Shown here: piece by piece, positions 1 to 64,000 of the stretch
Position numbering within the stretch: position 1 is the stretch's first letter
Layout: the number at the start of each line of letters is the position of its first letter
NCBI GenBank assembly: GCA_047967505.1
Contig: CM106538.1
Length of the DNA stretch: 64,000 bases
DNA from: Dipteris shenzhenensis
Lineage: Eukaryota
Strand: one strand, 5' to 3'
Translations under genes and position numbers: made by a program
The notes under the pieces: generated by a model
What the model was told of the DNA's origin: nothing
Database searches by the model: none
The model's input: the letters and a program-made list of their open reading frames with translations, nothing else

Positions 1-3000
1 CCATGCAACTTTGATTGTCGCATCTTAGCACAATTGCCTCATCCTCTTGCACTCCCATGTGCCATAAGATCCTCCTCAGCCACACTGCTTCACAAGCAAC
101 AAAACATATTGCCTTGTACTCAGCCTCGGTAGAAGACAATGCCATTGTTTATTGTTTCTTACTAATCCAAGAGAAGATACCTGAACCTAAAGAGAAACAA
201 TATCCAGAAACTGATTTCCTAGAATCACCATCTCCAGCCCAATCTGAGTCACAATGACCAGCCAAGGAAGTGCCCGTATCATAAGTGATGCCATAATCAA
301 GAGTGCCCTTCACATACCTGAGCATCCGCATCCCTGCATTCCAATGATTCTCCCCGGGCTTATTGGAGAACCTACTCAAAACGCCAACAACAAAACTGAT
401 GTCCGGTCTAGTGTTGCACAAATAGATGAGACTGCCGACCAACTTCCTATACCTCCCGATGTCTACTGGGGTGGTGAGGCATCCTCCATAGACAGCCTCG
501 TATTTGCCTCCATAGGTGTAGCTATCTCCTTGCACTCAAACATACCAAATGCCTTCAAGATCTCCTTTGCATATTTCTGCTGAGAGATGAAGATCTTGCC
601 TGGCTCTTGCCAGACTTTAATCCCCAAACAATAGTACATCAAGCCTAAGTTTGTCATCTCAAACTCTGTGCTCAATGCCTTTCTAGTCTGCTGGATCATG
701 TCTTCATAGTCACCTGTAATAAGGAGATCATCCACTATAGAACAATAATAGCAGATTTTCCACCTTTCCTATACACATACAAGTTAACATCTGAGGCACA
801 TCTTTTGAAGTTTAATTTATGAAAGAATTTGTATATCCGTTGGTACCATGCTGTTGGGGCCTGTTTCAGCCCGTACAGAGCCTTCTTCAGCTTACATACA
901 ATGGAGGGCCTCAAACCCAAGTGGCCACGTACACATCCTCCTTAAGGTCACCATTCAAGAATGCTGATTTAACATCCATTTGATAAACTGGCCACTTTTT
1001 ATGAGCAGCCACCAATAGTACTGTGCGAATAGTGGTCATTCTGGCAGTCGGGGCGAAAGATTCAAAAATTTAACCCTTCAACCTGCGAAAGTCCTTGTGC
1101 AACCAATCTGGCTTTGTACTTTTCCAAAGTCCCATCGGCCTTGTACTTTACCTTCCAAACCCACTTGGTGCCAATAACCTTTCTGTTAGGTGGTCGATCT
1201 ACTAGCTCCCAAGTTTCATTCTTCATGATGCTGTCATATTCTACTTGCATAGCATTTTTCCAATCTCGGTCTGCAAGTGCTTCCTCCAAACTTGCAAGCT
1301 CCTTTACTTCTGCAATAATCTCAACCATCAAGGCCATATTGACTATGTGAGCAGAAGCCCTCCTTTGCTCCTCGATTCTCTGAGACCGCCTTGGTCCATC
1401 TACATGCTGCTCAACAGACATAAGCATCTGGTTATCATGGTCATAGAGCTACCTTACCCATTGCCGCAATGGCTTTTCCGATGGTGTAACAACAGGTTGG
1501 TGACTTATACCTTCATCATCTGATATTTCCTCCTCCTTTATAGCTCCTAGACCAGGTCCATAGTGAAGTATCTCTTCGCTTGATGATAAAGTGGAAGAGC
1601 TTTTCTCTACCTCCACTGCATGTGGCTGCTCCCTGAACACCACATCGCGGCTCGCTATGATCTTCTTTGCCTCTCAGTCATACAGCTTATAGGCTTTCTT
1701 CTCATCACAATAGCCTAAGAAGATACATTTAGTGCTTTTTAGTTGTAGCTTGTTTCTCTCTTTGTCTGGTACATGCGCATAGCATTCACACCCAAACGTT
1801 CTGAAGTGGTAGACAGATGGCTTCTTACTGCTGTAAGCCTCATGTGGTGTTTTACCTTTAAGTGCCTTTGTATAGCTGCAATTAAGGATGTAAACCGCAA
1901 TATTGACAGCCTCAGCCCAAAAGTGGTTTGGCAATCCAGCACCTTTCAACATACACCTCCCCATCTCCACGGTGGTCCGCATTCGGCGTTCAACAACCGA
2001 ATTTTGCTGAGGCGTATGTGGTGTCATCGTTTGTCGCTTGATCCCTTTGCTCTTGCAAAAATCTCCAAACTCTGTAGAAACAAACTCACCACCACCATCC
2101 AATCTGATTTTCTTCACCTTTCTCCCTGTTTCATTTTCAACAAGCTGTAGCCATTCTTTCAATTACCAAAAGCTTGAGCCTTTTCGCGAAGAAAGTACAC
2201 CCACATCTTCTTACTATAGTCGTCGACAATCAATAAAAAATAGGAAGATCCCTCCAAGGCCTGTGTAGGCATCTTACTGCACAAGTCAACATGCACCAAC
2301 TCTAGAGGAGCGTTTGCTCTATTCTTGCTTTCTTGTGAGAATGCCTTTCTCTGTTGCTTGCCCATTATGCAAGCTTCACACGGTTCTTTGATTTCTGCTA
2401 CTGCAAGTGAGCAACCATACCTTGCTTCTGCATCTCCTTCAACACTGCAAATCTAATGTGGCCGAATCTTTCGTGCCAAAGTCTGCTTGTGCCCACTCCA
2501 ACGGTGGCTGTAAGAGCACTTAGCTCATACAAATTGTTCCTCCTTACTCCTATGCCAACCAAATTGCCAGCACTATCCAAAATTTTTGCTCCTGTCTTGT
2601 TGAACCTCACCTCATGGTCAAGGTCAGTTATTGAAGCAACTGATAGCAAATTTCTCTTGATTTGTGAAACATACAACAAATTAGATAGTTTCTTAACATC
2701 TCCATTTACATAAACAAATGAAACCGTACATGTACTCTCAACAGGGTATTTTGCGTTATTTCCAACCATCACGGTGATGGGTTCCTTTAGAGGCTGTATG
2801 GAACAATATAGACCCTTCTTGCAGGTCATGTGACAAGAGGCGCCACTATCCAACACCCATGAATCAGTGGTTGACGCTTCTTGAACTGAGGAACACCCTT
2901 CCTCAATGGCCAAAAATAGATCTAACTCTGCTTCCGCTGTGTTAGCTGTCTCTTTCCCCTTATCTGTCTTCTTCAAGGTACCATTCTTTTCATCTTCTTT

Positions 3001-4550
3001 CTTGACCCGGCAATCTGCAATCACATGACCATTCTTCTTGCAGTGGAAGCATTCTCCCTTAAACTTCTTCTTGCCACCCTTCTTCATTTTGTCACCACTA
3101 GTAGAGGAACCACCTTTGCCTTTCACAGTGGCAGAGAACGCAGCATCCCCATTGCTGCCTCCATCTCAAGCTTTAAGCCTCAATTCCTCCTCCATAAGTA
3201 AAGCATAGAACTCCTCAAATGACAATGGTTGGGGTCTCACCTCAGTGTTAAGCACCGTTACCAGTCCATCAAACCTTGGTGGACATATCCAAAGACACCG
3301 CCGAGCTAGCTCTTCGCTAGTCTTTTATATCCCAGTACCAGCCATCTGGTCATGCAGATTTTTGATTCGGGTTATGAACCAGCCATCTGGTCATGCAGAT
3401 TTTTTGATTCGTTGTCTCTCCTTCATTAAACTTCTCAACTGCGAGCTAATTCTCCAAATTCTAGATCGTTGTCTGATTCCGCATCTCATACTGACTCTTC
3501 AATATGTTCCAGGCCACAATTGCCTTAGATGTATGCTGAATCAAGGTCAAAACACTATCAGTAGTACTTGTAACCAGGGCACACAGAGCATCTGCGTTCC
3601 TGCGTTTCCAAGCTCGTAGAAGGTCAGCATTAGGAGGTATCGTACTCCCCGGATTTGCTGGGTCGGGGGTTCCTTGTGGTTTTGGGTCAATCCCCAGTAC
3701 TGTCTCCAGAAGCTCATATGAATCCAAAATAGCAGTAATTTTAAACTTCCACAGAGTGTAGTTCGTACCATCTAACTTGCCTTCAGTGAAGGCTGGTGGA
3801 CGAATCCTCAACGCCTGGATTGTTGGTGCAGCAACAGCTGCTGAACTCGAGCCGCTTCCTTTTGAGCTACTTCCTGTTGCCATCACTCCGTATGCTGTTG
3901 AAGTCCTCGCCTCTCTTCTATTCTTCGATCCTTAGAGCCGCCTGGGCTCTAATACCATGTTAAATTACACGGTGCAGCAGAACAGAAACTGAACAAAGAA
4001 TAGAGAGTACACAACAAACTGGAGATGAACAAAATTTTCCTTCAATACTGATGTAGTACAGATGATGGCTCCGTCCACCCATGCACTCCCACAATGGAGC
4101 TTAGATGGCGATCTAGACAGATACTAGGTGAAGAGCTACTAGCTGGAAGATATGATCTGGTACAATGGACTGGAGAGGTCGCCTCTTTATAGCTATGAGG
4201 ACGGTAGTCGGATCAACGCAATCGGTGGAGTTGACCAACCAACCTAGTCAATGAAGCCGACTAGTCAACCTAGTCAATGGAACCGACTAGTCGTCCATGG
4301 AATATTCTCTATACCGTCGCCTTGGGGGTTGAGGGCCAACTGACCCCCAGGCTGCAACAAGAATAAGGGGCTCCCACACAATCACCTTTCTACCATCAAC
4401 GGTCTCATTGATAGACCTCATCTGACATGCAAGTCAGGATCCATCCAGTGTCCCGGGCTCACACATGGCTTCTCCTCATATGGGGGCCTTACAACTTGAG
4501 CACCTTGGACCACTGGTGGTTACCAGGAGAGGCATTGAGCATATCTAACA
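1..4550 (-). mobile_element. Degenerate Ty1/copia LTR retrotransposon A (5' LTR, gag, PR, IN, RT, start of RNaseH; runs off window start)
   Basis: Fragmented minus-strand ORFs in copia order: gag KLDGTNYTLW and CFHCKKNGHVIADC, protease WVLDSGASCHM, integrase WHERFGH...RLDGGGEF...PQQNSVVER, RT KARLVAQG/KKALYGLKQAP/(Y)VDDL, RNaseH DSDWAGD...STEAEY. Many stops and frameshifts. Confidence 0.96.
3958..4550 (-). repeat. 5' LTR of copia A, with tRNA-iMet-type PBS at 3946-3957
   Basis: TGTTA...TAACA termini. The minus strand reads ...AACA-TGGTATTAGAGC (1 mismatch to TGGTATCAGAGC). Shares TCTCCTCATATGGGGG and ATATCTAACA with the LTR at 61875-62599. Confidence 0.85.
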
Positions 4551-7219
4551 AGGTCCACTACAACCATCTCAAAAATAGCTAACCTTTTAGGAACGCTATG
4601 GCTCCGTGGACAGCCATCCTAACATATGCACATATTCATAGTGCAATTTAATTTTCTCAGCATCCCCTCCTAAATTGCACTCCATAAGATGGTCAAATTA
4701 CAAGAGATGAGATGTTTGATGCAAAAACAAAGTTTTACTGAGGAAAATAAGAAAATTTTTCACCAAATTAATCTACAAAAAGATCTCTTCACAAAAATAG
4801 ACATGTTACACTTAAAATGCTGCCGAATCATAACTAAAATTGCAAAATGCAAGCAAATTCTTAAAATGCTGGCAAATCATAAATAAAATTGCAAAATGCG
4901 AGCAAATTTTAAAATTTGAGCAATTTAACCATTACTCTCCATTTCCCCCTCTTAAGAAGCTCTTGGTACTAGCTTCAAGTACGTAATGGAGAAATGAACA
5001 AACTAGAAAATCTGAAGGTCATTGAGTTGGGACAAAAAAGATGCTTAAAAGTGGATCAAGAGATTCTAGCATTCCCCTTTTTTGATAAGGCTAGGAAAGC
5101 AGGCTTGCATGTGTGCGCTTCGAGTTGACTGTGGATGTAAGTGGCCCATCTGCTACCTAAACAGTAGGATGACTGATGGAGTCCACCTCGATCAAAAACT
5201 TTGTTGCATGTTAATGAATTGTTGATATCTGGACCAATTGCTAAGTCAATAGAAATTTTGTATGACCATGCATCTTTAAGCATGTGCTCAGGGATATTGT
5301 ATGACTGTATCACAACAATTGTAAGGATGGCTGTTATAGATAAACATTGTGTACCATGTCATAGGAGCCATTCTTGATGATAAAACATCAAAAAAACAAT
5401 GCACATTATAAGCAATTGTCTATGAGTGATTTAACTCTTGTAGAGAAAGAGAGCTTAGCGCCATTGGTATAAGAATATCTAGCTGTTGACTAGCACATTA
5501 GTTACATATCTTGTTCTTTACCTGTAGCATGAAATTTATGGCTCAAATTGTAGTATGATGTCTATGACATTTGTTGTTTTCGCAATTGGGAGCTCACATG
5601 AATGCTCTTTGGCACTTTTTCTTTGCATTAGAGCTCAATTTGTGCCTGTTGCAATTCATAGATGATTGGAAAACATTGAATAGATTGGCAAGACTGATTG
5701 TATCCCAAAACTAAAAAGGAAGATATCTTTCTGATTAAGCATTTGTTCTTGCTTATGAATTTGTTGAAATGCGTGCGTTATGCATGTGAAGGAACCAATG
5801 TGCCAGTAGCATTCTGCATTGAGCTTTAGCATTGTCCTTCAGAAGAAATTGGCTGATTATGCTAATTGTAGGGTAGAAAACCATTTTTGCCTTGGATTGT
5901 ACCAAGTGCCTGCATCATATTTGGGTTGTCTGACCCTTGTGTTTGATTTAGCATCATAATCAATTGACTATATGATTGACCATTTGTCATAATCCAGGTT
6001 TGTTCACAAGACCAATTTCATGATACACCTTGTATGCTCAACAAAAAAGCTGCACACGACCCATAGTGGCTAGCGACAGTGAACAATTAAACCTTCATCA
6101 ACATAATGCACTCCAGCAGAGAGAGCATAAGCTTTCCAGGTCTCAAGCAATCACTGCAGAAGAATGTGAACATAAGCCTTACACAAGACAACAGTCATGA
6201 GTGCGGAGACAGTTACGCACCAGGAGATTCATGATGCCACTTCACCCACCAAACAGTGCCTCGAGTTTTCCTCAAAGAATAGCATCTGGGAGACCATTGG
6301 CAACATCACCACCAAGCACATCTGGGTAGCATGATGCAGCCGGGTGACGCGAGGGCAGCAAGAACGTCTACTGCCACTCTCATCAACATATGGCTGGACA
6401 TCAATTACACTTCATGAGCCGCCAGGAACCAGGGCACAAACAGTTCTAGAAAGACCTTCAAATGAAGATAGTGCTTTTGCAAGGCTTGGCCTGCAGCTAC
6501 CTTTCATATTTTCACAGATCAAGGAATCCGATGGTAGTGGCACCTGGTCCCAAGTTACTATAAGCATTGAGCCAGGACCCGGAAAAACAGGCTACAAGGC
6601 AACCACGTTCTCTCTTTCAGTGCCTTACAAAGAGCTGATCCTTTGTATGGTTTTGTATGTCAAGGGTAAGCCTATTACCTTTAGGATAATCCCTGCATAC
6701 ACTAGGACAAGTGCTACAGGTATCTTGATGAAGTTGTCTACACCCAAGTGGTAAAAGTAGCATAAAATGCCTACAGAAGACTGAAACTGGCCTAAAGTGA
6801 TGGTGCATTTGCAGTCTTTTCTGATGACAACGTTTGCATTAAAGACTTTGGCAAGGACAAGAACACACAATACTACGAATAATTGCTCTTTCAAATGGAC
6901 TTAAATGACTGCTTCAATACTTTCAAATATAGTAAACGTTAGCATTGCTCACCCTATATCCATCCTATCAGCTGACTGAGCTTTCACAATCCGCAACATT
7001 GTCTTATTCAAGTTTGTGAAAGAACATGGAAAGATTGCTTCATCATTGCATTGGAGCACACAAAAAAGGTGTCAAACCGGAGGTGACGAACAAAGCAAGA
7101 TGGAAAACAGGTGAAATTGAGTGCTCAAGGAAATTGACAACAAATCATATCATTCTTTTGCTGGCCACCTGAGAAATGAAAATGCTCAAAAAACCAAGAT
7201 CTTTAAAGAAGAGTCTTAC

Positions 7220-9214
7220 CCTCGCAAGATGTGTAGCCATCTCCCTGAAATTGAACTCCGTCAACCAGAGGACACTCGCATACTCTTCCTCGAAACGTAT
7301 CCTGTGTAGGCAAAGTTTAACAAAACTTAAGCCAGAAAAGGGGCATATTGGTTAAATTAAACAAAGCAAGCACACTACAGGCCATCAAAATATGGCAACA
7401 GGTACCTTGCACGCAGTTATGTTTGCCCTTATGTTCTGCCAACAGCCACCATTGTTGGTCAAGCACTCATTTGTTTCCATGTCTGGAAACAATAGAACAA
7501 GAAATTCCAAGCTTAGGATAAAATTGATAAATTTTATTTTTGAATGCAAAATTGACAAATGTTCAACTGACCTGAAGTCAGACAGATAGATGGTTCAGTT
7601 TTTTCTTCAAAACCTGCACATATTGCCTTTAAGACTGCCCCTTTGTCTAGTTTTCCTGCAAATCATGTCAAGACAACTCTCCATTCATATACGCCAGCCA
7701 ACAATAAATTTGGTGCTTGAAAGACTAACTACTATTTACTCTGACATAAAGTCCGCCAGTGAGCAAAGAATTGTTTGACCTCGGTATTGTATGTTGTTAA
7801 CAATCAAAGTAGGCAACATGGTGACATCTCCACGAGAGCCTTGCCCGATCTGAAGTCCATGCAAAACAGGTTCAGCTTCAGTGCTCCAGCGTAACACACA
7901 ATAGAAACAAAGAGAATGCCATTTCTAATGATAAAGCATACAGCAGTTCGAGACCTGTGTCTCTTGCTCCCCTTTCAAAAGTGCATTTTCTGTATCAGCC
8001 TTCGGATCACCCATGCACTCGCGAATTTTCTTCACATCCAGTCCTGCACAACGTTGTAAAGTTCTGCTTAGCATATTGTGTGTAACCCCTGGCAGTAACA
8101 TAAAATTCTATAAGAGATAATACGATGGACACACCAAGAGACGTGATCACTTGTTCAGCACACTCCTGGTTGTACTTTTTCTCTGCCATCGGACACCTAA
8201 TTTGGAAATCTGTTACGTAGTCCCACCATACCCAAGGTCTGTTTGAAGTTTCATTTGCCACCTTGTAAACGCAAAGCTCTCGAAGGTTTTCTGTTACAAC
8301 ATCCTTGCCTTCGTAACCCCGAGTAAAGTCTTCCTCTGGATCTGGGGCACAATATCTGCCCTTGTTAATACACTGGGATTGGCACTGTTTGCTCGTAACA
8401 ACTGACTCAGGACAATACCACGTGATGTAATGGGGAGTGAAACGTGTGTAACCGCCCTGTTCAAGTAGCTGCGCTGCTCCTTTGAAGCTCTTAACAAATT
8501 CTTTTTGAGAATCACATTTCGAACCACACTCATCGTTACTGTTGGTCCAAAATTCATACTCCACCCGATCATCAGGATGCGGAACAGATTCTCTCCAATC
8601 TAGTTTGCATTGTATCATCTCCTTGTCATCAATTGCTTTCTTGAGAGCATCGCCAAAGCTTTTCTCTATCAATGCAGAGGGAATGGTGATGTTCTGCAAG
8701 TAGTCCCCTGCGGACTTTTCCTCTGCCGGAGAGTCCATGGTGATCAGGGGTTCATCTTTATCGTCCGCGACCAGAACGGCCGCTGCTCCAGCCCTCTGTG
8801 CGTTCCAAACTTTAAGTGCAAAATAGCAGTCTGCAGGGCAAGGCCAGCTATACAGTTAGAGTTTCTCTTACGCTCGGACGTTGTTGACGAGGGGAATTTA
8901 AAGTAAGAATTACCTCCCCTGTCCGCCAAAACAATTGTAGGCAGCACCCCGGCGCCAGACCTGAACTTGTCAGCTGAACCGAAGTCATTACAAAGTTTGG
9001 AGTTATCCTTGGGATAGACAACGGTTCCACCCAAAGTCCCACCGTATTGGGGCACGCCAAAATTTCCAAGAGCACTGTCGTAAGTCCCTTTCAGTGCTTC
9101 AGGGGAGGTGATGCTAAGGCTGTTCTTCTCCACCACAAATCGTCCCAAAATTAGAGGGAATCCGATGAAGCAGCAGAGCAGATAAGCATACACGTCGAGA
9201 CGAGAAATTCCCAT
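7220..9214 (-). CDS. VSR: Vacuolar sorting receptor (BP-80/VSR family), 5' part. Exons 9214-8914, 8830-8135, 8043-7955, 7849-7780, 7655-7572, 7482-7406, 7301-7220
   Basis: Signal peptide then [22 protein letters not shown] domain [71 protein letters not shown], and [25 protein letters not shown]. All six introns are GT-AG and phase-compatible, with no stops. Remaining EGF/TM/tail exons were not found in the window. Confidence 0.95.
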
Positions 9215-10911
9215 GACGATTGATCGAGTCTCCAGGTAGGCGAACCTTTAAATAAAGGACTGTGTATCTGCTTCAGGGAAACAATTTTTGTGAATGCAGC
9301 ATGCAATTGCGGGGAACAGGAACCAGGAAAGTATCAACCGGCCGGAAAGTACACAAACGTACAGATCCAATCAAGCAATCAAAGCAAGGCAACAATCGGG
9401 GTAAAGCGCTCCTCAAGACGTAGATCTTGGCAGCAGCTCACAATCAGAGCAAGAGATGGACGAAATGCGGAAATTCAAGATGTTCTTCTGGTGCAACCTC
9501 TGCGTATGCACATACCTTGTCCCCTTGAGATCTCAGAGACCACAGCTTCTCCCGAATCTGATCCTTTCAGTTCAAAGTCTAAGTCCTCGATCATCTACTC
9601 TCTGTGATGAGAGATCGACATTGAAATTGTGGAGAGCCAAATCTGATGAAATGAGTCACAATGGAGATGAGGATAGGAATGGCGAAGAAGCCATAGCTAG
9701 GACAGGACAAATTATGAAATTAACAAGCCTAAATTCAAAATTTTAAACATTTCTGATAAGAAACGACATCCTTTTTTTGGGGGGGTCTCTAAATCACACG
9801 AGGAACGGTTTTTGTTTTGTGCACTTAAGCAATTGTAGTGGTTCTTCTCGCTTGCGGAATTGAGGTGCGCTTCCAGTGGTTGTGTATTCGCATCTCTTTT
9901 CTTTGCAGTCTCCTGTGGCCTTGACAATAGTTGATGCTGAAGAGTTGCATGTCGATATACGGCTCGACCATCATGCACGGTCACTCCTACGGCACATATA
10001 AAACAATTTGTGAATATTAAGCTTTTAGCTGTGCAAATTTGTTAGCACTGCCTTCCAGGTAGCGCTATTGTTTCACTTTTCTTAACAAGGTGAAGACCCT
10101 TCAATTGGCCTGCCTTTTGTTTTTGCATGGTGTAGTTGATTTGCGGTGTGTTTTAATTGATGGGGAATGTAGTGTGTACTAGTGAGTGGGGAGGTCACTA
10201 TACATAGTTTGTGGTTTCTTTTGTTTTTGAGTAGCAGTTTCGTTTATTTGTTGAATAATGTAGTGTATGTTAGTGAATGGTCGGACCAGTATACATAGTT
10301 TGTGCCTGCTTTTTTTGTTTTGTTTGAGTCATTTGTCCATACTTGGTCAATGGTAGTTCCATGGATTGTTGTTGGTGTAGTTATTTGTTGTGACATATTG
10401 TGCTGAGTCATGAATTCCTTGATTGAATGAAGAGATTTTTGACTACTTTTTGATTAGCCTTCTCCTTTAGTGCTAGCCTTCATCACAATTGAGTTTGCCC
10501 TTCACCTCCAGAGTGTGGACAGAAACTCAGTGCGAAGACTTTGTATAGATGGATGCTCAAGTATGTGTGGGTGTGTGGATTTGTATGTGTGAGAGCATAC
10601 TTTTATACTATGGTCTACACCCACTGCTGGGCGTTGATGACGTCAGTAGGGATGTCATAGTAGCTAGTCCCTGCTATGCGTGATGGAGTTTATGGTTTTC
10701 AATCTTATGAGTGACTATCGTGAGATTGAAACTGCACTATGTTGTATTTTTAGAGGATGAGTTTGGAACGTTCTTGGATTCACGTAAGTTCTCTAGTCGG
10801 CTATCTAGAGCTACAGTGCATGTCAAAACAACAGCAGAACAATCAGAGAATAGAGAAGGAAGAGATGAGTAGTAGCCAAAGTATTCTATGAAATGGTACA
10901 GTCACAAGATC

Positions 10912-11163
10912 CTCCTCAACAGATATATAAATCACACTATGGCACATCAGGTATACACGAAACACACATCAATTCTTAACTACTCTATCTTTCCAAGATG
11001 TAACAGTGTAGGACATCCAAATGTTATAATTATCTACTGATCAGCCTCACAGATAAATAAATCACACTGGCACATTAGGTATACACCAACAAACACGCAT
11101 CAATTCTTAACTTCTCCATCTTTCCAAGATGCAACCTTGTAGGAAGTTCAACAATGTTATAAT
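10912..11163. repeat. ~125-bp imperfect direct duplication beside the broken end of the Rep gene
   Basis: CAGATA.ATAAATCACACT..GGCACAT.AGGTATACAC...CATCAATTCTTAACT...TCTTTCCAAGATG...ATGTTATAAT occurs twice. Confidence 0.75.
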
Positions 11164-11254
11164 CGACCAGATAATACAATACACAGAGAAAAGTTGAAAG
11201 TGTAGTCCAAAGACCAAACGTTTGCATACCTCAAGCTTCAAGTATGATTAGTAG

Positions 11255-14224
11255 TTTTCGTTCTTTGGGAGGGCTCGTGTTAACGTAGCAAAATTCCCGT
11301 GTCGAGCTAGACAAAGTCAAGGAAAGGCACAAGTACACTGCTTGTTGCGAGCTGATGTGCTGTGTATTTAATATTGCATTGCTGATCTTTCTGATCCGTT
11401 CGTTCGCTGGATTGCCATCCCTCAAGCATTGAGACAATGCTTCGTTCATTGCATTTGCAGTTGCATGGTCGACCTTGGTCATGTACGATGTGCAATATGA
11501 TGCTGCACCATGTGGATTCATAACGAATTAGATGTCGATGTTAGCCTCCCACAGTTTGGACATAGTAACGTTGAAATTGTTTGTGTAAATGTCTTTGGGG
11601 TGCCTTCGCAAGAAAATGGTTGGTTGTCCGACACTTGTGCACAGTGCGAGGATGTAATCTTCTTCTGATAATGCTAGTGCTTGTAGGAAATAAGTTCTTG
11701 GAGTGTTCCTTCGTCCAACAGCTTATTGATTAACTTGTAGTTCTTTTTGTGCTTGATGATGTTTGTTGCTTCTTCTAATGCGTGCAAGACCCTTGTTGTT
11801 CGCATTGGAGGCCTTGGGATATTAAAGCGACAAGTCTGTCCTCTTTTTGGCATGTTTTCCTATGTTTGTGCCTCTAAATGCCTTTGTTGTCAAGCACGAG
11901 CATTGAGATGTCAGTGCATATGTACTTGTCAATGAAAGCCTCAATGTCAGAGTCGAGGCTATTCCTAAGAACTGGTGCATCCTTGATCCATAGAAGGCCA
12001 TGATCGTGTTGGCTCCCTCTGTTTTAGAACTCAGTGTGACAAAGGAAAAGTCAAGCACTTTGCCTAGGATTGTTGTGTCCTGTTTGAGAAGGCGCTTCAT
12101 TGCTTGGAACTTGTGGATGTAGTACCTCGCAATTGTCATGGGGTAATCACGCATTAGTGTATGCAAATCGACAATTGGATTGTTTGTGCTTTGATTGGAA
12201 GGCGTTCGCCTCACCTTGCCAAGGCATGAGACTAAAGGCTTCCAGTTCTTCTCTATAGCGGAGAATGTCAAAAAGAATGTCGGGGGGCCTAGCTGCCTAA
12301 CCATGGCAAAGAGGTTCTTTTTCAACTTGTGTTTGTAGTCAGAGGAAGCGCGGAGTCACTCGAAGTCATGGAAACCAATGTGTGATTGCAATAGGCGCTC
12401 GACATTTGTGTCTTGTGCTGCATCCTTCGCTTGTATTCATCGGCCTTGCAATTGCCCTTTCCGCATTCGAACCCAAGATGAGGACAACACCTGTGCAACA
12501 AGAACTTTCATGGTCTTGAAGAACATATTTGCTATGGACATCGTCATCGCGAATCGTCTGTCCTCATTTGTCAGTTTGTGGTGGGCAATGTCTTGGTACA
12601 ACACTCTGTCTAGCAATTTGTATTGTCGCTGATGCCCGTAGAAAATTGTTGGGAAGGCTAGCTCCTCACAGTACTTGTCCCTGAAAATGCTTAGTGGATT
12701 GAAGTCTCTGATGGAGCAATGTTTATTGTCTTGTCTTGAAAGTCCACTACTTGCTGTGTCATGTAAATCCCGTGCACCAGGGTGTTTGTTTGAATGTCGT
12801 CTTCATTCTCTACAGTGATAGGGTCATCGGGTGGCCTTGGACCTTCCTCTGCTCTAACAGCGGCAATGTGGGCAGCCCATTCTACATTCAACGAGACATT
12901 GTGTTGCTTATACAGTGGTTGATCAAGCAACTCCGCTAATGCTTTTAGTGTTAGAGTGGGACGAACAAGGCCACTCATGTAGGTGTGGCTGTACTCTAGT
13001 TTGCGTTTCAATGCGACTATCACTATCGACGTATCATCAAGACAGTGCGGCAGTACACGTTGCGCCCTGTCAACATCGGCAAAAACATTTATGATAGCAC
13101 CATGGAGACTGAACTAGCCTTCGTATGTCAACTCGCATATTTGGGCGAATGGAATCCTTATTGCGACGAGATGTTCTTCTAGAACAGCCGATGAACTTGT
13201 GTTTTTCATTTGCTGCACCAAGGGCATGTTTACTGCGGCATAGGTAGGAACAACTTCTTTGTGGATTTGGTGGTGGCATAGTCTACATAGAAGGCCAGAG
13301 TGTGCAATGCTTTGTGTCACCATGTTGTGCGTGGCCATGAAGTCAGCTACTGTTGGTGGGACGAGGCGCATTTTTCCCTTTAAACCTAGCATGCAACATG
13401 AGTCGCATGAAAATGATGGTGTATCTTGCACGCTCCTAAGGAACCTGTTTATTGCCTTCGTGTTCGATTGTCCTGCTTAACGAGGCCTTTGTTGCGCTGC
13501 TAGTGGACTCACAACTGCTTGAGCAATCGGGTTGTTTGCCATGGATAGGGTTTTCCTAGTTTTGCAGACTTTCTTTACAATGGCTTGAGTCAAATGTGCA
13601 AACAAAGAGAAGCACTCTATGTAGTGCAGTGTAATGCACTTCGCGGTCGCTTCAGGCGTTGATTAAAGCTAGCAAAGCAGTTTCATGTTCTTTAGTCCAT
13701 TGTACATATGGCTGTTTCCATTTGTGTCTATGCAATGGTGACAACTCTATGCCAGCAATGAGCTCGTCCATAAGAATTGTCTTTGGTTGTGCGGAAAGGG
13801 CACTGTATAAGAAGACAATGTGTGTCTCTAAAGAGTTTCGACATGCCAACTCAAATGGACACTAGAAGAGCTGACTTGTCTGATCAAGACAGTCTTGTAG
13901 CAACACACGCGAGTTCGAGATGTTTCGCAAAATGAGAGAAGTGTGCTCAAGATTAGGCTTATGTGGGCACGACAAGCACGAGCTTGAGAGAAAATCCCTC
14001 TAAGGAAACGGCAAGCATGTTGAAGAAGGCAATATGGAGTTACATAATGACTGTAGCAATGCCTTGTACGTATATGCAAGAAAGAAGTCGATTAAACACA
14101 GTAAAATATCCTGATTGTTTGGGTGCGTTGACTTAAAAGCTAAGTGCTTGCACTCATCGAAACATTCTATGTCAAATTGTTTATCCATCAGGAAAGCGCT
14201 AAGCTGTTGCTTCCTCTTAGGCAA
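11255..14224 (-). pseudogene. Helitron/Helentron-type Rep (HUH rolling-circle initiator), degenerate and 3' truncated
   Basis: N-terminal CDSCC...LCRLC; LKRKLEYSHTYMSGLVRP; motif 1 LFAMVRQLGPPTFFLTFSA; HUH motif TEF*NRGSQHDHGLLWIKDAP (~12030-11970); QRHKHRKTC..TCRF; NIDI*FVMNPHGAASYCTSYMTK. Stops and frameshifts throughout. Confidence 0.9.
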
Positions 14225-14317
14225 CGGGGTTAAACCATAAGCACTTCAAAATTTGTACTACAAGAAGGAGAAACAGCACAACTGTATTGCAAATATCAAG
14301 CAAGTACAAAAGCCTCT

Positions 14318-14965
14318 CTACACGTTCAGCTCGAATGCAACCAAGTGACCAGAGCTATTAATTGTGAAGCTTCTAGCAGGTTTGATACCAAGCAACATCA
14401 AGCGTACATTCAATACACTCTCAGCGTACAAGTCGAGGAAAGGCGCTTGCAAATGGAGCAGTGTGTCTACGTGTGTGCCCAAGATGGTTATCGACACATC
14501 TACACTGTCATAAGCATAGACACGTCCTTTCAGAATAGGGACCTTCGAGATGAATTGGATGGAGTTGCAAGTGAAGCAAAAGGGATGGCCTGGGTCATGA
14601 TTGACATGTGTGCTGCCACAAGCACCGCATTGGAACTCCACAAGTTGTGCATTGAGGTTTGTGAAGCACAGCACACCTAATACTTGCGAGGTGACAAGCA
14701 ACAAAAGTTAGTAAATGAGGTTATTAAAGGCAATAGTTTGAGTCAATGTAAGCTTACTCGTTGCCCATATCCAACTTTGGACACTTGCGCCATGAATACT
14801 TCTTGTAGCTCCATCTTCTTGCTACCATCCGGAATCTCTGCGAGGATGCTGAAGTCATAGAATCCCAAAGTGTTCTTCATAGTCATGAAAGAGATATTTC
14901 AGAGAGTGTACATCACAATCCCGTCCTCGTTGTACTCTTGCACCGAGGACGCTCTTGCGCTCACC
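14318..14965 (-). pseudogene. RPA70-C-like OB/zinc-ribbon gene (Helitron accessory ssDNA-binding protein), spliced
   Basis: FQCGACGS...FCFTCNS (CxxC..CxxC) followed by beta-rich KGRVYAYDSVDVSITILG. Acceptor at ~14966 and donor at ~14757. Same strand as, and just upstream of, Rep. Confidence 0.55.
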
Positions 14966-17900
14966 TACAAATGTAAGCTATTGTAGGGGCAGAATTTAGA
15001 TGCTAATGAGAACAATCGAGGTAGCATGGATGAGTTGTGAAATTTTAATTATCGATGAGAAATGTAAAAGAAATGCCAATGACAGTTTAGTACAACAAAC
15101 TCCACGAACTGCACATGCCTTTGCAAAGAAGCCCAATCACAAAGCTCTTGCATTAGACGTTTGCATCGACGCAATTAAAGGCAACTCAAAAGAACTAAAA
15201 CAAGCCCAATCACAAAGCTCTTGCATTAGATGTTTGCATGGACGAAATTAAAGGCCACTAAATATTGGATTAATAAAAACGTAATGTTGTCTACTATCTA
15301 TGACCATCCTTTACGGCAGAGAAGACTGTAACAACTATGTAGTGTAACAAAGACTGCAACAAACACCATACTCCAAAACGTTCGGCCAAATGAACGACAG
15401 AGAAGTGGACACTGCAACAACAAACAGCTACGAACGACAGCAGAGAAGGGAGCATCCACACAAGCAAAACCGTGTACCGTCTGTAACCAAGACAATGGGA
15501 CCTGCAACAACCGGACGAAATAGAGTATGCAGCGAACAGTTGAAGAGATGATTCAACAACCCACTACTGCGACGCCGGAATGATTTAAACGTTCGTCAAA
15601 ACAGGATCGAACACAGCGTTGACCCTTCCATAGCTACGATGTCACGACCGGAACCCTGAGCTAGAATGAGAACAAGGACACCCGTCGCCCACCTTCTGCA
15701 TACACTTCACGTGCTACTTCCTGAAATGCCTTTCGTAGGAAACGCTTCGTGTCTTTTTTTATCGCTGAAGTCTTGAGCAGCTCTGATTGTTTCGGTGGTC
15801 TACCACCCGACGACAGTAGTAATGGAGAGCTAAAGGTTGCGAGTGCAGCCTTCACGTCTTTCTTGTCGTCAGAGCAGGGCATCGAACGAGCTCGCACCAC
15901 TCCATCTTCACATGGACAACGAAAAGTATTGGAAATCAAAAACTGCTTGCTAAGAAGATCGCACACAGCATGAGGTCACGAAGCAATACCTTTCAAAGCG
16001 GACATTGTATCGTCATTGCTCTCTGCTGCAGCTTTTCCACAGGCATGCTTTACCATCTCTACAGAACAGAAAAGCGAAATCATAAGTAACCTGACGGAGC
16101 ACCACACAAACGAATGGTTGACCATCTATACAGAACACAAGAGCGACATCTCTACAGAGTCGACCTTCAATCCTGTCCAATTAAAAACGAGAAGAAACCT
16201 GTCGAATTAAAAACGAAAACAAAGAGAATTGAAAAGAATCGAAACAGGGGGGATGAAAGCTCAACCCCTGTGAAAAGTATTCTCTCCAGTGTCCATGGAC
16301 TGGGGTGAATCATTTCCTACTTCCACCGAATGAGCAGCACCGTCGTTCTCCGCAGTAAACTCACACTCAGCCATACTTCCAGCATAAGCCACCACGACAC
16401 AGAATGTCCTCCAAAGCAACAGGCCTCCCCAACAAAGCTGAAAAGTGATTTACTCTATACTCAAATTGAAATCTATAGTTACCATGAAAGGAAGGTATGA
16501 TTTAAATCACATGACACGCCAGTATAACAAGGTTTGAAATAGAAGTCGACATTATCATTACCGCCACATCTAAGTGTTTCCACACTCCACGATTTCACAG
16601 TTTTGCATTACAATCAAAACCTAAGCTCCATCGTATCGTGCGCATTTCTTAAAATATGTACAATTGATTTCAACAACAACTACCATTGCGACTGCAAAGA
16701 AAGAAGAGGGTACGGAAGATAATAAGAAAGCAGGAGAAGGTTCTCCCCCTAGCAATACCCCAACTTGTAAAGCATTGGTGCCAAGGGAGTTGAAACCAGT
16801 GAACTCCAATGCACTCCCCATCTTAAAAATCAGTGGTTCGTCACAATAGGTTGATTATCATTTCACATTCAAAGGTAAAATCATGGCTAAGTACGGCACA
16901 TTCAAGGCAAGAGATGTTTCATATTCTACCTAATATGCAAGTTGATTTGACCTATCATGATTGCTACTAGACGATCGCACACCTATGTGTTCGAATTCAC
17001 TAAGAAAAGCCCTAGTGAAGGTGGAACATCTTTCATGTCCTTGCGTGTAGACGCAACAATCAGTGTCTTGAAAGGAGAACCGTTTTTTGTTACCCTTTCC
17101 TTTGTTTCGGACAAGTCTATTAGTGTATATGTGCCATGGCTCTCTCAACAAATGCAAATAGGAAGAGTGTCTTTCACTTTCGTCATGGAAACAATTGCAT
17201 TTGTGGTCATGAAAGTGGACCTTGATGGCCCGTTGTTTGAACAAATCACCATAGCGGATGGGTCAAACCCCGAAGATCGTGCAACAGTAAGCCTTTATCC
17301 TTATTCGCATCTTCTCTCTGAATTTTTTTTGTTGAAACTGACCACAATGTAGATGTCATTCATGACATATTGAAGGCAAACCCTCACATGTATAGTGCAA
17401 GAATTCATTGATGAGGGATCGTAATGTACGTGGCGAAAAGCATTCCTTACATGCATGCTCGACATACATTGGCCATATTCGACTTTACTATTCTCGTAGC
17501 TATTTCGGATGGAAGACTCCGTGACTGTGGATGTAATTGCACGTCAAGTGTCTGACCTTGGTTAATGGAGTGACTGAGGCTAGGGAAGACCAATCAACTA
17601 GCAATATTGCATGGTTCCCATTGTCACCGCGTAGGCCAACTTTGATTGTTTGTATAGGCTAATGCTGTTGTGAAATAGCAAAGTGAATGTTTCAGCAAAT
17701 GTCTTCGAAAAGCATGTCAAGCAATCATGGACCAAAGCCCTTGAGGTTGAGGAGTATAGAAGGAGATGTGTGGCTTTATCAAGCTCTTGGATTGAGGATT
17801 GGTGTAGGGCATCTGGAGCTTGTGCCAAGGTGCCCTTGTTTAGGAAGTTGTTTCTGAAATGTTATCGTGTAAGATGTTGAGCAATGAGGCATATGTATGT

Positions 17901-18029
17901 GCTGCTACTGAAATGTTATCATATAAGATGTTGAGCAATGAGGCGTACATATGTGTTTGAAAGAGCCTCCCAATGTAATTAAGTACATCTGATAAATTTG
18001 ACCTGGGTGCAAAAATGAACCTGTATAGC

Positions 18030-20096
18030 AAGACCAGATCACCAATAGTCTAACCACACTATGATTCGCAACAACACATACTACAACTTGGTTCAAAAGC
18101 CAAACTCCTAGCAACATCTTATTTTGGAAGACATCATGCTTAAAAAAAGAGTAAACCCTCAAGAACGGTTCAACCTATTGCTTTCCAAAGATGCAGGGAT
18201 AGAGAAATCCTTCACACTCATATTATTGGTCCAAGCATTGCTACAATTGTACTCACACAACAAAACTTCAAATGTTGACTTGCCCAAAGTGATGCTTCTG
18301 GCTTACATTGATAGAGCCACACACGCTATCAGCGGTACAACTTTAGACTTAGCCCTACACCTACCATTGCTTTCATCCTCATATGTAGCCATATGTGCAT
18401 AAAAGCTACAGTGTCTGTCTAAAATGTACAAGCAACTACAGCTACTACTCGTCATTATAGATGAGATCTCCCTCGTTGGGCTAGACACCTTCATTGCACA
18501 ACAAAGTCACACCTACAGGATAACCACAACCAACCATTTGGTGGAGTTGATGTATTACTTTATGGAGAACTATTCCAAGCAAGCCCTACCAAGGGGTCTT
18601 GGATATTCTTCGAAAGATTACAACTTCTACTATGCTTGGATCATATTGGAAATCCCAACTGCTTTGCTACAAACTTGATAAACCGATGCGTCAAAATAAT
18701 CCAGCTTTTCTTGACTTGCTCAACAAAATCAAAGTTGCCTCTTAGTCTGATGCTGACCTCGAATACGTAAACAAACAACACCTCAAAGAACCACCACATA
18801 AACATACTATCCTCCACCTCTTCTACTCAAAATATTCAAAAGACATGTACAACGAATATGTATGCTTGAATCACATCACCACATATTCAAAGCGAAAGAC
18901 ATTAGGCACAAAACATGTAACAAAACTAAAACTTTGGCAGACTCCAAAAAGACTGTTGGGCTGCACCACGAACTTTGCCTAAAACCAAGAATGATCATGA
19001 TAGAAATTAACATAGCTGATTGGATAGTGAATGGTACGGATGGCATCTTCAGAGAAGCAATATAGAAACCAAGCCATATGTACTGAGGATCGAGTTCAGT
19101 GATCGGAATGTAGGCGTACAAGCGTATTAAAAAACAAGCGTCTCTACAAAACAGACACACCCAAAAACTGGACACCCATACTTCAGGTCGTTCACGAGTT
19201 CCAAATTGGGAAGGACCATTTAAACACCATCTCACGCAAACAATTCCCAGTTCAGCCTGTAGCCAGGGACAATGCATCGCTTCCAAGTGCTAACAATGAA
19301 CTCACTTGTATTCGATCCTTCCAACATCAGAGCACATACTCTCTCACATGTACATAAACCATCAAACCTTTTCCTCTTGTCAAAATTAGAACACAGATGG
19401 ACCCAATGGTGCAGCAAGAGAAATAACGGTTAAGATTAAATCGTAGGTGGCCATTCACCAAACCGACCTTGCATCTAAAAAACCCGACACTAAAACCTTA
19501 CAAGGTCACTGCCTTCCCATGCACATGACATCCTATGCTATGAGACTATCCTCAGTGCGACAATATTATGCCTCCAAGAAATGCGCACAAATCCATCAAG
19601 CATCATTAGCCTACTAGGATTCCAAAACATTTCTATGCATGATGGCCTTGGGATTGCCACGTGCTACAAATGCAACATTGAGCTCCTCTACCAATAGCAA
19701 ACTTACAACATAGGTTGTCAATGTTTGTTGTCCATATTCCAAGAAACAAAAGAAGGGTAGATTGCGATCATTAACTTGTATAAATCACCAAGCACCAAAA
19801 CATCGACATTACTTCAAGCCTTAGAAAACATACTCTAGCTCGTTCCATCTACAACTCCAACGTACGCAATAGGGGATTTCAACATAGACTACTGTAGTAC
19901 TTCCTCGCCGACCATGGCACAACTACAAGACTTCATGTTCTACCACAACATGCAACAACTCATCACCACACCGACAACAATCCGCAGATCCACAATTGAC
20001 CACATCTAGACCATCACAACAAAAACCCAACCAAAAAATGGAACAAACTTTGTATACTGGTCAGACCACTCACTACTTTTTACAAAAATGGGTTAG
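18030..20096 (+). pseudogene. PIF1-family helicase followed by APE/EEP endonuclease (Helentron-type), heavily degenerate
   Basis: Decayed Walker A LLLSKDAGIEKSF; Walker B LLVIIDEISLVG (~18454-18480); PFGGVDVLLYGELFQ; MRQ; IVNGTDG; QFPVQP. Then the endonuclease motifs AIGDFNID (~19870), QLITTPTT..STIDHI and YWSDH, ending TAG at 20096. Confidence 0.85.
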
Positions 20097-22107
20097 GCAT
20101 AATAAAATCGTCACTTTAAGAAACATTCACAGGCAAGCCCATTGAATAAAATTCACCTGGTTTTTTTTGGGGGCAATTTTTGTAAAAGGTATCCTTTTGC
20201 ACGGGTTGACCACCCCTTAATAAATTTGGCATTTTATTTTTATAAAAACAAACACATAAGTGTCTCTTGAGCTAGAGCCTAACTTAGCATCTAGCCAGTT
20301 AAAGTTTCAAATTGATATGCTAGATTGTTAATCAATAGGTAACCAAACCGTTAGAATTTTAGACTCTTTAGCTATATTGATAGTCTATTTCTTGTAGGAA
20401 TTTCAAGTTTTCTAGTTTCATTGCCATTCAAGAGAACGGTTGGCTTATTTTCCCAAACACTAGTGTGGTTGCAATGTAGGCTAATGATTTGACAACCTCT
20501 GCACTGCCTCCATAAGGCAAAAAAGGGTATCTTCTGTACTAGAACTGTAATAAAAAAACAAATAAGTTGCATGATAGCTCAACTTTAGAACCCTAAGCAT
20601 TTCTTTTCAATCTACTACTGGTCAATTAACCTTTGCTTAAGGACCCCCCATATGTGCTTATTTCTATTTATGGTTTCCATGTGCATTTGGGTATCCAATT
20701 TTTCTTAGGAAATGTTGCACTAGATGTGCATACGTTCTTAATTTGATTTATACCAATGGTTTACAACATTAAGACCACGGACCACTCAATCCATGTGCAA
20801 TCACACCTACCACCCCCCCATGCATTACTTGTGTACTATAGAAGTTATAATGAAGTTTGTTTTGTTCTACAAGAAATGCAAAGAAGCTTTATCTTGTGAG
20901 CCTTTGGGATGCTTTACCCTTACATTTGAAACAACATAATGACAACCTTCCTCTCAAAGTAGATTGATATGTGTTTCACTATTACAAGCATAGTTTGCAA
21001 TCTTTCCCTTTGCAAAAGATTAAATAGGTTGAAATATAGCTTTGATTCTCACAAAATGTTGGAAAGATTGAAATTAGCCCTACTAGAAAAATGTCGTATT
21101 GGAAGGAAATGAAATTGGAGTGTTGTGTTGGAAGGAAAATAAATTCATTGAGATGATGAAAGGAGAAAGGGGTCATAAAAGATAAAAGATGAAATGAAAG
21201 CTACCTTTGTATGATAAAGAGTTACTTTTGTGGGAATCCCCATGATAAAGGAGCTAGTGTTGTGTTGAAAAAGCATGGAGAACATTTCTCTTTTGTTCTA
21301 ACCTTATCTAACACAATAGTTGTTAGGGAAACCTACCAAGGGGGGAGGGGGGGGACAAACTACAAAGGCCTTGAGTTGGAGAATGCGAGCATTGATTTGG
21401 AAAGAGGAATGGGATGGAAAAATAGAGTGCCTATTTCACAGCGAGAGCATGGGCCTTTTTGCTCACAGCCACATTTATTAGTGCCTCAAAATTTAAGGCA
21501 TCTTTAAGGAAGCAATCATGGGAACAATGTGAAGTATGTCAACATCAAGCTAGGAAAGCCTTAACCAATGTGGGAATGAACTTTGACACATCTATATACA
21601 TTGTACACATTGGCCTAGTTTGAAAATCCCTTTATTGGCATGTGTCTCTTTAGAGATTTGGTTAATATTGACAGTCCACATGTTTTTAATCCTCAAAGGG
21701 TTTATGGGATCATGGTCAAAATTCAAACCATAATTGTCAATTGTCTCACATTTAAAGAATTACTATTGTTAATATGTCTTAATAGGTTTTATATGCCTTG
21801 TTCCTTTCTATTTTATTATTCATCTCATCTTGCACGTACTCATTGTCACTTAAATATGCTTACTTTGCATTCCCTACTAGCATGTCATAGTACCTAGATC
21901 TTTAAAAATCAAAACTCATCAAATCGATATCCAAATGATGGAAAAACCAATCACATAAATAAGTTTAAAAAATGAAACAATATTCAACCATATTTGAACG
22001 AATGCTAAAATTATTAAGAAAAGTGTGTGTGTGTGTGCGCTTAGATTAAAAAGTCCCATAAATAATTGAGCCATACAATTAATTCCATCAATTGGATAAA
22101 AAGTTGA

Positions 22108-22579
22108 AAAAAAAAGGGAAATATATAAGGAAAAAATGTTTGAGACATCTAAGTTGAAAAATGCAACTAGAGTTTGCAAAAATTTAGATCAAAATTAAGT
22201 ATTTTTAAATAATATTGAGTTTGACAAACATAATATTGAAAAAAGATGTCGAATCCTCAGGCAGTCCAGGTTGTGAGGTCGGGGTCCACTTACCTGCCAC
22301 CATCCAAACAAACTAGGTGTTAGAACATCATAGTTACATTTGTTCAAAAAAAGGGAAACATATAAAGAAAAAATGTTTGAGACATCTAAGTTGAAAAATG
22401 CAACTAGGGTTTGCAAAAATTTCGATCAAAATTAAGAAATTTTTAATAATATTGAGTTTGACAAACATAATATTGAAAAAAGATGTCGAATCCTTAGGCC
22501 GTCTAGGTTCCAAGGTCGGGGTCCACTTACCTGCTACCATCCAAACAAACTAGGTGTTAGAACATCATAGTTACGTTTG
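22108..22579. repeat. Tandem duplication of a ~238-bp AT-rich unit (2 copies)
   Basis: AAAAAAAGGGAAA.ATATAA.GAAAAAATGTTTGAGACATCTAAG...CCACTTACCTGC.ACCATCCAAACAAACTAGGTGTTAGAACATCATAGTTAC occurs twice; the ORF track shows the duplicated peptide QTLVAFFNLDVSNIF. Confidence 0.9.
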
Positions 22580-23661
22580 GGTAGACAGTTAATGCCTATT
22601 TTCCCTAGCTTATTATCGCTTTACCTAGGAATATAGACAACTATATGGATTCTTAAGTGAAGTTTAAGTCACAAGTGGAGTAAGGAGCGAATGAGTGCAT
22701 GGGTTAAGAAGGGACTAGAGGAGGTATGGGACGATTAGTGGGCTTGGTATGTGGGGTGGTTAAAAAGAAAGTGTAAAGGAAAGATTTCACGGGGTACATA
22801 AAACAATAATTCATATAGTTAGGGAAGTATTCATGTGTGTGTGTGTGTGTTTGTGTCATGTTAAAAAAAGGAAAAAGATACAAAAATGGCCAACTAAAAT
22901 GGGCATACTGCTCGTGTCCCTACGCAGCTCTATAGCTCATTATAATACCCTAGAACTTAACTAGACAAAGATGACTCCACTAATGAATCCTTCTTTCCCA
23001 CGACAACAGCCATATCACATAGCAACATCTTTAGAAGACCAACAATAGCATCCTTCATATAACCCACACCAATACCATTACAAAACACTACTACAACTTG
23101 TGTGCAAATATGGCTAGCATGCACACAAGGTGGATGCAAGCTTGGCTTTAACCCCCAACAGAAACAATCTCCAGTTAGAGAAAAAATTAAGGCAACCCAT
23201 CAAACCAACTTTCCTTATAGCTCTAGATGACCTGGTCCACATCCTCTAGGTGATCACCATTTTTAAAAACGAGCCTTCCTAGCTTGACACCCTTACGAAA
23301 CGTCCTTTATCCTCTCCTTCCACCACTTAGGTGATCTACGTATCTTCCACTTATCATTTAGACGCCCAAACATGGATCTGCCCTCCATTAATTTCCCATA
23401 AACTACTCTAGTTGTGATTTTTGAAGCCCAACCTCCCCAATGTTCCACTGGTTCACCCGCCAATAAATGGATGTGATACAGTTGCAAGTCGACCCTTCAA
23501 ACACATTGGCCAACACCTCCAACAATAGCTGCACCTCCCTATTACTCAGATGAAACTGATCCTTCACCCATAACATCAGCCTGTAATCGGCCCTCCTCAC
23601 ATCCCATACCTGCAACCAAGATGACAAATGCTTCTTTTGCATAGTCCTAGACTGAGTAAGA

Positions 23662-23832
23662 TGTGGGGGTTAAAGGTCACTGTGCCTTAACCCCAGTTAT
23701 GTACAATACTCAAACACATATATAAATGAATGAAAAAGAAGATTAGGGTGGTTCTGCACCCACCAAAACTTGTGTGGCTCTCTGTCTCTCTCTCTCCTTC
23801 TTCCATTCTTGCTTCCGTTGAGAGCACTCTCA
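23662..23832 (+). repeat. 5' LTR of copia B
   Basis: TGTGGGGG...CTCTCA with internal TATATAAA; identical to 29390-29560. Confidence 0.97.
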
Positions 23833-25272
23833 ACTGGTATCAGAGCTCGGGTGATCTAGCTGAGCGTGCGTGAATGCTTGGAAGCTCAGCAGCTCTATGG
23901 GAGGAAGGAGAAGCTTTGTGGGAAGCTTTGTGGGTGACTTTACTTGCATCGAGTGTGCAGAGACCTTGGAGGAACCTTTGGAAAAGTCACTTTGGCTTTG
24001 CGAAGTGGTTTTGAGAGCCTGTTAAGTGGTTTCAAAGAAAAAGTCGTTTTTTGAGCTTTTCCCTGTTCCGTTCGATGACAGAGACTCCGTATTGACTTGT
24101 AGAGGCAACTATTGCTTGCTTTTGGTGTCCACATTACTTCAGGAGCCTGGAAACACCTTTATTCTTGAATCCGGGATCATTTCATTGGATTTCTGACTCA
24201 CTGTGTCAGTTTCTGTGTTTTTTGCCCGGGTGTTGGAACTCAAGTTTGGAGCAACCATTTGCAGATCTGTCAGTTCCGGTGGACTCAGGAGGTCCTAAAA
24301 CTTCTATGTTGCTCATCATTCGCACTCCGGTGGAGTTTACAGATAGCTCTGTTTCCAAAAACGTTTTTCAGTCCGTGTGTTGGACCCAGTGATTGAGGCC
24401 ACGGTTTCCAAAACCGTCTGTCCCATTGCGTTCCGGATGCCCAAAAACCCCTACCTATCAGTTCTTGCGTGATTCGGTGGAGGATTTTCAGAGTTATAAA
24501 TCTCTGTGTATTCGATTTCGTCTCTCTGTTATGCATTTTTCATACTAAGGTTTTTGAAACCTTAGATTTATGCCACATGGCAGTGGATAAGTGTTGACTC
24601 CTATTTCTCACTCATCGGTTGGGATTTTGGAGTTCTGGCAGAAGAGAGATATTTGCAGATTTTCTTGCTGAGTCCGATTATGCAATGGCGCCCATGTTTT
24701 GAAGCATCTCAGGTTCTATTTTCAGTAGCGCTCATTACCGTGGGACTATGATTTCTTGAGCATACCTTATGCAGATCACTCTGGTTGCAGTTTGAGCAGT
24801 GTGCGCTCATTCGTGGTATGCATTGGGTTGCAGTGGATGATTTATAGGCCATTTGGATGCATTGCGGTCCTTGTTGGATGCGCTGATAGGCCCAAATTGC
24901 CTTGTGGGATGCTATTTTTTATGGATGCTTTGCACATGGATGCTATTTTAAGTTGAGGGACAGCTTTGACACATTGCAGGTGATGCACTGATAGTGCTAT
25001 GCTCTCTTGGATGAGACATTATTGATGCATATGCCAGTGGACAGTGTTTATCCTTGAGTCATTTGGCACTTATTGGCATTTTCTTTTGGGCCAGATTTGC
25101 TCATATGGATGCATAGTATATGCACATGAGTCAGATGCATCTTTTGATGCTTTGAGCTTTGAATTTTGGTGATATTTCACTCTATTGTGGCATACACATT
25201 TGGGTGCACCTGGTATTTGGTGTGATTCTCTCTTGCAGGCACTAGCATTTGGGATTTTGCTTTATTTGCATC

Positions 25273-28200
25273 ATGGCATCCTCTTCCATGCCTGAAAAGG
25301 AGTTTTTCAGCATTAAAAAGTTTGATGGGACAAACTTTTCTTTGTGGAAAGAACAGATAAGGGATGTGCTTATTCAAAAGAAGCAGATTAAACCCTTGGC
25401 AGGGATTGAAGCTAAGCCTGCAAATATGTCTGAGGATGATCGGAATGAGTTGGATGCATTAGCAAAGTCTACTATTAGACTTCATCTTGCAGAGTCAGTT
25501 TATTTCACAGTAGTAAATGAGCAGACTACGGAAGATTTGTGGAAGAAACTGTGTGCCACTTATGAAAAGGAAACTGCCTCTAATAAAGTTTACCTCATGA
25601 AGAGGTTGTTTGAGCTGCAGATGAAGGAAGGGGTCTCCATTGCTTCTCACTTGAATGAATTCAATATTATTTCAGCCAACTTCAGGCTCAGAAAATGAAT
25701 TTTGATGCGGAGACTAAGGCAATATTTCTCTTATGTTCATTGCCATCCTCATGGGATACCTTCCGTACAGCTGTCAGTAACTCTGCACCTGGTGGAGTAC
25801 TGAAATTTGATGATGTTGTGGGTAGCTTGTTGGCCGAGGAGATTAGATGGAAGTCTATGGATGGCAACAAGCAGGATGCAGCCTTAAATGTGCAAAGGGG
25901 CAGATCACAGTTCAGGGGGAAGTCCCAAGAAAGAGGGAAGTCTCGTAGCAAATCCAGGGCACGGAACATTGAGTGTTACCATTGTGGCAAGAAGGGCCAT
26001 ATGAAAAAGGATTGCTACAAGCTGAAAAGAGAGCAAAAGGATAAGAAAAAGAATGCAAATTGGGGTGCAAATCAAAAGGAAGAGAGTCCAAGGGAGGACA
26101 AAGGAAAAGTGAAGATCGAGGAGATCAATGCAGTCACACGTGATAGTGACAATGATGTTCTCTTCATGTCTAGTTTATCTGCAGAGTTGCTTACCACTTC
26201 AGATGATGCATATTCCCAGGATTGGATTTTGGATTCTGGTGCTTCATTCCATGTTACTCCCCATAGGGAATGGTTCTCCACTTATGATAGTGGAAAGACA
26301 GGTTGTGTGCATCTTGGAAATGACTATGCATGTGACATAGTGGGAGCAGGTGACATAAAGTTTTCTTTTGCAAATGGGTCTGCATTTGTTTTGAAACATG
26401 TGAGACATGTGCCTAAGCTGACCAAGAGTCTTATTTCAATGGGTCAGCTAGATGATGCTGGTTTTCACACCACTTTTGGCTTTCAGAGTTGGAAAATTCA
26501 GAAGGGCTCTATGCTTTTGGCCAGGGGTGCCAAGTGTGGGACTTTGTATCCCTTACATGTATCAGGGGTATTTGATCATGTTGTTGCAATAACCGAGCAA
26601 CCAAGCACTTCTTTGTGGCATTGCAGGTTGGGGCACATGAGCCAGAATGGAATGAAACTCTTATGCCGTTTGGGTTATGTACCGCATTTGAGTTTCTCTG
26701 ATTTTGAATTTTGTGAGCACTGTCTCTATGGGAAGCAGACTAAATCAGCCCATAAAAGAAGGGGAAAGAAAGAGTTTGAAATGCTTGATTTGGTGCATTC
26801 AGATGTATGTGGTCCCATGCCTACACGGTCATTAGGCGGGGCTGAATACTATGTGACATTCATTGATGATGCAACTAGGAAAGTGTGGGCTTATGCTATA
26901 GCTCGGAAGAGTGATGTGTTCCAGGTATTTCAGAAATGGCTGGCCTTGGTTGAGAATCAGTCAGCTAGAACGCTTAAATGCCTACGGACTGACAATGGTG
27001 GAGAGTATCTCTCTCATGACTTTCAGCATTTCTGTGATACACGTGGGATTAAGAGGGAGCTCACATCCCCTCGTACTCCAGAGCAAAATCCAGTTGCAGA
27101 AAAGATGAATCGTACCATTCAAGAAAGGTTGCAATGCATGCTTTCCAATGCAAGTCTTTCTGGTGGTTTTTGGGCTGAGGCAATGAAGACTGCAGTGCAT
27201 GTGATCAATAGATCACCTAGTAAGAGTTTGGATGGTGGTATTCCTGAAGAGGCATGGAGTGGCAAGAAGCCCTCTTACTCTCATTTGCGTATATTTGGGT
27301 GTGAGGCATATGCACATGTGCCAAAAGAGCTTCGAAAGAAGCTAGATCCTAAGTCTAGGAAATGCATCTTTCTAGGTTATGGTGAAAGTGGAGAGATGGG
27401 CTATCGTCTCTGGGATCCAGAAGCAAAGAAGATCATACGCAGCCATGATGTGGTCTTCAATGAGAAGAAGATGCATAAGGCACCCATGAGGGATGTGGAA
27501 ATGAGGAGAATCACTTTCCAGGATGTGAATCCACCTGCATATGTTGATAGGCAGCAAGCTGTCCATGCACCAAATGTGCAAGAAATGGTACAACCAAGTA
27601 CTCCCACAGGTATACAATCAAGGGTAAATGATGGATCATCTATTGGTGGAAATGATGAGCCAAATGTGGCTGATATGCAAGTGGGACAGCAAGCTGAAAT
27701 GCCCTTGAGAAGATCATCTAGAGTGTCTAGACCGCCTGATAGGTTTGTTCCAGGGGTAGACTATGTGATGCTTACTGATTGCGGGGAGCCTTCTTGCTAC
27801 AGAGAGGCTATGATGCGTGAGGATCAACGCAAGTGGGAGTATGCTATGCAATCAGAGATGAGTTCACTTATGAAGAATAAAACTTGGGACTTGGTTTCTT
27901 TGCCACATGGAAAGAAAGCATTGCCATGTAAATGGGTCTACAAAATGAAGGTCACAGGAGATGATGTGCCTAGATACAAGGCCCGTTTGGTTGCTAAAGG
28001 GTTCAAGCAAGAGAAGGGTGTGGACTTTGATGAGATATTCTCTCCGGTTGTGAAGATGACCACACTTAGATGCATGCTTGGACTAGTGGCAGTAGAGGAT
28101 ATGGAGCTTATGCAAATGGATGTCAAGACAGCTTTCTTGCATGGGGATTTGCATGAGGACATCTACATGGTGCAGCCGGAAGGCTTTGAAGAAAAGGGCA

Positions 28201-29336
28201 AAGAGCATTTAGTTTGCAAGCTGAAGAAGAGTCTCTATGGTCTTAAGCAAGCGCCTAGAGAATGGTATCAGAAGTTTGATGCTTTCATTCGGTCCCAGGG
28301 TTTTAGAAGGAGTGAAATTGATCACTGCCTCTACACTAAAAGGGCTAAGGATAGTAGCCTGATAATCCTAGCACTATATGTGGATGATATGCTATTGGCT
28401 AGCAAGAATACTTATGAGCTAGATGCATTAAAGGCCAAGTTGCATGAGGCCTTTGATATGAAGGATTTGGGATTTGCAGGTCATATTCTTGGTATGCGCA
28501 TCACGCGTGATCGGAGTAGGAAACTCCTTTGGCTTTCACAAAAAGAGTATGTTACAAAAGTATTACAGCGTTTCAATATGGAGGGGGGGAAGGCAGTGAG
28601 TACTCCATTGCCTCCATATGTGAAACTGAGTCATACAGATAGTCCCAAATCAGATGAGGAGAGGGCCATGATGGCCAAGGTTCCTTATGCATCAGCAGTT
28701 GGGAGTCTTATGTATGCTATGATAGCTACTAGACCAGACATTGCATTTGCAGTGGGAGTTGTTAGCCGGTATATGGCTAATCCAAGAAAGAGGCATTGGG
28801 AGGCAGTTAAGTGCATCATGAGGTACATGAAGGGTACCAAGGAGATGTGCATTTGCTTTGGTAAAGGAGACATGCGTGTACTTGGGTACACAGATTCAGA
28901 CTATGCAGGGCATGTGGATAGTAGGAGATCCACTTCTGGTTATGTGTTCACCTTTGCAGGTGGTGCAGTGTCGTGGATGTCTCGCGCACAGAAGTGCGTT
29001 GCTTTGTCTACCACAGAGGCTGAGTATGTTGCAGCCACAGAGGGTTGCAAGGAGGCTATATGGCTTGATCGGCTAGTGGGAGATTTGGGGATTCATACAG
29101 GTGTACCGACATTGCATAGTGATTCCATGAGTGCTATTCAGCTAGCACGGAATCCGGTCTTTCATGCAAAGACCAAACACATTGAGGTCAGGTACCATTT
29201 CATCAGGGAGGTACTTGAGGACAAGCGCATAGAGCTTGTCAAGGTTCATACAGATGATAACCCTGCAGATATGCTGACGAAGAGTCTACCTAGTCAGCGG
29301 TTTGAGTATTGTCGTGTATTGATGGGCATTGGATAG
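25273..29336 (+). CDS. Copia B gag-pol polyprotein with one frameshift in gag (~25670)
   Basis: gag KFDGTNFSLW from ATG 25273. The 1213-aa ORF 25695-29336 contains the CCHC knuckle, WILDSGASFH, HHCC/DDE integrase, YVDD RT and RNaseH ADMLTK. The sister copy D reads through this point (IIFSQLQA) with one more T. Confidence 0.95.
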
Positions 29337-29389
29337 TATGCTCACTGGTTGTTCTCCCTTAAAGGCACATTGTCCTTTAAGTGGGAGGT

Positions 29390-29560
29390 TGTGGGGGTTA
29401 AAGGTCACTGTGCCTTAACCCCAGTTATGTACAATACTCAAACACATATATAAATGAATGAAAAAGAAGATTAGGGTGGTTCTGCACCCACCAAAACTTG
29501 TGTGGCTCTCTGTCTCTCTCTCTCCTTCTTCCATTCTTGCTTCCGTTGAGAGCACTCTCA
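29390..29560 (+). repeat. 3' LTR of copia B
   Basis: Follows the PPT, is followed by TSD TAAGA, and is identical to the 5' LTR. Confidence 0.97.
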
Positions 29561-31809
29561 TAAGATTCATCCTAGCCAATGGCTTTTCATGCAAACTAGC
29601 ATCTCTATTCAATCTTACCCTTCCTTTCCACTACATCAGCCACCATAGGCCTTCCAAGGCTCAATCAAACCTGCAATTAAGTCAAAACCTGACATTTTTA
29701 GGAGAAACCATGAGCAAACCAAATCATACCATGATATATTTCTCCATACTCCCACACCTCTACTCATCCCCTTCTCCACAAGCCATTTTACACAAACCAT
29801 CCACAAAGGCTTCAGTTTGGGTTATTAACGATCAAATCTTAAGTACATTGGGTATGTGGACTTAACTAATCATTCTTCGCCAGATGGTAGAGACCCATTT
29901 TTATTGTTCTTCCCATAGACAACCCCTTATCAGGTGCGCCATCATCAAATCTAGGTAAGTGAGTCTATACGGTAGGCATATTACCCACAAGCACCAGTAG
30001 CTCACAAGTCCACAATGCACCCAGCCAAATTCACGGTCAGCATTAGGTGATTATGGTCAATACATTCTTGCATTTTTTGCATCTTTGCACACTGACCTCA
30101 CATGTCTATGTGTCACCAGGTATGTCTTCCCCATTCTCTCTCCTGGGCAACACCCTCAGCATGAGACAACCCCCTCAACAGGTCTGGTAATTGTCAAAAT
30201 TCCCATTTTCAAGCCTAATTAGTACCCCAGTGCCTTAGCTAGATATCTTGCCTACCCGGTGCCTTAGCCTGCTATCCCTCCGATCGGAGCCATAGAGTTA
30301 TCTTGCAGGATTGTCACCATACCACCAACCCGCTGACCGGTGCCATCCCTACAAGCCTCTAATTTGTCATCTTAGCTATCCTATCGTCGTCGCCAGACTA
30401 CCATCACACCTCGTCATCACCATAATGCTATCCCTCTAGTTGGTGGGATACTGAAAACTATAAAAGGGCCCCTTTTCCCCCTGGATCGTCGCCTTAGCAA
30501 AAGCAGCCAAACTCTGTCAGCTTTTTGCCAAAAATTCCTATGCCCTCCTGCCCCCTTCCACACTACCCACCAACCTCCAATTGAATGTCCTGTGCCTCTT
30601 CCTCCTCTACAGACTTGTTCGTTACTCGCTCCTTCTTCCCAATGGATCCCGAAAACAAAATCCTTGAATTCACGAGAGAACTCGGCCTACACCCCCAGAA
30701 TCCATCATCTACCAATCCATTGCCCACCCTTCCATTTAAGTACCAAAGCACTCTCTCAGTATCAATTCGGATGCCTTCTGACATTCCTGCAGTCTAACTG
30801 TAGATCGAAGAGGAGATCAATACTCAACAGCAAACCGTTAAAGAGCCAACAACAGTGGCTGTCACTCTTCCTTCTCGATCATCCAAGAAGCGCACACTAG
30901 CACCAGTGTGCAAGGAGAATACAAGGTACTTGCAGCAACGTTCCACTGTGACATGGACAGATGACAGAGTCTTCCTAAGATTTTGGCGCATCTGTCTTGA
31001 TTCTCGTGACCTTATCACCAAAGTGTGGTCACTCAAGGTTGACATCTACTAAACCACCCACTAGGCTTGGGTCACTATTTTGACATGTGGCATCTTCAAT
31101 GTATCTCTATCCTACCACGTGGCACCCTATCTGCCACATAGGCAGCAAGCTTATCTACACATCATCAGAAAGAGCCCTACATGTGCTTGTCACACAACCT
31201 AGCACATCAGTAGTTCAAATACTAGGCCATGTCATATGACACGTGTCCACCACTAGCGACACCTCAGTAGAGCCACATCAACACAAGGGTCACTGCCACA
31301 TCATCATTGACTCCACGTTAGCATTGACAAAGTCAAAGTGCCACATCATCCCCAGTCAAAGTCATGCTACCATGTCATCATTGCCATGTGGACTATCCAT
31401 CTCATCTACCATGTGGCAGTCCCTTGCCAGGCATAGTTGCCCCTCCATTGGCACATTGTGCACACTGCATGTGCACCCAATTTCCACCTCATCACACATT
31501 GTCCCATAGGCACACCCCTTGGCAGACACACCCCTGCATGTGAACACAGTGGCCACATCACTTCCACATTATTATTTTCACCCTTTTTGCCCTCCACCTT
31601 GATCAAGCGATATCTCTTGATCCATGAAGAATTTGAAGGCTCTCCAAAAAGGAAATACGCTTGATTTTTTGTGCTCTACGCGCTCGTCACATCAAGCACA
31701 CATTTCAATGCAAGTATTACACACTTTGAGCCTTGGTGGACAAATCCAATTCTTTCCCTTTGCATCGACGCAACCATTCATGCACACAAAGGTCATTCCA
31801 ATAATCAAA

Positions 31810-34800
31810 CATGCAAAACTTTAGATAGAAGGAGAGGCAGAGGTAGATCATTCCAGCGAAGTGGTCATCATCAACAACAAAGTCAGCATCAAAGTCAGAT
31901 TCAGCATCAGAATCATCCTCAGCAACATCAGCATCAGCAAAGAGGAAATCATTTTAATCGAGAAAGATTCCAAGGATGAGGGAATGCATCCACCAACGTG
32001 TCAAACATTAAGTGTCATAAGTTTGGACACTATGAAAGAGATTATTGCAAGAAGACATATGACGAAGGCAGTCAATCCAGCAGAGGGAATTTTTGAGAAA
32101 GAGGAAATCGTCGGGGTGGTCACAGTCACTATGCCAATGAACCTGAGAACATGTTTCTTGCAAGTGAGGATATGCAGCACACTAAAACAGTGTATCTTGA
32201 CATAGATTGCAATTCAAAAGGGGAATACAGTTATCAAGTCGACCAAGCAAATCAAGATCCTTGGTACATCGACAACGGTGCATCATCTCATATGACAAAG
32301 TATTAGGAATGGTTCATAGAGATGAAACCATTAGAAAGTTAGAAGAATGTTATCTAGACTGGATAACACGCCGAATCCAGTTCAAGGGAAAGGCATTGTC
32401 CCTATGAACAATTTCACTGGTATGAAAGGATTGGTGAAAGATGTACTCTATGTTTTGAAACTCAGCAAAAACCTCTTATTTTTATTGGTCAAATGATGAA
32501 ATACAACTATCGAGTCATCTTCAATGGAGATGAATGCACGATTAGAGACAAATCTAGAGGATATTAGCTAGTAGGAAAAGTAGTCAAGGAAGGACGCTTG
32601 TTCAGAATGCTAGCTACAGTACCAATTTTGCATGCCATGTTAGCTCAACCGCAAGAGATGCCACTTTCTGCAATGGCACGAGATATGGACATGTCAATTT
32701 CACAAGCGTGATAGAGCTCAGAAATCAGAATATGGCAATTGGAATTCCTAAGCTTCAGTGTCTTGGAAAAGTTTGCGAAGCATGCTACTTCAGTAAACAA
32801 AAGCGAACCAACTTTGGTAGAAGCGCCTCTCAAACTAGAGGTTTTCTTGATTTGATACATACAGATGTATCCTATTATGTCGAAAACCACAGCATCAATG
32901 GTTCACTTTACTACTTGACTTTCACCGATGACTACAATAGATATTGTTGGGTCTACTTTCTGAAAGAAAAATCTAAAGTCTTCTCCAGATTTCAAGAATT
33001 CAAAGCCATAGTAAAAACCAGACATGTAGAAAGATCAAAGTCATGAGATCAAACAGAGGAGGTGAGTGAGGGTAAATACATGTCTTCCAGCAATCATGAA
33101 CATTTACAGAAGTCACGGCATTCGAAGACAATTCACATGTGCAAATACTCCTCAACAGAATGCAAGAGATCAAAGGAAGAATGGTACTTTATCAAACAAT
33201 GCTTAGTGAGAATCATCTTTCAAATCAATATTGGGCATAAGCAATAGCCACTACTTTCTTAATCGGCTTCCGACCAAACCGATTCAAGGTATGACACCTT
33301 ATCAAGCATTCATTGGACACAAGCCACACATTGGGCATCTTTATATATTTGGTTGCATAGCATATGCCCACAAACATGACGATCATCGTAGAAAATTGGA
33401 TGCAAAGTCACATAAATGCATCATGGTTAGCTACAGTGAATAAATCAAAGCATACAAGTTGTATGATCCCATCAACCGAAAGGTCATTATCTCCAGAGAT
33501 GTAATCTTTGATGAGGAATCATAATGGAAGACATCAACTACACAGGGGATAGACACACCGATTACTCAATCATCTATAGAAAAATTTGATGAAGAAGAGT
33601 AAGAATTGCCAAAAGCACCTCGAGAAGAGACACAACAACTCAGATGGTCTACTAGGGAAAGCAGACCTCCAGCAAGGTTGATATATGCTCAGAAAGGCAA
33701 AGTAATTCAGGTTGAAACCACCAACTGCTCTTATGACTACCATCATGGCTACAAAAGAGCTTGTGTACTTCGAAGACGTAGTTGACAAGCTAGAATGGCA
33801 AACTACTATGAATGAAGAAATGGACGCCTTGTACAAGAATAATTATGCTGCCTTCCACTAGGAAAGGCGGCCATAGCAAAATGGCTATACAAAGTGAAAT
33901 ACAATCTAGATGGAAGCATTGAAAGATACAAAGCTAGGCTAGTTGCAAAAGGATTTGCACAGCAAGATGGTCAAGACTATGATGAGACTTATGCCCCAGT
34001 ATAGCAAAGATAGATTCCATACAATTCTTGATATCACTAGCAACATGCAGCAGATGGAATATGTACCAGCCCTATGTCAAAAATGCTTTTCTCAATGGTT
34101 ACCTAGACAAGGAAGTCTACATGAAACAACCAGAAGGTTATGTTGAACCAAGGAAAGAGCATCAGGTTTGCCATCTCAAGAAAAGTCTCTATGGCTTAAA
34201 GCAAGCACCTAGAAGTTGGTACAACAGAATTGACAAGTATTTTGCTAATCTAGGATACATGACATCCAATGCAGATCATACTCTCTACTACAAAGTTCAA
34301 GAGGAAGACATTACTATTGCACTTTTGTGTATAGATGATCTGATTGTGATCGGAAGTAATGATCGCTTCATCAAGAAGTTGAAACAAGACTTATTTGCAG
34401 AGTTCGACATAAAAGATCTTGGACATATGCACTATTGTCTTAAAATTGAGTTTTGGAGAGATTCAGACAGCACCTTCATGAGTTGGTTGAAATATGTTGA
34501 TGGTCTCTTGAAGAAGTTTCATATGGCAGATTGCAAGATTGCAGCCACTCCCATGGAAAAGAGTTTGAAACTTACAAAAGATTCAGAATAGCCTACAGTC
34601 TCAATGACAGGTACTATCGGCAGCTCATTGGATCTTTTATATATTTAACTATCACACGGCCAGGTATTTGTTATGCAGTAAGTTCACTTGCACAGTTTAT
34701 GTCAATCCAAAACAGTCTTACTGGAATGCAACCAAAAGAGGCTTGAGATACATCAAAGGTATAAGACAGTTTGAAATATAATACAAAGGAAGTCATCCAA

Positions 34801-37800
34801 GGTTACATGGATACTATGATAGTGACTATATCAGAGATTATGAGACCAAGAGATCCACATATGAATATGCATTTTTCCTTAGTCAAGGTGCTATATCACT
34901 GTTGTCAAACAAGCAACCAATTGTTTCCTTATCTTCAACTGAAGCAGAATATAGAGCACTCACTACAGGTGCATTGAGAGTGCTCTTAACGGAAGAGGGA
35001 GAGAGAGAAACAGAGAGCCACACAAGTTTTGGTGGGTGCAGAACACCCTAATCTTCTTTTTCATTCATTTATATATGTGTTTGAGTATTGTACATAACCG
35101 GGGTAAAGGCACACTGACCTTTAACCCCCACAACCTCCCACTTAAAGGACAATGTGCCTTTAAGGGAGAACAACCAGTGAGCATACTATCCAATGCCCAT
35201 CAATACACGACAATACTCGAACCGCTGACTAGGTAGACTCTTCATCAGGATATTTGCAAGGTTATCATCTGTATGAACCTTGACAAGCTCTATGCGCTTG
35301 TCCTCAAGTACCTCCCTGATGAAATGGTACCTGACCTCAATGTGTTTGGTCTTTGCATGAAAGACCGGATTCTGTGCTAGCTGAATAGCACTCATGGAAT
35401 CACTATGCAATGTCGGTACACCTGTATGAATCCCCAAATCTCCCATTAGCCGATCAAGCCATATAGCCTCCTTGCAACCCTCTGTGGCTGCTACATACTC
35501 AGTCTCTTTGGTAGACAAAGCAATGCACTTTTGTGCACAAGACATCCACGACACTGCACCACCTGCAAAGGTGAACACATAACCAGAAGTGGATCTCCTA
35601 CTATCCACATGCCCTGCATAGTCTGAATCTGTGTACCCAAGTACACGCATGTCTCCTCTACCAAAGTAGATGCACATCTCCTTGGTACCCTTCATGTACC
35701 TCATGATGCACTTAACTACCTCCCAATGCCTCTTTCCTGGATTAGCCATATACCGGCTAACAACTCCCACTGCAAATGCAATGTCTGGTCTAGTAGCTAT
35801 CATAGCATACATAAGACTCCCAACTGTTGATGCATAAGGAACCTTGGCCATCATGGCCCTTTCCTCATCTAATTTGGGACTATCTGTATGACTCAGTTTC
35901 ACATATGGAGGCAATGGAGTACTCACTGCCTTCCCCCCCTCCATATTGAAACGTTGCAATACTTTTGTAACATACTCTTTTTGTAAAAGCCAAAGGAGTT
36001 TTCTACTCCGATCACGCGTGATGCGCATACCAAGAATATGACCTACAAGTCCCAAATCCTTCATATCAAAGGCCTCATGCAACTTGGCCTTTAATGCATC
36101 TAGCTCATAAGTATTTTTGCTAGCCAATAGCATATCATCCACATATAGTGCCAAGATTATCAGGCTATTATCCTTAGCCCTTTTAGTGTAGAGGCAGTGA
36201 TCAATTTCACTCCTTCTAAAACCCTGGCACCGAATGAAAGCATCAAACTTTTGATACCATTCTCTAGGCGCTTGCTTAAGACCATAGAGACTCTTCTTCA
36301 GCTTACAAACTAAATGCTCTTCGCCCTTTTCTTCAAAGCCTTCCGACTGCACCATGTAAATTTCCTCATGCAAATCCCCATGCAAGAAAGCTGTCTTGAC
36401 ATCCATCTGCATAAGCTCCATATCCTCTAATGCCACTAGTCCAAGCATGCATCTAAGTGTGGTCATCTTCACAACCGGTGAGAATATCTCATCAAAGTCC
36501 ACACCCTTCTCTTGTTTGAACCCTTTAGCGACCAAACGGGCCTTGTACCTAGGCACATCATCACCTGCGACCTTCATTTTGTAGACCCATTTACATGGCA
36601 ATGCTTTCTTTCCATGTGGCAAAGAAACCAAGTCCCAAGTCTTATTCTTCATAAGTGAACTCATCTCTGATTGCATAGCATACTCCCACTTGCGTTGATC
36701 CTCGTGCATCATGTAGCAAGAAGGCTCCACGCAATCAGTAAGCATCACATAGTCTACCCTTGGAACAAACCTATCAGGTGGTCTAGACACTCTAGATGAT
36801 CTTCTCAAAGGCATTTCAGCTTGCTGTCCCACCTGCATATCAGCCACATTTGGCTCATCATTTCCACCAATAGATAATCCATCATCTACCCTTGATTGTA
36901 TACCTGTCGGAGTACTTGGTGGTACCATTTCTTGCACATTTGGTGCATGGACAGCTTGCTGTCTATCAACATATGTAGGTGGATTCACATCCTGGAAAGT
37001 GATTCTCCTCATTTCCACATCCCTCATGGGTGCCTTATGCATCTTCTTCTCATTGAAGACTACATCATGGCTGCGTATGATCTTCTTTGCTTTTGGATCC
37101 CAATGACGATAGCCCATCTCTCCACTTTCACCATAACCCAGAAAGATGCATTTCCTAGACTTAGGATCTAGCTTCTTTCGAAGCTCTTTTGGCACATGTG
37201 CATATGCCGCACACCCAAATATACACAAATGAGAGTAAGAGGGCTTCTTGCCACTCCATGCCTCTTTAGGAATACCACCATCCAAACTCTTACTAGGTGA
37301 TATATTGATCACATGCATTGCAGTCTTCATTTCCTCAGCCCAAAAACCACCAGAAAGACTTGCATTGGAAAGCATGCATTGCAACCTTTCTTAAATGGTA
37401 CGGTTCATCTTCTCTGCAATTGGATTTTGCTCTAGAGTACGAGGGGATGTGAGCTCCCTCTTAATCCCACGTGTATCACAAAAATGCTGAAAGTCATGAG
37501 AGAGATACTCTCCACCATTGTTAGTCCATAGGCATTTAAGTGTTCTACCTGACTGATTCTCAACCAAGGCCATCCATTTCTAAAATACCTGGAACACATC
37601 ACTCTTCTGAGCTATAGCATAAGCCCACATTTTCCTAGTTGCATCATCAATGAATGTCACATAGTATTCAGCCCCGCTAATGATCATGTAGGCATGGGAC
37701 CACATATGTCTGAATGCACCAAATCAAGCTTTTCAATCTCTTTCTTTCCCCTTCTTTTATGGGCTGATTTAGTCTGCTTCCCATAGAGACAGTGCTTACA

Positions 37801-40800
37801 AATTTCAAAATCAGAGAAACTCAAATGCGGTACATAACCCAAATGGCATAAGAGTTTCATTCCATTATGGCTCATGTGCCCCAACCTGCAATGCCATAAA
37901 GAAGTGCTTGGCTGCTCGGTTATTGCAACAACATGATCAAATACCCCTGATACATGTAAGGGATACAAAGTCCCACACTTGGCACCGCTGGCCAAAAGCA
38001 TAGAGCCCTTCTGAATTTTCCAACTCTGAAAGCCAAAAGTGGTGTGAAAACTAGCATCATCTAGCTGACCCACTAAAATAAGACTCTTGGTCAACTTAGG
38101 CACATGTCTCACATGTTTCAAAATAAATGCAGACCCATTTGTAAAAGAAAACTTTATGTCACCTACTCCCACTATGTCACATGCATAGTCATTTCCAAGA
38201 TGCACACAACCTGTCTTTCCACTGTCATAAGTGGAGAACCATTCCCTATGGGGAGTAACATGGAATGAAGCACCAGAATCCAAAATCCAATCCTGGGAAT
38301 ATGCATCATCTGAAGTGGTAAGCAACTCTGCAGATAAACTAGACATGAAGAGAACGTCATTGTCACTATCATGTGTGACTGCATTGATCTCCTCGATCTT
38401 CACTTTTCCTTTGTCCTCCCTTGGACTCTCTTCGTTTTGATTTGCACCCCAATTTGCATTCTTTTTCTTATCCTTTTGCTCTCTTTTCAGCTTGTAGCAA
38501 TCCTTTTTCATATGGCCCTTCTTGCCACAGTGGTAACACTCAATGTTCCGTGCACTGGATTTGCTACGAGACTTCCCTCTTTCTTGGGACTTCCCCCTGA
38601 ACTGTGATCTGCCCCTTTGCACATTTAAGGCTACATCCTGCTTGCTGCCATCCATAGACTTCCGTCTAATCTCCTCGGCCAACAAGCTACCCATAACATC
38701 ATCAAATTTCAGTACTCCACCAGGTGCGGAGTTACTGACAGCTATACGGAAGGTATCCCATGAGGATGGCAATGAACATAACAGAAATATTGCCTTAGTC
38801 TCCGCATCAAAATTCATCTTCTGAGCCTGAAGCTGGCTGAAAATAATATTGAATTCATTCAAGTGAGAAGCAATGGAGACCCCTTCCTTCATCTGCAGCT
38901 CAAACAACCTCTTCATGAGGTAAACTTTATTAGAGGCAGTTTCCCTTTCATAAGTGGCACACAGTTTCTTCCACAAATCTTCCGTAGTCTGCTCATTTAC
39001 CACTGTGAAATAAACTAACTTTGCAAGATGAAGTCTAATAGTAGATTTTGCTAATGCATCCAACTCATTCCAATCATCCTTAAACATATTTGTAGGCTTA
39101 GCTTCAATCCCTGCCAAGGGTTTAATCTGCTTCTTTTGAATAAGCACATCCCTTATTTGTTCTTTCCACAAAGAAAAGTTTGTCCCATCAAACTTTTTAA
39201 TGCTGAAAAACTCCTTTTCAGACATGGAAGAGGATGCCATGATGCAAATAAAGCAAAATCCCAAATGCTAGTGCCTATAAGAGAGAATCACACCAAATAC
39301 CAGGTGCACCCAAATGTGTATGCCACAATAGAGTGAAATATCACCAAAACTCAAAGCTCAAAGCATCAAAAGATGCATCTGACTCATGTGCATATACTAT
39401 GCATCCATATGAGCAAATCTGGCCCAAAAGAAAATGCCAACTGCAATGGCAATCCAAAATGCCAATAAGTGCCAAATGACTCAAGCATAAACACCGTCCA
39501 CTGGCATATGCTTTAATAATATCTTATCCAAGAGAGCATAGCACTATCAGTGCATCACCTGCAATGTGTCAAAGCTGTCCCTCAGCATAAAATAGCATCC
39601 ATGTGCAAAGCGTCCATAAAATTAGCATCCCACAAGGCAATTTGGGCCTATCAGCGCATCCAATAAGGACCGCAATGCATCCAAATGGCCTATAAATCAT
39701 CCACTGCAACCCAATGCACACCACGAATGAGCGCACACTGCTCAAACTGTAACCAGACTGATCTGCATAAGGTATGCTCAAGAAATCATAGTCCCACGGT
39801 AATGACCACTACTGAAAATAGAACATGAGATGCCTCAAAACATGGGTGCCATTGCGTAATCGGACTCAGCAAGAAAATCTGCAAATATCTCTCTTCTGCC
39901 AGAACTCCAAAATCCCAACCGATCAGTGAGAAATGGGTGTCAACACTTATCCACTGCCATGTGGCATAAATTTAAGGTTTCAAAACCTTAGACTGAAAAA
40001 TGCATAACAGAGAGACGAAATCGAATACACAGAGATCTATAACTCTAAAAATCCTCCACCGAATCGTGCAAGAACTGACAGGTAGGGGTTTTTGGGCGTC
40101 TGGAACGCAATGGGACAGACGGTTTTGGAAACCGTGGTCTCAATCACTGGGTCCAACACACAGACTGAAAAACGTTTTTGGAAACAGAGCTATTTGTAAA
40201 CTCCATCGGAGTGTGAATGATGAGCAACATAGAAGTTTTAGGACCTTCTAAGTCCATCGGAAGTGACAGATTTGCAAATGGTTGCTCCAAACTTGAGTTC
40301 CAACACCCGGGCAAAAAACGCGGAAACTGACACAGTGAGTCAGAAATCCAATGAAATGATCCCAGATTCAAGAATGAAGGTGTTTCCAAGCTCCTAAAGT
40401 GAAGTGGATACCAAAAGCAAGCAATAGTTGCCTCTACAAGTCAATACGGAGTCTCTGTCATCGAACGGAACAGGGAAAAGCTCAAAAAAATGACTTTTTC
40501 TTTGAAAACACTTAACAGGCTCTCAAAACCACTTCGCAAAACCAAAGTGACTTTTCTAAAGGTTCCTCCAAGGTCTCTACACACTCGGATGCAAGTAAAG
40601 TCACCCACAAAGCTTCCCACAGAGCTTCTCCTTCCTCCCATAGAGCTGCAGAGCTTCAAACATTCACGCATACTCAGCTAGATCACCCGGGCTCTGATAC
40701 TAGTTGAGAGTGCTCTCAACGGAAGCAAGAACGGAAGAGGGAGAGAGAGAAACAGAGAGCCACACAAGTTTTGGTGGGTGCAGAACACCCTAATCTTCTT

Positions 40801-41514
40801 TTTCATTCATTTATATATGTGTTTGAGTATTGTACATAACCGGGGTAAAGGCACACTGACCTTTAACCCCCACATGCATGTGAGGCTATATGGCTCAGAA
40901 GGCTATTGTTAGAAACAGATTACTTTGATGAATCAAAGCCAACAACAATAGACCGTGATAATCAATTGGCTCAAGCATTGGCCAAGAATCTAGTATATCA
41001 CTCTAGTACAAAGCACATTGATATCAGAGAGCACTTCATCAGAGAAAGAGTATTACTTGATGACATCACACTGCAACATTGTGATAGCAAAGAAAATGTT
41101 GTAGACATCTTGACCAAACCACTCGGTAAAGAGCTTTTCAAGAAGCACTGACAAGCTCTTGGTTTGATGCAGAGGAAGGACATTCTCATTAAAGGGGTGT
41201 GAAGGAATGTAATGCTCAGTCCTTCTTCGATTCCCCAAAATCATCATCTTGAGGGAAGGCCTACTTCATGATGTTGATCTTGAGGGAAGGTGTTGAGAAA
41301 CCATCTCAACATCATGTGATCATATGTGCATAACATTAAAACATAGAGAGTGCTATAAAGAAAAGGGCTAGATGCCCTAACCCTAAAAGGGTTTGTATAT
41401 ATTCTACAATTTCAACTAAATCTAGTGTACAGTTAGTCGTTTGTGGTGTGCTCTCTAGCTGTGCCCTCTCTGCTCATCTCCACTCTTCTCCTCTCCCCTC
41501 TTCATATTTTATCA
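31810..41514 (+). mobile_element. Old degenerate copia C (5' end lost), interrupted in RNaseH by copia D; 3' LTR ~41291-41514
   Basis: RGRGR linker; CHKFGHYERDYC knuckle; WYIDNGASSHMT; CEACYFSKQKR; KKSLYGLKQAPRSWY. RNaseH is split as STEAEYRALTTGA|CEAIWLRRLL across the D insertion, then VDILTKPL. PPT GAGGGAAGG is followed by TGTTGAG...TATCA. Confidence 0.9.
34975..40874 (-). mobile_element. Full-length copia D (same family as B, inverted), pseudogenised, nested in copia C
   Basis: LTRs 40705-40874 (170 bp) and 34975-35132 (158 bp; 12-bp deletion plus 1 substitution); TSD TGCAT on both sides; PBS mutated to TAGTATCAGAGC. gag-pol fragments 39264-37684, 37573-37391 and 37384-35186 are near-identical to B but carry stops and a frameshift. 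Confidence 0.97.
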
Positions 41515-41929
41515 CCCCACCAGAAGTCCAAGATCTCTATACATAGTATACACTTCTCTTATTCTTCTCTTAAACGTAATGAGGGGTACACTGTTATATA
41601 GACAACCCTAACTAAGAGAATCATAATCTTTGAGTTCTCTTTACACACAGTCTATGCATTTAGGGACATTTCCCCTTTTATTGATGTATTTCACACTATG
41701 CAATTACATCCACAACATTGCTTTCCTTGGAATTGCACCTTGAGGATGAGGATCTATAGACGCTCTTCACAATTTCATAGAAAATATGCCAAGTTGAACA
41801 GATGGGCTTGCAACCATGATGCCTCTCATCGTCTCTTGTAACTCTAATGATTTTAACAATTGAATCCACTATCTTTGGCTATTCACCTCGTCTATTCACC
41901 TTGTTGCAATATACTCTTGCTATTCACCT

Positions 41930-42415
41930 CCTCTCAAATCTCAATTAATTAATTATCACCGAATTCCCTTACACATTAACCTATGCGATAGAGCATAGGT
42001 TACACATTAATTATCACTGTGTCGGTTTGATTAAGCTTTCCCTCCCCCTCCATCGTTGCCTCTTCCTCCCTTGCTTCCCAACTCATCACCATCTCCGTCC
42101 TCCCCTCTCGCTCCGCTCCCTCCCCTCTCCCTCTCCCTCCACTCCCTGTGTACACTTCCTTTCTTGCCCTCCTCTCAAATCTCAATTAATTAATTATCAT
42201 CGAATTCCCTTACACATTAACCTATGCGATAGAGCATAGGTTACGCATTAAAATTATCACTGCGTCGGACTGATTAAGCTTTCCCTCCCCCTCCATCATT
42301 GCCTCTTCCTCCCTCGCTTCCCAACTCATCACCATCTCCGTCCTCTCCTCTCCCTCCGCTCCCTCCCCTCTCCCTCTCCCTCCACTCCCTGTGCACACTT
42401 CCTTTCTTGCCCTCC
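41930..42415. repeat. Tandem duplication of a 241-bp unit with a CT-rich tract and a 10-bp hairpin
   Basis: CCTCTCAAATCTCAATTAATTAATTATCA... occurs twice; TAACCTATGC-gataga-GCATAGGTTA at 41977-42002 and 42218-42243. Confidence 0.9.
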
Positions 42416-43064
42416 CCTCCTCGCGCTCTTCCTGTCCCCTCTCCTTCCGCTCACTTTCTTCCTCTCCCCTCTTGTCAACCCTGCCCTCTCGCTCTGTCTT
42501 CCTCTTGCCCCCCCCCCTCTCTCCCCCTTTCTGCCTCTTCCCCCCCTCCCCCTCATATACTTGCGTAGTGTGGCGATAAGACCTTTTCGGATAAATCGAA
42601 CCTTCTCGCTATTTCACCGTGCATCCTCATGTAGATTAATTCATCATACGCCTATAGGTTAATCGACATTGCACCCTCCCCTTGTCAACAAGTAATTAAT
42701 TAATATGCCTTTTTATCGACTGAGGCTTGATTTTTAAAATTCACTCCAAATGGAGAGGGGAACAACTGAGTGGAAATCACATAATTTACTATTGATGACA
42801 AGGTGGACATGGAGTGATGACAAGGCATGCGATGAATGGCACAATATGGGGAAGATGTTGTGACTCAAGAGGTGTGGCACACGTGGCCCAATTGCATCAT
42901 GCAGCAATGCAAGTAGATTTGGACCAAAAGGGAGCGAAAGGAAAACCATAGTAAGGTTAAGCTTAAACCTTGACAAAACCTCAGATAGAACTATAGTAGA
43001 TTCTGAGCTTTGAGAGAGTGTGAGAGTGAGACTGGGAGCTTTGAGAGAGAAAGAGCGAGCGAGC

Positions 43065-43520
43065 ATGGCTATGGCGATGGCGAACATTGCCTCCCCTTCA
43101 TCCCTCCGCTGCTCCATCACTACATTGCCCATAAATCGCCATTCTTCTTTCTCTCCTCCATCCCTTGCCTTCCCATCGCTAAGATTTCTCCAAGGCCTCC
43201 CTCCTTCTCTCCCTTCTTTCATCGCTAGGGCCTCCTACAATGTCAAGCTCCTCACCCCCGACGGTGAAGTTACCTTAAACGCCCCTGATGACGAGTACAT
43301 CCTCGACACTGCTGAGAACGAAGGCCTCCAGCTTCCCTTCTCCTGCCGCGCCGGTGCTTGCTCCGCTTGCTGTGCCAAGCTCGTGGAGGGCGAAGTCGAT
43401 CAGGGCGATGGTTCTTTCTTAAGCGAAGCCCAAATTCGAGCTGGGTATGTGCTCACTTGTGTCGCTTATCCGATAACCGACGTTGTTATAAAGACTCATG
43501 CAGACGGGGAGCTTAAATAG
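43065..43520 (+). CDS. petF: Chloroplast [2Fe-2S] ferredoxin with transit peptide, intronless
   Basis: Ser/Pro-rich transit peptide, then [12 protein letters not shown]...[21 protein letters not shown]...DQGDGSFL...VLTCVAYP (CX4CX2C...C cluster ligands). Confidence 0.95.
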
Positions 43521-44397
43521 ATGTACCGTTCTGGAACATAAACAACTATTTATGTCCACCTTCGAGGCAACACGCATGAAGCCTGAAAAGTCTGACGGGA
43601 ATGCATGTAATATTTTGGGTCCACGAGCTTATTATGTTCTCTGTTCCTACGTCTTGAGTCGCAGCATACGTTCTTGTTCTTAAGACTGAGCTTTTTGTTT
43701 GTTTTCTAAGACGTTTTTGGTTGCAAGAGCCTTTAATTTCCGTTTAATGTCTTTCGAAGAGCGGTTCCATTTTTTTAAAATGTTGCAACGATTGATCTTA
43801 CACATGTAAAGCTCTATCTTGGCTCGTCACGGGTGCTTACAGTGAAGTTATATTACATTGGGCCCATGCAAGATGTACACATAGATATTTGCAGGATTTC
43901 GAGAGTGCATGTACATGTATTATGGGCCAAGGAAGCTGACTTGAGTTCACTATTGACAGATGTCCTCGAAAAACCAAAGTTGGTCTATGGGACAGATAAG
44001 GTAGTCAATACATCGAAAGACCAAAGTTGGTCTATGGGACAGATAAGGTAGTCAATACATCAATCCCCATGATGAGTGTGTGAAGCATGTCCAAAATTAT
44101 CTCACAATGATTGCATTAAGCACCTCCGCAAGCATACCTACTTATTGGGGTCAAAGCAACATGGAATAATACTAAGGTACATTTGCTTACGACTAAGGCT
44201 CTTTAGGTTTAGGCGTGAAGTCTTTGATAAATGCTCTCCCATCGCTAAAGACTGCCCAGTGAGTTCCACGGCTTGAGAGAGAGAGAGAGAGAGAGAGACG
44301 CTTTCTATGTCACAACACATAGCAAGCGCTACCTCTCTCCTACTAGCTATTGAAAGTGGCAGCGTGCCACATGTCACCACGCGAGATGCACCGGGTT

Positions 44398-45848
44398 TGT
44401 GAGGTCCCACTCCCCGCCCCATAGCTGCGTACATAGCCTCCTCACCTCCCCAAAAGGTCCAGGGGACATCCCAGATGTAGCAGACAGGTGTGATGGGTCT
44501 TCCATTCCTCAGGCCTTTCCATCAGCTACAATCAATTCCTTCCCTTGGTGTGGGCTGAAGTTCGGTCGATTCATTGGAGGTGTACTCAACCGTTAGGTCC
44601 CTCTCTCCATTCCTCCGAGAGGCATCCTCAGATTTAGATAGTTATTCATTCTTTCGAGGAGCATCTATTCCTTCCATCTTTCAGGTCTTTCGCATTTGAG
44701 GTGTTCTCAGCAGTTACAAACATCTCACCGGCCCTACAGGCAGGAAGCGTCCTCTTCAATCCATTCATTAGAGGAATGCTTATCAGTCCCTACCATCTCT
44801 CAGTCCCATTGGGACACAACTACAGTTTTAGCAGCTCCCGGCATCACTTAGGTTCTTAGGGAGGCATTTACATCCATAGGTCCAGATTCTAAGAGGGTGA
44901 TGGGGCTTTGACACTAAACAATTATGACTGCAATAGAGGAGGTAGGTGTATACCAGCTTTCTCTCACAGTAGTCATGCAGACAAATTACCTTAGTTTTCA
45001 GGAGTGCATGTGAGTATTCTGGAGTTTCTGGGCTTTAAGTTTTGGTTGCCTAGCCCAAGTGGTTTTGTCATCACCCCAGCAGTTCATGGAGTATCACCAG
45101 CAGTTCTATGTGAGTGGTTCTTCTGCAGTGGGGAGGGTGCATGCCAGCACTTGGTAACCAATATCATACCATTAGCCTTCCAGAGCTCAATGCCTTTGCG
45201 TCAGCATCCCAGTCAGTTCTCAGCAGTTGACGAGGACAGCCTTCACTTCATATTTCCAAGAGCCTATCAGAGCAGTTGACAGTAGGAGCATGGTAGGATG
45301 ATTGGCCATAGCAGTTCGGCTTCCAATCTTTGCTCGTACCGGTTCTCAGGAGTTTTTATTGAGCTGCCGTGTTACCATATTAGAGCATTCGTTCCTCAGC
45401 CTTTTGGAGCAGTGCCAGCTCAGTCCCAGTGCCAGACTATTATTCCCCATTTCTTTGGGAGGACAGTTAAGTTTCGAGCAGCAGTTGGGGTCAGCTCCCT
45501 CCCTTTGCCGCGCCAACAATCCAGCTCCAGAGGCAGACATACAGCAGCCCCTACAGATAGCGATTGAAGGCAGCATGCACACGCAGCATACAGCAGGGTT
45601 TGGGCAGCTACCAAGGTCGGGGTTTGGCAGTTTGTTTCAACAGCATAGCGCCATCTCCCACAGTCGCAGCTAGGGGAGTTATGTCAGCTCAGTTTAGCAC
45701 TCATTTACAGAGTATTGGTCAGGGCATCAATGCCAGCATCATAAATAAACCAGTGTATAATAGTTAGGAAGATCTCTTGTGCTCTTTCATGCTTGAGTGC
45801 TCCTTCTTTATTTATCTATTTCTGAACAGCATGTCCCAGCATGTTACA
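44398..45848. mobile_element. Possible solo-LTR-like fragment
   Basis: Begins TGTGAG and ends GTTACA; non-coding, with AATAAA-like and T-rich 3' part. No matching TSD (GGGTT vs CAAGC). Confidence 0.3.
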
Positions 45849-48800
45849 CAAGCAAAGGTGTAACAAGGAGGACAGTGCAGTAACTTACATGTACAATGGG
45901 CAATGGAGCCCATGAGCAAGCGTACAGGACTTCAAGCCCCACTCATGAGGAAGTATTGGGATCCACAGGCATAGGGGTACCAAGGCCAATAGCATTTTTG
46001 AATGGAAGTATAGTGGTTTCCTCAACGCTGAGGACAAGCAAAGGTGCAACAAGGTGGACAGTGCAGTAACTTCATGGGATGCTGCATGTTACTTCAGGAC
46101 GATGGGCAATGGAACCCTTGGTATGTGCTTACATTCAGAAGCTGCATTTAAAACTTTCAGCACCCCTTTGTCGCCCAGGGAAAAGGCAATTATGAAGTTT
46201 GCAAACAAGGGCATATTCCTTTCAAATAATTCTAGATCTTTCAAAAACGAGCAACATATCCAAGGATCAGGACTATTTCCTAACAAAACCACCTGTTCCA
46301 AATCATACTCGTCTGAAATTGGACTAAAGGCCCTAGCTAAGTCATGTGCAACATAGAGATCTTCCATGTTGTACGGCTATATATTTTGGGTCTCATTAGG
46401 ATCTCCCATTCTAGATGCTGCTTCATACTTCTTTGCTGCTTGCCTGAACTGATTTGTCTTAGTCCATTTTATTTCATGGGGGAATGCCTGTGTTTCAATG
46501 GGGCTGCTCCTTGACAACACTGCAGCATTGGGTGGTGCGTTTAGAGGGGGTGCTATCTAGCTTGAATTTTCCCGTCCACTAATTGATATGACACTCCGGT
46601 GTTCCCCTTTCCTAACCTTCATCTTCACTTTTGTGGACGTTCATTGCATGTGACCTTGGTAGGCTTTTGAGAGTGGTACTATGTGTTGGTTGTGACACTT
46701 CCAGGCTGTTCATATGGACATGTGTTTGGATGTTGTTGGCCATTGGGCTTCATGTGGAGACTTGTATGCATGTTGAGGTCCCTTGTCTGTGTAACTTGTG
46801 GTATGTTCAATTCGGATGCGATTCACTATTGTTGTTCAGCGTCTTTGAAGTTTGCATGCTGCTCATTGTCAAATTTGTCATGTGTGCATTATACCTATTG
46901 TTGTGCACACACTCATTCACATTGAGCCTGAGGGAGATAAAGACAATATTGATATATCTCAAAATATTTGTGTTAATGCATAGATTTCTATATGTTGATA
47001 CATTAGACAAACTTAATAATTTGATAGATTTGCATAATAATGCTTCTCCCCGCTCATAATTGGGCATAATCTATAATTTTCTTCATAGAATTTCTAGATT
47101 AATAACTTTCAGGTCTTCTCTAATGCTCTATGCATGATGATTAAATGTAATTTGTGTCATTTATGTCTCCTCATGATCTCTTTCACGTCAAATGATGTAA
47201 GCCTAAACGTGATGATCATTCTATGCTAGATAAGTTGCAAATTTCTTTAGGCCTCAACCTCAACTACTACTATGATACATGTTACCTAGTAACATTATTC
47301 CATCAATACTAGGTAATAATGTGCACAAATGAGAATAAAATAATAATACTTTATTTTGAAATTAAAATTGAGACTTCTTAATATTATTGTGAATCAATTT
47401 TTGACAAATAAAGTGTACAAAAAACAACTATAGATATATTTATGTTTGATAAGTTTTAAAGTATTAATGTATATGGTATTTCCAAAAGAAGTATAAAATG
47501 TCCACCATTGGTCATTAATTGCTTCAACGTTTTGGTATAATCCTTGGAAGATCTTTGAAATTTGGGTAACCAACCAAAAATGAGAGAAGGTGTTCCTTCA
47601 ACTTTTGTACTATAGAAATGCATCATCTTTCATCAAGATCAAGATCAACAGGATCACTAGACAAGGAATTGGATGATCCATCCTCCTCCTCATAGTTAAT
47701 GCGAACATCTCTTTATTACTATGCAAACTGGTAGATCTTAATGCATGCAATAGGAATTTTGTGTGATAGTGTGAGTTCATGTGATATGAATACACTCCTT
47801 CAATCCTGTAATGACAATAAACCTTAACTTGAATAGAACTTGTATAAACCCAAAGAAACCCAAGCAATATAAGACCAAAGACAACTTGATTGTCTCAAGC
47901 TTCAATACAATTATCTAGGATTGGCATACGACATGCAAATCACCTTTAGAAAGGGTTTTTATTGGTTATAAAGCTTTTGACTTGACTATGGACCCTATCT
48001 ACTACAAGGCAAGCTTGCTCTTACTCAAAAAGACAACATAGACCAAGTGATTATTGCAAGAGACTACTCTCATGGATGATGCTTTCAAGAAGACCTCAAA
48101 ACCATTGTGGTATAGACGGTAAAAAATAGATGCTTGTAGGAGTCGTCGTCATACGGATGGAGTGCTACTCTTGAACAACACGTCAGTGCTCCCCATGCAA
48201 CTTACGCTTGTCTTCTCATGCATAGGATGGACCAATCAAAGACAATCATATGTTCACATCAAAGAGCCAATTGTGTGCCATTTGCTCAAGTCAATAAGGT
48301 GATAATCAACTGGGTTTTTCAATTGCTACAAAACCTTTGAACCAAGATGCTCCCCCATGCTAGTTTCAGCTAATACCCCCATTGAAACAAGTCGGGGGCA
48401 TCCAAACTCCGAACCAGAGACATTACCATTAGCAATAAAAAAGTTTTAAGCTTAACAAACAACCTCACTAATAACCAAAGCCATCACAAATGATTGCATG
48501 CTTACTAAGTGCCTAAGCAACCTTGAAACACACTACCCAAGATAACAAGCCAACAAAACATTTTATTTTGCAAAAACTATGATTTCCTTGGTTGGAGGAT
48601 CTTCAACTGCAAATATTTCTTCTTTGAGGTCTTCATTTTCTCATCTCTTTGTTTCTTATAAGAGAACCTTTCTATGTGCCCATCTTTGTTGTGATAATGA
48701 CATGTTCAAACACCTCTACATTTGGTGGTTGTACTTCATTTTTTCTATTTTACAAACATATGTAGGTTCTTGGATTGGCAACAAATGTTTGAAGTGTTTC

Positions 48801-49615
48801 TCCCCACTTAGCAACATAGACACATCTAGGATGTCAATTTCATTATCCGTTCGTAATATAGTGAAAATCTCAAAATACCAAGGAGGCAAGCTCACTAGTA
48901 TAGTCTTAGCATCATCTTTATCTACTTTTGAGATGACAACATTCAACTACTTTAGAAGTGCTTGCATATGATTGAGATACGTACTAAGGATTTCGTTTTC
49001 TTTCATTTGAAGACCAACCAACTTGTTTTAAACTAGCTTTAGAATGCTTCATCCTAACACAAGACAAAGACTCAAGAATTATGCAATTCTCTATAGCAAA
49101 CTTCATGACGATGAGGTGGTGAAACATTAGGAAAAAAGGGAGCTCATTTTGGGGCCTTTTACGGTTTGGAAAAATAAGCTCTCAACCAATCAATAGAAGG
49201 CCAACGTAACGTTGAAAATTCACGAAAATAAGAGAAAATAGAAAAAAGAAACAATACTTTATGTAAGTACAAGCGTGCTACATTAATGTGGAGATTGGTT
49301 TTTTATTCTCAGAAGATCTTTGGACAAGAAGATAGAATCTAAACTGACATTTTATCTGACAAGATCCTTCCCGCTTCCACCTTCCTTTGAACTTTCAAAT
49401 GTTGTGCCACCTTTCGTGCGAAAGGTCTACCATTCTACACCATTGCCTCATTGTGCAACAGCCTTTCTTTTCGAAAACTGCTCCCTTGATCCTGTTTGGC
49501 GTAGAGTAAGATGTTTCTCGTCAACTGTCTGTCTGCCCACTTTCTCTTTCTTGAAACTTCAAATTGTTATCTTAGTTACATTAATTTGCTATTGTTACAG
49601 ATTCAGAAAATCTCC

Positions 49616-51056
49616 ATGGTGAACCAAAACCACGGCCGTTCTTGTGGAAGACGCTCTGTGGATGATAATGCTACGAAGGCAGAATTATACCAAACATCCT
49701 TACCCCGTCGACCTGCTTCTTCTATTTCGTCCGGTAGAGAATTCAAGTACAGTCAAAACGGAAGGAACTTGGGAAAGGTTTAGTGTTTCGAAAGGAGCAT
49801 GGGTGCTCATGCAACCTAGCAAAAGAAAAAGACCCCAGACAAAAAACATTTTCTTGGCATCGTGGAAGGGAAGAGTACGAGATTTTAAAATCACCAAAGG
49901 GAAGATATCCGTGAAAGAAGTTTTGATTCAGCACGTGTACATGCATAAAGAACTTGTCTTGCGAGACTATCCAAAAAATCTTCCGCAACACAGGCCTAAT
50001 TGTATATTTTTCTATTGTGGTTTTTTTCTTCATGAGGTGTATGGATTTTTAAGATAAAGCTTTCTCTCTTAGCTTATTGACATTCTTGTGTTGTTTTATT
50101 TCAGATTTATATCCTTCATCGTATGAGACATGGCAAAACATCGATTGTATTCTGGGATTTATAGATGTTCTGCATGGATCGATAGGAGAACAATAATACC
50201 AAGGTCGATGTGCAACAGAGCTAGCTCAATCGGGTATATTTTTTACTGATCATTTTTATTAGTTGCTGGACAAAGCTAACACACATGGTGTATTAATAAA
50301 ACAAGACCTTCCGGCGTGGAATTCAGTGGATTGGCCTCACCCACATTCTAGTGTTACAGAGGCATATAGGGCGAAGCTTTTTACAGAAGTACAGAAAGCT
50401 CTGAGGCCCAATATTGCCACTAGGATAGTAAAAATTTCTTTGTGCATGCCTCTCACAGTTTTTGTGGACTTGTTTAATACCTTTCCCGTGAAGGTTTCAA
50501 AAACAATGTTCACAGTTAAAGCAACAAATTCGGCATGCATGCCACAATTTTTGGATAAAGGTTGGGATAAGAAGACATGTAGTTCAGTGTTTTGTGAGGT
50601 GGTCCAACCTTCTATGCAACTGAAGTATATGGTTGCATCACAAAATTTTATTTTCTCTTTTTATTACAAGCGCAGTCGAATGCTAGGCACAAAGCTTGTC
50701 CCAATGGATCAAGATGAAGAGTCTTTTGGTGCAGAAAATAAACTTATTGATATTGATGTTGTTGAGAATGGTGATGTGCTAGTCAATATCTCATTAAGAG
50801 AATGTTGCTCCCTAGCTCAATTGCACAGTGACATTCTGTTTGAGACTGAAGGTTCTATCTCAAACAACTTTTTATTTATCTACAACAACAGAAAGGTACA
50901 CCATCTGATTTATCCTAGTCTCATTAAGCATTGCTATTAGTTTAATTTACCACTCTAATTCATATTCCTTTTTTGCAGTTACTCAAAAGAAGAGAGAGCT
51001 CAATAAAATGCAAAGACATAGAAAATTTAAAAATTGAGATAACACAGACTCCATAA
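49616..51056 (+). pseudogene. BAH-like domain plus C-terminal ubiquitin-like (beta-grasp) protein. Exons ~49616-50001, 50105-50895, 50979-51056 (start uncertain)
   Basis: Spliced reading FSVSKGAWVLMQP..WKGRVRDF..VLIQHVYMHKEL..HRPNYLYPSSYETWQNIDCILGFIDVLH..IFFTDHFY follows the BAH pattern. C-terminal SLAQLHSDIL..FLFIYNNRKLL..IKCKDIENLKIEI is UBL-like. Introns are phase-compatible; in-frame stops at 50194 (TAA) and 50260 (TAG). Confidence 0.6.
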
Positions 51057-51172
51057 ACAAAGGTTTTGTATTCAATCAAGTAAGATTTTGTACAGAACTA
51101 TTTAGCTGAATCTGTAGAACATATTTCTGACATCCATTTTCTATTTATGTACAGCTTGATCCAGAGGCTGCT

Positions 51173-53232
51173 CTACATTTTCTGGAGGATCTTCTCTCTG
51201 CTGCTCCATCCTGTCTCCTCCACTGTCCCAGAAGCCTCTCTTTGCTGCTTCTCCACCTTCTCCTCAACATCAGCAGCAGGTCTTTGCTCCTGTGTCTGCT
51301 CCTCCTCAGCACTCTGTGATTGCTCCTGTGGCTTCTGGTCCTCAGCATTAGGTGCTTCATTTGTGGGATCAAGGTGTATGACACCTTCTTGTACTTTAGA
51401 GCTTTCACCCAGCTCCACAGTAGCTGGTACAATAGGTTTGGGGGAGGGGGGAGGCATAGCTCAAAAACCTCCAAATTGTATGAGCTCTAAAATTATGTAC
51501 ATAGTTGGAGCTGAAGCTATCCTCTTTCATCTGCAATGGCAGAGGATAATTTAGAACACTTTGTATTATTATGAATTATCTTCAAGCTAAATGAAAAGTA
51601 TTTTTCCTTACCAGGTTTGGCTGTTCCTTCTCAAAGTAGCTTGAAAGTATATATTTTGCATTGATCAGCACCCTCCATCCACAGCTACTTGAATCATTTT
51701 GTTGTGGTGTCTGTACAGTTAGAAAGATATGTTAGAAACTGTTAGCATCAGCACAAAACAAAATTATTCAATAAGTTCAAAGACATAGCATTTAATAGGC
51801 TTTTTACCTCTAGACTTATTGGCTCTATTGAATCCAAAAGAGAGACATTTGGAGGACAGTGATCCAATGCATCTAAAAGCCTTCTAATACAACTGCAATA
51901 TGTATAATTTAGTTAGTATGATATCAAAATAATGAAGTTTTAAGTTCAAAAAGCACACACAGCACTTACAATTTCAGCTCTTTGTGTGTGTTTTTTAGAC
52001 AGTTGAATAGAAAGCATTGCTTCTACTGGATGTCAATAGACACAAAACTCCAGTGGTCACTGCATAAGGAAAAAAGCATAAGAAAATGAAAGGCTACAAG
52101 AGTTCCCAATATTAAAGAAGAATCTTAAAAGAAGTAGTCACCCACATACCTGCTATGGTATGGAAGTAGCAAAACATCAATTACTTCAAAATTGCAGTGT
52201 TTGAACCAGCTGGAAATACTCATGGGAGTCTCCTTTGCATCTCTTAATTTAGAAGAAATGGCTGGATCAACAATATGGACTGTATGCTATACATAGGGGT
52301 GAAGCCAGCTTCTCATCATGCTGCATAGGATCAGAAAATAATTAGGGTAGGTTATAAAGGAGTTACAAGGAGGATTGATTTGCAAAAAATGTAAAATTTA
52401 TAGACACTTACTAGAGCATTGCAAGAATGATAGTATATGAGTAATACTCATTCTTATGAGCCAATGCTGCTAAGCATTGTTTTGTCAAATCAAAATCATT
52501 CACTGAAACTTCATCCTCAATATGAACAACTACATCAGGGCCCAGCTCCTTCAACCTTCTATGTATCTGTAGCTCCTTCTTTCCAGTCTCCACATCTATA
52601 ACAGATTTTGTTTCTTTTATTTGCTGCTTCAGTGAGTCCTCATAAGCAGCCTTCCCTCTGGTGTTCTTTGAGTGTGTTACCTCAACAACCTTTACCTCAT
52701 CAACCTTCAACTTCCTTGTGGGTGGAATTAGCAATATGTCTCTCATTTTGATGTCCTGCCATTCCACAGGATGAACAAGCTTGTCATACCTCCATCTCAC
52801 TCTAGACAAAGTGTTGAAGTCTTTGGCCATCAAAGTCACCCTATGAGCATGCGCTGCTACAAGCATTGCATCTTCAAAATATTTCTCCAAGTAATCCTCT
52901 GCCATTTCCTGTAAGGAAAGAATGGCAGTTCTATTCCACCTGAACCCAAGGTTCCAACTGTCACAAATTTCTCTCACCAGTCTTTGAAAGGGTGCTTTGG
53001 GTATTGCAAAGCCTATAGCTTTCTGTTGCCTCCTGATCTCCCTTAGCACACCTGCACCCTGATTCAATCTTTTGGCCTTTTGCTTGAGCAAGCTCATTGG
53101 CTTACCCTTCCTGCCATGTGCAGCTCTTCCCTTTGGAGGCACACTAAATTTCTTGGTACCTGCCCCAGCTGCTGTTGCTGCAAGCCCTAGTCCTTTGCCA
53201 ACTTTCCTTGCAGTTGACTTGGTTCTTGCCAT
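51173..53232 (-). pseudogene. Histone H3-like histone fold fused to an Ulp1/SENP (C48) protease-like domain. Exons 53232-52412, 52320-52150, 52059-51970, 51892-51808, 51710-51612, 51530-~51173
   Basis: MARTKSTARK tail; fold VLREIRRQQK..IPKAPFQRLVREI..LQEMAEDYL..FEDAMLVAAHAHRVTLMAKDF. After five phase-compatible GT-AG introns: VHIVDP..WFK..DVLLLPYHSSDHWSFVSIDI..FNCL..PQQNDSSSCGWRVL..NFRAHTI. TAG stops at 52289 and 52025, and a probable frameshift in the last exon. Confidence 0.88.
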
Positions 53233-53318
53233 CACTCTGAAAAACTGCATACAAAGGATTGGAAAGAGATCACAGACATGGAGAACATGTTCTAACAAAG
53301 AAAAGGCAATCACAGAAA

Positions 53319-53590
53319 TTTGCAATAAAATGCGATATGAGCAGTTTGGAATTTCAAACAGGTCCACATCGCATTTTGCTGCAAATTTTTGAAATGACAT
53401 GCTGGTGCACTCCTACATATCACTCCAACTAAATACAGTATGAATGGAGTTTATGCAAGAAGATTACAGCTATGGAAGTCACAAAACCAGAATGACAGGG
53501 GTTGATGAAGCAATATTTCAATATTTGCAACAAAACGCGATTTCAGCAGTTTGAAATTCCTAATGCCTTCTCCTCGCATTTTGCTGCAAA
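53319..53590. repeat. Two diverged copies (205 bp apart) of the 17-bp inverted-repeat motif, in the 5' UTR intron of the H3-Ulp1 gene
   Basis: TTTGCAATAAAATGCGA (53319) / TCGCATTTTGCTGCAAA (53369) and TTTGCAACAAAACGCGA (53524) / TCGCATTTTGCTGCAAA (53574). The intron runs from donor 53874 to acceptor 53237. Confidence 0.85.
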
Positions 53591-54039
53591 TTCATGAGGC
53601 AACATGCTGGAATATGCCTTCAGTCATTTGAAGGTGTTTGCATAACCATACAGGATGGATTGAGTCTATGGAAGTCAAGAAGTGTGCACAGACTGAAGGG
53701 AGAACCCATAAGTACAGTTTCACCCTCACATGCAAATATCACACTTGAAGATCTGCATTCCTAAAGTGATTTCTCTGTCTTGATTTGAGTCTATGCATTT
53801 CTATGCAGGATGTATTTTTTCTATTTTAGGCAAGAAGATTGCAGAGACTAAGGGGAGAACCCATTGTTACTGACCTGGAATCTATCTGTGGATGTGCTGT
53901 GCTGCTGAGGAGTAATCTGTGCTGACGATGAACCTATGCTGCTGGACAGGATGCTGATGCTGCAGAGTATGGAGGTAGGGAGGCAAGAGAGCAGAGACTG
54001 GAGGGCAAGAGGTCTAAAACAGGATACCACAAATAAGTG

Positions 54040-54300
54040 TAAATAGAATTAAAGAATCTCTAAATCCCACACGTGTGGAATGTAGTCGTTTTTCACACAT
54101 GTGGATGGGACCCAGATCTCTTGGAGTTTGAAATTTGGCACGTGTGAAAGTACACTTTATGCCTTGGAACTTGTGCCATTCATGATTTCATCATCAATAC
54201 CACAACCACTTTTCCCTCCCCTGGATCCCAATCTTTCATCCCTGCCACGACCCTCGCATCTTCCATTTCCTTCTCTCTGACCCTTTCCTACCCAGCACAC
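54040..54300. promoter_or_regulatory. Putative bidirectional promoter between the H3-Ulp1 gene and the acidic unknown gene
   Basis: Lies between the divergent first exons; 12-bp palindrome CCACACGTGTGG (54067-54078) and a second G-box CACGTG (54139-54144). Confidence 0.45.
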
Positions 54301-54414
54301 TCCATCCAGACTGCAACCTGCTTGAAGACAGTACTGCCAGATCTCCAGGTTACCTAGAGTGCAAAGTTTAAGCTAGAGAAAGAGCAGGAGATTTACCAGT
54401 GCAACTCCATCAGC

Positions 54415-57270
54415 ATGGAAAAGGAAAAAAAAGGTCAGAATTTTAGATTGGTTTCAATGTTTTTCAACATTTATTTCTTCCATCCATTGGATTTTTGATG
54501 TCCCAATGTCTTCACTCAGCTCCATCCTCCTTCTTACATTTTCAATTTATACTGTTCAAGAATGTGGTAAATCACCCAGAAATTAGATTGTAGGTTGATA
54601 TGAATAGAAACAAGAAATTTGCAACAAAATGCGAGGAGAGTGGTTTATAATTCTCTAAACAGCCCATATCGCATTTTGCTGCAAATTCCTGTTGTTGACA
54701 CCTTCCTCATGAAAAGTTTCACTCATTCCATTATTTCTCTTGCATATGAGATCATAGTGTCCAGGAATCACTGAGATGAACCAATGCTTGATTTGACATG
54801 CACATGAACAGAACTTGAGAATTTGCAACAAAATGCGAGGAGAGTGGTTTATAATTCTCCAAATTGCCCATATCGCATTTTGCTGCAGATTCCTGTTGTT
54901 GACACATTCCTCATGAAAAGTTTCACTCATTCCATTATTTCTCTTGCATATGAGATCATAGTGTCCAGGAATCACTGAGATGAACCAAGTGCTTGATTTG
55001 ACATGCACATGAACAGAACTTGAGAATTTGCAACAAAATGCGAGGAGAGTGGTTTATAATTCTCCAAATTGCCCATATCGCATTTTGCTGCAGATTCCTG
55101 TTGTTGACACATTCCTCATGAAAAGTTTCACTCATTCCATTATTTCTCTTGCATATGAGATCATAGTGTCCAGGAATCACTCAGATGAACCCAGTGCTTG
55201 ATTTGACATGCACATGAACAGAATTTGAGAATTTGCAACAAAATGCGAGGAGAGTGGTTTATAATTCTCTAAACAGCCCATATCGCATTTTGCTGCAAAT
55301 TCCTATGTATGATTTGGTTCTCACTTCTACATCATTAATTTGCTATCTTTAGCCCTGTGGAAATCTTCCTTGATGATGAGAAATGTTTTTGTTTTGGAAC
55401 AACTGGCTCCCAGGCCCCACCTTTCAAGAGGAAGCTGGACTTTTCTGCTGCTATTATTAGACCACAGCAATCACCAGGTGAGTCATGAGATGTCATGAAG
55501 GAATTATCTGGTGATATACAATGCATTCACTGATTGCATATGTCAGCATATAGAATTCATAGTATATAAGTTTTTGAACAGGCAAAAAGAAGAGACTGGA
55601 GCAGAGTGCTGATTCTTCCATTAAAAAACAAATGGAACCAGAAGAGGACAGTTCTCCAGATTTGCTCCTATTTGAGTTTCTTCACAAATGCAAGGCTCAG
55701 AGTAACTTCCATATATACCACAGTATTTTCAACATGGAGTTCACAATGAGCTTTGTACTGGAGTAGCACAAAGACTTTCTTTCAGACTATTGGGATACCT
55801 TCAAAGAACTGACAGAGGCAGGAAGAATTGTGGAAGGAGAAAAGGTTTTTGTGCACATAAATCATATTGTCTCCAATGACAGGCTGAGGTACCATGTGAA
55901 AAGAAGATTTGACAGCCTGCCTGATCACTATAAATTCAACTGTACTTTGCACATCAGAAAGTGCAGAGTGCTGGAGGAGAGCATGGCATTTCTTATGTAC
56001 ATTATCTTCAGTCAGGAGTCTTTGGATGAACAAGGGCAGGAAATAGAAGAAGAAGACACATCTGAAGCAGAGGAAAAGGAGGATGTTTCTTTGGTCACAG
56101 AAATGGCAGAGCAAGAAGAAGATATCAACCTTCAGGATGAGGGGCTGCAAGTGGCTGCTCTTGACCTTGTTCAACTGAGGACAAAAACTCTGAGGGGAGC
56201 AGAGCCAATTGAAGATTTTGATGTTCAGAGCAACAACTATGCAGTGCCCATGCTTCCAGGTGTGTTGATTGGTGGAAAGGATTATGTTTTCCTCCATGAT
56301 ATAGAGTGTATGTTTGATTTGAGGGAGGACTATGCCATTTCCCTTATTGCCCAGGCTTCAAGACTTGACAAGGAGGTTGGCATAGAGGATGACCATTCAC
56401 TACTGGCTTTGGAAACAATGTTTGATCCTGTAGAGGCCCTTTCATTTTGTTTCAAAGAGGCTGAAAAGTTCCAAGAGCCAGATGAAGCTGCCTTCCAGCT
56501 CACACAGGAAGCTATGAATCTCTCAGCACTATACACAGAAAAGCCTAAAGAAGAGGCTGGACAAGAGGGGAGAGGGATAAATCTTTGGAAAGATGAACTG
56601 CTTGTTGTTGATGAAAATGAGAAGGTACTTCAAATCATATACTTTGACTTCTGCTTAACTTTGTTTTTGTAGGTTGTGTATTGTCTCATTCCAATCCTTT
56701 GATATGTGGCAGCTACAAATTGAGGATGACACATTCTTCCAGAGATCAAGTGGAAGCAGGCAGGTTGGGTTTCGCAAAATGTCAGGCCTAGCTCATTATA
56801 TTCATGATCTAGGCAGTGCCAAGATCTTGATTTACCATAGGCAGTTGAGCAACAATGGAGAAGCCATTGTTTACTTCCTAAAATGTTTGTCCAGGGCTTT
56901 AGGAGGACATGTTCTTTCATGGCAAAAGGAAAAGATCATTTTGATAGAGAGGTTGTCTGCCATAGATATATTTGGAGATTATGTGAATAAGCAGGCCTCT
57001 AGGGCCGCTTACTTTTTGTCTTACACTTCTTATGCATTAGCATGTGGTGTTAAGGAGCCCAAATATCTGGAGGGCTATGGAAAACACCAGCTCGTAAGGT
57101 TTCGAGAGCCACCCATGATTGCATCAGGCCACACAGTCCAAGAAGAGGAACAGGTGGAGAGAGCTGAAGAAAAGGATAAAGAGACAGTCGACATCAAGCC
57201 AATAAAGAAAAAAAAGACTCCAATCAAGATCAAAAAGAGAGTTCCGATCGGCAGGCCCTGGGAGAAATAG
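54415..57270 (+). pseudogene. Spliced acidic protein of unknown function. Exons ~54415-54433, 55353-55477, 55582-56624, 56673-57270
   Basis: Long coding-like frames (280 and 198 aa) with Glu-rich tracts and a basic C-terminal NLS-like IKKKKTPIKIKKR. Exons 2-3 join in phase; TAG at 55764; the first and last junctions are off by one base. Confidence 0.6.
54615..55304. repeat. Tandem array of a ~205-bp unit (3.4 copies), each with a 17-bp inverted repeat
   Basis: TTTGCAACAAAATGCGA starts at 54618, 54822, 55027 and 55232. Each is followed ~34 bp later by TCGCATTTTGCTGCA(A/G)A. Confidence 0.97.
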
Positions 57271-57594
57271 GATTTAGTCATCGAATATAGCACAAACATT
57301 ATATTAAATTTGAACTGATTTGTATAAAGTCTTTGATATCTGGTATGATCTTGTATAAATGATTAATAAGTTGATGATGAAATGATTTGTACATTTACAT
57401 AGAGTGGTGTCGTTAAATATTAAATGAACAATATATTGAAATTGTAAACAAATTGTATTAAGTTCAGATCATATGTTTCACAAAAGAAATACTTTTCATG
57501 CATAACACCAAGAGTCACTTGTTCCACTAAAAAAATTTCTATTGAATGAGTTTGAAAACATGTGGACATAACACCAATAAGTTACAAATGAGTC

Positions 57595-58570
57595 CTATTC
57601 ATGTTTACTTGTCCATTTATGGTTTCTAAATATCTTCGATTCCCTCCATTGTCTATGTCTCTCTGCTACAATTGAATTGTCTAGAGCTTGTCTTCGTCTT
57701 TGCTTTTGGGCTAGAAGAAAAGCAAGCTTGATTTTGGAGCTAGCAACTTTTCTTTTAGCATGCAGCCTCTGTAGTATGCCTCGGTAAAACCATTGGAAGA
57801 CTTCCTTTAGACTATTCACCTTCTGACTCCCTCCATAGTGTTGTGTGTGTCTAAAAAATGCATTACGTGCCATGTAGTGAGACTTCTCCATGCCTTGGGT
57901 AGACCAAATAGCTGGGCATCCATACTTTTTGACAAAATAGGGAAGGTGGTTGTATATGATATGCTGTAAGACATAAGAATGCATAGTAAGTAATTAAAAA
58001 AAAGAGGATCACACTTAAGTAAAAGAAAAAGACATAACCTTACCATGTAGTGAGTTATATTGCAGGATGTCCACGCGTCTTTCATTGACTTTCCAAAATG
58101 TTTAATTGCCTCCTCAAAGTTCTTGTAATCACTCTTTGTCCATGTTACTTTGTCACAGAACATGAAGAGTTGATCAAGAGACCTCCACACCTCTGCCTTC
58201 CTATTTCATGCTTCCCCATCTGCCTCATGATCTTTCACAGCATTATGGACTTGCTTCCACAATCCATAATTAATATTTGAAACTGCTCTACCTTGCCTTA
58301 CTTGCTTACTGTGTTTGGGTCGAGACAAGAATCTTCTTGCCTTAACACCACCAATAGAGGGCTTGATTGGTACCTCCTTGCCATTGGTAGACTTTTTAAA
58401 ATCCTTTATGATTTGAACATCTCCTCCATGCAAACCTATATCCGATAACACTTTTTCCAATGCTTGAAGAGCATCCTTTCTATTTTTTTCGGGACGGAGT
58501 TTCCAAGCAAATCCAATATATAAAAATACCAATTTCTCAATAATTCGACATAGACCATGCAATGTGCAGC
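57595..58570 (-). pseudogene. C-terminal half of a RAG1/Transib(CMC)-like DDE transposase; intron 58043-57964
   Basis: CTLHGLCRIIEKL (CxxH motif), then spliced ITHYM|HIIYNHLPYFVKKYGCPAIWSTQGMEKSH (TxYxHxxxxH zinc ligands and WxxxGxE catalytic Glu). One in-frame TGA at 58208-58206. The N-terminal DD region is replaced by unrelated sequence. Confidence 0.75.
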
Positions 58571-60589
58571 TTGAGTCCATCTCTCTCTAGTTCATTCTCT
58601 CTCTATGAATAGTCTTGGAGCTTCCGCTCCCTCTTATACGTTTGAAACCTCTTCTTCTCCCTTGTGTTTGTAGTATTTTGAGTTGCATTGGAGTGGAGTC
58701 TCACTCTATTAGTAATGAAGGTCACTTCAGGTTCTCTCTCTTGAGTGTCGTTTTCCTTTTTCCATTGTTTTCTCTTCCAAAGTGCTCAAAAGTGTTGTCT
58801 ATTCGGCTGCTCATTGCGCATACATGGTTTATCTATTTCCCAAGCCACAAAGGGAGCTCTTCCTTCCCTCCTAGGTAACCTCTATGGGACTTGGATTGTT
58901 GATGAAGTCTAAGCATGGAGGTAGTATTCTCCCAAGTCGGCACCAGTAGAAGGAGTACGTGTTTTTCATGACAGTTTGACCCCCTATCAGTATTTTGCTT
59001 ATAACTTTTTGCTCCATCATCCGATTTGGATAAAACATATATTAGCACAAAGCTCTCTTTAAGGAGCATCATCCTATGTCCTCAGTTATTGTATTAGATT
59101 TCAAACCAAAAATCTATGACTCTCTGTGTGTGACTATTTCTTTTTCAGATAGTTTTTACCCTGTCTAGTAAACTGCCCATATCTTTCCGACTGCTTCTCT
59201 GTTTCTTATGAAACTTATATCACAGCGAAGCCCATTTTAAGATGCATCTGGATATGTGTTTGAATATTTTATATCATGTCTCTGCTGAAAGTTATGGGTC
59301 TCTGTGTCTTATGATAGTTTGGAGAGTGTTTTGAGCTAAGTGTAAAGGTGTCTATGAAGGAGGTGCAATGTTTCCTCAGAACCTACCCATCTGACCCGAT
59401 CAGCCCCTTCAAACTCCTTGATATATATTAGTTCATGTCATGTTGAGCTGCAAGATCTTCTTTCAACAACATTTCACTCTTCTCTTTGGCACAGACCACC
59501 GGCTTGCTAAGATTATGGCCTCCGCTGATCCTTTCCTTCTCCCTATGCTTGAGTACAACATCATTTGGGATGTTACCATCTTCATTCTCCTATAAGGAGG
59601 GATAGTATGGTGTGGTCTCTTGGTATAAAAGCTTCTTTTGAATGTCCCTTTCCCAGTGATGAATATCTCTATCACTCAGTTCGAAAGCAGTAGGAAGTGA
59701 AGAGGTGCGTGAAGTTTATTACCCCCAACTTCATGTCATAGTATGCCAAAATCATTATGATATCTTACATGCAATCTAAAACATTGAAGAAAAATGTCAC
59801 CACAATGCTAAAACTGAAATATTCACTCAAATTTATGTCATATATTTGGCATCACATGTTCTTATTGCCCATGCTTTATGAACCTCATGCAACCAACTGT
59901 CATCCACATATTTATAGTTGGTTCCATAAAAGATATACAAAGCATGCAAATAGTAAGAAAAAAATGAATCAAGATATCTCCCACTAGTGCTTGGGTTCAT
60001 GGCACTTTTGCACATCAGCGAGCATTCTAATTTAATATGACCTGCTCATCTCTTACTTAAAAGTGGACATTTCTTACTTACCACACTTAAGCCTACGTCT
60101 CTCACCGAAACACGACTTGAGGTCCTAAGCTACACGTATACTACAAACGACAACCTTGATATATCTGTAGGTGACAAAAATCCTCGGAACCCTGCATACT
60201 GAGAATACCCTGCTCTTTCCATCACAAAAGCCTGGGACAGAGCCAACACAACATCCGGCCATTCAGGTAAATACCAATCTCGAGTCTTCACAAGCTTTAA
60301 CATGCACCCTAAAGTTCATAGAGTGACGACCCTACCAACACCTCGAGAGATGCACACAAAGTGAAAGCAATGCCCAATCATCCTGGTTCGAGTAGTCTAT
60401 GGGCTTCAACAAAATGCAAGAAAAGGAGAGACAACCTAAGTGCGGAAGCCATTGCAATAGTGGTGACGTTTTGGCATGAAAATACGAGAGTTTTTCCAAA
60501 TAACAAGGACATTTGTAGAAAGTAGACAGGATGCAAGATGTTTGAGGAGCACATCATACACATGCTTGATACAACGCAGAGGTGAGTGG

Positions 60590-61205
60590 TTGCCCAAACC
60601 ATCTCGGTGGTTGTTTGTGATTGAGCTTTGGGATAGTTTACTTGTCTCATTTCTTGATACAATGCAGGTTGGTGGTTGCCTAAACCAGCCCGGTGGTTGT
60701 TTGTGATTGATATTTGGGATAGTTTACTAGGCTGCTGGCTTGGACTTCATGTGATTGTCCTAAACTAGCCCAGTGGTTGGAACATCATGCAATCATGGTT
60801 GGGTCAACTCAAACACCAGTTATGTGATTGTCATGAACCAATGTGGTTGAACAGAAAGTAATAGCAATATATTTTGCAACAGAACAACAATATATTGTTA
60901 TTTTACTACACTAGCTCGGTGGTTGGTGGGACGTCATGCAACCATGGCGTTTAGCTCAAACACTAGTGTGGTTGACATTAGTTGCTGACCAGCTCGGTGG
61001 TTGAAATTACTTTGTTTCTTAGTACTTAAATTAGTTAAATTTAATATATTATTGAAAAAAGTCCATCAAATTATAAAGTCCAACTCAGGGAAACATTTCC
61101 ACTAATTATAAAGTCCAACTGAGTGAAGTAGTCATAAGAAAATAGAACCTTTGAATCCAACTAAATGCAACATTTTCAAATTATAAGGTCCAGCTGAGTG
61201 AAGCA
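60590..61205. repeat. Clustered short repeats resembling a transposon subterminal array
   Basis: Several AC(C/T)AGC(T/C)CGGTGGTT variants between 60596 and 61005, including a ~47-bp duplication at 60596/60682; AATTATAA(A/G)GTCCA.CT.AG occurs three times at ~61069-61200. Confidence 0.6.
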
Positions 61206-61874
61206 ATCATATCCAAGGACGGATAAATGGCGAATTAGTACTTTAAAACTGAAGTTATATAGAAAAGCCCAATGTATAGTCAGCCCCTAAAGTTACATAG
61301 CCGGGTAGTATACAACCAAGTTTTACTCTTCTACATTTTGAAAAGAGGCCACCATCGTATCTAAGGATGGATAAATACAAACATAATTTACTACTTTTTT
61401 TTTTCAAAGAAGACAATTTACTACTTAGCTCAAGTTCTATTTTAAAGCCGACTAGATTAGAAGGGTGGTCAGCCCCTATAAAAGTCCCGGGTAATATATA
61501 TCCAAGATTCCAAGAGATCAAGTCCCCGATATCTTTGAAGGACTTTATATTTACGCAAGGATTCCAAGGCAAGGGCTCGACACTTTGCACCGTGGGAGCC
61601 TTCAGCAACATACTTCGCAAACTGTGGGTTCTTGTAGTATTGAAGGCCTTCCCACACTTCCTCCTGCAATATGACCATCTTGTGATTGGCAGTCTTGGAA
61701 ACTCTATGTTCCTCCTCCAAGCGATCAATCTCATCTACAAAAATCTTGGGTTGTCGAGGGACCTCTTGCGAAATGGCTTGATCAAGCTCAGGACAAGCAG
61801 TAGAAAAAATGACATTGCCTCTATGGCTTTCCATCTCTGTTCCTCCACTGTTCCTTCACTCGAGACCTGTAGGG

Positions 61875-64000
61875 TGTAAGAAAATAATACATCTATGCTC
61901 AATAGATAACAAGATCTCGTACGCAAGAGAGAAAACAAGATAGTATGGATAATAAAAAATTTGATTACTGTAGAACTGATACAATAGATGGCGCTGCCTC
62001 CCAACTGTGCGCTCCTGTGAAAGAAGCTTCGATGGCATGCTGGAAACAGTAGAAGACGGAGGCTGGATGTTAAGGAATCAGGGTTGCTGTAGCCAGTGAT
62101 GAAATGGGCTTCACGGGCTTGCTCTTATATAGCCACCAATCATAGTCGGTTAGGCTCAATTGGGTGATCGACCTAGTCCGCCCAAAACGGTCGACTGGGG
62201 GTCAAAATAGGCCACCGACCATACAATAGAACCGGTGCGCAAAATAGAGCAACTAACCTACGGTTACTGTTCGGCCTAGAGCCAATCTGGGATCTCATCT
62301 GAGGCTCCAAACGGGCCCCACAACCCGAGAGTGGGCTGCCCCGAGAAATGCTCCGTCTACCCTCAGTGCGGTCAGTCAAGGGATGCCTTCCCGCACTTGG
62401 ATGTAGCCTAGTTAGCGGTGTGCCAACTCTATCTGAAGCTGTCTAGCCATCAGGCCACACATGGCCCCCATCTGGTGTCCAAACCAAGACCTACCGGATA
62501 ACCGAGCTCCTCAAATGCCTTCTCCTCATATGGGGGCTTACAAGTAGAGTTAGCTGGTTCCCGCGTAGTTACACGAGAGTGGAGCATTGATATCTAACAC
62601 CCCCCCTCAATGTCCACCCGCAAGTGAACTTACTTTTCCAGCCCAATGCCAAGTCAATGAAGATGCCTCTCCAGTAAGTCTCTTCCAAGAGCCCTACACC
62701 AAGTCGACCTCTCCATCCATGATCGCGTACAAAGTGATATTGAATCTCAATGTGTTTTGTGCGAGTGTGGAACACCGGGTTCTTTGCAATCGCCATGCAA
62801 CTTTGATTGTCACATGATAACTGCGTAGGCTTGTTTTGCACTGCACCCATGTCCCGCAAAATCCTCCTCAACCATACTGCCTCGCAACAAGCAAAGCATG
62901 CATATACTCAGCCTCGGTAGAAGAAAGAGCAACTATGGGTTGCTTCTTGCTAACCCATGACACAGCTCCAAATCCAAGTGAGAAACAGTAAGGTGTCACT
63001 GATCTCTTGCTGTCCACGTCTCCTGCCCAATTCAAGTCACAGAATCCGGTCAAGATGTTGCCCTTGGTATAGGTGATGCCATAATCAAGTGTGCCTTTGA
63101 TGTATTTCAGCACCCGCATCCCTGCCCTCCAATGGTTCTCCCGGGCTCATTGGAAAACCTGCTTAGTACACCAGTCACACAACTGATGTCCGGCAGTGTG
63201 TTGCACAAGTAAATCAAGCTGCCCACAAGCCTTCTGTACTTGGCTTCATCCACCAGTGGTGATGAATCCTCGTTTGAGAGCTTCGCATCAACCTCCATAG
63301 GGGTACCAACTGTCTCGCACTCAGCCATGCCAAATGCCTTCAGTATCTCTCCAGCATACTTCAGCTATGAAATGAAGATCTGTTTCGGCTCCTGCCAAAC
63401 TTCAATCCCCAAACAGAAATGCATCAGTCCAAGGTCTGTCATTTCAAACTCTCTTCCTAGCAAATGCTTCATCTGCGAGATCTTCTCTTCATGGTTCCCT
63501 GTTATGACAAGGTCGTCCACATAAAGGACCATGATCGTACACCTGTCTCCTTCTTTGAAAATATACAAATTTGCATCAGATGGGCTCCTCCTGAACCCAT
63601 TTCACAGAAGTAGGCATCAATTCACTGGTACCACGCTTGTGGAGCCTGTTTCAGCCTGTAAAGTGCCTTCTTCAGTTTGTAGACTTTACCTTCTGAACCG
63701 GGGATCTCAAAACCTGGTGGTTGTTCCATGTATACCTCCTCCTTCACATCTCCATTCAAAAAGGCGGATTTCACATCCATCTGAAACACGGGCCAACTTC
63801 TATGAATTGTGGTTAGTCGAGCTGTGGGAGCAAAAGTATCTTGATAATCAAAACCATGTACCTATGCAAATCCTTTTGCCACGAGCCGAGCCTTGTACTT
63901 ATCCAACGTGCCGTCGGACTTGTACTTGGTCTTGTACACCCACTTGGTTCCTATTACCTTGTGTTTTGGTGGTCGATCCACAAGGTCCCAAGTGTTGTTC
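61875..64000 (-). mobile_element. Degenerate copia E (RT, RNaseH, PPT, 3' LTR 61875-62599), related to copia A; runs off window end
   Basis: [49 protein letters not shown]. The minus strand reads PPT GAGGGGGGG then TGTTAGATATCA. The LTR shares blocks with 3958-4550. Confidence 0.93.

Follow-up and report, generated by a model that had tools for sequence, protein, structure and literature searches.

A divergent histone H3-like domain in predicted fusion with a Ulp1/SENP-type protease region in a repeated, probably transposon-borne gene family

The locus studied here raises the question of what a histone H3-like reading frame with an altered tail represents in the genome of Dipteris shenzhenensis. 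The window, which is the whole stretch of 64,000 nucleotides that was analysed (contig CM106538.1), carries at 52800–53232 a domain that an initial annotation described as a mixture of canonical H3 and CENH3-like features and interpreted either as a K4/K9 decoy immune to K27 methylation or as a centromere-related targeting device. From its sequence, this stretch is predicted to encode a real, divergent histone H3-like domain, for which both the host CENH3 and a decayed gene for ordinary H3 are rejected as readings.

Sequence of the H3-like domain

On the minus strand, the conceptual translation begins with ATG at 53232 and the frame is open down to 52414. The H3-like part comprises the first 146 residues of this ORF, approximately from 53232 to 52795, in good agreement with the limits given in the initial annotation, and includes two features:

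53062..53232, minus strand: H3-like N-terminal tail, without a K27-type motif (translation, plant H3 alignment, family tail tally)
52795..53061, minus strand: H3-like histone fold, alphaN to alpha3, with loop 1 of canonical length (Pfam Histone 6e-27, PDB matches)

The window ORF matched the Pfam family Histone PF00125 with an E-value of 6e-27 (94.8 bits; cut-off 26.4). At E <= 0.001 the domain matched 176 distinct PDB chains, and those listed were H3-type in 60/60 cases. BLASTP against P0238, a named histone H3 of Canna indica, gave 64/147 identities (44%) and an E-value of 3e-28, and a language-model atlas search with the fold returned only divergent histone clusters (0.81 to 0.86). As judged by these comparisons, the H3 likeness of the domain is far beyond chance.

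Residues are given in histone numbering (A = 1). The tail of the window copy starts M-ARTKSTARKV, with ARTK4 (A1-R2-T3-K4), ARK9 (A7-R8-K9) and V, instead of S, as residue 10. ARTKSTARK and the LREIRR of alphaN, before the fold, align to plant H3, so an H3-type N-terminus is present. The K27 region of plant H3 lies opposite alignment gaps, no ARKS string occurs in the tail, and the canonical modification sites S10, K27-S28 and K36 are absent from the translation and from the alignment with plant H3. Compared with H3, the tail has 14 additional residues, and 14/14 alignment gaps fall within it. Alpha1, loop 1 and alpha2 of the fold aligned with plant H3 without any gap; the segment REICDSWNLGFRW, for which a canonical loop-1 length had been claimed, is gap-free against the alpha1/loop-1 stretch of H3. 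The domain retains FQR and the equivalents of H113 and D123, shows RW, EDYL and RVTLMAKDF, and has V in place of C110. Every trait of tail and fold that the initial annotation named was recovered from the translation or the plant H3 alignment.

Gene structure, protease region and partner gene

The ORF continues for 127 codons past the fold, to a splice donor at 52412/52411. The features that follow the fold, together with a neighbouring gene, are:

52648..52794, minus strand: family-specific conserved extension after alpha3, WRYDKL..P....D.KMRDILLIPP.RK ... TH..TR (invariant or near-invariant columns in three family alignments)
52412..52647, minus strand: variable linker and first residues of a C48-like domain; end of exon 1 (ORFs of relatives stop at the same place)
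52150..52320, minus strand: exon 2, protease part, with in-frame TAG at 52289-52287 (splice sites, translation, tblastn of P0204 to 52286-52152, E 0.002)
51970..52059, minus strand: exon 3, catalytic-His motif DHWS, Asn at the Ulp1/SENP catalytic-Asp place, in-frame TAG at 52025-52023 (splice sites, translation)
51808..51892, minus strand: exon 4, protease part (splice sites and frame)
51612..51710, minus strand: exon 5, with PQQNDSSSCGW, the motif of the oxyanion Gln and the catalytic Cys (matched in tblastn by P0049, P0181 and P0021, E 1.3e-4, 9.7e-5 and 6.3e-5)
51176..51530, minus strand: exon 6 and acidic, Pro-rich C-terminal tail (frames; similar acidic or Pro-rich tails in relatives)
50107..51020, plus strand: ORF2, partner gene, convergent with the H3-protease gene (tblastx to the related locus L001, alignment)

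Exon 1 is a single open frame that joins the fold to the beginning of the protease domain. Its donor in the window is TA/GTAAGT (the slash marks the exon end), in phase 2; that of L001 is AG/GTAAC, likewise in phase 2, and the place and phase of the intron are common to both loci. Many independent intact ORFs of relatives, of approximately 275 residues, stop at the same exon boundary, and the Pfam C48 match of the relative P0049 begins at the place homologous to the linker end of exon 1. The extension is approximately 50 residues long and is followed by the variable linker, with mean pairwise identities in the family alignment of 0.42 for the former versus 0.15 for the latter; a profile built from the extension matched 78/291 collected proteins. 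Exon joins are based on sequence and on gene models of others; no RNA run was among the sequencing runs listed as matching 51100-53300. The tail frame of exon 6 is shifted by one base after a C-tract, probably by a frameshift of the window copy. On this reading of the exons, the gene very probably runs in the order H3-like tail and fold, extension, variable linker, Ulp1/SENP-type protease (Pfam C48, clan CE) and acidic tail.

Histone and protease exons were collinear in 5/5 DNA loci (the window and L001 to L004), all with the same order of fold, extension, linker and protease, and this layout was also found in Adiantum gene models. In P0049, Pfam recognized both Histone (2.6e-23) and Peptidase_C48 (25.6 bits; cut-off 20.7); P0181 (15.8 bits), P0204 (15.2) and an exon of L001 (17.0) scored below the C48 cut-off. 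The single protease exons of the window, too short alone, gave no match in the Pfam scan, and they matched the C48 parts of relatives by tblastn (E 6e-5 to 8e-3). The AlphaFold model of P0204, which is a relative and not the window copy and has a mean pLDDT of only 62.4, aligned to yeast Ulp1 with Z 12.0 and rmsd 3.8 over 186 of 218 residues, and the first 29 rows of its structure search were all Ulp1/SENP/NEDP1/NopD/XopD-type proteases. With the same model, Foldseek found nothing at E <= 0.001 (best E 5.2e-3). A clan CE protease fold is predicted for P0204 from this model.

The window exons show the His (DHWS), Gln and Cys motifs. The window, L001, P0049 and P0204 apparently all have Asn at the catalytic-Asp place, as located by a weak SENP2 alignment of P0204 (E 0.87), and protease activity is uncertain for this reason. 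A full His-Asp-Cys triad with oxyanion Gln in an open frame is not found in the window, which has Asn and two in-frame TAG codons. The exon 2 TAG corresponds to CAG in related contigs of X2, X3 and X4, and the exon 3 TAG to CAG in contigs of X1 and X3. The window copy is dead, with an open histone exon and nonsense mutations in the protease exons and in ORF2. Five disabling hits were counted in approximately 454 other codons; on this basis the probability of 274 open codons by chance is about 0.05, and the open histone exon could be due to chance. Both the protease fusion and the dead state of this copy had escaped the initial annotation.

ORF2 has in-frame stops at 50194-50196 (TAA) and 50260-50262 (TAG). 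It matched L001 by tblastx (E 1.7e-66) and tblastn (E 5.4e-70, 44% identity) and is syntenic in the window and L001, although the histone parts of the two share only 47% identity. The H3-protease gene is thus accompanied by a minimum of one conserved partner, ORF2. No Pfam family was found for ORF2. An impression of a ubiquitin-like C-terminus was abandoned as unsupported (AlphaFold model on a two-row alignment, mean pLDDT 35.7).

The gene family, its mobility and the alternative readings

The family-only extension occurs in at least 41 clusters formed at 50% identity, out of the 150 whose representatives were listed. The members with a source name are all from Adiantum ferns; Adiantum nelumboides contributes 12 gene models, each on its own contig, and A. 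capillus-veneris a single one. Contigs covering 2.2 kb at 80 to 99% identity numbered 16, 10, 41 and 38 in four DNA runs. A viral contig collection yielded 137 pattern matches and 0 confirmed relatives. Several database gene models of the family are clearly chimeric or truncated.

A phylogeny with other H3 proteins and a dN/dS comparison among copies, both suggested in the initial annotation, were carried out, the second in part. In the tree, which holds no verified CENH3 and excludes three family rows in which the core pattern was not found (P0027, P0048 and P0207), the family forms one clade (100/100 support) with a long stem and is well separated from the H3 sequences. An unnamed variant, P0133 (RW, long loop 1), stood beside the family stem in a quick tree (support 80); this placement was not recovered in the careful tree and the hint was dropped. 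Among close copies, the listed differences were synonymous in 5/5 cases in the fold versus 2/10 in the linker (Fisher p 0.007). Sequence comparison describes the family as large, old and diversified, with a fold that appears to evolve under constraint.

Overall, the best reading is that of a probably transposon-borne, chromatin-targeted deSUMOylase, for which a mechanism can be proposed. The chromatin-tethered mechanism itself is put forward tentatively. In intact copies, the histone fold would pair with H4 or H3-H4 chaperones and the free ARTK-type N-terminus would mimic H3; both would bring the tethered protease to chromatin, where it may strip chromatin proteins of SUMO or of a modifier akin to it, and this removal would benefit the element, for example by countering silencing. 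Transposon-borne Ulp1 domains have been tied to anti-silencing in angiosperm MULEs, according to PMC13317346, and plant transcriptional silencing involves a SUMO E3 ligase-like protein, according to PMC6084981.

That the H3-protease unit is or was borne by a transposable element is likely on balance, and this point was confronted with its surroundings, which include one further feature:

53318..55304, no strand assigned: upstream repeats with a unit of 205 bp, comprising a diverged pair at 53318-53610 and an inverted tandem array at 54616-55304

These repeats are retained only as a candidate part of the element. The neighbouring ORFs at 55767-58586 matched no Pfam family, and in the atlas they fell in unnamed eukaryote clusters, the nearest named one being DUF4218 at 0.78, a weak lead.

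The alternative that survives best, considerably less probable than an element, is a host gene family that is not mobile, consisting of fern-specific, chromatin-tethered Ulp1-like proteases with a histone-fold anchor, which expanded by birth-and-death duplication and of which the window holds a pseudogene. It is favoured by the lack of a transposase or of element termini in the searches made. No transposase domain was detected in 68 scanned of the 76 ORFs of >=70 aa between 39,500 and 62,600, these 68 giving only Histone, the host ferredoxin and one NCD2 match below the cut-off within the 205-bp repeat array; neither convincing terminal inverted repeats nor target-site duplications emerged from the repeat search of 42000-64000, and the best pair in a search for CACTA-type ends reached 14/20 with unequal flanks. 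The nearby host genes (ferredoxin at 43014-43517 and vacuolar sorting receptor at 8007-8855) and the conserved spliceosomal introns also fit a host family. On the other hand, the very many diverged copies, among them those on 12 contigs of one genome, the many contigs of 80 to 99% identity in small DNA runs, the co-conservation of ORF2, the interleaving of copies with retroelement pieces and the joint decay of both linked genes in the window copy argue against it. Retroelement domains are joined to the family sequence in two chimeric models of A. nelumboides.

It is also conceivable, with a somewhat lower probability, that the histone is the effector, deposited in nucleosomes or soaking up H3 readers and writers, and that the protease is auxiliary, for example serving in a self-cleavage that releases the histone module; without K27 context and with mostly Arg at position 9, such a histone would be unable to bear the repressive methyl marks. 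This is the decoy idea of the initial annotation, recast to fit the family data. Among 32 family tails, chosen by the pattern M-x-R-x-K, A1 was present in 26, T3 in 20, T6 in 21 and R8 in 25, so that the first eight residues are kept in much of the family, while S10 was present in 3. Position 9 was Arg in 17 and Lys in 11 of the same tails, and the closest related contigs have Arg at the place of the window K9 (53204). The loss of K27 context claimed for the decoy holds family-wide, with the K27 motif in no family row examined; a K9 decoy, on the contrary, is not a conserved family property, since Lys 9 is in the minority and the closest contigs have Arg. Additionally, the family shows little or no variation at the equivalents of H113 and D123, which we take to be residues of the H3-H3' interface, and in the window the histone exon has stayed open while the rest is broken, with the chance probability given above. 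Against an effector histone stand one large subclade with a degenerate tail (ARPKR.., PR.K..), the retention of the protease and of its linkage across the deepest splits of the family, which argues against a mere accessory, and the linker, in which no conserved cleavage motif was seen at the low identity already mentioned.

Descent of the domain from a host CENH3, with the protein or element targeted to centromeres, is improbable. The Trp of RW and the Glu-Asp of EDYL, which we presume to be typical of plant CENH3, are invariant in the family alignments, and the best PDB rows were H3.1 chimeras with a CENP-A segment, both with the window domain (85.1 versus approximately 80 bits) and with the family profile (145 versus approximately 137 bits). 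Two H3.1/CENP-A chimeras and one H3.3 chain with Trp at the RW place exceeded the remaining listed H3 chains by 3 to 8 bits. PMC8603533 places the centromere-targeting region of CENH3 in loop 1 plus alpha2. Loop 1 of the family is nevertheless of H3 length: the alpha1-loop 1-alpha2 segment was equal in 18/20 rows of the family alignment and had one extra residue in 2/20, and that of the window is free of gaps. The ARTKQTAR-like H3 tail is retained, no chain named as centromeric only occurred among the best 60 PDB rows of either search, the non-family matches listed in a profile search of named proteins were H3 and not CENH3, a named plant CENH3 appeared in none of the protein searches, and ordinary genes lie nearby in the window. 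As for the domain being the host CENH3 itself, the C48-like protease fusion, the size of the family and the nonsense mutations of the window copy are incompatible with it.

A neutrally decaying ordinary H3 pseudogene, with the fusion a chance product of adjoining sequence or an artefact of predicted gene models, is hardly credible: the disabling mutations downstream in the window copy and the chimeric or truncated database models would agree with it, but the module order in all five DNA loci, the conserved place and phase of the intron, the fully supported clade on its long stem, the exclusively synonymous fold changes listed and the many intact ORFs ending at one exon boundary speak against it. 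An ordinary H3 pseudogene and the host CENH3 were the two outcomes that the initial annotation had named as its refutation; both fail, in favour of that annotation, and its specific readings are weaker.

The preferred reading remains that of a probably transposon-borne, chromatin-targeted deSUMOylase. A repeated, selected fusion of H3 with a SUMO-protease-like domain would constitute a new route for the delivery of an enzyme to chromatin. It would plausibly give transposons a new means of fighting silencing and, as a naturally occurring tether between histone and enzyme, might be adapted for use as a tool. It also raises the question of whether a selfish element may supply its own nucleosome component. 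In a more speculative and rather doubtful extension, a fern transposon would make its own H3 variant, built into nucleosomes with a tethered deSUMOylase, and would give rise to silencing-proof chromatin at the element or its targets; such a variant, no less conjectural, would keep the H3 N-terminus and the H3-H3'/H4 interfaces, with methylation at K9 and K27 made impossible by the mostly Arg 9 and the lack of K27 context. If true, a plant would harbour a histone variant that is encoded by a parasite and serves against silencing. As a rule, histone variants belong to the host gene set and, to our knowledge, transposon-borne Ulp1-like domains occur only without a histone. No description of an H3 histone-SUMO-protease gene was found in a search of the full-text literature, a scope that excludes most subscription journals.

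Comparison with known systems

The family resembles canonical plant H3 (H3.1/H3.3) in its first nine residues, near-identical in much of the family, and in alphaN, the fold, the equal loop-1 length and the H113/D123 equivalents, the window copy being 44% identical. It differs in the lack of K27 or K36 context, in a tail longer by 14 residues, in having Trp for Phe, ED for EA and V or A for C110, in the extension of approximately 50 residues and the protease fusion, and in being multi-copy and fast-evolving. Like CENH3/CENP-A, it diverges from H3 as a variant, has Trp where loop 1 meets alpha2 and carries a rewired tail, and it scores slightly better against H3.1/CENP-A chimeras than against H3. 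Unlike CENH3/CENP-A, its loop 1 is not lengthened, the H3-type N-terminus is kept, and the family is multi-copy and protease-fused rather than a single essential host gene.

Kaonashi/KIU genes of angiosperms, carried by non-TIR MULE (VANDAL) transposons, have in common with the family a C48/Ulp1-like domain in a repeated, probably transposon-borne gene, and PMC13317346 links the Ulp1-bearing VANC genes of VANDAL to escape from silencing. A histone module does not figure in that review (PMC13317346), in which the word "histone" appears 0 times. Moreover, no MULE transposase was found in the window, the named members of the family are from ferns and not from flowering plants, and the catalytic-Asp place of the family is apparently Asn.

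Host Ulp1/SENP/NEDP1 proteases are approached by the fold (Z 11 to 12 over approximately 185 residues for P0204) and by the His, Gln and Cys motifs. On the other hand, identity is 9 to 15% in the structure-search rows, Asn replaces Asp, and the N-terminal targeting region is a histone instead of the usual non-catalytic extension.

Finally, precedents exist in macroH2A, where a non-histone globular domain is attached to a core histone, and in giant viruses, where a selfish or viral genome codes for histones of its own. In both, the histone, the fused domain and the carriers are different from those of the fern family.

Structure of the gene containing the H3-like domain

The H3-like domain is encoded by a minus-strand frame of the window that begins with an ATG at 53232 and is open to 52414, residues 1-146 being H3-like. 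The Pfam family Histone was matched by this ORF with E 6e-27 (94.8 bits, cut-off 26.4), and 176 distinct PDB chains were matched at E ≤ 0.001, the best 60 of the 176 all being of H3 type. By BLASTP, 64 of 147 positions were identical to histone H3 of Canna indica (P0238; E 3e-28), and all 14 gaps were confined to the tail. The residues reported by the initial annotation were borne out by the translation and this alignment: the tail contains ARTK and ARK with V at residue 10, lacks ARKS and is 14 residues longer than that of H3; the fold retains FQR, has a loop 1 that is gap-free against plant H3, contains RW, EDYL and RVTLMAKDF, and shows V at the place of C110 with the equivalents of H113 and D123 retained.

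The frame continues for 127 codons after the fold, exon 1 ending at a consensus donor (TA/GTAAGT, 52412/52411, minus strand). As read from the sequence, the H3-like domain is part of a longer gene rather than a histone standing alone. Downstream on the minus strand, five more exons bounded by good splice sites were read:

52320-52150, minus strand: exon 2, from splice sites and frame
52059-51970, minus strand: exon 3, containing DHWS
51892-51808, minus strand: exon 4, from splice sites and frame
51710-51612, minus strand: exon 5, containing PQQNDSSSCGW
from 51530 onward, minus strand: exon 6, from splice sites and frame

DHWS and PQQNDSSSCGW correspond to the motifs that hold His, Gln and Cys in cysteine proteases of the Ulp1/SENP type. 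The protease exons, each too short for Pfam, gave no Pfam match singly; in tblastn they matched full-length relatives within the protease region (E 6e-5 to 8e-3). Ulp1/SENP proteases have a catalytic Asp, whereas Asn was placed there in the database relative P0204 by a weak alignment with SENP2 (E 0.87), and the same Asn is present in the relative P0049, in the metagenome contig L001 (1386-1631) and in the window (51970-52059). The catalytic Asp may be replaced in the family proteases, the alternatives being a His-Asn-Cys arrangement like that of papain and a domain that binds rather than cleaves.

Relatives, range and conservation of the family

Ten relatives with the fold and the conserved extension were obtained by a first word-based search, and 180 proteins at E ≤ 1e-30 by searching 1.84 billion cluster representatives with a profile. 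With a local extension-only profile, at least 41 members were recognized among the 150 listed of these 180 representatives, and 78 among 291 collected proteins. The closest relatives of the window gene showed 77 to 84% identity. In many members the ORF is about 275 residues long and stops exactly at the end of window exon 1, the predicted output of a gene caller without intron models.

In Pfam, P0049 matched both Histone (2.6e-23) and Peptidase_C48 (25.6 bits, over the 20.7 cut-off), and the C48 matches of P0181 (15.8 bits) and P0204 (15.2 bits) were under the cut-off. The AlphaFold model of P0204 (mean pLDDT 62.4) ranked NEDP1, Ulp1 and SENP at the top in Foldseek, none at E 0.001. VIA-align superposed it on yeast Ulp1 with Z 12.0 and rmsd 3.8 over 186 aligned residues, rows 1-29 all being Ulp1-type proteases; for its N-terminal part H3 chains came next (Z 6.5 to 6.8). 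In 4/4 metagenome-collection contigs (L001-L004), collinear protease exons lie downstream of a histone exon, and the L001 intron has the same place and phase as in the window. Since these contigs and the window are collinear, the order fold, extension, linker, protease holds in five of five DNA loci.

Members with a named source belong to two fern species only, Adiantum nelumboides (12 gene models on 12 contigs) and A. capillus-veneris (one gene model). In a maximum-likelihood tree of 59 fold sequences and 100 columns, three family rows whose core was missed by the pattern being omitted, a branch supported at 100/100 separated the 34 family rows from the others; its length, the stem of the clade, is about one change per column, and the clade divides into several deep subclades. 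Mean pairwise identity in the family alignment was 0.50 in the fold, 0.42 in the extension, 0.40 in the tail, 0.24 in the protease start and 0.15 in the linker.

The interval 51100-53300 was matched by 16, 10, 41 and 38 contigs of four DNA runs (X1-X4) at 80 to 99% identity. Among the 40 of 254 window-contig differences listed, synonymous and non-synonymous changes, a partial stand-in for dN/dS, numbered 5 and 0 in the fold, 2 and 3 in the tail, and 2 and 8 in the linker plus protease start (fold versus linker, Fisher p 0.007). The neutral decay of an ordinary H3, which the initial annotation had set as the counter-case, is addressed in part by these listed differences: all five in the fold are synonymous, which suggests that purifying selection acted on the fold within the lineage giving these copies.

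Decay of the window copy and the question of a carrier

The window copy of the H3-protease gene is, on its reading frame, dead. TAG stands at 52289-52287, where related contigs of X2, X3 and X4 have CAG, and at 52025-52023, where those of X1 and X3 have CAG; shortly before exon 1 ends, Tyr has taken the place of a conserved Asp, and past a C-tract the acidic tail reads in a shifted frame. Given five disabling hits in about 454 other codons, the 274 histone-exon codons would be open by chance with P of about 0.05, suggestive of nothing beyond luck or brief use as a truncated protein.

The surroundings contain the following features:

8007-8855, minus strand: vacuolar sorting receptor exon (VSR_TRX, 9.2e-73)
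43014-43517, plus strand: single-exon ferredoxin (Fer2, 8.3e-20)
50107-51020, plus strand: partner gene ORF2, tail-to-tail with the H3-protease gene (L001 counterpart at 3655-4533, minus strand)
54616-55304: 205-bp tandem array, 3.4 copies, 97% matches
55767-57270, plus strand: long open frame, no Pfam family
57598-58586, minus strand: long open frame, no Pfam family

ORF2 of the window and of L001 share 44% identity (tblastx E 1.7e-66, tblastn E 5.4e-70). Its linkage is conserved, because it is syntenic although the histone parts of both loci are only 47% identical. Window ORF2 has two in-frame stops, and no family was found for ORF2 in Pfam. By eye, and with nothing else behind the impression, its C-terminus seems ubiquitin-like, which if real would be notable beside a Ulp1-like protease. 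In L001 an NLI-interacting-factor-like ORF of CTD-phosphatase type (2808-3371, plus strand; Pfam NIF 1.6e-17), without counterpart in the window, lies between the two genes.

We lean towards carriage of the H3-protease unit by a transposon. The many and diverse copies of the family, the linkage to ORF2, the decay of both genes in the window, the chimeric gene models of P0170 and P0210 with retroelement domains, and the precedent of Ulp1-like domains on MULEs (PMC13317346) favour such a carrier. However, terminal repeats were looked for in the window around the gene and none were found. Pfam, applied to 68 of 76 ORFs of at least 70 aa at 39,500-62,600 (the other eight overlap scanned opposite-strand ORFs or repeat), returned only Histone, the host ferredoxin and one below-threshold match in the repeat array; no transposase was recognized among these 68. 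The ORFs at 55767-58586 gave a weak DUF4218 lead only: in a protein atlas search, 57598-57993 matched eukaryote clusters without name, DUF4218 being the nearest named (0.78). The two long frames might be more element genes, perhaps a transposase remnant. The 205-bp array lies between the histone gene and these divergently oriented ORFs, and two diverged copies in opposite orientation occupy 53318-53610, just upstream of the gene start; the repeat could be a promoter or a subterminal repeat of the element.

The locus lies in gene-bearing DNA, since the sorting receptor and ferredoxin genes are of host type. An apparently intact Ty1/copia polyprotein ORF of 1225 residues (25659-29336, plus strand; gag, integrase and RVT_2 in Pfam), a near-copy divided into two ORFs (35186-39267, minus strand) and fragments at the window ends (2398-3165 and 62572-63999, both minus strand) were also observed.

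Tail, fold and possible role

The tail had been proposed as a K4/K9 decoy immune to K27 methylation. The family tails speak both for and against a decoy. Among 32 of them chosen by the pattern M-x-R-x-K, which presupposes R2 and K4, the residues kept were A1 (26 tails), T3 (20), T6 (21) and R8 (25). At position 9, 17 tails had Arg and 11 had Lys; three tails had S10. At 53204, the place of window K9, Arg was found in seven contigs of X3 and six of X4, and the tail is degenerate in one large subclade. A K9 decoy is not a conserved trait, because Arg occupies position 9 in most tails and in the nearest contigs and one subclade is degenerate; what some of the family retains is an H3 N-terminus predicted to escape methylation at both position 9 and position 27.

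A centromeric affinity had been suggested from RW, EDYL and RVTLM.KDF, which we take to be typical of plant CENH3; the Trp and Glu-Asp are invariant in the family, and H3.1 chimeras with a CENP-A segment led the PDB matches by a few bits for both the window protein and the family profile, but loop 1 is not lengthened, no solely centromeric-named chain is among the best 60 PDB rows, and the named non-family matches of the profile search are H3.

In intact copies, the partners of the fold and extension would be H4 or H3-H4 chaperones, those of the free H3-like N-terminus would be H3-tail binders, and the tethered C48 domain would have SUMO-type conjugates at chromatin as its substrates. Proteins of the SUMO pathway act in plant transcriptional silencing (PMC6084981), and Ulp1-bearing VANC genes of VANDAL elements are tied to loss of methylation (PMC13317346); an anti-silencing role of the chromatin-tethered protease is therefore the most economical guess, by analogy a tentative and rather doubtful one.

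In a full-text literature collection with few subscription journals, neither a fusion of H3 with a protease nor a plant transposon-borne H3 was found described. With transposon-associated Ulp1-like genes the family has the C48-type domain in common; a review on genes captured by plant transposons names Ulp1 nine times and histone not once (PMC13317346). H3 variants and transposon-associated Ulp1-like genes are known kinds, and their joint architecture appears to be new.

Follow-up and report, generated by a model that had tools for sequence, protein, structure and literature searches.

Among the systems that set transposons against silencing, those of the Arabidopsis VANDAL and Spm elements are the main ones worked out so far. 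The subterminal repeats of En/Spm (CACTA) elements hold a short motif in many copies, direct and inverted, to which the element-encoded TnpA binds. A preprint links TnpA to En/Spm regulation (10.64898/2026.08.24.746577). The VANDAL protein VANC21 was reported to bind a 9-nt motif, which tandem repeats have multiplied within introns of VANC21 and VANB21 as well as upstream of VANA21 (Hosaka et al. 2017, PMC5735166). Here we describe a motif carried by tandem repeats in a 64-kb stretch of fern DNA, which we call the window. The non-coding DNA between two genes holds a 205-bp tandem array and a second, decayed one. We tentatively favour, at somewhat less than an even chance, the reading that the arrays consist of selected protein-binding modules with paired half-sites, amplified through tandem duplication on both sides of a bidirectional promoter, which would amount to a VANC-like logic in an unrelated transposon class.

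The module is a palindrome of about 68 bp, present in six copies on both sides of the putative shared promoter. Each copy consists of two inverted half-sites of 17-20 bp with centres 50-51 bp apart, separated by a loop of 33 nt in the left modules and 34 nt in the right ones. When the 17-nt motif was searched with up to three mismatches, 13 matches were found in the window, while 0.64 are expected by chance and none of 100 shuffles gave at least 13. The six inverted pairs account for 12 of these 13, and beyond them the window contains no match with two mismatches or fewer. The pairs, their loop lengths and a spacing of 204-205 bp had been described from the sequence alone, and all three are borne out by measurement (205 bp on the left; 204, 205 and 205 bp on the right).

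The left array is positioned 87-358 bp upstream of the start codon of a histone H3-like gene (53232). Its first module, L1 (53319-53385), has arms at 53319-53335 and 53369-53385, CpGs at 53333 and 53370, and a partly palindromic loop that matches its own reverse complement at 24 of 34 positions. The second, L2 (53524-53590), lies 205 bp away, with arms at 53524-53540 and 53574-53590 and CpGs at 53536, 53538 and 53575. L1 and L2 are similar over 88 nt at 77%, and since the remainders of their units still align locally (score 30 against a null maximum of 25, reached in 0 of 500 shuffles), they are old tandem duplicates. A third left unit survives as a remnant at 53789-53864, a 75% copy of the 76-nt inter-palindrome segment 53634-53709. 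It has no recognisable palindrome, and no arm was found in it even with up to five mismatches. The right array is much better preserved. Tandem Repeats Finder reports it at 54616-55304 with a period of 205, 3.4 copies, 97% matches and a score of 1287, and it contains the modules R1 (54618-54685), R2 (54822-54889), R3 (55027-55094) and R4 (55232-55299).

The right units are 97-99% identical across the whole unit, which indicates recent duplication and makes them uninformative on selection. The comparison between the sides rests on three semi-independent lineages (L1, L2 and R) of one dead copy: the R1 arms are identical to the L1 and L2 arms at 33 of 34 positions, and the L1 and L2 arms to each other at 32 of 34, whereas the loops agree between left and right at only 19-23 of 35-36 positions and the flanks, taken over 40 nt, at about 50-58%. 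Agreement between random 34-mers drawn from this element is 46 ± 6% and never exceeds 62%. The arms are therefore conserved while their surroundings have diverged, as the sequence-only reading had proposed. This identity does not come from recent copying, because the left array is old and decayed and has lost its third palindrome.

The distribution of CpGs points in the same direction. The region 51001-57000 is depleted of CpG, with 21 in all (observed/expected 0.09; TG 1.37, CA 1.44). Thirteen of them are placed in the arms, which make up 204 nt, six in 53926-54255 and two elsewhere; the binomial probability of the enrichment in arms is about 1e-14, a value in which the four right units are not independent. 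All CpGs from the H3-like ATG to 53728 sit in arms, and so do all those from 54435 to 55353, where the eight CpGs of the right array are the only ones. The six non-arm CpGs between 53200 and 55450 all fall within 53926-54255. Three of them (54072, 54087 and 54141) belong to the core of the divergent intergenic region (54068-54147), and the surrounding sequence adds 53926, 54248 and 54255. The core has CACGTG at 54071-54076 and 54139-54144 with a CACATG variant between them, and it may serve as a bidirectional promoter. The centres of the two inner palindromes, 53557 and 54651.5, have their midpoint at 54104, which is also the centre of the CACGTG-rich core. Arm conservation, together with the fact that all 13 CpGs of the two array regions fall in arms, favours the view that the arms are selected candidate sites for a dimeric factor. 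The retention of CpGs could alternatively stem from biased repair in hairpin-forming DNA rather than from selection or protection.

A palindrome whose stem is conserved fits an RNA hairpin or a small mobile foldback equally well, and both have to be weighed. In the neutral version, a foldback or MITE-like palindrome inserted or arose here, was carried along by tandem duplication, and intrastrand repair or conversion kept its arms uniform. The non-coding DNA of transposons often holds tandem repeats, the recent duplication of the right array is silent on selection, and the array structure varies among copies of the element (see below), all of which would suit such an origin. However, conversion in a hairpin would be expected to even out the inner palindrome too, yet the loops have decayed. 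The flanks of the six modules, read one by one, show no target-site duplication at any of them, and the window holds no further copy of the module. Both the 205-bp spacing and the fact that the remainders of the L1 and L2 units still align indicate that the palindromes were duplicated with their flanks and not inserted separately. The 13 of 21 CpGs placed in arms also speak against neutrality, and we consider this explanation rather unlikely.

The second possibility is a function at the RNA level, in which hairpins formed by the first introns or the 5' leaders of both genes would be bound by an RNA-binding factor or cut into small RNAs of fixed sequence. Stems are 19-23 bp long, and seven of the eight strand and unit folds are more stable than their shuffles (z -2.7 to -6.5); the exception is the + strand of L2 (z -0.85), for which 40 of 200 shuffles fold at least as well. 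But any palindrome folds, and no compensatory changes occur in the arms: each of the four arm variants is a transition on one side of the stem, which leaves a wobble pair when one strand folds and a mismatch when the other does, and the transcribed strand is not consistently favoured. Rfam returned only sub-threshold matches to generic miRNA hairpins (best 30 bits against a gathering score of 90). If the loops were truly inverted between the two sides, both genes would transcribe the same loop sense, which would fit an RNA role. Taken together, we regard such a role as improbable.

That inversion was part of the sequence-only reading, which described mirror-image arrays seen by each gene in the same orientation. 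The two sides share only a palindromic module of about 70-90 bp; for the rest of each left unit (~135 bp), alignment with the right units stays at the null level in either orientation. The alignment scores are mixed. L2 scores higher with the right units when inverted (57-63 against 48-53 direct), L1 scores higher with R1 and R4 when direct (71-72 against 57-61), and L1 is nearly equal with R2 and R3 (direct 58, inverted 60). One contig of the sequencing run X3, at place 53556, favours inverted loops when compared by eye. The lone asymmetric arm position has A in the 5' arm and G in the complement of the 3' arm, and its polarity on the + strand is identical in all six units, which argues for direct orientation. 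The mirror image therefore holds insofar as the loops lean inverted; the arm asymmetry, the unalignable remainder and the direct-leaning L1 do not agree with it, and the claim that each gene sees its array in the same orientation is not established by these mixed scores and the direct-type asymmetry.

The sequence-only reading had spoken of a BAH protein. We found no BAH domain in the 98 reading frames scanned with Pfam, in which only Histone reached the cut-off. The match (PF00125, E 1.2e-26) belongs to the product of the minus-strand gene beside the left array (P0001). This is an H3-like protein that has an N-terminus of the H3 type and carries a C-terminal extension in addition to its histone fold; it is encoded by an open frame of 273 codons at 52414-53232. 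It has 180 relatives at E ≤ 0.001, of which the best named are hypothetical proteins of Adiantum (45-50% identity), followed by plant CENH3s. The ATG at 53232 coincides with the point where three relatives begin with MARTK, and before it stand a pyrimidine tract and then CAG.

The gene on the plus strand spans 55578-57267, with acidic frames at 55578-55763 and 55767-56669 followed by a frame at 56659-57267. In the window copy an in-frame TAG (55764-55766) interrupts it where relatives have Q or P. It has four close relatives, all unnamed. Its product matches no Pfam family and has no usable Atlas match, and its AlphaFold model is unusable (pLDDT 32). In none of the frames of the element was a VANC-like or other DNA-binding domain recognised.

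The third gene encodes a transposase, of which tblastn recovers the C-terminal half (residues ~351-685 of the relative P0122) on the minus strand at 57598-58568. The expected transposase gene is there as a member of a RAG1/Transib-like family, while the window copy is a truncated pseudogene. It is interrupted in frame by a stop at 58206-58208 and has a short intron near 57990-58040. Its homology reaches no further than 58569/58570; the X1, X2 and X5 contigs run past 58569 into one common sequence that is not in the window. P0122 is 49-58% identical to the window transposase, and its AlphaFold model (pLDDT 76) was compared with the structures of HzTransib (6pqn/6pqx), BbRAGL (6b40) and the RAG1 core (4wwx). 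Against the RAG1 core the model scored Z 20.1 (rmsd 4.4, 446 residues aligned); the values for HzTransib and BbRAGL were Z 18.7 and Z 18.4, and the next family, the P element, reached Z 11.9. Foldseek also matched it to RAG1/Transib-type structures (E 6e-11). At the sequence level, Pfam RAG1 appeared below the cut-off (E 0.0019) in three of the 34 family members, and phmmer and profile searches of the family against solved structures gave nothing relevant. P0122 carries CLYC and H-ICTM-H; motifs of this type are also common to EnSpm/Mirage/Chapaev (PMC12730594), so they do not separate these superfamilies. No solved structure is known for these related lineages (PMC12730594). On the predicted model, the family has a RAG1/Transib-like core fold, an assignment that does not separate Transib from EnSpm/Mirage/Chapaev. 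By the fold of its transposase family, the element is neither VANDAL nor MULE.

The end signals recognised by RAG1 and Transib transposases are bipartite and include an A-rich element, and a run of A occupies the middle of each arm. The modules may thus be internal sites for the RAG1-like transposase of the element, acting as an enhancer or regulator of transposition or as an operator of an autoregulated promoter, rather than in anti-silencing. The modelled core fold of the family suits this explanation, and so does the preprint report that transposases can be sequence-specific transcriptional activators of their cognate copies (10.64898/2026.08.24.746577). Against it, there is no further arm-like site with two mismatches or fewer in the 64 kb, and the ends of the element lie outside the window, hence the arms have no terminal repeat to be compared with. 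Moreover, the N-terminal 70 residues of P0122, where a DNA-recognition domain might sit, are modelled with low confidence. We consider this explanation unlikely. The idea that the arms are miniature transposon ends was dropped, as no heptamer-like CAC was seen by eye at a fixed distance outside them.

Many diverged contig pieces were found in two sequencing runs, which indicates a multi-copy family. Contigs of X3 and X5 (organisms B and D) cover all bins of the arrays with at least 85% likeness. The X3 contigs differ from the window in the loop, five of them at 54650 and 54651 and three at 54659, and show no arm differences among the matches listed. The array structure varies among copies, with a joint 54689->54505 in X5 and loose ends at 53315 in X1 and 53556 in X3; joints to 57467 were excluded, as their sides are only 21 nt long. 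The bins of the right array are not covered in X1 and X2 and have the lowest summed depth in X3 and X5; as contig depth differs from copy number and repeats break assemblies, this pattern says nothing about abundance or absence. A degenerate arm motif matched at least 117 metagenome loci; these were rejected as chance, having one match each and no blastn resemblance to 44001-58570. A search of viral contigs with a single transposase protein gave six pattern matches, none of them confirmed.

The preferred reading, that of selected binding modules around a shared promoter, can be put as a mechanism. The 68-bp modules would be sequence-specific protein-binding sites kept by selection, in a unit of about 205 bp that would have been duplicated in tandem on either side of a bidirectional control region. 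On one side of this region lies the H3-like gene and on the other the plus-strand gene, both parts of a multi-copy RAG1/Transib-like DNA transposon. By recruiting a dimeric factor, the modules may keep the promoter of the element active or unmethylated, or the element may regulate itself in this way. The candidate factor could be element-encoded (the N-terminus of the transposase or the product of the plus-strand gene) or a host protein. The anatomy of the repeats, the conserved arms, the retained CpGs, the genes present and the fold of the transposase family are shown here; we infer the binding, the binder and its effect on methylation or transcription, as we do the position of the arrays in introns of the two genes, which is plausible.

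A period of ~205 bp is close to a nucleosome repeat length, and 87 bp separate the left array from the start of the H3-like gene. The arrays could therefore phase nucleosomes over the control region, possibly with the H3-like protein of the element. The 204-205-bp spacing on both sides, despite unrelated inter-palindrome DNA, would fit this. However, the left side offers a single spacing and the right side three, the constant period on the right follows from tandem duplication by itself, and histones do not read sequence, so this purely architectural role seems most unlikely. Scarcely more probable is a wider version, in which the window belongs to an old and widespread RAG1-like lineage with its own H3 variant, the arrays are loading or phasing sites, one for each nucleosome repeat of ~205 bp, and an element-encoded factor installs the variant over the bidirectional promoter. 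The resulting private chromatin, resistant to CpG methylation, would explain the CpGs that survive in the arms and the promoter core. A literature search at the level of abstracts found no description of a RAG1-like transposon family with an H3 variant in land plants, and in the same abstracts no internal palindrome arrays or H3-like gene turned up for Transib. The locus itself points to such a family, whose H3 variant may be captured or ancestral.

With Transib and RAG-like transposons, the element shares the core fold in the predicted model (Z 18-20 over about 440-450 residues), whereas the sequence similarity is marginal (Pfam RAG1, E 0.0019). Its arrays resemble the En/Spm subterminal repeats in having several direct and inverted internal copies of a short motif; binding by an element-encoded regulator would complete the likeness. 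The En/Spm repeats adjoin the termini, while the arrays of the window flank a putative internal bidirectional promoter and are the only place in the window where the motif occurs with two mismatches or fewer. The VANC arrays of VANDAL come close in two respects: a family-specific short motif is multiplied by tandem repeats in the non-coding DNA of the element, and the repeat structure differs between copies (PMC5735166). The VANDAL motifs are 8-9 nt long, in one orientation and dense, whereas the window has inverted pairs of 17-20 nt, one per 205 bp and far sparser (PMC5735166). VANDAL also combines a MuDR-type transposase with VANC, while this element has a RAG1/Transib-like transposase and no recognised VANC-like protein. 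If the arrays are selected binding sites around the transposon's own promoter, they would be the visible half of a transposon-versus-silencing system, and a VANC-like logic would extend to a RAG1/Transib-like fern element that also bears a histone H3-like gene.

The 17-nt arm was matched 13 times in the 64-kb window when up to three mismatches were allowed, and 12 of these matches form six inverted pairs. Since chance predicts 0.64 matches and no shuffle out of 100 gave as many as 13, the six inverted arm pairs at ~205-bp spacing seen in the sequence-only reading are real and non-random. Each pair surrounds a loop to give a palindromic module of ~68 bp. Two modules lie on the left (L1, 53319-53385, and L2, 53524-53590, with 33-nt loops and a unit-to-unit distance of 205 bp) and four on the right (R1-R4, within 54616-55304, with 34-nt loops and distances of 204, 205 and 205 bp). 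The right array is a tandem repeat with a period of 205, 3.4 copies and 97% matches. L1 and L2 align at 77% over the palindrome plus 20 nt, and the rest of their units gave a local alignment score of 30 against a null mean of 14.8 and maximum of 25 (0/500 shuffles). Judging by these alignments, L1 and L2 arose by tandem duplication and have since decayed. A partial third left unit without the palindrome follows L2 (53789-53864).

The palindromic module is the sole part common to both sides, and the remaining ~135 bp of the left units align with those on the right no better than background, whichever orientation is used. Between the left modules and R1, 33 of 34 arm bases are identical, and the left and right loops share 19-23 of 35-36 positions, compared with a baseline of 46 ± 6% for random 34-mers of the element. 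The 40-nt flanks of the left and right modules show ~50-58% identity. The loops are themselves degenerate palindromes (24 of 34 positions of the L1 loop match its own complement) and so align in either orientation. The claim that the arrays are mirror images was only partly borne out: L2 scores higher in the inverted orientation against all four right units, and one contig of the sequencing run X3 carries on an L2-type loop in letters that, on inspection by eye, look similar to the right loop's complement. L1, on the other hand, aligns with R1 and R4 at a higher score when read directly and with R2 and R3 at about the same score either way, and the arms' one asymmetric position keeps its plus-strand polarity throughout the six units. 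Loop and arm orientation disagree, and a mirror image as stated is not supported on this divided evidence. The polarity of the arms is constant although the left and right loops lean to opposite orientations; a loop flipped between fixed arms would explain this mismatch.

The asymmetric position is an A.C mismatch on the plus strand and a G.U pair on the minus strand in 6/6 units. The modules could act as intronic RNA hairpins, as had been offered as an alternative, or as small-RNA sources, but this role is doubtful: the arm variants lack compensatory changes and all Rfam matches are sub-threshold. The reading that the arrays lie in the first introns of the two genes is not supported.

Region 51001-57000 is strongly CpG-depleted (21 CpGs, o/e 0.09; TG 1.37, CA 1.44), the pattern left by cytosine methylation and deamination over a long time. 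Together the 12 arms, 204 nt in all, contain 13 of the 21 CpGs, including every CpG of both array regions. Six more lie within 53926-54255 and two elsewhere. The six central ones surround a cluster of CACGTG-type palindromes (54068-54147) centred at 54104, the midpoint between the innermost palindromes. Because the four units on the right were copied recently, L1, L2 and R are what counts as independent, and even on this count the arms stand out. The depletion is almost complete in the H3-like and plus-strand genes and milder over the transposase remnant (57001-58570; o/e 0.23-0.52 per 500 bp). An open plus-strand frame of 225 codons (50263-50937), which matched no family and has a normal CpG content, lies close to the left edge of the depleted block.

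We tentatively favour the modules being selected binding-site arrays for a sequence-specific factor, a proposal already made for them and now strengthened by arm conservation and CpG retention, with selection judged from one element copy. A dimeric factor would recognise the double-stranded DNA of the half-sites sequence-specifically. Four features together point this way: two identical inverted half-sites lie ~five helical turns apart, conservation is limited to them in an old, decayed array, hypermutable CpGs are kept exactly there, and the arrays border a bidirectional control region on either side. The sites would have been multiplied through tandem duplication. Tandem units and inverted arms might also come from a neutral foldback plus duplication, which we consider rather improbable.

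A BAH protein had been named among the element's products. This is not supported: the minus-strand frame at 52414-53232 codes for a histone H3-like protein (Pfam Histone, E 1.2e-26), and a scan of 98 frames from 43.8-62.4 kb gave no BAH domain. The H3-like frame is intact (273 codons) and lies inside a multi-copy transposon. Its product begins with an H3-type N-terminus and is extended far beyond the fold at the C-terminus, and its start agrees with the MARTK start of relatives. Its closest named relatives are hypothetical proteins of the fern Adiantum (45-50% identity); plant CENH3s come next, with similarity over the fold. The unit spacing had been likened to a nucleosome repeat length; nucleosome phasing, possibly tied to the H3-like protein, is a very unlikely role for the arrays. 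Downstream of the H3-like frame, an acidic proline-rich minus-strand frame with a 36-bp tandem repeat (51270-51347, 2.2 copies) may be a further exon of this gene. The plus-strand frames (55578-57267) have just four close relatives, all unnamed, and the window copy has an in-frame stop at a position read Q or P in them.

The minus-strand frames at 57598-58568 hold the C-terminal half of a 696-residue protein family, represented by the fuller relative P0122. The remnant has an in-frame stop (58206-58208) and its homology breaks off at 58569/58570, so the window copy is dead and interrupted. Past this point contigs of three runs share one continuation absent from the window. The window itself runs on into a different repeat, and one X2 contig begins at 58570. 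The family has 447 relatives at E<=0.001 in a representative library, with cluster members from Adiantum and from JGI/ENA/Logan sources; the genome that carries it here is fern-type, judging by the nearest named proteins. Pfam RAG1 was marginal (3/34 members, best E 0.0019). The AlphaFold model of P0122 (pLDDT 76) matched the RAG1 core (Foldseek E 6e-11; VIA Z 20.1, 446 aligned), HzTransib (Z 18.7) and amphioxus RAGL (Z 18.4). The P element and Hermes scored far lower, at Z 11.9 and Z 8. On this model the family is RAG1/Transib-like. The label stops short of a superfamily because, according to PMC12730594, the diagnostic C(2)C and H(3-4)H motifs also occur in EnSpm, Mirage, Chapaev and related lineages, for which no structure has been solved. 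No description of such a family for land plants was found in the literature (open-access text). That the modules are internal sites for this transposase seems unlikely.

When contigs of four runs were compared with 51000-59000, 1073 (X3) and 5206 (X5) pieces were placed there and every likeness class was represented; this spread shows a multi-copy, diverged element family in at least two coded organisms. The array bins bear contigs in X3 and X5.

Elsewhere, 23640-40875 holds a ~5.7-kb repeat in two inverted copies. Their collinear blocks (I1-I14) are 94-98% complementary, and short direct repeats mark their ends; they resemble a pair of LTR-type elements or one large inverted duplication. Copia-type retrotransposon polymerase fragments, judged from translated frames and 74-80% alike, lie at both window ends (353-899 and 63140-63684; 62569-63998 (-)).

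A search of the literature (open-access text) found no published description of an element like this one. The best-documented analogue is VANC, where a motif is likewise multiplied by tandem repeats in element non-coding DNA. According to PMC5735166, the VANC motif is family-specific and built up through tandem repetition within introns and upstream of genes, and binding accompanies local CG hypomethylation. As putative arrays of binding sites inside a transposon, the modules would belong to a known type, here in an unusual host element.
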